DNA of 64,000 bases from Eledone cirrhosa (GCA_964016885.1 OZ024740.1:129580001-129644000), one strand, 5' to 3'. Shown: positions 1-64,000, counted from the stretch's first letter. The notes: generated by a model not told the origin, from the sequence alone. Numbers and translations are program-made.

Positions 1-1228
1 CAGATCTGACGTCGCTCTTGTTCTGCTACTTCGGTTGCTTATATATAAAATAAAAGTAAAGCTGGTCGTATTATTGCTACTGATATTGTTAACATTGTTA
101 CAATCGTCGACACTGCTCATGTTGTTGTTGCGAATGTTATTGGCGCTGTCAATGTTGCTAATATTTCTTCTGTTTGATATATCTTTTTTCCTCTTGATGC
201 TAGTGATGTTTAATACTAATACTATCAATACTATTTCTCTTGATTTTATTGCTACTTCTGTTTCTCATAATAAAGATAGTATTGCTATCTTTATTGAAAC
301 TGCTGTTGTTGATAATACGAACATCGTTGTCATTTATGTTGATAGTGTTATCTCTGGTATTGCTATTTTTGTGATTGCTAAAATTGATGGTACCGTTGAC
401 ACTGCTCATGTTTTTAACGTAACTACTGTTGTAAATATCTTTTCCATCATTACAATTTGTCTACCTGCTATTATTGCTTCAGCTGTTGCTGATACCGGTG
501 CTGTCATTTTGAATGCCCCTGTTGTTATTATTCCTCATGCAATTGTTAAAGTTTTTGCCATCACTGACATTATGTTTTTTATGATTACTACTGTTTTTTT
601 TTTTTTATTATTCATGCATCATTAGCATTGCACTTCTTGCTATTGCTATCGATTTTTTTGTTTTAATGCTCTTCTTTATGTTGCTTCTCTTGTTGCTAAT
701 GTTGAAGTGTTCTTTGACATTTCTCTTGTTCCTCTTGTTCAAATGATTGCTGCAACTATTGCTACAACTTTTGATATTTCTCTTGCTATTGATGCAATTA
801 CGATTACTTTTGGCTATTGTGCTTATAGCAGTTTTGCGGGTGTTACAAATACTGCTGCAGCTCTCGATATTTCTGTTGCTATTTCTGCTGTGTTGATTGT
901 TCTAAACATGTGTGTTGATGCTACTGCTGATCGAATACTGCAGCTACTGTTACAAATGTTACTGTCGTTACATTGTTTATGGCTAAGTGACCCTTTACAG
1001 ATAGTATTTCCCATCGTAACCGTTCCAGCTATGACTATCCAGCCGGTTTGTTTATCATAGGTTACAATATTCAATGTAGTGCTCCTTATAAGATGTCGCA
1101 GTGTGATATGTGGATATGTGGTAGATTTAGGTAATATTTCTTGAAAATAGCGTGACCCCCTAATGTTTGAATCGTTGGGTTGTTATCGCTCGTATTGCGC
1201 TTGATCTTGCTGCTGCTACTTCTGCTGC

Positions 1229-1229
1229 A

Positions 1230-1279
<50 letters not shown>

Positions 1280-1295
1280 AACTACTACTACTACA

Positions 1296-1353
<58 letters not shown>
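1229..1353. repeat. (CTA)n microsatellite
   Basis: Near-perfect ctactacta run; source of the poly-T and poly-L pseudo-ORFs. Confidence 0.97.
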
Positions 1354-1354
<1 letters not shown>

Positions 1355-1801
1355 CCCCGGCTATTGTTACAGCCGTTGATGTCTTTAATATTAATACTGC
1401 AAATGCAAATGTCGCGGCTTCTAATGCTGATACGGTCTAAGCATATACTATGATTGTTTGCGCCTTTCTGGCTGATGATTGTTGGCAAAGTTTTTATTTC
1501 TTAACATCTAGAATATCTTGCTGGAGCAGACCTGTATTTAATGTATTTGGAACGATGAATATACCGCATTCTAAGGCCTCCAAAGTGGCGGGAGAAAGCG
1601 AGGTAAAAAAGTAACCTGCAATAAGAGAGTTAGTCCGGATGTTTGCAAGAGAATGGAGTCAAATGGAAGAAGAAAATCATGTGCCACGTGGCTAGATTAG
1701 ACCATATGTTGGTTAAAGTCTATCACAGAAATAAGCTGGGGAATTTGAATTCTGAATGACGGAAACATTCAGAAAGGCATCATGTAAGTAGCGCCAACTG
1801 T

Positions 1802-1842
1802 CGCTGCTACTACTCCTGTTGCTGCTGCTGTTGCTGCTGATG

Positions 1843-1934
<92 letters not shown>

Positions 1935-1968
1935 ACTACTACTACTACTACTACAACTACTACTAATA

Positions 1969-2055
<87 letters not shown>

Positions 2056-2330
2056 CTGTTGCTGCTGCCGTTGCTACTACTACTACTACTACTACTACTA
2101 CTAATACTACTACTACTACTACTAATGCTGCTGCTGCTACTACTAATACTACTGCTGCTGTTGCTGCTACTGCTGTTGTTTATGCTGCTGCTGCTTTTGC
2201 TGTTGTTGCAGCTGCTGCTGCTGCCATCACTGCTGCTGTTCCTACTAATCCTGATGCTCCCGATAATGATACCGCTACTTTTACAGGTGCTTTTGTTACT
2301 ATTATTGCCGCTACTGCTTCTCTCCATATC
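1802..2330. repeat. Compound (CTA)n/(CTG)n microsatellite
   Basis: Alternating cta and ctg triplet runs that decay at the right end. Confidence 0.95.
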
Positions 2331-2643
2331 ACTTCTAGCGGTGATTCTACTGATATTTCACCATATTATATATTAATCACATCCTGCCTTACAGCCTTAC
2401 AAAACTCATTTTATAATTGATTAATCCCGAATGTCCCCTGATCCAAGAAATCTATAATCGCAAAAAATACGATAAAATCGTAGGGTGATTTTGCTGCTAT
2501 GTCTAGTGTCTCGTGCGTCCACGTTGAAGCTTCTTTGTCGATGTTGTTATATTTCTTCAATAGTAATGTTATACAGATTTCGAACTACAACCACTAACAC
2601 CATGACTGTCATCAAACTCAACAAAACAATAATATGTAGAAAA

Positions 2644-2694
<51 letters not shown>

Positions 2695-3061
2695 GATGCT
2701 GCAGATGCTGCTAATACTGCTTATGGTACTGCTACTGCAGCTCTTACCGCTAGTGCTAATGATGCTGCTCTGCCGAAATGTTTCTACAGCTGTTACTGTT
2801 TACTACTGCTGGTATCGTTGCTGCCATTGCTGCTAGCATCTCTCACTCACTATTTGCTACTGATATTTCGGGTGACTCTACTACAACCACTGCTAATGCC
2901 TCGATCAATAGTATTAGTAGACTTGATAACGTTGTCCAGCTATGATGTTCATATGTCCGTGTGTTCGTGCGTAACATTTTAAACGACATTAAATATGAAA
3001 CGAAATCGAAGATCTAATCGAAATCCCTTACATAATGGGTTCTGATTTCGGAATACAGCCA

Positions 3062-3245
3062 ACACTTTTGAGGTGGAGGGATAATGTCGACTTCAGTGGA
3101 TTACTGGAGTTTTATCTTATCGACCCTGTAAGAATAAAAAGTAAAGCTAACCTCGGTGGGATTTGAACTCAAAATGTAAAGGGCCATAACTCTATGTCAT
3201 AAAGCATGTTTTCTGACGCTCTACCAACACGCGCAATCCAACGCT
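3062..3245 (-). mobile_element. tRNA-derived SINE, degenerate copy
   Basis: Contains tatcgaccc...aacctcggtgggatttgaactc (reverse-complemented B box), homologous to the cleaner copies at 31149 and 44754. Confidence 0.8.
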
Positions 3246-3844
3246 CCAGAGGAACTTCTTTGGTTGCTTTAATTGATCCTAGTACTTGTGTGGTATTTAA
3301 TATATTATCCCGACGGGAAGATGAAACCATAATTGAAGGAGATGTAACAAATACATCAAAAGGTTTTCCTTTTGAAACAAACAAGTATTCTCTTCCAAAC
3401 CAGAGACTGACGATAATAGTGAGGATTTATAACATAGGCTCATTGTCATCCATGTGAGTAGATACATAATTTCAATATGGTGCCCACCAATACGTTGTGA
3501 GTATTAGTTCAGTGAAGAACGATTAATGAAAAGTGAAACAAACTCTAATAGTTCTTGAAGAATTTTAAATGGGGCATATATCGAAATATGTTTGCTTAAC
3601 AGCTTAGTCGATTGAAACGCTACCTGGACATGGATAGGATTTCTCATGTAGCTGCATTGTTTAAGCTTTATTGAATTTACGTTAAAAATGTGACTATACT
3701 TCATGTTGGCAGACCTAATCGGGTTCTAAGCTTATTAAAATGCAAAGAAATCATACAGGTTGCGCTATTTGAACTAATAGATAATGATTATGATTCGAGT
3801 ACATGTGATCATAGGTCAGCTAATGTAGGACAGACCTGGAGCCT

Positions 3845-3882
3845 AACAACTACTACTACTACTACTACTGCTACTACTACTG

Positions 3883-3918
<36 letters not shown>

Positions 3919-3919
3919 A

Positions 3920-3950
<31 letters not shown>

Positions 3951-3994
3951 ACTACTACTACTACTACTGCTACTGCTACAACTACTACTAGTAT

Positions 3995-4026
<32 letters not shown>

Positions 4027-4030
4027 GTAT

Positions 4031-4117
<87 letters not shown>

Positions 4118-4118
4118 C
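3845..4118. repeat. (CTA)n microsatellite
   Basis: Long, imperfect cta run. Confidence 0.96.
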
Positions 4119-4524
4119 ACGGATGCTGTAGAGGTTACTGGTAATGCCTCTGAAGATAATGAGAGTATTATTTCAATTTTCATAGTCTAAAATGTATAGA
4201 ATAAATAGAACAGATACGGAAATATTTCTATCGAACCCCTAATCCAAGGTTGATATTGGGGAATTAAATGTAAGAACGAAATGAGTTATGGAGTTTAGGT
4301 TAGCAGCATTCTATATTTAATGATTTCTAATAAAGGCACAATAATTCAAATTTTAAGGAATATACGTATCCAGTTTTATAGGGTCAGTAAGAGATTGATT
4401 CCGTTCTTTATTAAACCTGAAAAAAATATAATTGAATTGAAATTAGAAATAATGTCTTATACGTAATTACTGTTAGACATTTATATAGCACTAGTATATC
4501 TTCTTTAATAAAGGGTGCGGATTT

Positions 4525-4720
4525 CAGAACAGGGTTACAAACTTTTTTGCGGGAGGGGTAAGTCAGTAAAAGCAAACCATGTGCGTTACTGATACTTTAT
4601 TTTATCGACCCCGAAAGGGGGAAGCCAAAGTTAACCTCAGCAGAATTTGAGCTCATAACGTAAAGGGGCGTAACTAAATACTGCAAAGCATTTTGTCCAA
4701 CGCTCTACTGATACTCTCAT
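4525..4720 (-). mobile_element. tRNA-derived SINE, degenerate copy
   Basis: tactttattttatcgaccccgaaagg...aaagttaacctcagcagaatttgagctc matches the SINE core. Confidence 0.82.
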
Positions 4721-7700
4721 TCAATCTTCTATCTCTTCTGTAATTATGAAAGTAATCACTCAGCTTATTTGTGAGAGGCGTACAACTGGAGAAAGTTTCT
4801 CTGACCAAACACAGGAAAGTGCTGTCTCTCAGCTCTGGGCACCACCCTTCAGCGGCAGTTTCAGAGCAAGCCACTTCAACTAGGTCACATTCACCAATTT
4901 ATTTAACCTTTCCCTAAATGTATTGGAAGGCTGCTGCCATCCCTCCACGCATTTCTTCCCATTCAATCATTATTTGAAGATGATGTGAGATTCACTCAGC
5001 TCTTATACATTTCCACTTAATCCACCGACAAACTACCTGCCCTTGAGGCACCACGTTGAAGTTGCCTAATGTCACTTTCTTGCTAAAGCAATGAATGACA
5101 ATGCTCTAATTTATATACCCAATATATGATTTAGTCCAGGAAGATGGTTAACTAATTACACTCGATTATATCAACCTAAGAACTTTGCGTGTAATTATTT
5201 TGTCGACAGTGGGAGTATGTCAATCAACGTAAACCTCGGCTATATTAGAACCCTAAAAACGACTACGTAACACCAGGTGTTTATTCTTCCACGCACAAAA
5301 TGACAATAATAATTATGTTATTATAACGAGAAATACGACTGGTGAGCATCAATTACAGGGAAATTTCCATATATTTGCGAGCTTATATTGAAATCGAAAG
5401 ATATAATCTATAACAAAGCGATGGTCTATATAGTGCAGGATTACATTGACCACTAAGGTGTTCACGGTGTACGTTAACATGTTCAACGTACACGCGTTCT
5501 CTTGAGGCATACATCCCACACTCATCTATCTCTCCCACGTGGGATAGCATTTACCACTTCTACCAAATACGCGACAGTGGCTGATCTGTAAAACTTCACA
5601 CGCCCTATCCTGCGAAAACGGAATCTAAAATCAACATGCACCTTAGATAGACTAGTGATTTCTGGAAAACCTTTCTATTCGATTTACAGAGTTTTGTGGT
5701 GATCGATTTAGTTCCAGCTAGCTTTCCACAGAAATCTTATAACATTTTCACAAGTCCCATTGCGCAGACATGTTCTTTAACTTGACCCACATCTGTCGCT
5801 CCATCAAGAAGACCACATAATCTCAACAGCCTGCTATATGTATAGATGCTCTCTTTCCACCAGAAGGTGAAAACTGAATCAGGCACCAGTGTCCAATCAT
5901 GCTAACTGCCTCAGGCATTTATTTAAACAAATCGATCCACATGACCCTACACACATTTCCTCGTCTTTTCTATGAATAATTCCGATATTTTGGGATTCTG
6001 AGGTTTCGCAAACTAGAAGCCCGAGGTCATTCACATATGGTGTACCTTTTCTTCTGTAATCTGCTTCGAACAGGGTACTTCTAAACGGCGATTGATTCCG
6101 TAACAGTAGCTCTGGAGGTAGCACATAACAAACAGAAGGAAAAGGAATCTGATTACTCAAATCTGACCATCTAACCGGCTTCCCTCCAAACGACCTTTAT
6201 ATAGCGATAATATTGGTTTCACAAACCATAGTTTAGTCAATTTCATCATCCTTGCTATTTTATTGGTATCTATGTCATTGACACCAGGAACGATAAAAGG
6301 GAAAGCTACTACCAGTTGGTAGTGAATTCAGCTGATATTTTGACTGGACATTCTTGATTGCAACATGACTGATTTGAAACAGATGCACCGGATCGGACAC
6401 TTTCGGCGGATGGTAAAGCCGATTAAATCAAGCCACTTACTTAAGGGATACTTTACTTTATCGACCTCTGCTGGGTCAAACACTGACAATAGGACTTACG
6501 GATCATCTTGATTATGATGATGAAGCATTGTATTGATTGATAATCTTTGACTTTAGCAGCCAATGGATTTACTGCAACCTCTACTGACAACGTACTTTTT
6601 CATATAGATGTTGACTACAATGGTCCTATTAATGGTGATGAGAATAATGAGGGAAAATAGAGAAGGAACTGGGGAGCGGGTAACATCGGTGGTGGTGGAG
6701 AGGAATCAAAAGGAGTGGTTGCTGAGTGGTTAGTGGATAAGGTAGAGGATAATATTTTGATGGTGAAAAAGACGATATTGATGATGATGTTGGTAAAGGT
6801 GACGCTGATAATGATTATGATGATTATGATGATGAGGCGGAGGGTGGGGGGGGGCATGGTGATGATGATGATGGTGTTGCTGATCATGATTAAGTTATGT
6901 CTGTTAAATATTATGGTTTAGTGAGACTAATATTGATAAAAAAGATCATTATTGAAGGTGATGGTGATAATGATTATGAAGAGGATGGTGGCAGTAATGA
7001 TAATGCTTGATACTGCTAATTATTGTAGTTGTCGCAGCTGATAGTATGGTCATGGTGATTCACTGTTGATGATGATGAAGATTTTTTCAAGGAAAATATT
7101 AATTCTTATCCTGCCAACATAGATTTGGTTTTGGCAGTTTAGTTGAGTGTGTTGTTGGTGTGGTTCGTGGGGTTGCCAGTGATGCCAGTGATGCTGGGGT
7201 ACTTCTGACAATTAGCTAGTTGCGGTTTATGCCAAGTTTTGGTTTCCTTTTGTTGGAAATATAGTTGTCATATTGTTGGTATTGTGGTTGTTGTATCGTA
7301 GTCAGTGTGGACGGGGCTGGTAGTCCTGTTGTTATGGTTCCTGGAGTGTGGTTGATGTGGGCTTGACAACACTATTTCAATATTTATTGTGTGCCAGTGG
7401 TGTTTGCATGGTTGTTTTAACTGTGGGAGTTAAATTTGAAATGTTGTTGTTGGTTGTGATGCTGATATTGCTTTTCCTTTTCTAACTTTGACAATATGCT
7501 TGTTATAGATTGTTTATTTCGGAGGTGTGAATAGTTTCTGGCAGTACGGTTGTTCGATCTTCAGAGTTGTTGTTATGATGCTATCGGTGTGGTTGTAATG
7601 CATCAAATATGTTGGTAGATGTAGTATCAATGTTATCGTAGTGGAATGGTGTTTTTTTATTGGAGTTGCGGTTGACATGGTAGTATTAATGCAGGATTTT

Positions 7701-8280
7701 CAGTGCTGTTAGTGTTTCAGTAACAATTGGTGTAATTTCAGTGATACTTTCTTGTGTTACCATTTTCGCTCTAGTTGTCGTGTAAATTTGATTGTAGCAA
7801 TGTGAATGTGGTGTTAAATGTGTGATTGTGGTATTGATTGTATGATTGTGATAATGCTAATGTTGTTCTTGTGTTTGTTGTGTAATTGTGATATATTCTC
7901 ATCCTTTGCTGAAACAATTAATACTTATAGAAAGAAGAATATTGATTACAACCTGATCTGGATTGTGATCAAAAGGGCCACCCCTTATCAAAATAACAGA
8001 TACGAGTGTAGATTATGCTCCCAGGAACTATTTGAAAGAATGAAATCTAAGGATATCCTATTAAATAAGCGACAGGAATAAATTATATCTTGCAATCATA
8101 GAATTAGAAGAACCTTCAAATATTATAAAACTAATTAATATACACCTTACACTTATATTTTACATATTATAATAATTAGTTTTTTTAATTTAGTTAACAT
8201 ATAATTAGTACTTTACTAGAGATAACTTCATAATGTTATTTCCCTCTTGCAGCTCTCTTTTCCTAAAATTAATACCTAAA

Positions 8281-8613
8281 AGTATACCTATAAATTAATT
8301 TAATTTCCTGTTATGAATCTAGATTCCTTGTAGTTTATATAAGATTGGTAATTTCTCACTACTACCCTTATCCCAAAATGTTACTTTCCTTCGTTTTTAA
8401 CAACACTCTTTAATAATATAAAATTCTTATTTATCACATTCATATGAATTAATATAAATGTATCCCTATATGTATACCTATCAATTAATTTAATTTCTTG
8501 TTATAGATCTAGATTCCTTGTGGTTTAAATAAGATTAGTATTTCTCACTAATACCCTTAATTTAAAATGTTATTTTCCTTCGTTTCTAACATTATTCTTT
8601 AATAACATCAAAT
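8281..8613. repeat. Diverged tandem duplication (period about 190 bp) inside the PLE 3' region
   Basis: gtatacctat.aattaatttaatttc...tctagattccttg...tctttaataa occurs at both 8281-8424 and 8471-8613. Confidence 0.9.
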
Positions 8614-8850
8614 GGTGTGTGTACTCTTCACTCCCTTCACCTCTTCTCATCCCTAAAGTACTATTTTCATTGAAAGTATTCTTTCCATTCAAAACATAAG
8701 TCTGCACTCCTCTAGCCCTAAATTAAATTTCTACTACTACTATTCTATCAACTTGACCTCTAAATACTTTTCTATTGGTCAATTCAAAACCTGTTCCCAA
8801 ACAGACCTTTTATATTAAATCTTTGTTGGTTTTTTTTCAATAAACAAATG

Positions 8851-8986
8851 TCATCATTTCTGAAGACAGCATGTATATGTGAAGGTATGTATATTCCCTC
8901 TCATAGTTTGTAATATTTTTACATAGATCTATATGATATACATACCAACACACATATACATCCTAGAAACGATCGTGAAATTATGA
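8851..8986 (+). ncRNA. Type I hammerhead ribozyme motif, degenerate
   Basis: Stem I tcatcattt/aaattatga; core CTGAAGA at 8860; long stem II atgtatatgtg/cacatatacat; GAAA at 8966; minimal stem III c-gatc-g. The cleavage triplet reads GTG, predicted non-cleavable. Confidence 0.7.
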
Positions 8987-9039
8987 TTTTTTTTAAATAT
9001 ATGGAACTTGTCCTTTGTTTTTATTCATTGTTTTTATTA

Positions 9040-9105
<66 letters not shown>

Positions 9106-10814
9106 AGTGTTACTTGGAGGTACTGCAGGTATATGTATAAGGCAGTTATATTTACGATAATGTAATTGCACTGTAGTTGTGCGAATGTTAGTAATGTTCT
9201 TGTGGTCGTGGGCTATAGCTGTTGCTTTGGTAGTGGTAGAAGGTGTAGAGTGCCCGACAATATGACTTGTTGTATTTATTAAACCACTTTATCTTCCTGG
9301 TTCAAACCTCACCGTCGTTAGATTTGCTTTTCATTTGTTTAGAGACGATAGACCATACGTCTATGGCAATTGCCTCGCGTAAATGTAAGGATGCTTTTTA
9401 GTATTGGTTCAGATCCATTGCTGTCTATGTTTAAATCACACCTTACGTACCATTAAAGGAATTAAATATAGATAACGTACATGAGTGTCTTTAACCATGA
9501 GTAACATATGAGTGTTCAACGCCATTAAAGTTGCCGAGAATATTCGATAGTTGATAATTTTGATATAATGTGTGTTAGTTGAATATAGTTTCGTTGATGA
9601 GGAAAAGTAATTGTAATGTTCATGTTTTTCAGGTGTTAGAAATAATGTTTTGCTAGAGATAGATGTCTCTGGTAAATCTAGTATGTATAATCTTGGTAGT
9701 GTTTTGGTACATGGGTGCCTTCGGTGTTAGTAGTATCAGTGAGGTTTGGCTCATTGACACGATCTTTGTAAACATGAATTTTGATGTCGGCAACGATAAC
9801 ATTTATTATAATGATAATGACGACACATACATAGTTGAGGAGACTGGCGAAGAAGGTAAAAAGATCGCGTTGCAAAAATAGAAAAATGGGTGAAATCAAA
9901 GGGCTGGTGTAAATGAGGGTGATGCGGATTAAATGAAAATGATGATGTCGATGACGATGATGAACCAAGAAGCTGATCACGAGGGATGATTATCGTACTG
10001 ATTATAAACATGACGATGGTGGTGATGCAGACGATTATGTTAACGTAGAGCATCGAAGCATTGCTTGGATGATACACGTGATATTACACATTTGAACAGG
10101 GATGCTGGCAGAGACAACGAAAATCCTCTTGTTTCTGTTTGGCAGTGCATAATTAATGTCTCTATTGAGTAATATGTTATTATTATTGTTCTTTTTTTTG
10201 TGAGGTAAGGTGGGCGTTCAACCAAGAAAATGCGAACTGGTGAATAATCGAATACTGTGAAGATATACTCATAATAATATATCTTTTGCGCATAATATAA
10301 TGTGACCTTTATTTATGTAAAACGATAGAGGGGAATATGAGGGAAACACTGCTACTATCTTTATCACATGGAGAAACTACTTCGCCTCTTTACCTTCGCT
10401 TGTTTGTTGGTTATAAGGATGGGAATAATGGTGTTACTCATCACCGTGGTGTTGTAGATATAAATGGTACAATAAAGGTTATATAGCTGATTAGATTAAT
10501 GAAGATGGCAGTGGTGACTATGAGGTTTACGGGTGGTGAATAAAGTGTATGCTGTGTGTAATGTATACATAAAAAAACATTTGAAAAATGTTGTCATATT
10601 TTCATCTTGAACATTACCACCATCACCACCCACGTCATCATCATAGTCATCATCATTCAACAGCTGTTTTCCCTAGTAGTAATTATGTTTACCGTAGAGA
10701 CAGTAACTGGAAATCATGAGAATAAAATAAAAAGTAGATGATGTGTGTTATATGCATATCTAAAGTTATTTACTATGATTATTGAATAATATATCAGCTT
10801 AGACCATTCCCATG

Positions 10815-10846
<32 letters not shown>

Positions 10847-10879
10847 TACCAAACAATATATACATACACACCATACGCA

Positions 10880-10935
<56 letters not shown>

Positions 10936-11256
10936 GCAACAAAATAGTTGATGGATTGTAGGAGAGGTTACAGCTGCATTTAATTTAGTGCGGTTCTCTG
11001 ATCAATATGAGGAGTAAAAATGTGGTAGTGTGTTGGCCAAATTGAATACTTATTTCTCCCTGCAAATTCAATAATGCGAAGAGAGTTATTGATGCATTAT
11101 TCCAGAATCGTGGTGATCCCTAGTCCTTAGCAGCTGGAAATTACGCCTTTCTTTGCAAGTTGAAGTTAAATTGATACAGATTCATATAAATGCATACATA
11201 CAAGTACTCACAAATGCTTGCATACACACACACACATACACGTGTACAAACTTGTA

Positions 11257-11344
<88 letters not shown>

Positions 11345-11357
11345 TATTTATATATAT

Positions 11358-12018
11358 ACTAGCTGAATTACCCGGCGTTGCCCGTTTTACTGCTGTTCTT
11401 ATTCAGATTATTAAACAATAAATATGAAGATATGTTTTTTTTTTCTCATAATTATTTCAAAATATCTATATTTTATAAAAAAAAGAATATCAACATTGTA
11501 ATGATAATAGGATTTAGAAATAAAATGCTGTGAACGTTGAAGCACCTCTGTGTATGTGTATTTAATAACATACCTAATAAACGTGCAAACACACACAGAT
11601 ACATACATATTCGTATACAAAATGTGACGTCTTCACTCTCACATGCTCTCACACGTTATGTGTATGTAAATGTAGATGCGTGAGTGTTTAATTCTCTGAT
11701 GCCTTACATAAATAACGAACGCACAAACACACACAAAAAGACACACACCACACACACACAAACACTCACATACATACACACGCATAAGCAAAATGTGAGG
11801 CGTCGTCGTCTTCGTAGTGTACTATAGTTGCCTATAAAGATAGTATTTTAGATAAAATGTCATATTGTTTTAATCCAAATGAAAATGAAAATTACATGTT
11901 GACACTCCCGGAGTCCAATACTATTAACCATGTACAATTTGAGTCGATTTGGTCCAGCCGTAAGAGAATGAATAGGAACAGATAGATAGACAGAGATACA
12001 ATGAATGTTATATATAGA
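11358..12018 (+). mobile_element. Non-autonomous Helitron/Helentron-associated (HINE/Lep1-like) element
   Basis: Start actagctgaattacccggcgttgcccg and end ggtccagccg...acagatagatagacag...ttatatataga resemble the termini of this class. Assignment is by recall of those termini only. Confidence 0.55.
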
Positions 12019-12697
12019 AATAAAAATTAAGGAAAGCTTTGTGTTTATGTATATATACGTGTGTGTATGTGTATGTTTGTATGTATGATGAGGATTTCGA
12101 CAAATGTACGCACACACACAGACACACACTTTCTCACTCACACCCCCACTCACATATATACAGACACACACACACATATTTATGCATGCATACAAATACA
12201 AACATACATAAATTTGTACGTACATGTACACATACATACATATAGAGACGTATATATATATGTATGTATTAATGTATATATGTATGTAAGGGAGCTTATA
12301 GATAGGACAACACACGCTGTCTTTTCGTGGGGTAAGTTTTTAATAAATTTTTGTATTCTGAAACATCAAAATACAACAATTTTTCGGTCACTGGACTCGG
12401 GAATGTCACGAAAGAATTTGTGGAAGTTACACAAATATTTTCGTTTATTTTTACCAGAGCAATCCTTATTTATATTTTACATTTTACATTTACTTACATC
12501 TCAATATAACATGGCTAATATTCAAATTTTGCAAAGAGAAGAAAACGGACAAATGAACTAGATACATCTCACCGCCCCCCGCCACCACAATAACATCTAC
12601 ACTCTCTTCACACCATCACATTTACATTTACACATGTCATTACCCTATCTAAACTAAAGTCACCGACCTGTTGTCAAACTCTCTACTCTGTGTTGAA

Positions 12698-12736
<39 letters not shown>

Positions 12737-13065
12737 ATGTGTGTATATGCATTACTCAGTCAAACGACCAGATTTCAACCCCAACATCTACAACAACACC
12801 GGCATTAATGTTTACAGCAACAACAGCTTCATAATGAGTTGAAATGAACATTTACAACAACAACAGCGGCATCAAACGATAAAAAAAAAGTGACCCCCCC
12901 CCCAAAAAAAAAAAGAAAAAAAGAAAAAAAAACAACAAACAAACAAACAAAGACACTCAAAATAACACAACACACACACACACACGCATACAACACAACA
13001 ACATCAACTGCCACCACCACCATCACCAGCGACCGGGCCTTAAGAAAACAACTTTAATAATAATT

Positions 13066-13215
13066 GATTCTACTTTAGGCACAAGGGCAGCTATTAATCA
13101 GTGCATTACTGGTGCTCTCTTTTGTTGACTCCGTGGGGATGAAAGGCAAGGTTGACCTCTGCGGGATTTGAGCTCAGATCGTGGAATGCCGTAGCTCTAT
13201 GCTGTAAAGTAATTA
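13066..13215 (-). mobile_element. tRNA-derived SINE, degenerate copy
   Basis: ggcacaagg...gatgaaaggcaaggttgacctctgcgggatttgagctcaga. Confidence 0.8.
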
Positions 13216-13769
13216 TAATAATACTGGACTGTAATACGAACGGCTTCAACTATACGAACTCTGGAAAGACAACAGTTGACATAATCTTGTAATCTTGTAT
13301 CAGTAATGACGGTAATATATATATATATATATCTATATATATATATATATGTGTATGTATGTAAGTCAGAAGCATGTGTGTGTTTGTCTGTATGTATAAG
13401 TGTTGCTGTGTGCGAGCGTATGTATATGTGTGCGTGCGCTTGTGTGTATGTCGTACGTATAAGTGTCAATAAGTGATTTTTTTTTGCGCGGGGACATAGA
13501 AATAATCTGGCTGGATGCCCGATCGCGCAGTTATACCACTGGGAGTGAAGAACCCCTAACACTTGTCAGGACATTCTTCTAGGAGAAACCATCTCAGGAA
13601 ACTGGGTTAACTCCGACGTAAATCCTGCTACTCAGTAGTTACCGATGATGTTGATCTTTTCTTCTTTTCGGGTTATAGCTACTGTCGCTCAGAGAGTGGG
13701 ATTGGCTCAGTGCACTCACTTTAAAAATATTCGTCACGCACAGGCATTGCACGATTGCATTAATTATTA

Positions 13770-13886
13770 CATCCTCTGTTTCTTGTTTTTTTTACACGCA
13801 GAAATGCCCATTTGTACCGCCCTGTATTGTCCTGTACTGTATTTAATGTCTACTGTATGTAAACCCTTGCGGTTAATAAAGAAATC
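13770..13886 (+). mobile_element. 3'-terminal fragment of the Tx1/L1 family seen at 40772-46836
   Basis: tttacacgcagaaatgcccatttgtaccgccctgtattgtcctgtactgt...aataaagaaatc is nearly the reverse complement of 40772-40880, and is followed by (ATT)n. Confidence 0.9.
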
Positions 13887-13938
13887 ATTAATTAATAATT
13901 ATTAATATTGTATTATTATTATTATTATTATTATTATT

Positions 13939-16900
13939 GGTCTAATCGGACGTATTTTGCTCGCTCCCAGTAAGTAGCTTTATTTGCCTGATAAATTATA
14001 AATATTTTTTTGTTGTGTAAAGGATATAAACCCTTAGACTTTGCCCTGTGAAGGGGAAAGTATAATATTTGGGCCTTTTGGCCCAAATATGTGAACTTTT
14101 TTAAATGTTAAAAAATTTACGGAGAAAAATAAACATGGCTGAGCCACGACCAGCGATGTGTCTGCTGTCGTGCGACAACGACGTAGAAGTTGAGAGGAGC
14201 GCTACAGCGAAATTAACACAAATTGATAACACAAACACTACCATAAACAATATAAAGAAAGACACCAATGATACCAATGAGAACTCTAATTTTAAAAAAA
14301 ATGACAGTAAGAGCGACAACGAAAATACAGATAACAAAAAAATAAATAACAAATGCAACAACAATATCAACACCACTAACATGAAAACACATAGCGACAA
14401 CACCAACATCAACAATACCAGCTGCACCCAGAACAACGGTGGCAACAAAGACAACAGTGATAACAGCGACAGTGATAACAGCAACACCAACAAGAACAAC
14501 AACAACGACAACAACACCCCCAACGAAAACAAGAAGAACACTTTCGCTGCGGCAGTAGCCAGAAAGAGGCCATGCATCAACATGGACCTCTCAAACAAAG
14601 ATGAAAATTGGCCCAGGAATGGAAGCTCATCAAGTAAGAGCAAACTTGGGCCAACTTAACTGTTCCGGTAGAAGCTATTGAGGAAGTGGAGCGCAGAACG
14701 GTGCATTATAGATGCATCTCAGCTCAAACCTAAAGGGCAGCTTTAATCCCACAAGAAGATGTCGAAGTCGCGCTGAGGTGCATCAGAGAAGACATCGAAT
14801 ACATAGAGAGGGACAGACAGTACGGCCCGATGTCGGTGCTGTTCAACTCAGAAGCCCTCGCTATGAAACACGCTATGACTCCTTGCAAAACCAGCAAGGT
14901 CATAATGTACCCCTCCCACATGGGAAAAAGAACGGCTGTCTCTCATTCCCAGAATCCCACCAGGACTTGACATGTGGTGCCTTTTGGGATATGTGATTGT
15001 GGAGGGGACAGATACCGTCCCTATAGAAGTGACCAGAACGGCCACAGGGGACTGGTCCGGGGTTGAGCTGCAGATATTTCTCCCTATCAGGCCCGAGAAT
15101 GTGAAGACAATCCCGGACCAGATCTGCCTTCAGAATGGGACGGTCATTCAGATTATGACCGAAGGCAAAGTCGCAGTGTTTTGTTTGTGGGGAAAAAACC
15201 TAATTGTGAGCCTTCTGCCCTCAACTGCTGAAAGAGACAAGTGGTCGAAAGGCTCCACTGCGGCCGACGCCGTGGCGAGGACCACAACCAACACCAGCAC
15301 CGGCAAAACCACCAACAAAAACACCAATAGAAAAAAACACCACCAACATTGACCACCCAGGGGGGAAACGAGGAAAGCTGTTAAATTCCCCCTTCCCTAA
15401 AAAATACACACACCATTAAATCCATAGACATACACACAGACACACTTACAGACACAGACCCCTCATCTAGTGAAGATGAGGGAAAACCAAAATCCCCCAA
15501 AATACAAAAAAGGAAACACAAAAAGAAAAAAAAAACTCAACAAAGCACAAAATCACCCACAATAAAAAACGCAGACACCACCCACGCAAACATCTCTCCA
15601 ATAACACCAACATCAACACCACAATCACCATCACCAGAATCACCCAAACGCAAAACAACCTAAACAGACGCAAGAACATATATACATACAAACATCTGAA
15701 ACCACAGACACCGTACTCACAACAAACACAGACAACCGAAACAACACCACCAAAACCATCACCACCACGGCCACGCAAACAAATAAAATCACACCAACAA
15801 AAGATACAAAACTTCGTGCTCGTCAGGAGGGCCAACAAGTAACTGATGGCCCTCGTAGCACGAAGTGAAACTATAACCTGCCAACATCGCCGTATTAATA
15901 GTAGGATGTTTAAATGTTCGAGGCCTGGGATCATCCTCGAAGCAGGGTCACCTGCTCAATGACCTCAAAATGGATGAAATTGCCGTCAGCGAAACCAGGA
16001 TTTCCGAGACGCGCTCACTAGCTCCCATTTTCGACGACTATCAGATCTTTGCATCTGTTAGCCGGCCAGGAATGGGAGGCGGGGTGGCAGTGCTGTTTAG
16101 AAAAGAGCTGGATCTCGAGGTAAGGTCGATCTTCCGGGACCCGAACGGGAAGTTGGTGGTCCTGGACGTGAACAATAACGAAGGCGGTGCCTTTAGACTG
16201 GTGGCAGGACGGCCGGACTTTTTTTAACGCCTTGAAGCCTTTCTGGGCACGTCTGGCCCTTTTCTGCTAGCGGGGGACTGGAACGGCATCTTAGATGCAC
16301 GCTGGGACTGTGTGGGAGTATCCGATAGGAGCGGGGATGCAAAAGCCTCAATACCTGGTCAGCCAGTCCCAACTGTCCGACAGTTACCGACTAGATTTCC
16401 CTAATGCGCCAGTGTGGATCTGGGTTAACCACATTGGGTCATCTAGATCGTATATAGACAGGATGTTCATTAGTAAAATAGACAGAAATAGTGTAAGCTG
16501 TCCACGTTTTGAAACGGTCGCCTATTCAGATCACAAGTTTGTGATCTGTATGGTCGACCTAGATAAGACGCGGGGGTTGGGACCTGGTTACTGGAAGCTA
16601 AACATGTCATTTCCGGCACTTAAAGCTTACAGTGACCAGGTCAACAATTTAGTTAAAAAAGTTGACAGGGGGAGTCGTTAAAAATAGACTGTGGGGGGCG
16701 GCTCTCAAAAGGGAGATAAGAGTAATGTCGATAGAGTTTAGCAAAGAAGTAGCGTTAGAGAAAAATAGAAAGGAGGGGGAGTTGGTAGATAAGTTAGACG
16801 AGGCTATTGGTAGTGCATTTCAACTGACGTGCTAGCGCCGAGAATGGCATTAGACCATTTCTTCAATGCGAAACAGGAAGGTTGCATTGTCAGAGCTCAG

Positions 16901-19072
16901 GCGCGTGCTCTGAGAAACGAAGGAATCAAAGCTGTTCGATGGGCCCGCGTGGCAGAGGCGCAGCGTTGTAATAAAACCACGATTCGGTTTATGACGGACC
17001 CAGACGGACACGAGCTGAACGATTCCAGGCGGTGTGTGAAGCATTTCGCCAACATTTTGCTCGGTATCTCGGGGGGAGTGGCGGGTCAGAGATGGTGGCC
17101 GAGGTCAGTCCCTACCTCGATGGCTTGTCGCAACTCTCGACGGCTGACGCTGGGCGCTGCGAAAGGCCAATTACTTCAGCCGAGATTCAGGATGCCCTTG
17201 TCGGCTGCATGAGGCGCAAGTCACCCGGTCTAGATGGTCTGCCCTACGAGCTTTACGTAAATATGTAAGACTTGTTCTCCAATCTTCTCGAAGCCCGGGG
17301 CGTAGTGACGCTGATAAGGAAACACGAGAACAAGAGGGACACATTAGAGAATTTCAGGCCCATAACTCTGCTCAACACAGAGTTTAAGATATTGGCCAGG
17401 GTGTTAGCGAAGTCGTTGGCGCTTTTCGTCGGGTATTTGGTTGGGGAGGCGCAAACTTGCGCAATCCCAACCAGGTCCATACACGACAACCTCCTCCTAA
17501 TACGATACATCATAGATAGGGTAGGGTGTAAACCTGGCTTCGGTGGGGCTCTGATCAATTTAGTTCAATCGAAAGTATTGGATAGGGTCGACCATCGGTA
17601 CCTAGAGGCTGTCCTCAAGGCGGGTGGCTTTGGCCCCGTCTTCAGAAGCTGGATCGCTGCAATGCACAGAGGCACCTGCTCATTGGTCAAAATTAATGGC
17701 CACCACTCGGTAACGTTTCAGGACTCCCGATCAGTCAGTCAAGGGTGCCCTCTCTCCTCCCTTCTGTACGTATTGACTCTCGAGCCTTTACTGCGGAAGC
17801 TGGAGCTGTTGCAGGGCATCCCGCTCGAACTCCGTTTGCCCCTCGACATCTTGGAGCGGCGCCTCTTCAAATTCTTGTGGAGGAGTCACGTTCCGCTGGT
17901 GAGGCGGTCCATCTGCTGCCAGCACCCTCTACGTGGAGGGCTGCGCATGCCGTGGCTAATGATGCGCAGGCACGCGCTGAGGCTGCGGCATCTCCGGATA
18001 TTCTGCCTAAACGGTGAACAGGCGTGGTCGCCGTTTGTCAGACGGGCCTTTCCGCAGCTCGTTTCTTTGACTGCGCTGCAGTCCTGGGTCAAGAAGAGAC
18101 CCAGACTGGGTGACTGGCATCTGGAATGTTGCCAGGCACTCACTGCCCTCTGCCAGGCGAGCAATGCGGTCAGTGGGACTTCCACTCTCGAGTTCTATAG
18201 AGGATTAGTGCCGGGGAAGTGCGACGACGCACTCGGAGAGGCTCTGAGAGTAAACGAAGTCGTACTAACCAGTATTTACCGGAGGACTTTCGAATCGGGG
18301 ACGTTGGATAATTTCCAAAAATCCCTCGCTTGGCAGTGTTACCGGGGGTGAGGGGGGGGGGCACTGTCGGCTTGAGAGAAACTATATAGGCACGGAAGTG
18401 CTGTCAAGCGGACCTGCCCGAGATGCACGCAGAGCGACCGAACCGTCCTGCACGCACTCGTCCAGTGTCCGTGGAGTTATGTTGAACAGCTGTTGTCGCG
18501 TGTAGAACGGATCCGGCTATCGGCCGAGTCCATAGTGAAGATCGACCCTCCGCCTTCTTTTGGCCAGGAAGGGCAGGCAATTTTCCTCTGTCTGGTGGCA
18601 GTAACGAAAGGGTTTGTATGGGGGACGAGGTTGAAAGGACTGAAGACAGACACTCTTCTCTTCGGCCAATCCCTCATCAACTTTTTCAAGTTTCACTTGG
18701 AAAGGAAAGTGAGGGTGGAGAGAGAAGTGCTGCCCCCCAGTACATTTTCTGAAAGGTGGGTGAATGTGGCGAGAATGGCCCGTGTGAGTGGACCTACTCT
18801 CGTCATGCCGCTGTAGGTAGGTAAATTTGAAGAGGAAAGGGGATGCCCTTCCAGGGTGCTCTCGAAGCGTCTGGTCGTTCAGGATTGGTGGGGTACCTGA
18901 GCGAACCCTGGGTGGTCATCCCCCTTATTGGGGAAGTTTTTCTTGCTGTAATTTTATTGTTACTTTGTTATTCTTATTCATATTGTTTACTCGATTTTTC
19001 TGTAAAACCCCACCGTCCCAGTCTTTTGTATTGTCCCCTATATGTCGGCCCTTTTGGCCAATAAATGAAATC
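13939..19072 (+). mobile_element. Tx1/L1-clade LINE, near full span but decayed (copy T1)
   Basis: Short 5' UTR, broken N/T-rich ORF1, APE fragments (VSETR, LAGDWNGI, SYIDR, SDH, GYWKLN), RT fragments (KSPGLDG, FRPITLLN, QGCPLS), C-terminal CPRC..H..C and AATAAA. (ATT)n lies on both sides. Confidence 0.93.
15890..18816 (+). pseudogene. Tx1 ORF2 (APE endonuclease-RT-zinc knuckle), multiply frameshifted with the YADD region deleted
   Basis: Collinear with the ORF2 at 41017-44436, but GIPLEL is joined directly to RLPLDILERRLF, removing the catalytic YADD block. Several stops and frameshifts. Confidence 0.9.
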
Positions 19073-19139
19073 ATTATTATTATTATTATTATTATTGTTA
19101 CTATTATTATTACTTTATTTTCTTTTTTTTTCCCAATTC

Positions 19140-22100
19140 AATGATGTTCCAGAACAATACGAAAGAGATATTGGCAATTTAGGTTCTGGAACAAAAAAGA
19201 TAATTGGCAATAAGGGCAGGGGCCCCAGGTTATCACAACCTGGGACCGCTCGTCATCGTGCTATTGTAATAGAGCCAAACAAGGCATTTAGTCTTGGCTG
19301 CTGGAACGTACGGGCGCTGCTTCACAGGGATTCCTTGGAGCGTCCTGAACGAAGGACCGCTCTTGTTGCAAAAGAGCTTCGACGTTCTGATCTTTACATG
19401 GTGGCTTTATCTGAGACGAGGGTAGCCGGAGATGGTCATCTTTCGGAATTGTGTGGGGAATATACATTCTTCGGGAAAGGAAGAGATGAAGGAACCAGAA
19501 GAGAGGATGGGGTAGGATTTGCTGTTAAGAGTGTTCTTGTGAATACATTAGAAGAATTCCCAGTAGGGATTAGTGAGCGTCTATGAGAATTCCGCTGGAC
19601 AAAGGAAGATATGCCACCCTGGTGATTGTGCATGTTCCAACTATGGATTCTGTCGATGAAGAAAAAGTGTCCTTTTATCATGCCTTGAAAGGTGTTTCAA
19701 GAAATATCCCTCAGGCAGACAAAGTCATCGTGCTTGGTGAATTTAATGCTAGAGTGGGTAGGGATATTAGGACATGGAATGTAATTGGAAGGCATGGGGT
19801 GGGAAAGTGTAACAACAATGGTATGCTCCTGCTGCAGATGTGTGAGGAGCTGGATCTGTGTTTTACCAACACCATGTTCCAACAAAAGAACAAATTCAAG
19901 ACCACATGGATGCATCCTGCATCTAAGGAATGGCATCTTTTTGGACTACGTCCTAGTCAAGATGGGTGACAGACAGGATGTGCAGTTTGTTTGTGCTCTT
20001 TGTGGAGCTGAGTGCTGGACGGACCACCGCCAAGTACGCGCAAAAGTGAAACTAATCACTAAACTTACAATCCGGGCTCCTGGTGTTGCCCTGCCCAAAA
20101 GAGTGAATGCTGCTCGTCTTAAGGATACAAATGTGAAGAGGACATTGGAAGAAGAGATGCAGGTTGCAGATCTTAGTGAGGATTGGCCGATCCTTAACAA
20201 ATCAGCTTATGATGTAGGCAGGCGTGTTCTGGGATTGGTGCAGAGAAAACATCAGGACTGGTTTAATGAGAATGATGTACATATAGAATACTTGTTGGCT
20301 GATAAGAGGCGTGCTCTGTCACGCTACTTGACCGCAAAACCATAGAAGAGGAATGCGTTGCATGAGGAACTCAAGGATATAAAATCACGTGTTAGGCGGA
20401 GTCTTTCTCAGATGACAGATCAGTGGTGGAGTGAGAAGGCTGGTAAGATACAAACTGCGTCAGATTCCAATAACACAATGCTGTTGTACAGTCTCTGGCG
20501 TGAGGTTTATGGACCGTCTTCTTCTCTGGTGAAACCGCTTCGCAGCAAGGATGACAAAGAACTTCTTAGTGACTCACAAGGAATTCTACGAAGGTTGCGA
20601 GAGCACTTTCATTATCTTTTGAATCAACTGTTTGTCGTCAATGAAGATTTCCTGAATCTCATTCCAGAAACTCCTGTGAAAGTAGCTCTCGCAGAACCTC
20701 CGACACTTGTGGTGCTTGCAGTGGCTATCTCTTAGCTGAACAGTGGAAGGTCCCCAGGTATGGATGGCATACATGCTGAGCTCCTAGAATATGGTGGTGA
20801 GAGACTCCTGCAACATCTTCACTCTTTGTTTGGCAGGATATGGGCTAATGAATTCGTACCTGAAGACTGTAGAGATGCAGTAACGGTGGTCTTGTTCAAG
20901 GGAAAGGGTAACAGGAATGATTGTGGGAACTACAGAGGTATATCATTGTTTCTGTCGTAGGGAAAGTTTTATGTAGGGTGCTTCTGGACCGTCTGTTGAC
21001 ACACATTGCAGATTGTGTTCTTCCTGAAAGTCAATCTGGTTTTCGTGCTAGGCGCGGCACGACTGATATGATCTTCTCAGCTAGACAGCTCCAGGAGAAG
21101 TGCATGGAACAAGGTTTGGATCTGTATCAGGTTTTTGTCGATCTGACAAAAGCTATCGATACTTTTAACAGAAATGCATTATGGAAGGTTCTCCAGAAAC
21201 TTGGTTGCCCTGATAAGTTCCTTGCTTTAGTTAGGTCTTTCCATGACGACATGAAGGCTTGGGTTAATGTCGGAGGTAATATGTCGGAGGCTATCTCAGT
21301 AAAAAATGGAGTGAAACAGGGTGATATTCCAGCACCGACCCTGTTTGCCATATATTTTGCAATGGTTTTCTGTATTGCATTCAGGAATTGGGAGCATGGT
21401 GTTTCCATCCGATATCGAACCTCAGGCAGCATATTTAACATCAGGCGCTTTGCTTCAAAGACAAAATTATTTACATCAATCATATGAGACCTCTTGCATG
21501 CAGATGATTGCGATCGTGTAGCGAACACAGATAGTGATATGCAGCACATTTTGAATGCATTTTCTGACGCTTGCACTGCCCTAGGATTGACTGTCAGTCT
21601 CAAGAAAACCCTCCTCATGTACCACCCTGCCCCTGGTAAGCAGTACACTTAACCAAATATCTATGTGTATGGTAAACGACTTGGAGTGGTTGATCCGTTT
21701 GTCTACCTGGGAAGCACTGTCAATCGATACAGCAACCATGATAGTGAAATCTCACTTAGGATTAGGAAAGCAAGTGATGCTTTCGGAAAGCTAGAAAGGC
21801 GACTCTGGGGTCGGCGACACATATGCAAGAAGACAAAGGTAAATGTGTACAAGGCATGTGTGCTCTCTTCTCTTCTTTATGCCTGCGAGACCTGGGTCAC
21901 ATATCGACACCACCTTAAGCAATTGGAGCGTTTCCATCAGATGTGTCTCAGACGGATCCCTGGCATTCACTGGAGGGATCACATCAGTGTTATCGAGATT
22001 TTGGAAAGCTCTATGTGTGACAGTATAGAAGCTCTTGGGCTTAAGCAACGATTCCGTTGGAGTGGTCACCTTGCCAGGATGAAGGATTCTAGAATTCCCA

Positions 22101-22727
22101 AACAACTCTTTTATGGAGAGTTAGTTAAAGGAAAACGACTGCCACATAAACCAAAAAAGAGGTATAAGGATTCCTTGAAAGCCTCTTTGAAAGACGCTAA
22201 CATCTCTGCTGATACATGGGAAAATATTGCTGCTGATCGTAATAATTGGAGAAAGACTGTATATGAGGGAAAAGTTGCCTTTAAGGCATCACGAATCGCA
22301 TACCAGAAAGTAAAGCGAGATGTGAGGAAGGGCATTGCTGTTACACTTCCAGATGGAGAGGGTCCTCCTATGGTGCTGACATGCAGCGTCTGTGCGAGAC
22401 TCTGGCTAAGCAGAGTTGGACTCGAAAGTCATCTTCGCAGTCATAAAGTAAGACCTGTGGTTGACTACCAGGCTGCTCTTGAAGATGCAACTCATCATGC
22501 TTGCCAAGCATGTGGTAGAGAATGTAAATCATCAGGAGGGTTCAAACAACATGCAAAAGTACATGAACTCCAACAACAGCCGGCTATTCCCAGTGAATGT
22601 TTTGGTTGGCGACTCTGTGCAAGACATTTTAGATCATTGGCTGGGCTAAAAAGCCACATTCGATCGCAGCGCTGTTAGTTGCTATCGTGTGTGTGTGTGT
22701 GTATAGATATGTTTGTGTGTGCGTGTT

Positions 22728-22788
<61 letters not shown>

Positions 22789-22868
22789 ATTATTATTGTT
22801 GTTGTTGTCGTTATTATTATTGTTGTTATTATGATTATTATTGTTATTAATATATATGTGTATATATA

Positions 22869-22965
<97 letters not shown>

Positions 22966-23020
22966 ATGTATTTTTTGTTCTCGTGCAATGGCCATACTCG
23001 ATAGCGAGGGGCAGCCATCA
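19140..23020 (+). mobile_element. RTE-clade LINE, decayed, single APE-RT ORF with C-terminal C2H2 fingers
   Basis: GCWNVRAL..RPERRTALVA.EL, ALSETR, NYRGISL, LPESQSGFR, GVKQGD..APTLF, LHADD, FVYLGS and RIPKQLFYGEL. A candidate 3' end atggccatactcgatagcgagggg precedes (TGTA)n. Confidence 0.92.
22687..22968. repeat. Compound (GT)n/(AT)n/(TAT)n microsatellite
   Basis: Direct inspection. Confidence 0.95.
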
Positions 23021-23608
23021 TGTATGTATGTATGTGTGTATGTTTGTTTGAGTGTAAGTGCGTAAGTATGTAACTTTGTATGTATATGTGTATATATGTA
23101 TGTTTGTTTGTATATGTATATATGTGTATGTATGTATCTATGTATGTAAACGTGTGTGTGTATATATATATATATATAACGGCGATGAATTAGTTTGCGA
23201 GGTTTTTTATATGAAATCGTGTGTCGAAACAAATACACAGTCACCCAAACTCAATATACACACGCAAACGCATGCGCAGAGCAGAAGGCAAATATAAATA
23301 AATAAATAAATAAATAAACAGACTAAATAAAGATGGCGTATGCATACAATACAACGGGAGGAAACATAATAGCACGACGGACGATGTCGCAGATGTGCAA
23401 CGAAAGAACTTTTTTAGACTATATATATGTGTTTGTGTCTATATTACATCTGTATGCTTGACCTTTAGTCAGTCAATGGTAACATTCAGGACCGAATAAA
23501 TAAAATTAACCGATATAAAAAACACAAAAGCGAAAACCAACCAAACAATGAGTGTGTTCTGTTATTAATTCTGGCAATATTATTACACAAATAAGACCCT
23601 CCCCAAGT

Positions 23609-23640
<32 letters not shown>

Positions 23641-23709
23641 TATGAAGAGAGAAGAAACATTTAGATATAATTAGTAATAAAATGTATCATACCTAAACTG
23701 CTCCTAAAT

Positions 23710-23799
23710 TCCTCGACTACGTAGTTTCGTGGCATAAACAAAAACAATATATCATAAAGATATAGAGTCCTTGCGAGGTCTGCCGACTTATCAAGAGGA
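23710..23799 (-). ncRNA. Type I hammerhead ribozyme, U3-A8 core variant
   Basis: Reverse complement of the motif at 24636-24725. Confidence 0.82.
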
Positions 23800-24635
23800 T
23801 ACCTCATTTTACTAGTCTCAAGAACGCGTCTACACGACGTGAGAAAGAATCCCAAAAGGCGGAGGGAGAGATAGTCACGCGATATAACGGTCGAGAAACA
23901 GAGCTAAGCCTCTTATAACCCCGAAGAAAATACCACGGAGGCGGAGGGGGTATTTATATCGAGGCCGTAGAAGAGGTGGCGAAGAAGGCGAGAAGTATGA
24001 GTAATGGAAGCTATCCAGCTGTCCCCACACTTCAAAGATTGCTCGACCAGAGGGAGTTATTAACAATATATTTAGAAACACACAGATACATGCGGACACA
24101 CACATATATACATGAATGCATCCGCACCCAACTGTGAGTTAAGGGTGCCAACTGCACCGATGTTGCTCAATGAATGACTGGGACAGACCAATTCAGTTGA
24201 ACCAGACTGAACCAGTATCAGAGTTAAAAATACATTATGAAGAGAGAAGAAACATTTAGATATAATTAGCAACATCGGTGAAGTTGGCACCCTTAACTCA
24301 CAGTTGGGTGCGGATGCATTCATGTATATATGTGTGTGTCCGCATGTATCTGTGTGTTTCTAAATATATTGTTAATAACTCCCTCTGGTCGAGCAATCTT
24401 TGAAGTGTGGGGACAGCTGGATAGTTTCCATTACTCATACTTCTCGCCTTCTTCTCCACCTCTTCTACGGCCTCGATATAAATACCCCCTCCGCCTCCGT
24501 GGTATTTTCTTCGGGGTTAAAAGAGGCTTAGCTCTGTTTCTCGACCGTTATATCGCGTGACTATCTCCCCCTCCGCCTTTTGGGATTCTTTCTCACGTCG
24601 TGTAGAGGCGTTCTTGAGACTAGTAAAATGAGGTA

Positions 24636-24725
24636 TCCTCTTGATAAGTCGGCAGACCTCGCAAGGACTCTATATCTTTATGATATATTGTTTTTGTTTA
24701 TGCCACGAAACTACGTAGTCGAGGA
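24636..24725 (+). ncRNA. Type I hammerhead ribozyme, U3-A8 core variant
   Basis: TCCTC-TTGATAA-GT(C)GGCA...TGCCAC-GAAA-CTA-CG-TAG-TC-GAGGA: stems I, II and III close around the core, with a GUC cleavage triplet ending at 24720. Confidence 0.85.
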
Positions 24726-24966
24726 ATTTAGGAGCAGTTTAGGTATGATACATTTTATTACTAATTATATCTAAATGTTTCTTCTCTCTTCATAATGTAT
24801 TTTTAACTCTGATACTGGTTCAGTCTGGTTCAACTGAACTGGTCTGTCCCAGTCATTCATTGAGCAACATCGGTGAAGTTGGCACCCTTAACTCACAGTT
24901 GGGTGCGGATGCATTCATGTATATATGTGTGTGTCCGCACGTATCTGCGTGTTTCTAAATATATTG

Positions 24967-25057
<91 letters not shown>

Positions 25058-25403
25058 TATATGTGTATATATATATATATGTATATGTATGTACATCTAC
25101 ATATATATGTATGCACTCATTTATGTGTGTACATGTATGTATTTATATGTACGTAATGTACCTGTGTATGCGTGTGCATACATGTATGTACCCAGCCATC
25201 CAAACTTATAGAGTTATAATAACATTTTACAATTATGGTACACACGTATAACTGTATTGTGGTTAACTTATTGTTACTATATGTTGTTATTCTTATTTCA
25301 TTTAGAGCCAACCTTCGTCTCAGGTACATAGCTTAATATGTAAATCATAAACAACGACTTTGGTAGTTCCGGCCGCTTTCCTAGTCGCTAAATAGGTCGT
25401 GAT

Positions 25404-25438
<35 letters not shown>

Positions 25439-25714
25439 CACACACATACACACACACACATATATCTCTCTCTCTATATATATACATGCATATACACATA
25501 TACATATATTTGTTTGCGTGTGTGTTATTATGTATTATGTATGTATATATGTATTGGTATGTGTATACGTATATATGTATCTATGTATCTGTGTGTTCGG
25601 CAATCTCTCCGTACGTTACATAGAATGACGAACTCACACACACATGCATATTGTAAATGGTCTGCTTTAGCGACTACGAAATCTAGTAGAAACTACCTAA
25701 GACATTCTTTATTA

Positions 25715-25895
25715 TTATCGGTATAGCGCCAAACAACATACTTTGCGATATATCGTTACGGCATTTTACGTTCTGAGTTCAAATCTTGTCGAGGTTAGCT
25801 TTACCTTTCATCCTTACGGGGTCGATAAAATGAAGTACCATTAACGCACTGGGGTCGATATAATCAACTTTTCCCTCTCCTGAAATTGTTGACCC
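25715..25895 (+). mobile_element. tRNA-derived SINE, degenerate copy
   Basis: gttctgagttcaaatc (B box)...tttcatccttacggggtcgataaaatgaagtacca. Confidence 0.85.
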
Positions 25896-26726
25896 GGGAC
25901 TGGTGGGGTAATTTGCAGTTCCTAGTTTGAACCTGAAAATGCTAGCGACCCTATGTGCCCATACTGGATTTTCAATAGTAACCTTTGCTAGATGTGTTTA
26001 TAGCAGATCATTTTTTCTGTGGAACTATCAATGTTTAAGTCACAAGTCCTTCTTTCATCCGGCTTTCTTCATTCAGAGTGAATAAGCTGGGGAAGTTTGA
26101 CTTCGAAGAGTATCGAACATATTCAACAAACTTATGTATACATATAGCAAACTTACATTAGCGCTCAAGAACAAACACAGAACAATTGAGGTAGTGATCG
26201 CAATTATTGAAGAAATTATAACCGAGTGAACATATTCAGGTACTGTTCAAGTACCCTGTATATCACCGTTTGTAAAGCCCTTCGAATGACAGAAGCAATT
26301 CAATAAATCCATCCCGTTTCCCCACGATAGTAGACATAATCCGAGAAAACACCCCATAATAAGTTGGATAAACAATCAGAAGTGTTGGCTCTGAAGACGG
26401 CATTGTAACGTTTACTGTTGCAAAGGGTCAATAATGGGGGAGAAGTTACATCTTTTTAATTCGTGTTAATTTTCCCACGATCCGACACCTCGAAATATCG
26501 ACAAAATATAATCAACTTTCAAAGACGGAATGTTACAATTAATATGCCGAGAGTAAGAATATTCGTCAACATACGATTTGGGTTTTATGCTTTGGACCAA
26601 TTTTATGGTAAGCCAATTTCTAGGTCATTGATCGCCACACTTTTTTATAACTTGTCACAGATTCCTGCAATTGAGCTTAATGTGATCTAAGAGTGTGCAC
26701 GTGTTAAGAATCCATATCAGTGGGTC

Positions 26727-26788
<62 letters not shown>

Positions 26789-27039
26789 GCGCGCGCGCGT
26801 GTGTGTGTGTGTGTGTGTATACAGAGACATTTATTCAGTCTGCTTTGTTTGACATTTCTTTTTGTTTATTTCTAATAAGTTGTTGCCTCGTTTTGGAGGA
26901 CTGAATTGTGGGAGGAGGAAGGGGAGTAGTAGGATGGAGGGTTTAACATATAATAGTAATATCTCTTCTTACCCCTCTCTCACTGAAACGTCTTCTCTTT
27001 CCTCCTCCATTGTAAAGTTGTCCCCAAGGGTTCCATTAT

Positions 27040-27212
27040 TCAAATCCAATTAGCCAGTCCTGTTTCTGAATATTAGATTAACATGTGTGTAAAGATTCCT
27101 CAGGATCGGATAAGTGGTGTAGGTGCCAACTGGTTATACACAGATTACACAGGAACACAGATATACAGATACACACAGACAAATAGAAATTGCCATTTAT
27201 ATAATATATATA
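27040..27212 (+). mobile_element. Possible 3' part of a HINE/Helitron-like non-autonomous element
   Basis: aacatgtgtgtaaag...gatcggataagtgg...acacacagacaa...tatatatag has the same end architecture as 11925-12018. Confidence 0.4.
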
Positions 27213-27505
27213 GTGAAGACACGTTTCTTAGTAGTTAGAACTTAGGTCTCACAACCCTAAGGTTATGACTTCCAGTCCCTGGCAAAACACTTTATTTCAG
27301 CTGTAGAAATGAGTGGCAACGTCACTGGTGACATGCTCAATCTGACATTACCTTTGACTTGGAAAACACCGGTGGCATGGTGAGGGAAGATCGCCATGTA
27401 TGAATGAGTGTGCGTCTTCCACAAACACATGTTGCCCAGGCGTGTATCTCTGACAGGATCCTTCTAGGTGCCAGACCATGATCATTCTTGACTGAAGGAG
27501 ACCTA
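27212..27505 (+). mobile_element. Degenerate SINE of a second tRNA-derived family
   Basis: Eroded A box (cttagtagttag) and B-box position, followed by a body that ends before (TA)n. Confidence 0.45.
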
Positions 27506-29865
27506 CGGTATATATATATATATAATGCTGTGTGTTAGAATGTTTGATGAAATTGCAAAGAATTTGAATAAATACCGCAATGCAAAGCATCCATCGTGTT
27601 AGAAGAATGAGGAATCTCACTTCCGTGTGTGAATCCAAATTCCGTGTTGAATAGATACATATTCTAGGGCTATGTAAAAGCAGAAATATTACATTGTCGG
27701 ATTCTATGCCTTTGGCTGTTAGTTCCGGCCCTAAGTGGAAGACCATGAAAAGCGTCATTGGCACACTTATTCTCACCCCTCTGACTGATAAATCAAAACT
27801 TATATACAATTCGAACAGAATGATTTCCCGTATTTTTCCGGCTTTGTGCAAAAGCGCGGATCTTAATTATGTATTCCGTCCTTCCATGGTCAGTACATAA
27901 TTTTATTGTAATATTGATGTTGCGAATGTAATATTAAAATGATGATGGTGGTAAGTATAGTAACGTTGATTGTGATATTGCGGAAAAGAGTGAAGTGTGT
28001 TGTAAATAATGTATGATCGTGTTGATGATAACATAAACGATGATGTCGTTTGCGATGATGATGTAGTTGGTGATGATGATTTAGTTGTGGGAATGTTACT
28101 GATGGTAGTGAAATTAGCCGATAGCAATGGGATAATAAAAATGGCGATAAGGAAATTATTCGTGATAGTAATTATGAAGGTTTGAGATAATCATGAGGAA
28201 GGTAATGATGACAAATGCTAACTTGATGTTCTTGTTCGAAACTCCTGATGTTCACAATAGTGATCATATAGATTATGATGATAATGATGGTGATTTCGAT
28301 GATGATTATATTGATGATTATGATGAATATGATGAGTAGGAGGGGATGGGGAAGGAGGTGGATTGTATTGATGATTATATGACAGCAGATAATAATATTG
28401 ATATGATAATTTAACATTAGCATACTGATTGTAATACGGATTGTATTTATGATACTGTTAACCAGGCTGATTAGGAAACTGTATCATGGTTACAAATATA
28501 CACATGTCAAAGATAGGGCGGTATTTTATAGACTAATCCTCTTTTAGCAGAATTGGTAATACACTCAACTTAATTTAAATTATGACACCCTATTTCCGCA
28601 GTTCATATATCGTCTAGGCAGTATTTTCTTCATTGTGGGTATATAATCTCAGTTCAACTCAAAGCATTCCGTCTCTCCATGACGTAAACTGTCTCCATCA
28701 GGTAGACAAGGTTTCTTAGTGGTAACCGAATTTAAGGACATTTCTGGCAAGCCACTTGTAAAGCCTCAACAGCCCCTGCGTCTATGATCTCTCAATGCGT
28801 CGTTCATCTACACCTTTGGCACGTTTCCACCACTGTATATATGTCCCGGCATGACGTGTTAAATATCTATTATATCATTGTGGGAAATTCAGTGGTTTCA
28901 CATTTGTAATGTGACTCCATTATTACGGCAATCTATATTTTGTTTTATTTATTTTCTTCTTGTTTATTTACTAATCATACATACTTATCGCTCTGTACAT
29001 TTTGAAAATACCCTCTTTGTTTAATATACTAGAAAATCCGTTTTTTGTATAAGTCCATCTTCGTTATTCTCAGGTTTTGTCTAGAATCTTCCGCTAATTA
29101 TATTTTTAACGTTTCATGACATTTCATGGATGAATGACGATGCACAAAATCTCAATTAGTAGCTAAACCAAGGAAATCATTTTTTAAATTTTATATAAAA
29201 GATTGTTGTTTAGTGAAGGCGACGAATTGACAGATTCGTTAGAACGACAAATAGAATGCTTTGCATAATTAGATTCGTCTCTCTTCTTTCTAAGTTCAAA
29301 TCCCGCCGAGATCGATGAAAAAGAACTGGGGTCGATTCCTTCTTTATGTCTCTTTTTCACTTCCATTCTGTATCCTTCAGACCTGGAAAAGGTTGTGATC
29401 CATCATGTTTTAAAATGCCATAGAAAAGCCGTATGTCAATAAGCACCACTACGTTCATTCAGGAGATATGAGGTAAATTATTAGAACCAGTATATATTCG
29501 GGCAAAATGGAATTTCAGAGTTCGAGTTCAAATCCCACCTGTAATCTTCTTCGAGATGTGTATGAAATAGAATAAGTATTAGCCATCTGGTGAGTATTAA
29601 TTAATTGACCACAATATATGCTGATATTTGTCAATTTCAGACATCAATCTTAGATTTATGAGTCACTATGCTAATTAAGTTAATGCAATTGCTGTTATCA
29701 CATTTATCGCCATCTTTGTAGTCGCCGTGAATAATCAGGTTTGATTTCTATGCATTTATAATCTAATTATTAATCATAATAGCTTCTGTCAGATCATTGT
29801 TGTCATTATTGTCTTAATTTTCCTTGAATTATCTACCTCTTTCGTCATTGCGTTAATAACATAAA

Positions 29866-30085
29866 TGGGCTCGTTGGCAGATTCGGTAGGACATCCGTGA
29901 GAATGAATTGTCGTATTTAATTAAGGCTCTTGATTTAGGTTCAAGTTTTGTAATGATTAAGTTTGCCTTTCATCCCTCGGGAGTATATACAATAAAATAC
30001 CGGTTAAGTACTGAGATCCAGTTAATCGATTTTTTCTACCATCATCTTTCTGCCCTTGTGACTAAATTATAAAGCATTATTATTA
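29866..30085 (+). mobile_element. tRNA-derived SINE, old copy with (ATT)n tail
   Basis: A box tggcagattcgg, ggttcaag, tttgcctttcatccc, cccttgtg, then attattatta. Confidence 0.72.
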
Positions 30086-31148
30086 CTGCTGTCGGAAGTG
30101 CTTTACTTGTTGTTTTTGTAGTAGTGTAGTTGCCTTTTACCACATATTAATCTTGATTGAGCTGCCTACGTTCAAATATATTCCTGCCAAGATCACAATT
30201 TTAAAAGAAATATCTACGGCGAAATATCTAATTCACTTATTCATTAAACCCAGATAGATATGTTAAATCTCAATATTTATGACTGAGGGATAATGGAATG
30301 TCATTTTTAACAAGACCAACAACGAGATACTAGTTCTGTTGGATCCTATATGTTGCTTTTGTTTTATTTGTAGTACCGTTACTGTTGCTACTCTTCATTG
30401 TAATGCTGCTAATATTAATATTTAGACTGACAGTGGTGGCAGTTGTTGAAGTGGGAGTTATGTAATGCAGCTATCTCACTTTCATCTGAGTTAAGCATAC
30501 ACTAACAAGTGGTTTTAGATAGGTTTAATATTTCCAGATTGAGTAGGGACCACTAAATAAATGCAACATCTTTAAGACTAGTTACATTTATCTTTAACTA
30601 CGTTTGACACAGTCCTCCTGTAATCCTTCGTTTTCTTCGACAACTTTCATAATCCCATCTCGATGTTTGTCTATATGTGATTTTGCACACGTACGCACAA
30701 ACACGTACAAAGCTACACACTCAAACATTCTGACAAACACGCACACAACCGCACACACAAACATGATGACACAGGAATTATAACACACTTACACAATCGA
30801 ACACACAGATATTATTACAAACATGTACACAACCGCACACACTGAATTAAGCGCAATCACACATGCGCATTTACATAATCGTACCTACACGCATACATGA
30901 CCATATATTTATTTAGTTTTCAGATATGCGACTACGATTATGATGGGTAATAACATTCATATGATTATTTGATCACATCAATCCCTATATTAATTTGAGC
31001 TTTAATAATATTTTATCAATATATGTTTGTCGAATCATTGTTTGGTATTGTGAAACACACATATTCTCCCTCCCATTGTTCCACGCTCGTGTATGTATAT
31101 AATTGGAAAATGTGAAACAATTGAACGCACAAACCAGCTATATATAAT

Positions 31149-31333
31149 AGTTTCTACTTTTGGCACAAGGCCAGCAATTATCCAGTGCGTTACTGGTACT
31201 TTATTTTATCGACCCCGTAAGGATGAAAGTCAAAGTTAACCTCGGCGGGATTTGAACTCAGAATGACAAGGGCCGTAACTCTATGCGTCAAAGCATGGCG
31301 TCCGACCCTCTACTGATACTGCCAATGGACCAC
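31149..31333 (-). mobile_element. tRNA-derived SINE with 11-bp TSD
   Basis: A box tggcagtatcag and B box gagttcaaatcc on the minus strand; ctatatataat is duplicated at 31138-31148 and 31334-31344. Confidence 0.92.
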
Positions 31334-31344
31334 CTATATATAAT

Positions 31345-31408
31345 TGTTTCTACTTTTGGCACAAGGCCAGTAATTACCTGGTACATTACTGGTACTTTAT
31401 TATTATCA
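31345..31408 (-). mobile_element. 5'-truncated SINE (3' part only), adjoining the previous copy
   Basis: tgtttctacttttggcacaaggccag...tactggtactttat repeats 31149-31210. Confidence 0.85.
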
Positions 31409-32081
31409 GAGAGACATGGTTAACACACAACAGGCGACGAAAGAAATTACTATAAGAGGCTAGCTGACTCATCTGTCCTTCTATTTTAGGTTGTTATAAT
31501 AAACAGCTGGAGACTAGAGCGCAGCCGGAAATAAACACTCCCTATGAATTATCGAAGAGCTGCGAGATTTGATAATTGCAAATGGAAGAATTCCGAATGG
31601 AGAAACTATTTCTAATAAGTGTCAATCGTTAAAGTATTAGCTGTGACAATCAGGTAAAATATTAATTCAGATGAAGATGGTGGGGATCCATATGCATAAT
31701 CTAACTCCGTAACTCTCAGATACTCTGCAAGCTATATTTACAGACATCTACTTGGTCATCTTTCTTCCAGTATATCTATGTATAATATAATTCCATCTAA
31801 TGTTAATGTTGAATTTAAATACATATTAAATAACCGTTTCCTTAGGCTATTTATTGTATTATGGTACTGAATTCAATATTTCGTCTGTCGCGTTGGATAG
31901 CTACCACCTTCAAGGAATTTAATCGATAACATCTATAGTCTTAATTGTTTTACTAAGTCTAGTCTTTATTCTATTGATCTATATGTTGAACCGATAGCGT
32001 ACGAGACGTAATCTCCCAGTCAACACAGAAAAAACTTGTGAACACAGGCATACATGCCAACATAATGAACATACATACACA

Positions 32082-32132
<51 letters not shown>

Positions 32133-32525
32133 GGGATAACAGGTTATCGTTATGACAGTCCACTTAGATGTAGTCCAGTTGGAGTAGTTCTTGTAGTGGA
32201 TAGTAATAACGTGTGGCTTAGTTTGCCTCAACAAGACGTTTCCATATTGATGCAGCAAGTTCGCGGTAATTTTTATGTAGTTTATACTTTTTCACCCGCT
32301 CCGTTGAAACAGAATGGTTATAAACAAAGTATTGGAGATCGAGTGATGCAAAATCAGGCGTATAGTGAACTCTAGACCTGCCAGATCAAAGCAATGTGAA
32401 TAAAGCCCTTATTCTATAGCGAACCATGTCGATCTTCTTTCTTGAATTATATATATAGATATGAGCTCAATCGGAGTTAACGACAGTACGTAAGGTATTC
32501 AATACATTAAAAGAGTGTAAACGTG

Positions 32526-32597
32526 AAATTCAATTTATGACTTCTATAGGTCTAGAAGTTCTTCATTCGAAATGTATCATCAGAAAATATTAAATTT
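32526..32597 (-). ncRNA. Type I hammerhead ribozyme motif, degenerate
   Basis: Minus strand reads aaatttaatatttt-CTGATGA-tacatt.tcg.aatgaa-GAA-cttcta.gaccta.tagaag-TC-ataaattgaattt. One A of GAAA is missing. Confidence 0.62.
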
Positions 32598-32770
32598 AAT
32601 CTGACGACCGATCCAGACGAATATATTATTATCGTCAGTGATGCAAAACCTTTGGTAATGGAGTAGTTATATGTGTTGTTCACTCTCTAATTAAATAGCT
32701 CTCTTCTATACATAGAGCACACCTTTGCTTTTCCTTTGGAATTACGTAACATATATATATATATATATAC

Positions 32771-32813
<43 letters not shown>

Positions 32814-32816
<3 letters not shown>

Positions 32817-32996
32817 TCAGGACCCCGATGGCTGAGGTCCAGCCGTTTCGACAGTTAGATCCGAACTTGTCGAAACGGCCGGAGCTCAACCGTTGGGGTC
32901 CTGACTCTTTTTCTATTACCCACTCTACAAATTACTACCCTGAGTATCGATAACTCTGGTGTGTTATGGTCCACCTGGATTCTTATCACACTTTCT
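32814..32996. repeat. Short fold-back element (hairpin head plus tail), copy 1
   Basis: agtcaggacccc...tttcgaca and tgtcgaaac...ggggtcctgact are inverted arms. The tail is homologous to the tail of the 33910-34120 copy. Confidence 0.8.
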
Positions 32997-33876
32997 AATA
33001 TATATATATATATATATCCGTGTGTTTACGTACGTAAGAATGTATGCATATATACATATGTTTGTATGTACAAATATATGTACATATACAAAAACTGTCA
33101 TACGAACACACACGTGCTCATACATACAAACATTCACACACCAACCGTGCCCAATATCTATGTATTAAAAGAAAGGAGAACAATTATCTTCAAAATCGGA
33201 GATTTTATCTAAAACGCAACGTGAAATCGTACATAAGTTTATTTAAATAATATCTTTTTTCCCGCTAATCCACCAAAAGAGATATTTCTGTATCTGTTAC
33301 ATCAACTCAAGTTGTTTTAAGAAATAATATATTTTTTAGCTTTCGATTGATTGTTACGAGCTTATCATCTAATAATTAAGTGATATTAATAAACTGTGTT
33401 CTATTTTGTTGTGAGCTCTTGCGTTCTAATCTATTGATTACTATTTCTCGAAACAATATTTTACGGGACATAAAATTACAGTAATATTATTTCGTTTTAG
33501 CACGCCCACGACCTTCTTAATTTTCTTGTTTTAGACTTTTATTTTCGTTCTCTGCAAATATTGTTTGACTTCCTATCCAACGTCTATACTTGTTCAGCTT
33601 GTTAATTATCTGCCCCTAATTCTGGCTAAAGATACCAACCCTGTCCTTCTGTATTTTCGACTAAAGTTTCTGCTCTAACTAGACGCACATTTCTCTATGC
33701 GGAGCGAAAGACAGTTATAATTTACACAGCGTATTGCCTACTATGTTGCATATATAGTAGTGTGAATTCTCTAAGTATAACATAGTTTTGCGTGTTATAT
33801 CACATCCTTACTCTATATATATGTGTATGCACTATCCGTTATGTCAACCCAGGTATTTAAAAAAACATTTATTATT

Positions 33877-33909
<33 letters not shown>

Positions 33910-33910
<1 letters not shown>

Positions 33911-34120
33911 AAGAGAGTCAGGACCGCGACGGCTGAGCTCCGGCTTTTTCGACAGCTAGATGCGAACACTGAATCCGAGTTCCGATCAAGATGTCGAAAC
34001 GGCCTGAGCTCAGTCGTTAAGATTCTGACACTTTTCGTAATACCCACTCTACTACACTAAGTATCGAGTACTCCGGTGCGTTATCATCCGCCTCGTTTCT
34101 TACCACACTTTCTTTGTTTC
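33910..34120. repeat. Short fold-back element, copy 2
   Basis: Same arms and tail (tacccactctac...agtatcga...cacactttct), lying between (TA)n tracts. Confidence 0.8.
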
Positions 34121-34128
34121 ATATATAT

Positions 34129-34212
<84 letters not shown>

Positions 34213-35071
34213 AGTTAGAGAGAAAGAGAGATAGAGGGAGGGAGAGAGAGAGACGGAGAGAGAGTCCCTGAAACAGAGACCATGAAGAGCACTAATCAAG
34301 GGAGTACGCAATGCATGGGGAGATGCCGAGCGTGTATAAAAATCAGCTAAACGCCGAACGTGGTGCCACGGTAGGGTTTTACCAATTTTTCTTTCACTAC
34401 ACCTCCCGCTCTCTCCACGCACACACCCACTCACACAGACACACACATCACAAATATATATATGTTTTTATACAATCCTAACAATTGCTGATGCTGATTT
34501 ATAGACATACAACAACTATAGTGAATCTTCATTTTGGCACTGATATCATTTCCCTAAAATGTATATTATTTTATAGAATATCAACACGACATCACCCTTT
34601 CTCACTTCCAATGATTTTGGCTACTATTTACAATACTTCTAACCTGCTTCACTGTATCTTCCAATGTCTCACTATATACTCGCGTTTCTACACATGTCTA
34701 TTTAAATCCCGCCGCCCGTGGTTATGCATTGAATGAATTATATGCGTGTGTGCTTGCGTAGTCGATCATGCTGGAATTTGTCTGTGTGCCCGTGTATCTC
34801 TGGGAGAGTCTTTGCATGGATTGCATGTCTAGTAAGGTATTCCTTTTTAATAAAGTTGCCTGCAGTTTATACCTTTTAAGATTCTGAGGAAAAATCTATC
34901 GAATTTTGATTTATAATATTATATAAGCTACTCTTCTCACTTAACTACCTATCCCTCTCTGTTTCACATACTATATATCACCCTATATATAATCGCACAC
35001 GCACACAGCTACAGATACATAAACAAACACGAACACGGTTATGTGTGTGCATACATATATTTATATGTATA

Positions 35072-35134
<63 letters not shown>

Positions 35135-35566
35135 ATCAAAAACAATTATATTGCAGACTCCTGCAATAGGAATTTGTCGATCTTGGAATTGCAGGAACTT
35201 AGAGCTGATCTTGGATGCTATATGTGATGTATATTGTTGATATAAGATGTAAGTTATATATCTTGCACTCAGCCTCACCGCTATGTCCGGGTCACTATAA
35301 AAACTTTTCCTGGGTCCTGTATTTTCATTGCTCTAGTGAGGCGGTTGGACTGCCGACCGCTATATCTGATTTGCTAAGCTGTCTGAACGTAATGTTATTA
35401 CTCTGGGGTCTATCCTCATCTGAGTGCTCCAGCTAGAGACCGATTATGCATATACGGTAGCTTGGCCGTATTCTAAAGCCTCGTCAATGCTGTACTAAAA
35501 TATATATATATATATACATACATATATAAATATGTATATATATATACACACACATACACACACACC

Positions 35567-35622
<56 letters not shown>

Positions 35623-35894
35623 GATCCTCCGCTCTTTGTTCCTATCTGATAAAGTATATAAACCTCCAATATATATTTATATACCTAAATATCTGTAGTT
35701 ATGCCATGTATATCTGCTCGCTCTTAGTTCTATCTGAGTGTCAGCGTCTGCCTTATCGAAATAGCATCATTTTATATCAATTTCCTAATCAATCGACAGA
35801 CTGCATATAATATTGCACGATAGGAATCAAGCAATTTAATCACCCAATCAGTTTCAACAAAACATATATATTAAACTATCTATTTCTCTCTCTC

Positions 35895-35946
<52 letters not shown>

Positions 35947-35962
35947 TATATATTCATATAAT

Positions 35963-36132
35963 TGTGTCTACTTTAAGAACAAGGCCAGCAAATTAACCAG
36001 TGTATTAATGGTACTTTATTTTATCGACCCCGTAAGGATGAAAGGCAAAGTTAACCTCGGCGGGATTTGAACTCAGTCCGTAAAGGAACGTCGCTGTGCT
36101 GCAAAGCATGGCGTCCGACCCTCTACCGATAC
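35963..36132 (-). mobile_element. tRNA-derived SINE with 13-bp TSD
   Basis: SINE core; atattcatataat is duplicated at 35950-35962 and 36133-36145. Confidence 0.92.
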
Positions 36133-36424
36133 ATATTCATATAATGTCAATAATATACATGTCAAGAAGGTGTAAAGCTCAATGTCAACAATATACATCG
36201 TTACATACGTAGATAGCAGATTCTCCTATTTTCAGATTTATGTAGTTCTTTGCAAATTTAAGGCTCTAAGGATATATCAATTATTGCCTGACATACCAGT
36301 TATAAAATGTAGGGATATTTTCCTTTCTTTATATTTTATTTTATTATTATTTCAGTTGTAGAAATATTGGTAGTGTTATTGAAATCCTGTTTAAACCCTA
36401 CCCTCCATCATACATGTACATATA

Positions 36425-37497
<1,073 letters not shown>

Positions 37498-37498
37498 C

Positions 37499-37576
<78 letters not shown>

Positions 37577-37579
<3 letters not shown>

Positions 37580-38389
37580 ATAAACTCAAATAGTCTTTTA
37601 CAATTAAATAGCTCAAAGAAAGGAATATTTCTGAGCCGTGTAATACAAATGAATATATGATAGGGATAAACACTGATACAAGTATACATGTGTTTGCATT
37701 GCAAATTACCAAGTTAACTAGATTGAAAAATACTAATTAAAATAATATGTACGGTTTGCCTCTCGATTTAAAATAATAAATCCGTAAAAACAAATCTATA
37801 TTGGCAATAGCCGTGATACCTGGACACATTTAAGATTTTTAATTTTAAATTTTTTCGCAACAATTAAGTGAAATTTTATTATTCCTGTGCTCTTCTGCAA
37901 GTATCCAGAAATTGGTAAGTTTCACTTCAAAATACTTAAGAAGACTGAGAGAAATGTGTTGTTGAACGCACATGTGTCGCAGCGCATAGCACGTTCCATA
38001 CGCGTGCTGCTAAAAATAGCAGCCAGTTTTATGGGACTAAACATTAGCTCACGTATGGAGCCGAGAATATTATATATAGAGTTATAAACTTAAATTATCT
38101 TTTACAATTAAATAGCTCCAATTTCTGGATACCTGCAGAAGAGCACAGGAATAGGAAGTTTCACTTAATTGTTGCGAAACTAATTTAAAATTTAAAATTT
38201 AAAATTTGTCCATGTATCACGGCTATTGCCAATATCGGTTTGTTTTTTATTGATTTATTATTTTAAATTGAGACTGTCAAACCGTATTATTTTAATTAGT
38301 ATTTTTCAATCTAGCTAACTTGGTCATTTGCAATGCAAACACATGCATACTTGTATCAGTATTTATCCCTATCATATATTCATTTGTAT
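37577..38389. repeat. Non-coding unit of about 500 bp with terminal direct repeat, followed by an inverted partial copy
   Basis: gagttataaact...aaatagctc occurs at about 37575 and 38078; 38118-38389 is a diverged reverse complement of about 37640-37915. Confidence 0.88.
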
Positions 38390-38400
38390 ATATATATATA

Positions 38401-38534
38401 TATTTATTAAAATAACAGAGTAAAGTTTAAGCAAAGAATCGTTGCTTTCACCCTTACGGGATCTTCTGACGATCCCGTTAAGGGTGAAAGCAGTGATTCT
38501 TTGCTTAAACTTTAATCTGTTATTTTAGTAAATA
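38401..38534. repeat. Near-perfect hairpin (arms about 63 bp, 7-nt loop) in (TA)n
   Basis: tatttattaaaataacagag...acgggatc-ttctgac-gatcccgt...tgttattttagtaaata. Confidence 0.92.
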
Positions 38535-38691
38535 GTTGCTCTACGGTTCTTATATATTATATATATATATATGTATCCTTATCGAGCGCTCTTTGGATTT
38601 TAGTCTTCAAATTTATTATTATTACTATATATATATATATGCACAAACATATCTATCTATATATTTACCTCACTCTCTCTCTCTCTCTCTC

Positions 38692-38811
<120 letters not shown>

Positions 38812-39636
38812 TATATATATATACATAATAATAAGAGCTGACAGATCCACCATATTTATCAATACCAGTACCGGTTGTATCTCAGCGCACTCAATCGGCA
38901 ATGTAAGATACATTACCAGAGTACCAGAGTATACACATAGTTATTTGCCTCAACACAACACACATAAAACGGGTGCCTATAAGGTTCCGGGACTCGAGTT
39001 TCTGCCGCACTAATGTAGCAGCAAGATGCACTGCACCATCTCTCTGTATATATTATGCAACAATGCACAATCGACTTATGCGGTTTCATCAGCGTGTATC
39101 GCCTAATCAATAACCAATTGATCGACATAATCCAAACACCAGCCCATGCCGGTCATGACTGTTTGTGACAACCAACACAGTAAAGCGATTAGCAACTGTC
39201 ACCCGACAGGACTATCTCTCAACTAGCCACTGATTTACAAATTTTACGTGGGGACGGGAAGCTAAAAAGAATCAATCTTTTAGTTCATGTCAGAAACTCC
39301 CAGCCAACGTGTCTCACACACAAATTATCAACGGGTGAAAAGATGGCTATTAAAAATAGTATTTCACATTGATATACAATAGAATGGTAGCATTCGGTTC
39401 ATGTCTCCAAGCCCCATGGCTAGAGGAAAGCGATGGTAACAATGGTAGTGCCATGAACCTTTGACGGACTTTAAATGCGATCATCCATTATATAACAATA
39501 TAGTAGCGAGCTGAAATGTGTCAGCCACGTGCGTAGATAACCAGTCTAATCCACAACTTAAAAGAGTGAGAGACAAAATTAATAGCAGGAAAAGGAGTGC
39601 ATATCAAAATATATATACAATAAAAAGTCAAAAAAT

Positions 39637-39671
<35 letters not shown>

Positions 39672-40737
39672 TAGTAGCACTGAAACAGCTCCATGCGCAT
39701 TGGGACATTATATGTAAATCATATACTATATGTTTATATACCATAAACGTAGAGGACACTCGCTATGATAGAAGTAATATTTTTCTTTACGAAAAAATTA
39801 GCTTTCTATACATATACATGACCACTTTATAGATTCTCTCTACAGGTACCGGCATGGAAATATACTAGAGTCAATATAGATTTTGCGTCATGAATATGTA
39901 TACTTGCAGGCGCTACTTATTTGAATATAGAGAGAACTTAGATGACTATGATTAATTGGCAGTAGCTGTTAGACAGTCTTAAATGTAATATGTGTGTATA
40001 GGAAAGCATATAATATATGCTTATATATAATAAAAAATGAGACCTATCCAAGAAAAACAATTTTTCGTTACGGATTTTTCTTTCTTCCATGGACACATCA
40101 CAGCTTTGTCTGTAGTAGTATAATGCTTGATAGTGTTGTTTCTATATTAGTTATTCCATCATCAGTTACATTTATGTAACTCTACTGGGGTGAAAATAGA
40201 CCAGACTGTATATATATTAGTCTCATGAACATTGGCATATAGGTTTAAATAAAATAAACAAATGAGAACCGGGTTTTCAAAGAAAAATATTATATATATA
40301 TATATAAGTGTGTGTGTGTGTGGGGGGGGGTATGTGTGTGTGTGTATGTGTGTGTATGTGTGTGTGTGTATGTGTGTGTGTGTGCGCGTGTGCGTGTGTC
40401 CGTGTGTGCCGGTGTGTGCATGAGGCATGAGCGCGTGCATGTATGTTTAATAATAAAAATAAGATGGCACAATACACACCAGAAAAAGTGCCAGAGAATG
40501 ACAAAATAAACATTCTCTGTGATATACTAATACTTACAGACAGAGAGATCAAGGTCAAACAGCTAGATATTTCAGTCAAAGACCATAAAGAAAAATAATC
40601 GCCTTCTAATAAAAGTATTGATACTCACAGGCGACAATATATCTTCCAAGGTAATAGAGATACTCCCCAAATATATAGCTCTATAGATACAAATAACCCT
40701 GAACGTAAGAAATGTAACAGAAACAGTACATAAAATA

Positions 40738-40773
<36 letters not shown>

Positions 40774-41016
40774 TTTTCTTTATTAAGCACAAGGGTTTAC
40801 ATAAAGTAGACATTAAGGACAGTACAGGACAATACAGGACGGTACAAATGGGCTTTTCTGCGTGTAAAAAAAACAGAGGTTGAAATAAAATAACAAAGAA
40901 AAATTCCACAATAGGGGGGAGACTTCCGAGGGACATCTGTGGAGAAAGCCCATTAAAAGACCAAAGTGGCCCTGACCACCAGGGCAAGTGCCCTCTCCCA
41001 GTTTTCCACCTTTAAT

Positions 41017-44000
41017 TTACAGACACATACTCAGAGAAGGCCCATTCATTCGGGCCATACTTGCTTCTCTCACCCATCTTTCAACAAAATGCTGGGAAGA
41101 GAGCACTTCCCTCTCTACCCTGATTTTCCTTTTCAAATGAAATTTGAAAAAGTTAATCAGGGCATCACCGAAGAGGTAAGTGCTCGTCTTCAGCCCTTTC
41201 AAACGTGTCCACCATACTATCTCTTTCGCCATGGCCACCAGACAGATACAAACTGCCTGCCCTTCCCGGCTAAAGGAAGGGGGCGGGGCAATCCTCACGA
41301 TGGACTCAGCTGATAGCTGGATCCGTCCTACACGTGACAGCAGGTGTTCGACATAAACCCACAAGTCAGCAATGCTCGGAAACTGGACGAGTGCGTGCAG
41401 GACGGTTTCGTTGCCCTGCGCGCATCTCGGACATACCCGGCTGACGGCACCTCCATGACTGTAGAGTTTATCCCGAACTGGCAAAGCTCCTCGGTAGCAC
41501 TGCCAGGCCATGGATTTCTGGAAGTTGTCCATAGGCCCCGGCCCGAAAGTCCTTCCAAAGAGATTGGCTAGTTGATTTTCGTCGACGCCTAGAGTTTCTC
41601 CAAGTACGTCGTCGCTCTTCCCCTCCACTAATCCCCTATAGAACGCCAAGGTGGAGTTTCCACCGATCACATTGCCCGATCGGTCGAGGGCTGTGAGCGC
41701 CTGAAGACATTCCAGTCTCCAAGCGCTCCCTCTCGGTCTTCGCTTGACCCAGGACTGCAGCTCCGTCAAGGAGACGAGCTGGGGAAAAACGTGTCTAGCA
41801 AACGGCGACCACACCTGATCACCGTCGAGGAAGAGGTGGATATGTCGTAGCCTGAGCGTGTGTCTGCGCATCATCAGCCACGGCATGCCCAGCCCTCCAC
41901 GTAGCGGGAGTTGACAGCAGATGGACCGCCTGGCCATCGGAGCGCGTCCCTTCCACAAGAAGCGAAAGAGCAAACGCTCCAGCGCAGTCAGGCGGGGTTT
42001 AGGACAAGGTACGACGGTCAGGCGGTAGTATATGACGGACGCTATGTACGCGTTAGCCACCTCCGCTAGACCATTCAGGGATAGCTTTCTCTCGGCCAAT
42101 TTCTGGGTGAGAGAAGCCACCCTGCTCGTCACCACGTCCCAGTTTTTGTCCATCTGGAGGTCTGGACCGAACCAGACCCCTAGCAATTTAACCGGTCCGT
42201 CCGTCCAGCGCCCGACGACGCTGTTGGACGGCATGGACCTGCCTCTCCAGGTGCCGAGCTGCAGGCCCACTGACTTTTCCTGGTTGATCATTGCTCCTGT
42301 CACCGCTTCGTATTCTCTTAGTGTAGTGCCGATCGCCTCGATGTGTTTGGCGTTCGACACCACTACGGTGACATCGTCGGCATATACTGACACGGATCTT
42401 CCGCATCCTAGTTCGCGCGGGACCCCCCTCAACGTCTCCAGTTTGTGCAGTAATGGCTCGAGAGTCAATACGTACAATAGGAACGAGAGGGGACATCCTT
42501 GGCGGACCGAGCGCATGATGTTGAACGGTTCCGAAAGGTGACCGTTCACTCTCACTACAGAGCAGATGTCGCTGTGCATGGCAGCGATCCAGCCTCTGCA
42601 GAGGGGCCCAAAGCCAGCCGCCCTCAGGACTGCCGCTAGGTAACGATGGTCGACCCTATCGAAGGCTTTCGACTGATCTAAATTGATCAAAGACCCACCC
42701 GTGCCAGGTTCCCTAGCTACCCTCTCTACGATGTATCGCATGAGGTGGAGGTTGTCGTGGATGGATCTGTCGGGAATGGCGCATGTCTGTGCCTCTCCCA
42801 CCAGACCACCAACGACAAGCGCCAACCTCTTTGCTAGCACCTTGGCCAAAATCTTGAACTCTGTGTTTAGCAGAGTTATGGGCCTAAAATTATCTATGTT
42901 ATCCCCCTTGTTCGGATACTTTCTCAGCAGCGCCACCGCTCCTCGGCTCACAGAGCTGGGAATTCTCCCGTTCTGTTGCCAGTTGCAGTAGACGTCCGCC
43001 AAGAGGCCTCCGAACAAGTTTGGCATTTGTACGTAAAGTTCATAGGGCAGACCATCCAAACCAGGCGATTTACCCCTTGTGCAACTAGTAATTGCATCCC
43101 GTACTTCAGCGGTTGTTATCGGCTTTTCGCAACACTCCGCCTCAGTGGCCGAAAGCCGCGGCAGTCCGTCGAGGTAGACACTAAAGTCCATCCCTCGATC
43201 CGGCCCGCCACTGCCCCCGAACAGTTGAGCGAAGTGTCGCTGAAAAGCTTCACACATTTGCCCGGGTTCGAGTAGCATGCGCCCGTCGTGGTCCACCAAA
43301 GACCGGATCGTGGCTTTGTTGCCACGACGCGCCTCCGCCACTCGGGCCCGTTGAACGGCTTTCGTCCCCTCGTGTCTGAGAGCACGCACCCTAGCTCTGA
43401 CAACGCAGCCTTCGTGCTTTGCATTGTAGAATTGGTCAAGGGCCAATTTCGCCGCAAGTACGTCGGTCGCGATGCCTTTGCTAAGCGCCTCATCTAATTT
43501 TCTAACTAATTCTCCCTCTGCTCTATTTTTCTCTATTGCTAAAGTCTTACTAAACCTAATGGACTCTATTCTAATTGCTCTTTTCAGAGCAAACCACCAC
43601 TTGTTGTTGACGATGGCCCCCGTCAACGCCCGCTTAACTAGTTCGCTAATACGGTCTCTGTAGGCCTTGCGCGCTGGTAAGGACGCGTTTAGCTTCCAGT
43701 AGCCGGGTCCTCGTCTATGAAGCCTATCTAAGTGAAGTACACAGATCACGAATGTGTGGTCCGTGTAGCTGACTATCTTGAATTGTGGACAGCCTATGCT
43801 AGACCTATCTATTTCTCTACAACATACTCTATCTAGATATGATCTGGATGACCCTATGCGATTTGTCCAAGTCCACATTGGTACATTCGGGAAATCCATT
43901 CGGTACCTGTCAGACAGTTCAAAACGTCTGAGCAGGTTGGTGAGACTCTTTCACCCTCCTTCCCTATCCACTAATCCCACACAATCCCAGCGTGCATCTA

Positions 44001-44436
44001 AGATCCCGTTCCAGTCGCCCACTAACACTAAAGAGCGGGACGTTCCAAGAAAGGTCTCCAGACGCCGGAAGAAATCAGGCCGCCCTGCTCCTGTCGGGGC
44101 ATAGACGGCCACTAACCTGAAAGATTGGCTGTCTCCGCTGGTCACGTCCAGCACCACCAACTTACCTTCTGGGTCCAGGAAGATGGCCCGTATGGCAAGA
44201 TCCAAACCTCTCCGAAAAAGCACAGCAACTCCTCCCCCCGATCCCGGACGGCTGGGAGATGCGTACACATCGTTGCCGCCGAAGATCGGTGCGAAAGCCT
44301 GTGCTTCGGAGATTCTGGTCTCGCTGATGGCCACTACATCTATGTTTAGTGACCTGAGGTCGTTGAGCAGGTGGCCCTGCTTCCATGACGACCCCAAGCC
44401 ACGCGCATTTATGCTGCCTATTCTGAGCGAGGTCAT
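41017..44436 (-). pseudogene. Tx1 ORF2: APE endonuclease, reverse transcriptase and knuckle, with one in-frame stop
   Basis: ORFs 43951-44436 and 41017-43899 are in the same frame, split by TGA where copy T1 reads TGC (GCKSL). Motifs SINARG, SETR, GDWN, YLDR, KAFDRVDH, QGCPLS and YADD are present. Confidence 0.93.
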
Positions 44437-44470
44437 GTTGAAAAGGAGTGGAAAAGATGGGAAAGACCAC

Positions 44471-46628
44471 TTACCTTACTTCTCGTAGGGGAAGGACGGT
44501 TTTTCCATCCTTTTCACTGCTTGTGGCCTCCTCAGGAAGGATGTCCTTATAAATCATCATGGAGAGTGCTTGTCGGAAGTCTCCGATGTCTTTGGGGAAT
44601 TTTTGTTTTAGTGTCATGTACGTTCTCTGTGTGATGCGAGTGATTTGTATGTGTGGAGGTGGCGTGAATTTTGGGGTTGTTGTGTAGTCTTTTTCTGTGA
44701 TGCTGGTGTTGTGTTGGATGTAGTGTAATAATTGCTTGTTGTTCAAATTTAATTGTTTCTACTATTGGCACAAGGCCAGAAATTACCCAGTACATTACTG
44801 GTACTTTATTTTATCGACCCCGTAAGGATGAAAGGCAAAGTTAACCTCGGCGCGATTTGAACTCAGAATGGCAAGGGCCGTAACCCTATGCGTCAAAGCA
44901 TGGCGTCCGACCCTCTACCGATACTGCCAATCCCCCGATTTAATGCTGTGTAGTGTGTATCGTTTTGGTTGTTTTGTTTTGTTTGCGTTTGTTGTGGGTT
45001 TGTTTCTGTTTCGCATTTTGGTGACTTTTGTGGTGTAGGTGATGGTGGTGATGGGGTTAATGATGGTGATGGTGTTGGTGGGATTGGTGATGCTGGTGTG
45101 GATGGTGGCATATCTGTCCTAACTTTTTTGTTTCTTAATTTATTTGTTTCCCTCTGTATTTTGTTTTTGGAGGGGGAAGGAAGAGAATTTTTTCTTTTTT
45201 GGTTTCTTTTTTTTTCCGGATATCGTTTCCCACTCCTCGTCGTCACAATCTGTCTCCAGTTGTGATAGGCAGGGGAGTAGAAAATCCTCCACAGCCGTTA
45301 GTTTTCGTTGTGGCGTGGTGGATGGTGTAGGCGCTGGTGCTAGTTCTGAAGCGTTGGGTGGTGGTGGTGTTGGTTTTGCTGGTGGTGGTGGTGGTGTTGG
45401 TTTTGCTACTGTTGCTGGGGTTGTTGCTGTTATAGTTGCTTCTGTTGTTGCTGCTACAGTTGTTGCTGCCATCTCTGCTACTGGTGGTGTTGATGGTTGT
45501 GTCACTGGGGTGGGTAGGAGAGGTGGCCTCAACCTTTTAGCATGAGGGCAGGAAGCCCTTAGGTGGGTTCCTTCACCACAAACGACACACCTAGGCCTTC
45601 TGCCCTCGACAATTACCGTGAGGTGGCTGCCGTCAGTGAGGTCTATTACCTCTGGGATCTCCTCAATGTTTTTTTGGTCCGCTTGGATCAGGAGCTCCAT
45701 CCCAGATCCGGACCAGTTTTCCTGCTTTTCTTTTGCTATTGCTATTATCTTTGTGTTAGCTTCGATGCCAGCGAGGGCGGACGCTATTAGCCAGGGAATT
45801 TCGATGGCCGGTGGAACGTGGGTCACCCTGATCTTTACGAGTCTCTGGCCACAATAGCTTGGGACGAGTGTGAAGTCTTCACTTCTTAATGGGGTCATGG
45901 AGTGTTCTCTAGCCTCCTCTGGTGTTTCAAAGAACACGTCCACGGTTCCATACTTCTGCCCACGTCTGATGTGGGTTTTTCTTGCCAACACATGTCCCAA
46001 AGATTTTTGGATTTGGGACTCGGATGTCCGTTCCACTCGGCGCGATTTGACATTTATTGTTCGATACGACACGGTGCATAGGCGCCGATGCTCCATTTTA
46101 TTAGGTGGGGGTGAGGCTGACCCTGTACCCATCTTTCTTTACCATTTGTTTGGCATTTTCTAAATCCTCCTGAGTTACTGTAAATGCTTCGAACTGTTTT
46201 GCTACTCTGGCAAAACTCAGGGTGGTTTTTTTTATGTCATTGTTGTTGTTGTTGCTATCGTTATTTTTGTTATTATTAATTCTAGTTTCAGTTGTGGTGG
46301 TGGTGACGTCAGTGAAAGCTGGTTTGGGAGAGTCCATTTTGTTTGAAAATATTTCGACATCACGAGTTGATTTATTTTTTCCTTTTGTTTCTGTTGTCGC
46401 GGTGGTGGTGGGGGTGGTGGTTGTCGCGTAGGTGGTGGCGGCTTTAACACATGCATTCATTGGTAATGGCGGGAAATGAATGTCTGCCTGAGACAAATTT
46501 AAAATATTGCTAGTGCTTAAATCGTTTGTGTTGGAAGACGTATAATCATTTACAATGGTGGTGTCGGTGTGAGGTGTTAATTTGTGAGAAAGGCTTTCAG
46601 CTGCTTGGTGCAGTGGTGAATTAGCCAT
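44471..46628 (-). pseudogene. Tx1 ORF1 (gag-like, CCHC zinc knuckle, Pro/Thr-rich), frameshifted and SINE-interrupted
   Basis: CVVCGEGTHLRASC knuckle; pieces at 46101-46628, 45140-46132, 44893-45246 and 44471-44746. Confidence 0.85.
44754..44937 (-). mobile_element. tRNA-derived SINE nested in Tx1 ORF1, 7-bp TSD
   Basis: A box TGGCAGTATCGG and B box GAGTTCAAATC; atttaat is duplicated at 44747-44753 and 44938-44944. Confidence 0.94.
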
Positions 46629-46836
46629 TTTTTTTCAAAGAAATTTGTTGATAATCATAAAAGTTTATATTTTGGGCACAAGACCCCAATCTTTTTGGGT
46701 GTCCTTTTCGGAAAACAATGTATGTGCGCTTATATATAGTTAACAATAAACATTTTTCATAAGTGGCAATTTTTAACAAACGGAAATAACAAACCTTTGC
46801 GGAGCTCACGATAATACGATTTACTACGTAGGTCGC

Positions 46837-46886
<50 letters not shown>

Positions 46887-46889
46887 TAA

Positions 46890-46920
<31 letters not shown>

Positions 46921-46928
46921 AGTAATAA
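46837..46928. repeat. (TAA)n microsatellite between the 5' ends of the Tx1 and Dong-like elements
   Basis: Direct inspection. Confidence 0.97.
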
Positions 46929-49272
46929 GGGAAGAAGACGCACGAGGTGACGGAGGTCATGAAATCGCTCCCGTAAGTTTTGAATTTTTAACATATTTAA
47001 ATCATTTGTGAAATAACAACTCTTAGTACAAATGCTACGTAAAGCACCCGGCTTGAGCCCCAAAAAATTCGGACCCAAAATATATTGTTATAAGGCTCAA
47101 ATATTCAAATATTCAACTTTGTATTGTACACTGTATATCCAAAAAAGAAAATGGCTATAAATGGAAGAAGAACCCCCCCCCCCCTCCTCTCCTCTGTCTA
47201 CACTATATAGGACAGCCAAACTCACCAACACCAGAAACTAGATACACCACCCACCCCATCATCTGTGTACACTAAACACAACAGCCAGATAACGGCATTT
47301 TCACCTTCACCACCACCGCTCACTACGGCCATCATTACCACCACTATCCCATCACCGCCGCCACCACCCCTTCACTCCTTCACTGCTGCCACCGCTACAG
47401 CACCATCACTACAGTAATACGGTCACATCGCCGCCACCACTGCCTCGGTATCGACATCACCACCACCACTGTCTCAGTATCGCTACCGCCGCCAGTCTCC
47501 CACTTCTCCCTGCTGGCTGCTACTTCCACATTATAGAATTCCTACTACTAACAAAGAGGAAGGCATCAAAATGTATAGATAGACTCAAAAGAAAAAAGAA
47601 AAAACAAACAACAAAACCAAAGCAGCACAGCAACAACAGCAAAAACGAGAAAAACTAACAGAGAAAAACAAAAACAAAAAAAGAAACCCCCAAAACGTAA
47701 AGAAAATAAGAATGAAGAGAGAAGCAGGCGGACGGACAGAGAAGAGGGGGGAAAAACTAAAACTTAAAAAACAAAAACTAAGTCAGACATTCGAACACTA
47801 CATTACGATGAAACTTATGCTTATTCATTTTTGGGGCCCTTTCTGCCTGTGTGTTTGTTTGTTTATGTGTGTTCGTATACAGCGTGGTGATAATGCCACA
47901 CAAGGGCCAAGTGGGATGGCGGATCCACAGATGGCTATGTAACCATACATTCGCCAATCCTCGATAAGAGTGTTTAAATATCGAACATAAACAGTTCGAA
48001 TAACGGTGAAATGGAGACTAGAACGTCATGTGACAGACTCTCACCCAACAGGTGCCCCCTGGCTCAGCAGCAGGAACGTGATTGTCAACCAAATACTGCT
48101 GATGTTGGAGGAAGAAGAAGAAGGAAAGGGGCCAGAACCAACTGGACGAAAGAATTGAATAGAACTGTTATGCAATGCTACCTGAAAAGTAACCCCAAGG
48201 AGAGGGGCTACAGGAGACGGATGCATAACATCTGGAACGAGATTGGTCTATTTAAATTAGATGAACAAAAATTGGCCTGGCAGGCTCGGGTAATAAGAAC
48301 TAATGGGTGGATAAGCGAGATGGAACTGGAGGAACTGAGCAGAGAGAATGGCTTGGAGATGGCGGGTGTAGTATGCCAGACAAGCGAGCCAGTGGGAAAT
48401 GAAGGTGAAGAGGTCCTGAGAACGGAGGAACCACCCGAAGCAGACAATGATCTGAATACTGAGATAAATAATACCTGGAACAGAGATACGGCCACTGAGG
48501 AGATGAATGCTGACGGGCTAGGACAAGATTCGGTTGACATCCTAAATTTAGTGGTAGATGAATTGAACAATGATAGAGGGAGACCTATGAACCTAAGATT
48601 TGTAGACAGGAAAAAGTTAAAAGAAACAACAGCTAAGGTAAACAATGTCATCCCATACCTTGAGGTGAGGAGCCTTCACCAGTGCAACAATATCCTCAAA
48701 GCAACAGCAAATATGGTGAGTATAATACTTGGTATAAAAGCGAGAGGAAACAACAGACAAGAAAGAGCAGAGCCTTGGCGGAAGAAACGACTGAGTGGTC
48801 AAATCAGGGAAATGAGAAATGACATTGGAAATATTGAGTCCCTACTGAATGGGACACTAAAAAACATAGACACTAAAAATAGACTGGAAATAAAGTACAA
48901 AACTAGGAGGAAAAAGCTAAATATTATCATAGAGGAACTGAAGCAACGCATTGTAGTAAAGAGTGCAAAAATCAGGCGATACGAGAACAGAGTCAGTCAG
49001 TATAAACAGAAGTGAAAAGGATTTGGAACTGCCATGAAGTCAAAGTGATCCCGATTGTCATAGGCGCACTGGGGACTATCTCCAAAAGTTTCCAGGGATG
49101 GTTAAAGAAAATCGGCCCCTTCACGCTTTTTGGAACGCTTCAAAAGGCATGCTTGCTTGGAACAGCAAGAACCCTCCGATACGTCCTGAATATCTGAGGC
49201 TGCAGGTAGTGGCTTGATATTCATTCCAACGGACTTTCCAGTTAACCAACATCAATGACTGAGATTCAAGGA
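46929..49272 (+). mobile_element. R4/Dong-like element, family A copy A1: long leader, N-terminus, internal deletion, 3' end
   Basis: ORF 48011-49015 jumps at 49011/49012 to the last RLE codons (VKRIWNCHEV). About 2.2 kb is missing relative to copy A2. Confidence 0.92.
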
Positions 49273-49309
49273 ATAACAACAACAATAATAATAATGATAA
49301 TAATAATAA

Positions 49310-52300
49310 GGGGACATGAAACATGTGTCAGTGAAAACGAGGTAAACTGTAACACTTCGAGTCCCAGGGTTGGGGCGGAATCACTGGCAACAGAACAAAT
49401 TAAAGAAAGGATCGAAAAAGTGGAGGGAGTGCATGCTCAGGATGAAACTCCAAATGAAAATAATGAGATCGTAAATGATAAAGAAATGAATGAGAGTGAA
49501 CTTGCCAACTTGAAGGATGAAATTATGATCGAATGGATGAAAATGAAAGAATCTGACATGGGGCAACGAGACACTCTCCCTAAGATCCAGAACTCCAAAC
49601 AGAACCAAAAGATAATACACAAGACTAACATAATTGTCAAAAACATTATCATCACAAACAAACTAAACATTACTGATTTAAATCATCTCCATTATGCATC
49701 GGCTAAAGTCACCACTCACTTATGTGGAGTGAAGATGAAAAAACAAAGGAATTCCCACAAGAAATCTACATGGCAAGAGAACATCAATCGCCAAATAAAC
49801 CTTCTCCGATCTGACATAGAAATTTTAACAAACTATAAAGTAGGTGAACATGTTAGACAAACTAAACTTAAAAAATTGAAAAAAAAGTACAGTATAAAAT
49901 CAACATGTGACATAGACATGCTGATAGAAATAATCAAGCAAAAAGTGTCGACCAAAGCTGCTCGTATAAGGCGCTTTGAAAAACGATCTAGATTCTATAA
50001 GGACAATAATATGTTTAAAAACAACCAAAGAAACTTCTACAGAAAAATTGGTAGGTCAACAATAACTGCTAAATCAATACCACCCAAGGAGGAAGTGCAA
50101 GAATTCTGGGAAAAGCTCTGGGCCGAAGAAAAAGTTCATAACATACATGCCCCATGGATAGACAAATGAAAGATACAGCTCACCTTGAGGAACAAACATG
50201 GGAGAATATAACAGTTGAACAGTTGCGCTTGGCTCTAAGAAAAACCAGCAAATGGAAATCCCCAGGAAAAGACAAAATACAAAACTTTTGGATAAATGCC
50301 TTCACAGAGTCTCATGAGCTGTTAGCCCAACTTTACAATGAAATAGTTAAGGAGCCAGAAACGATACCTTCATGGCTAGTTAACGGCATTACATTCCTGC
50401 TTCCGAAGAATGATGAGACAAACAATCCCAAAAATTACAGACCTATAACTTGCTTGACCACAATGTATAACATTTTAACATCAGTCCTAACTGAATACAC
50501 ATATGACTACCTGATAACAAATGACCTATTTCCCATTGAGCAGAAAGGGTGTAAACGAGGCTCATATGGCTGTATGGATCAGCTTCTGGTTAACAAAATG
50601 ATACTGGGAGATTGTCATAATAGACACAAAAAACTATCGATTGCTTGGATAGATTATAAAAAAGCATTTGATAGTTTGCCACACAGTTGTATTGAAAAAT
50701 GTTTAGAGATTTTCAAAGTATCCCCCGTTGTCAGAAGGTTTTTGTCATTCAGTATGAAGACATGGAAAACGACACTCCTTTTGAATAGTGAAACAAAATC
50801 ACTGGAAGCTGGAGAAGTTAATATTAATTGTGGAATTTTTCAGGGTGACTCTTTACCACCGCTTTTATTCTGCATCGCACTTATACCATTAAGTAAAATG
50901 CTCAATAAAACAAAACATGGATATAAAGTCTATGACAAAACCATTAATCACCTGTTCTACATGGATGACCTGAAACTATTTGCAAAAAATGATGAACAAT
51001 TGCAAGGGCTATTATCCACTGTGAATCAGTTCAGTGATGACATTAAAACGGAGTTTGGACTAGATAAATGCGCCAAAGCAACGTTCACCAGAGGAAAGCT
51101 GCTGAAGAGTTCAGACATTAATCTTGATCGGGGGAACGTGATAAGAGAACTTGATCAAGAAAAAACTTACAAATATCTAGGTGTTTGCGAAGGAGACAGA
51201 ATCAAGCACTCGACAATGAGGGAAAGGATAAGGAAGGAGTGTTACCGCAGAGTAAGAGCAATCTTAAGAACGGAATTGAATGCAAGGAATAGGATCGATG
51301 CCATAAACACGCTTGCCATACCAGTAGTAACCTACAGTTATAATGTCATCAACTGGTCAAGCACAGAGGTCCGTAGGCTCGATACAAAAATTCGAAAATT
51401 CTTAACCATGCACAGAATGCATCACCCTAAAGCAGATATAGATAGAATATATCTCCCTAGGAAAGAAGGAGGACGTGGGTTAATCCAGTTAGACATTGCG
51501 TTGAAAACTGCAACAATTGGATTATATACATATCTAAGGGAATCACATGATTGGATGATCAATCTCGTTTTGAAACAAGAAAGCATCAAAAGATCATATT
51601 CCATTACAAAAGATGCACAAAGATACAGTAATGGACTACACATTTCAGAAGTCCCATTTACTGCTGAAATGGAAAACACAGAAAAAGCAAAGCAGGTAAA
51701 AGTAACTGCAAAGAAAGAACTGCTTCAGAAACTGGCTAAGAAATGGCAAGAAAAGCCTCTGTATGGAAAATACCCAGAGCGAGCTAACAATCCTGATGTT
51801 GACAAAACTTTAACCCATCAGTGGTTGGCATCCTCTGGACTGAAATCGGAGACTGAAGGACTGATTATATCCGCACAAGATCAATGTCTGCTAACAAAAA
51901 ATTACCAAGCCAACATAATAAAAAATGGGTGCAGCCCATTATGCCGTGTATGCAAAACACAACCAGAGACCATTGACCATATAATTTCAATGTGCAGTCC
52001 TATAGCTCCAACCGAATACCTAAACAGGCATGACAGAGCTGCACAATACATACATTGGATAATGTGTAAGCATTTTGACATGCCCCATCAAAAGAATTGG
52101 TGGGAGCATCAACCACCTCCCATACTTGAAAAAGATAACATCTCAATCTTGTGGAACTTTAGCATCCAAACAGACCGAAAAATAGATGCAAACAGACCTG
52201 ATATAATATTGAAAGACTTTCAAAAGAGGGTATGCCTGCTAATTGATATGTCTGTTCCAATAGACAAGAATGTATCTATAAAAACATTTGAAAAATTGAG

Positions 52301-52646
52301 CAAGTATAAGGACCTGGAGATAGAAATGGGAAAAATGTGGAAATTGAGAACTAAAACAAGAGCAGTGGTTGTAGGCGCTCTGGGAATGATACCTAAGGGG
52401 TCTAATGATTACATATCGCAAATCCCAGGAAACCCGCGTATAGGAGAAATACAAAAGATAGTACTAATGGGAACTGCCCATATACTAAGGAAGATTTTGT
52501 CAATATAAGTACATCACAAGTCTAAACACTAAAGATGCATGTGTGAATATGTATGTTCTTTCTTGAACATGGCGGACCTTGTCTCTTGAGGTCACTGGTT
52601 GTGACTTGGTGATAACTCGTATGAACATAAAGCAAGATAAATGCAA
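49310..52646 (+). mobile_element. R4/Dong-like element, family B copy B1 (5'-truncated, 4-bp frameshift near 50160)
   Basis: RT (WKSPGKD, YRPITCL, IDYKKAFD, GIFQGDSL, YMDD), CRVC..H..C knuckle, RHD and the RPDI..D..K endonuclease. (TAA)n on both sides. Confidence 0.95.
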
Positions 52647-52669
52647 CTGTAATAATAATAATAAGAAGA

Positions 52670-55600
52670 ATGGAGATGGAGGGTGGAGTATGCCAGGCAA
52701 GCGAGCCAGTGGGAAATGAAGGTGAAGAGGTCGAGAGAACGGAGGAACCACCCGAAGCAGACAATGATCTGAATACTGAGATAAATAATACCTGGAACAG
52801 AGATACGGCCACTGAGGAGATGAATGCTGACGGGCTAGGACAAGATTCGGTTGACATCCTAAATTTAGTGGTAGATGAATTGAACAATGATAGTGGGAGA
52901 CCTATGAACCTAAGATTTGTAGACAGGAAAAAGTTAAAAGAAACAACAGCTAAGGTAAACAAAGTCATCCCATACCTTGAGGCGAGGAGCCTTCACCAGT
53001 GCAACAATATCCTCAGAGCAACAGCAAATACGGTGGGTTGAGGGGGGGGAAGGGGGGGGGGGGAGGGGGGGGAACTACTTGGTATGAAAGCGAGAGGAAA
53101 CAACAGACAAGAAAGAGCAGAGCCGTGGTGGAAGAAGCGACTGAGTGGGCAAATCGGGGAAATGAGAAATGACATAGGAAAGCTTGAGTCACTACTGAAT
53201 GGGACACTAAAAAACATAGGCACTAAAAATAGACTGGAAATAAAATACAAAACTAGGAGTAAAAGGCTAAATATTATCATAGAGGAATTGAAGCAACGCA
53301 TTGTAGCAAAGAGTGCAAAAATCAGGCGATACGAGAACAGAGTCAGTCAGTATAAACAGAACCGCATGTTCGACAACAACCAGAAGATGCTGTTTGGACA
53401 GCTTGAGGGCAAAGAAAGAGGCAACGACTTGATCCCTGAGGCGGAACAAACTAAAACATTCTGGAGAGGAATATGGGAGCAGGATGTTAGACACAATGCC
53501 CAGGCAGGGTGGATTGAGACAGTACAGAGGGAGATCGGTGAGCAGGCACAGCAACAGACTGATTTGAGTATCACAGTTGAAACTCTTAAGGGGCAAGCCA
53601 AAAAACTAACCAACTGGAAATCACCAGGCCCAGATGGTGTGCAGGGGTATTGGATTAAACATTTAACATCCCTCCACCCGAAGCTGACGGCCATGTTCAA
53701 TGACTGCTTGGTGTCGGGTGAGGTGCCAGATTGGTTGACAAAAGGTACCACAGTTCTGATAATGAAAGTCCGAATCAAGGGTAATGATGCTAGCAACTAT
53801 AGACCTATCACATGTCTTCCCGTAATGTGGAAACTGTTGACGAGCATTGTGTCTGAGGAAATCTACCATCACCTCCACACAAACAACTTGTTACCGGACG
53901 AACAGAAAGGATGCCGAAAGAAGTCACGTGGTACAAAGGACCAGTTACTTATTGATAAGATGGTAATGGGGAATTGCAGGAGGAGACACACTGATCTTGC
54001 CATGGGATGGATAGACTACAGAAAGGCATTTGACATGGTGCCTCATTCCTGGATCACCAAAAGCCTGGAGATCTTCAGGGTGGCAGATAACATCAGACAG
54101 TTGCTAGGCAGGAGTATGGGGTCCTGGGAGACAGAGTTGACATCAACTGGAGTATCCTTGGGAAGCGTGAAGATCAAGAGAGGTATCTTCCAGGGAGATA
54201 GCCTGTCCCCTCTGTTGTTTGTCCTTGCCCTGATGCCCCTGACCATTATGCTGCGAAAAGTGAGAGCAGGATACAAGTTGGGAAGGGGAGAGCTTACCAT
54301 CAATCACCTCCTCTTCATGGACGATCTTAAGCTCTTCGGGAAAAGTGAGAAGGAGTTGGATGTGCTTGTTGACACTGTCCGTATTTTCAGCAGTGATATA
54401 TGTATGCAGTTTGGTATTGGTAAATGTGGAGTCATTGTGATGAAGAGGGGTAGGTTGAGCAGAAGTAACGGGATCCAGATACCAACAGGTGAGATGATAA
54501 AGGAAATTGACTCTGAGGAAGGATACAAGTATTTGGGCGTTCTGGAGGCTGATGGCATAAAGAACAAAAAAATGAAGGAATTGTTAAGAACTGAATACAT
54601 TCGGAGAGTAAGGAGCGTATTGAAGTCACATCTGAACAGCAGAAATGCCATAAGCGCAGTAAATTCCCGAGCTGTGTCTATTATTAGGTACAGTGCGGGA
54701 ATTCTGAGATGGAATGTTGCTGAACAAAAAGAAATGGATAGGAAACTAGGAAGCTATTGACTATCTACAACATGTTCCACAAGAGGAGTGATGTCGATAG
54801 ACTCTACCTAAGGAGATCTGAGGGTGGAAGAGGTCTTATCAGCATAGAGGACTGTGTTCAGATGGAGAAAAACAACCTATACAAATACGTGACCTATAGT
54901 AAGGAGCCAATACTCAGAACTGTACTGAAGGAGGGGACAGTAGGCCAGGGGATGTCCAGGGAGGAAATAACATCAAGGAGGAAGAGCAGCCTTAAGGGAA
55001 AATCCCTTCATAGTACCTTCTTTGAGAAAACTGAATTTAGAGATCCACAGACATGGAACTGGTTGAGAAGAGGAGACCTCAAAAAGGCTACAGAAGGAAT
55101 GCTAATGGCTGCGCAGGAGCAGGCCCTCAAAACAAAGTGGTTGAAGCACCATATCTACAAGGAGGAGGCTAGCCCACTGTGCAGGATCTGTGGAGAGAGA
55201 GAGGAGACTGTGGCTCATATTGTGTCCGAGTGTAAACACCTAGCCCAGACCCACTATAAGGGCTGGAGACACGATGTGATGGGCAGGGTGATCCACTGGC
55301 ACCTGTGCAAAGTAAACAATCTACCACATTCTGAGAAATGGTATGAGCATAGGCCAGAGGCGGTGATGGAGAACAATCAGGTGAAGGTGCTGTGGGATTT
55401 TAGGATACAGACGGACAAAAAACTGGAACACAATAGACCTGACCTGGTGGTTGTGGACAAAGAAAAAAGATCGTGCCTCATTGTGGATGTGGCCTGCCCT
55501 TTCGACACGAGAGTGCAAGAGAAGGAGAGGGAGAAAATTAACCGATACCAGGACCTAAAGTGGGAGGTGAAAAGGATTTGGAACTGCCATGAAGTCAAAG

Positions 55601-55827
55601 TGATCCCGATTGTCATAGGCGCACTGGGGACTATCTCCAAAAGTTTCCAGGGATGGTTAAAGAAAATCGGCCCCTTCACGCTTTTTGGAACGCTTCAAAA
55701 GGCATGCTTGCTTGGAACAGCAAGAACCCTCCGATACGTCCAGAATATCTAAGGCTGCAGGTAGTGGCTTGATATTCAATCCAACGGACTTTCCAGTTAA
55801 CCAACATCAATGACTGAGATTCAAGGA
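52670..55827 (+). mobile_element. R4/Dong-like element, family A copy A2 (5'-truncated, RT present, two disruptions)
   Basis: FMDDLKLF, GIFQGDSLSPLLF, CRICG..H..C and RPDLV..D..K. A G-run insertion lies near 53040 and a 1-bp deletion near 54748. Confidence 0.95.
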
Positions 55828-55865
55828 ATAACAATAACAATAATAATAATAATAATAAAAATGAA

Positions 55866-57654
55866 GGGAAGAAGACGCTCGAGGTGGTAGAAGGTCATGA
55901 AATCGCTCCCGTAAGTTTTGAATTTTTAGCATATTTAAATCATTTGTAAAATAACAACTCTTAGTACAAATGCTACATAAAGCATCCGGCTTGAGCCCCA
56001 CAAAAATTTGGACCCAAAATATATTGTTATAAGACTCAAATATTCAAATATTCAACTTTGTATTGTACATTGTATATTCAAAAAAGAAAATGGCTATAAA
56101 TGGAAGAGGAAGAACTCCCCCCTCCTCTGTCTACACTATATAAAACAGCTAAACAACACCAATCTCACCAACACCAGAAACTGGATACACCACCTACCCC
56201 ACCAGCTCTCTGTGTACACTAAACACAACAGCCAGATAACGGCAATTTCACCACCACCACAACCAATCTCAACATAATAATGATAATAATAAATACTATT
56301 ATTATTGTCCCAAGTTTTAACAAGATGTTTAATCCCAACATTAAGGGAATTTATGTCAACACATATACGACTAACCCCATAAATTCACCGAACGGACATC
56401 AGTAACAACAACGCCGCCCATCCATCATTACTACCACTATCCCATCACCGCCGCCACCTCTCCTTCATTGCTACTACCGCTACAACACCATCACTACAGT
56501 AATACACATCACCACCACCAATGTCTCAGTATCGCTACCACCGCTATTCTCTCCCATTGCTTCCTGCTAGTTGCTGCCACCACATTATTGAATTCCTACT
56601 AAAAAAGAGGAAGGCATCAAAATATATAGATAGAGTCAAAAGAAAAAAGAAAAAAACAAACATCAAAACCAAAGCAGCACAGCAACAACAGCAAAAAAAG
56701 AGAAAAACAAAAACAAAAAATAAACGTAAAGAAAATAAGAATGAAGAGAGAAACAAGCGGACGGACAGAGAAGAGAAGGGAACAACTAAGTCAGACATTC
56801 GAACACTACATTACAATGAAACTTATGCTTATTCATTTTTGGGGGTTTTTCTGCCTGTGTGTTTGTCTGTTTGTTTGATTCGTCTACAGCGTGGTGATGA
56901 TGCCACACAAGAGCCAAGTGGAGCGGCGCAACCACCGGAGACGGTGAATCCACAGATGGGTATGTAACCATACATTCGCCAATCCTCGATAAAAGTGTTT
57001 CAATATCGAACCTAAACAGTTCGTATACCGGTGAAATGGAGACTAGAACGCCATGTGACAGACTCTCCCCCAACAGGTGCTCCCTGGCTCAGCAGCAGGA
57101 ACCTGGCTGTCAACCAAATACTGATGGTGTCGGAGGAAGAAGAAGAAGGAAAGGGACCAGAACCAACTGGACGAAAGAATTGAATAGAACTGTTATGCAA
57201 TGTTACCTGAAAAGTAACCCCAAGGAGAGGGTCTATAGGAGACGGATGCATAACATCTGGAACGAGATTGGTCTATTTAAATTAGATGAACAAATATTGG
57301 CCGGGCAGGCTCGGATAATAAGAACTAATGGGTGGATAAGCGAGCTGGAACTGGAGGAACTGAGCAGAGAGATTAGCTTGGAGATGGAGAGTGGAGTATG
57401 CCAGGCAAACGAGCCAGTGGGAAATGAAGGTGAAGAGGTCGAGAGAACGGAGGTACCACCCGAAGCAGACAATGTTCTGTATACTGAGATAAATAATTCC
57501 TGGAACGCTTTTTGGAACGCTTCAAAAGGCATGCTTGCTGGGAACAGCAAGAACCCTCCAATACGTCCTGAATATCTGAGGCTGCAGGTAGTGGCTTGAT
57601 ATTCATTCCAACGGACTCTCCGGTTAACTAACATCAATGACTGAGATTCAAGGA
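55866..57654 (+). mobile_element. R4/Dong-like element, family A copy A3 (leader, about 155 codons, then 3' end)
   Basis: Same 5' start as A1. The junction tggaAC/gctttttgg near 57505 removes about 2.9 kb. Confidence 0.92.
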
Positions 57655-57662
57655 ATAGTAAC

Positions 57663-57696
<34 letters not shown>

Positions 57697-57702
<6 letters not shown>

Positions 57703-58143
57703 TTGAAGGACTTTCAAAGGAGGGTATGCCTGCTAATTGATATGTCTGTTCCAATAGACAAGAATGTATCTATAAAAACATTTGAAAAATTGAGCAAGTA
57801 TAAGGACCTGGAGATAGAAATTGGAAAAATGTGGAAATTGAGAACTAAAACAATACCAGTGGTTGTAGGCGCTCTGGGAATGATACCTAAGGGGTCTAAC
57901 GACTACTTATCGCAAATCCCAGGAAACCCGCGTATAGGAGAAATACAAAAGATAGTACTAATGGGAACTGCCCATATACTAAGGAAGATCCTGTCAATAT
58001 AAGTACATCACAAGTCTAAACACTAAGGATGCATGTGTGAATATGTGTGTTCTTTCTTGAACATGGCGGACCTTGTTGTCTCTTGAGGTCACTGGTTGTG
58101 ACTTGGTGATAACTCGTATAAACATAAAGCAAGATAAATGCAA
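57697..58143 (+). mobile_element. R4/Dong-like family B copy B2 (short 3' fragment)
   Basis: Matches 52203-52646; flanked by (TAA)n. Confidence 0.95.
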
Positions 58144-58158
58144 ATAATAATAATAATA

Positions 58159-61100
58159 GAAAAGAAATGAATGAGAATGAACTTGCCAACTTGAAGGATG
58201 AAATTATGATCGAATGGATGAAAATGAAAGAATCTGACATGGGGGAACGAGACACCCTCCCTAAGATCCAGAACTCCAAACAGAACCAAAAGATAATACA
58301 CAAGACTAACATAACTCTCAAAAACATTATCATCACAAACAGACTAAGCATTACTGACTTAAATCATCTCTATTATGCATCGGCTAAAGTCACCACTCAC
58401 TTATGTGGAGTGAAGATGAAAAAACAAAGGAATTCCCACAAGAAATCTACTTGGCAAGATAACATCAATCGCCAAATAAACCTTCTCCGATCTGACATAG
58501 AAATTTTAACAAACTATAAAGTAGGTGAACATGTTAAACAAACTAAACTTAGAAAATTGAAAAAAAAGTACAGTATAAGATCAACATGTGACATAGACAT
58601 GCTGATAGAAACAATCAAGCAAAAAGTGTCGGCCAAAGCTGCTCGTATAAGGCGCTTTGAAAAACGATCTAGATTCTATAAGGACAATAATATGTTCAAA
58701 AACAACCAAAGAAACTTCTACAGAAAAATTGGTAAGTCAACAATAACTGCTAAATCAATACCACCCAAGGAGGAAGTGCAAGAATTCTGGGAAAAGATCT
58801 GGGCCGAAGAAAAAGTTCATAACATACATGCCCCATGGATAGACAGACAAATGAAAGAAACAGCTCACCTTGAAGAACAAACATGGGAAAATATAACAGT
58901 TGAACAGCTGCGCTTGGCTCTAAGAAAAACCAGCAAATGGAAATCCCCAGGAAAAGACAAAATACAAAACTTTTGGATAAATGCCTTCACAGAGTCTCAT
59001 GAGCTGTTAGCCCAACTTTACAATGAAATAGTTAAGGAGCCAGAAAAGATACCATCATGGCTAGTTAACGGCATTACATTCCTGCTACCGAAGAATGATG
59101 AGACAAACAATCCCAAACATTACAGACCGATAACCTGCTTGACCACAATGTATAAAATTTTCACATCAGTCCTAACTGAATACACATATGACCACCTGAT
59201 AACAAATGACCTATTTCCCATTGAGCAGAAAGGGTGTAAACGAGGCTCATATGGCTGTAAGGATCAGCTTCTGGTTAACAAAATGATACTGGAAGATTGT
59301 CATAATAGACACAAAAATCTATCGATTGCTTGGATAGATTATAAAAAAGCATTTGATAGTTTGCCACACAGTTGGATTGAAAAATGTTTAGAGATTTTCA
59401 AAATATCCCCCGTTATCAGGAGGTTTTTGTCATTCAGTATGAGGACATGGAGAACGACACTCCTTTTGAATAGTGAAACAAAATCACTGGAAGCTGGAGA
59501 AGTTAACATTAATTGTGGAATTTTTCAGTGTGACTCTTTATCATCGCTTTTATTCTGCATCGCACTTATACCATTAAGTAAAATGCTCAATGAAACAAAA
59601 CATGGATATAGAGTCTATGACAAAACCATTAATCACCTGTTCTACATGGATGACCTGAAACTATTTGCAAAAAATGATGAACAATTGCAAGGGCTATTAT
59701 CCACTGTGAAGCAGTTCAGTGATGACATTAAAATGGAGTTTGGACTGGATAAATGCGCCAAAGCAACGTTCACCAGAGGAAAGCTGCTGAAGAGTTCAGA
59801 CATTAATCTTGATCGGGGGAACGTGATAAGAGAGCTTGATCAAGAACAAACTTACAAATATCTAGGTGTTTGTGAAGGAGACGGAATCAAGCACTCGACA
59901 ATGAGGGAAAGGATAAGGAAGGAATGTTACCGCAGAGTCAGAGCAATCTTAAGAACGGAATTGAATGCAAGGAATAGGATCGATGCCATAAACACGCTTA
60001 CCATACCAGTAGTAAACTACAGTTACAATGTCATCAACTGGTCAAGCACAGAGATCCGTAGGCTCGATACAAAAATTCGAAAATTCTTAACCATGCACAG
60101 AATGCATCACCCTAAGGCAGATGTAGATAGAATATATCTCCCTAGGAAAGAAGGAGGACGTGGGTTAATCCAGTTAGACATTGCGTTGAAAACTGCAACA
60201 ATTGGATTATCCACATATCTAAGCGAATCACATGCTTGGATGATCAAACTCGTTTTGAAACACGAAAGCACCAAAAGATCATATTCCATTACAAAAGATG
60301 CACGAAGATACAGTAATGGACTACAAATTTCAGAAGTCCCATTTACTGCTGAAATGGAAAACACAGAAAAAGCAAAGCAGGTAAAAGTAACTGCAAAGAA
60401 AGAACTGCTACAGAAACTGGCTAAGAAATGGCAAGAAAAGCCTCTGTATGGAAAATACCCAGAGCGAGCTAACAATCCTGATGTTGACAAAACTTTAACC
60501 CATCAGTGGTTGGCATCCTCTGGACTGAAATCGGAGACTGAAGGACTGATTATATCCGCACAAGATCAGTGTCTGCCAACAAAAAATTACCAAGCCAACA
60601 TAATAAAAAATGGGTGCAGCCCATTATGCCGTGTATGCAAAAAACAACCAGAGACCATTGACCATATAATTTCAATGTGCAGTCCTATAGCTCCAACCGA
60701 ATACCTAAACAGGCATGACAGAGCTGCACAATACATACATTGGATAATGTGTAAGCATTTTGACCTGCCCCATTAAAAGAATTGGTGGGAGCATCAACCA
60801 CCTCCCATACTTGAAAAAGATCACATCTCAATCTTGTGGAACTTTAGCATCCAAACAGACCGAAAAATAGATGCAATTAGACCTGATATAATATTGAAGG
60901 ACTTTCAAAGGAGGGTATGCCTGCTAATTGATATGTCTGTTCCAATAGACAAGAATGTATCTATAAAAACATTTGAAAAATTGAGCAAGTATAAGGACCT
61001 GGAGACAGAAATTGGAAAAATGTGGAAATTGAGAACTAAAACAATACCAGTGAAAGAGCAGTGGTTGTAGTCGCTCTGGGAATGATACCTAAGTGGTCTA

Positions 61101-61345
61101 ACGACTACTTATCGCAAATCCCAGGAAACCCGCGTATAGGAGAAATACAAAAGATAGTACTAATGGGAACTGCCCATATACTAAGGAAGATCCTGTCAAT
61201 ATAAGTACATCACAAGTCTAAACACTAAGGATGCATGTGTGAATATGTGTGTTCTTTCTTGAACATGGCGGACCTTGTTGTCTCTTGAGGTCACTGGTTG
61301 TGACTTGGTGATAACTCGTATAAACATAAAGCAAGATAAATGCAA
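58159..61345 (+). mobile_element. R4/Dong-like family B copy B3 (5'-truncated, nonsense codon at 60774)
   Basis: 869-aa ORF collinear with B1; CAA has become TAA at 60774, and a small insertion lies near 61050. Confidence 0.95.
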
Positions 61346-61369
61346 ATAATAATAATAATAATAATAATA

Positions 61370-61542
61370 ATGGTTAAAGAAAATCGGCCCCGTCACGCTT
61401 TTTGGAACGCTTCAAAAAGCATGCTTGCTGGGAACAACAAGAACCCTCCGATACGTCCTGAATATCTGAGGCTGCAGATAGTGGCTTGATATTCATTCCA
61501 ACTGACTTTTCAGTTAACCAACATCAATGACTGAGATTCAAG

Positions 61543-61544
<2 letters not shown>
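61370..61544 (+). mobile_element. R4/Dong-like family A copy A4 (short 3' fragment)
   Basis: Matches 55653-55827; flanked by (TAA)n. Confidence 0.93.
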
Positions 61545-61598
<54 letters not shown>

Positions 61599-61613
61599 TT
61601 AATAATAATAATA

Positions 61614-64000
61614 AAAAAAAAAAAAAAAACGAGAAAAACAAACAGGGAAAAACAAAAACAAAAAAAGAAACCCCAAAAACGTAAAGAAAATAAGAATGAA
61701 GAGAGAAGCAGGCGGACGGACAGAGAAGAGGGGGGAAAAAGTAAAACTTAAAAAACAAAAACTAAGTCAGACATTCGAATACTACATTACAATGAAACTT
61801 ATGCTTATTCATTTTTGGGGCCCTTTCTGCCCGTGTGTTTGTTTGTTTATGTGTGTCCGTATACAGCGTGGTGATAATGCCACACAAGGGCCAAGTGGGA
61901 TGGCGGATCCACAGATGGCTATGTAAACATACGTTCGCCAATCCTCGATAAGAGTGTTTAAATATCGAACATAAACAGTTCGAATAACGGTGAAATGGAG
62001 ACTAGAACGTCATGTGACAGACTCTCACCCAACAGGTGCCCCCTGGCTCAGCAGCAGGAACCTGACTGTCAACCAAATACTGCTGATGTTGGAGGGAGAA
62101 GAAGAAGGAAAGGGGCCAGAACCAACTGGACGAAAGAATTGAATAGAACTGTTATGCAATGCTACCTGAAAAGTAACCCCAAGGAGAGGGGCTACAGGAG
62201 ACGGATGCATAACATCTGGAACGAGATTGGTTTATTTAAATTAGATGAACAAAAATTGGCCGGGCAGGCTCGGGTAATAAGAACTAATGGGTGGATAAGC
62301 GAGCTGGAACTGGAGGAACTGAGCAGAGAGAATGGCTTGGAGATGGCGGGTGTAGTATGCCAGACAAGCGAGCCGGCGGGAAATGAAGGTGAGGAGGTCC
62401 TGAGAACGGAGGAACCACCCGAAGCAGACAATGATCTGAATACTGAGATAAATAATACCTGGAACAGTGATACGGCCACTGAGGAGATGAATGCTGACGG
62501 GCTGGGACAAGATTCGGTTGACATCCTAAATTTAGTGGTAGATGAGTTGAACAATGATAGTGGGAGACCTATGAACCTAAGATTTGTAGACAGGAAAAAG
62601 TTAAAAGAAACAACAGCTAAGGTAAACAAAGTCAACCCATACCTTGAGGCGAGGAGTCTTCACCAGTGCAACAATATCCTCAAAGCAACAGCAAATACGG
62701 TGAGGAAACTACTTGGTATAAAAGCGAGAGGAAACAACAGACAAGAAAGAGCAGAGCCGTGGTGGAAGAAGCGACTGAGTGGGCAAATCGGGGAAATGAG
62801 AAATGACATAGGAAAGCTTGAGTCACTACTGAATGGGACACTAAAAAACATAGGCACTAAAAATAGACTGGAAATAAAATACAAAACTAGGAGTAAAAAG
62901 CTAAATATTATCATAGAGGAATTGAAGCAACGCATTGTAGCAAAGAGTGCCAAAATCAGGCGATACGAGAACAGAGTCAGTCAGTATAAACAGAACCGCA
63001 TGTTCGACAACAACCAGAAGATGCTGTTTGGACAGCTTGAGGGGAAAGAAAGAGGCAACGACTTGATCCCTGGGGCGGAACAAGCTAAAACATTCTGGAG
63101 AGGAATATGGGAGCAGGATGTTAGACACAATGCCAAGGCAGGGTGGATTGAGACAGTACAGAGGGATATCGGTGAGCAGGCACAACTACAGACTGATTTG
63201 AGTATCACAGTTGAAACTCTTAAGGGGCAAGCCAAAAAACTAACCAACTGGAAATCACCAGGCCCAGATGGTGTGCAGGGGTATTGGATTAAACATTTAA
63301 CATCCCTCCACCCGAAGCTGACGGCCATGTTCAATGACTGCTTGGTGTCGGGTGAGGTGCCAGAGTGGTTGACAAAAGGTACCACAGTTCTGATAATGAA
63401 AGACCGAAGCAGGATCTGTGGAGAGAGAGAGGAGATTGTGGCCCACATTGTGTCCGAGTGTAAACACCTAGCCCAGACCCACTATAAGGGCTGGAGACAC
63501 GATGTGATGGGCAGGGTGATCCACTGGCACCTGTGCAAAGTAAACAATCTACCACATTCTGAGAAATGGTATGAGCATAGGCCAGAGGCGGTGATGGAGA
63601 ACAGTCAGGTGAAGGTGCTGTGGGATTTTAGGATACAGACGGACAAAAAACTGGAACACAATAGACCTGACCTGGTGGTTGTGGACAAAGAAAAAAGATC
63701 GTGCCTGATTGTGGATGTGGCCTGCCCGTTCGACACGAGAGTGCAAGAGAAGGAGAGGGAGAAAATTAACCGATACCAGGACCTAAAGTGGGAGGTGAAA
63801 AGGATTTGGAACTGCCATGAAGTCAAAGTGATCCCGATTGTCATAGGCGCACTGGGGACTATCTCCAAAGGTTTTCAGGGATGGTTAAAGAAAATCGGCC
63901 CCTTCACGCTTTTTGGAACGCTTCAAAAGGCATGCTTGCTTGGAACGGCAAGAACCCTCCGATACGTCCTGAATATCTGAGGCTGCAGGTAGTGGCTTGA
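61614..64000 (+). mobile_element. R4/Dong-like family A copy A5 (partial leader, RT deleted in frame; runs to the window edge)
   Basis: Leader matches 47640-48010, followed by a continuous ORF and the family A 3' UTR. Confidence 0.93.
61995..63980 (+). CDS. 661-aa RT-less protein: putative Myb-like N-terminal domain fused to partial knuckle and PD-(D/E)xK endonuclease
   Basis: Open from ATG to TGA. TTVLIMKDRS is joined to RICGEREE, so the whole RT core seen in A2 is absent. Expression is unknown. Confidence 0.6.
   Translation: METRTSCDRLSPNRCPLAQQQEPDCQPNTADVGGRRRRKGARTNWTKELNRTVMQCYLKSNPKERGYRRRMHNIWNEIGLFKLDEQKLAGQARVIRTNGWISELELEELSRENGLEMAGVVCQTSEPAGNEGEEVLRTEEPPEADNDLNTEINNTWNSDTATEEMNADGLGQDSVDILNLVVDELNNDSGRPMNLRFVDRKKLKETTAKVNKVNPYLEARSLHQCNNILKATANTVRKLLGIKARGNNRQERAEPWWKKRLSGQIGEMRNDIGKLESLLNGTLKNIGTKNRLEIKYKTRSKKLNIIIEELKQRIVAKSAKIRRYENRVSQYKQNRMFDNNQKMLFGQLEGKERGNDLIPGAEQAKTFWRGIWEQDVRHNAKAGWIETVQRDIGEQAQLQTDLSITVETLKGQAKKLTNWKSPGPDGVQGYWIKHLTSLHPKLTAMFNDCLVSGEVPEWLTKGTTVLIMKDRSRICGEREEIVAHIVSECKHLAQTHYKGWRHDVMGRVIHWHLCKVNNLPHSEKWYEHRPEAVMENSQVKVLWDFRIQTDKKLEHNRPDLVVVDKEKRSCLIVDVACPFDTRVQEKEREKINRYQDLKWEVKRIWNCHEVKVIPIVIGALGTISKGFQGWLKKIGPFTLFGTLQKACLLGTARTLRYVLNI

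Follow-up and report, generated by a model that had tools for sequence, protein, structure and literature searches.

The question raised by this locus is how two unrelated LINEs, one with an APE-type endonuclease and the other with a restriction-like endonuclease (RLE), come to lie head-to-head across a single microsatellite, and whether that tract is the target of both. The window analysed is a stretch of 64,000 nucleotides (OZ024740.1:129580001-129644000) of a 3.0-Gb genome. It contains T2, a full-length but defective APE-type Tx1-like LINE (40773–46836, minus strand), and A1, a Dong-like RLE element (46929–49283, plus strand), and the T2 head at 46836 and the A1 start at 46929 face each other over a 92-bp (TAA)n tract (46837–46928), exactly as the original prediction had it. 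That prediction also held that a (TTA)n-specific Tx1 lineage has come to use the target of Dong in reverse orientation, and, for a Tx1-like lineage, the evidence below bears this out. We propose, with a probability of about 0.8, that the T2 lineage inserts into (ATT)n read in its own sense, that Dong-like elements use the same tracts as (TAA)n in theirs, that the two enzymes would nick opposite strands, and that specificity would reside in the endonuclease.

The two elements and their neighbours

T2 comprises a 5′ UTR, a short ORF, an ORF1 with a CX2CX4HX4C knuckle, and an ORF2 with APE, RT and zinc finger regions, the APE and RT domains being matched by PF03372 and PF00078 and ORF1 having no match in Pfam. 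ORF2 (41017–44436, minus strand) is 96.8% identical to that of a natural intact copy at locus L183, whose 511-aa ORF1 bears the same CX2CX4HX4C motif, and it is broken by a single in-frame stop at 43951–43953, inside the APE domain. A SINE (44747–44931, minus strand) lies within T2, other family members being without it, and internal deletions are frequent among the copies of the family. The (TAA)n tract at 40736–40772 is the (ATT)n 3′ tail or target of T2. A separate ORF1 with a CCHC knuckle is a feature of the Tx1 clade, and T2 has this together with an ORF2 in which an N-terminal APE domain is joined to an L1-like RT. We infer that the T2 lineage is Tx1-like and probably belongs to the Tx1 clade, an assignment made from domains and ORFs. 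The best solved matches of the ORF2 of the lineage are L1 ORF2p and the L1 endonuclease (E 8e-41 versus 4e-20 for R2), and its nearest named relatives, annotated as hypothetical proteins, come from Argonauta (67%) and Patella (29%), with Octopus sinensis also represented; a metagenome scan for relatives returned none.

A1 has an intact head but has lost its RT through an internal deletion of ~2.2 kb. It is the first unit of a head-to-tail train that extends to the end of the window and consists of Dong-like A and B copies (49310–64000, plus strand), mostly truncated and joined by (TAA)n. The locus L269 holds an intact natural B copy, with a 1216-aa ORF containing CX2C..H..C and PD..D..K motifs; R2 structures are the only ones matched by this ORF, via its C-terminal part. 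From this copy, the A- and B-type elements appear to be Dong-like, with a single ORF in which the RT is followed by CCHC and a restriction-like endonuclease.

Further upstream, an RTE-type LINE (13475–23020, plus strand) carries an (ATT)n tract in its own 5′ UTR, and this tract has been the target of two insertions. The first is a 3′ fragment of the T2 family (13770–13886, plus strand, 89% to T2), which has ATT-type flanks at both sides, as had been noted earlier, and is bracketed by an 8-nt duplication, ATTAATTA, at 13759–13766 and 13887–13894. The second is T1 (13939–19071, plus strand), a degraded copy. It represents another (ATT)n-flanked family within the lineage, is ~70% identical to T2 and has (ATT)n at 13911–13938 and 19072–19112. 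The tract coordinates of T2 and T1 agree with the claim that both long Tx1 copies have (TTA)n at both ends in their own sense.

Orientation and flanks in the genome

Among the tracts of the window, 5/5 Tx1-like flanks are sense on the ATT strand and 15/15 Dong-like flanks are antisense to it, as expected if Dong-like elements carry (TAA)n in their own sense. On the same strand of an unselected 600 kb (47 tracts), Dong was antisense in 35/35 cases, Tx1-like elements were sense in 7/8 and SINEs in 8/8; at targeted loci (317 tracts) the corresponding counts were 141/142, 234/237 and 64/67. (TAA)n precedes the heads of Dong-A in 29/30 loci, some of which are duplicates.

The 5′ flanks of the T2 family were examined genome-wide. 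An exact 18-nt head of the family occurs 1790 times, and at least four perfect ATT units stand directly upstream in 1617 of these, against a background in which (ATT)4 ends within 5 nt of 0.098% of positions (600 kb from six arbitrary places); this is enrichment far beyond chance. A looser pattern, with two ATT units and the element side one base shorter, occurs 1720 times. With a tract-free query, (ATT)n lies directly before the head in 30/30 of the best T2-family loci (40 scored, 2803 candidates), of which one is the window and two are near-identical duplicates, and the tails are (ATT)n at all 30, one with just two units. The heads of the T1 family have (ATT)n upstream in 30/30 sampled (2051 candidates), and RTE heads, used as a control, have (ATT)3 in the 45 nt upstream at 0/30 loci. 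In 65 full-length T2-family copies, selected solely by their end motifs, left (5′) tracts of 12–136 nt are present in every case, and 62 copies have a right tract of at least 12 nt.

It should be noted that a LINE has been regarded as microsatellite-specific when the target repeat is found in more than 20% of its flanks (PMC4494074); for the T2 family the repeat is found at the 1617/1790 heads, at 65/65 left and 62/65 right flanks, and in 8–10 of 19 truncated copies. The original prediction was exposed at this point to the outcome that TTA is only a templated 3′ tail and that 5′ flanks are not enriched, and this fails because nine in ten exact heads are preceded by ATT and empty sites exist among paralogues, as follows.

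Origin of the tract and a proposed mechanism of stacking

Thirty paralogues of the RTE 5′ UTR were compared. Twenty-two have the bare (ATT)n tract, five hold a Tx1-like copy in the ATT sense, one is filled by Dong in reverse and two are filled by a SINE; the five include the window, and two of them (L133 and L142) probably go back to a single insertion that was then duplicated. A further insertion (L094) lies in a tract of an RTE 3′ UTR; together with L070 it is what was used from an automated empty-site search over the 65 full-length copies, in which 30/65 matched, mostly as neighbour pairs, self-hits or low complexity. Judged from such paralogous sites, the (ATT)n tract is in place before the Tx1-like insertion. 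The tail and the target are identical, and the nick register, the exact bond and most duplications are therefore unreadable; at L170 a 14-nt duplication starts in the tract and extends into non-repeat DNA.

The alternative that fares best is that the element itself makes much of its 5′ tract, either by starting its RNA within (AUU)n or by slippage of the RT, that the endonuclease needs a short ATT or AT-rich seed, and that pairing of the RNA tail sets the polarity. We consider this unlikely. It draws on the uniformity of the 5′ junction, which reads TATT| in 64/65 full-length copies, on the imperfect ATTAATT seed in which the 13770 fragment sits, and on the difference between full-length copies, ~100% of which are ATT-flanked, and truncated ones, of which about half are. 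The truncated copies come from 112 ATT-tailed 3′ ends, comprising 65 full-length copies, 29 truncated rows and 18 that were off-locus or unaligned; dropping one duplicate, four rows from a subfamily whose 5′ half differs and five with other Tx1 sequence upstream left 19. At least two ATT units lie at the junction in eight of these, within 10 nt in two more, and in none of the other nine, the background for this score being 2.7%. On their 3′ side, eight of the nine adjoin a Dong end, a SINE or an RTE tract, which argues against a self-made tract and is consistent with entry into a tract whose 5′ side was then lost. Two further results count against it: the long tract is already there in the 22/30 empty paralogous sites, and in 48/65 full-length copies the left flank is the end of a Dong, SINE or Tx1 copy bearing a tract of its own.

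We therefore return to insertion of both elements into existing tracts. In target-primed reverse transcription the strand that primes lies opposite the RNA. Combined with the orientations above, this would place the nick of the APE in the TAA strand and that of the RLE in the TTA strand, each nick likely priming the copying of its own element. Each insertion would likely both split the tract and make it longer; with fresh target now present on either side, neighbours of the same family would stand head-to-tail and mixed neighbours only head-to-head or tail-to-tail. The T2/A1 pair would be one mixed junction of such stacking.

The head-to-head pair

The original prediction further suggested that the two adjacent 5′ ends might act as a divergent promoter. 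This part does not hold up well, and a selected divergent promoter at the T2 and A1 heads is in our view improbable. Both heads are intact, and Dong-A (29/30), T1 (24/30) and a TATC family (25/25) have in common a short motif at the head that ends in GTAAG and may serve as a signal for an internal promoter; but both copies are defective, and among the 65 full-length T2-family copies 21 have Dong as their 5′ neighbour and 19 as their 3′ neighbour, only four of the 21 being intact heads. The pair is also not special, because 14 further exact pairs of T2-family and Dong-A heads exist, with spacers of 12–42 nt. It looks like an ordinary mixed junction, a by-product of the shared target.

The silkworm Dong element is freed from read-through RNA by self-cleavage through a 5′ ribozyme (PMC3774820), which counts against the promoter. 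The heads here had no Rfam match to an HDV-like ribozyme and no stable fold, and a crude pattern applied to five heads, with a provisional start for Dong-B, found neither an HDV-like core nor a P3/L3 candidate; this leaves room for internal promoters and is a point in favor of the promoter idea. A search of RNA runs for promoter evidence gave no run sharing more than 5% of sequence words. Four runs of DNA or unknown type contained both families in two other organisms, with no joint or empty allele, the tract being skipped. A sigma-70 promoter scan, irrelevant for an animal, gave a shuffle-level result.

That non-specific insertions merely survived, or were assembled, preferentially in microsatellite-rich and gene-poor DNA is scarcely credible: simple repeats abound in the genome and the elements do pile up in arrays, but this cannot yield base-precise junctions, strand polarity or differences in microsatellite between sister families, and RTE heads in the same DNA are without ATT.

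Sister families and the endonuclease

Relatives at 66–72% DNA identity in the unselected blocks have (ATCT)n tails at 8/9 of the ends shown, and a tenth is ATT-tailed. In one sister family 21/25 heads follow (TATC)3 or longer and 0/25 follow ATT. For a second, the count of 1/25 is no junction test, its query having started inside the element, and some of its true heads are located after TATC runs. In the RT, T1, T2 and the TATC group show identities of 0.71–0.76 to one another; in the APE, identity is ~0.70 between T1 and T2 and 0.55–0.60 from these to the TATC group, one frameshifted copy being lower. The sequence of a variable loop, aligned with the betaB6-betaB5 hairpin of L1, is N-R-I-G-S-S in almost every ATT copy; in the TATC copies it is N/K/H-R/C/H/L-S/R-G-T/Q/S. 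Specificity likely resides in the endonuclease, as the divergence of the families suggests and as is the case for Tx1L, whose target is guided by its APE and whose loop contacts DNA (PMC1950540). Grafting of the Tx1L loop on the L1 endonuclease did not transfer specificity (PMC1950540), and for that reason we take the loop difference as a correlate only.

In the best tree the TATC group is nested next to T1, and a constrained T1+T2 clade gave AU test p values of 0.060 for the whole ORF2, 0.034 without the APE and 0.36 for the APE alone. The position of the TATC group beside T1 and the borderline status of the T1+T2 clade suggest that ATT was probably the ancestral target. We lean, with little to spare, towards the wider hypothesis that an APE lineage arrived by convergence at the microsatellite of Dong, using the other strand, that its target later changed within octopods, (TATC)n replacing (ATT)n, by changes concentrated in the endonuclease, and that both enzymes, with the SINE as passenger, would breed the (TAA)n tracts and LINE stacks of this genome. 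If this is true, the ATT and TATC families, with RTs ~75% identical, are a close natural pair for finding the target determinant of an APE, and an unrelated RLE that uses the opposite strand of that duplex makes a clean case of convergence. How APE-type LINEs recognise microsatellites is, according to PMC3812793, not well understood; families that are closely related but differ in target, together with intact natural copies, make the determinant assayable.

Comparison with known elements

Kibi in (TC)n, Koshi in (TTC)n and the crocodilian Tx1 elements in (TTCC)n/(TTTC)n are microsatellite-specific (PMC4494074, PMC3812793), and the T2 lineage resembles them as an APE-type member of the L1 group whose related families use different units. 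It differs from them, as described there, in its targets, (ATT)n and in its sisters (TATC)n, in its thousands of copies, in its octopod-like host and in having an RLE co-user. The targets of Waldo, Mino, Kibi, Koshi and Dong are listed in PMC3812793, and a telomere-specific Tx1, Tx1-1_ACar, is also on record (PMC10088271). In the portions of the literature examined, Repbase excepted, no (ATT)n- or (TATC)n-specific Tx1 and no APE/RLE pair on one microsatellite is named, and this includes the passages covered of PMC4640811, PMC9115989, PMC11203168, PMC7998251 and PMC4494074, although the supplements of the last may list an ATT-specific Tx1. What is new here is a target for a known kind of element and the convergence with Dong from the other strand.

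The Dong-like elements share with Dong, DongAg, DongBg and the Darwinula Dong a single ORF, an RT, a C-terminal CCHC and PD..D..K, and (TAA)n at both ends (PMC3812793, PMC7998251, PMC3774820). Unlike these R4-clade elements, they share their tracts with an APE element and have a 5′ region of ~1 kb, and the crude pattern gave no HDV-like core in them. A parallel in arrangement is that of TRAS and SART in (TTAGG)n, where two LINE groups use one tandem repeat in opposite orientation and form mixed arrays, but these are both R1-clade APE elements at telomeres (PMC10088271), whereas here an unrelated APE and RLE share a dispersed microsatellite. In octopod genomes Dong-R4 and L1-Tx1 elements have been listed as abundant and recently active, without target analysis in the passages covered of PMC13282606 and PMC8967140, and the proposed stacking would explain how dense LINE stacks and TAA repeats arise in these genomes. 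The closest solved structures are those of human L1 ORF2p and the Tx1L endonuclease (PDB 8sxt, 1vyb, 2v0r); the L1 consensus is a loose TTTT/AA and its tail is poly(A), whereas the T2 lineage combines strict flanks with a tail of (ATT)n.

The RTE family represented by the window copy at 13475-23020 (+) carries (ATT)n tracts in both of its UTRs, and in spreading it thus disperses sites where Tx1-like and Dong-like elements and the SINE can land. A copy of the abundant SINE family lies at 44747-44931 (-), and in unselected DNA the SINE flanks next to tracts obeyed the ATT polarity in all eight cases (8/8). Only 6/46 SINE heads, however, have (ATT)3 nearby, while (ATT)2 is found at 26/46, and the SINE is likely a passenger with looser targeting. 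Its 3' end is similar to the Tx1-like tail.

The heads of three LINE families, the Dong-like Dong-A, the Tx1-like T1 and a sister family of the latter that targets (TATC)n, have in common a CGCTC..GTAAG motif some 30-45 nt from the element start, which by sequence resemblance is splice-donor-like. It was found in 29 of 30 Dong-A copies, 24 of 30 T1 copies and 25/25 copies of the TATC family, as exemplified by 46929-46985 (Dong-A) and 13939-13985 (T1), both on the + strand, and by L257:4953-5000 elsewhere in the genome. The exact motif is absent from T2, the other long Tx1-like copy. The motif may represent a common promoter signal or 5' UTR exchange across unrelated clades.

In one subfamily (L164, L166, L189, L286 (C28 block 85690)), a T2-type ORF2 is joined to a different 5' half, the junction lying at the same point in the copies, immediately upstream of ORF2; we propose that ORF1/5' UTR exchange would account for this subfamily. 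A large group of ORF2 relatives at ~40% identity (P0006-P0097), in which the hairpin loops are longer or different, is present in ENA assemblies. An additional long-ORF family (1174 aa; L177:4465-7299, L249:2802-6323) is probably a third Dong-like lineage.

The window also contains two long inverted repeats adjoining (TA)n tracts, at 23635-25112 (533 bp at 99%) and 37643-38389 (277 bp at 90%), and, at 1208-4117, (ACT)n/(GCT)n repeats that form several long arrays.
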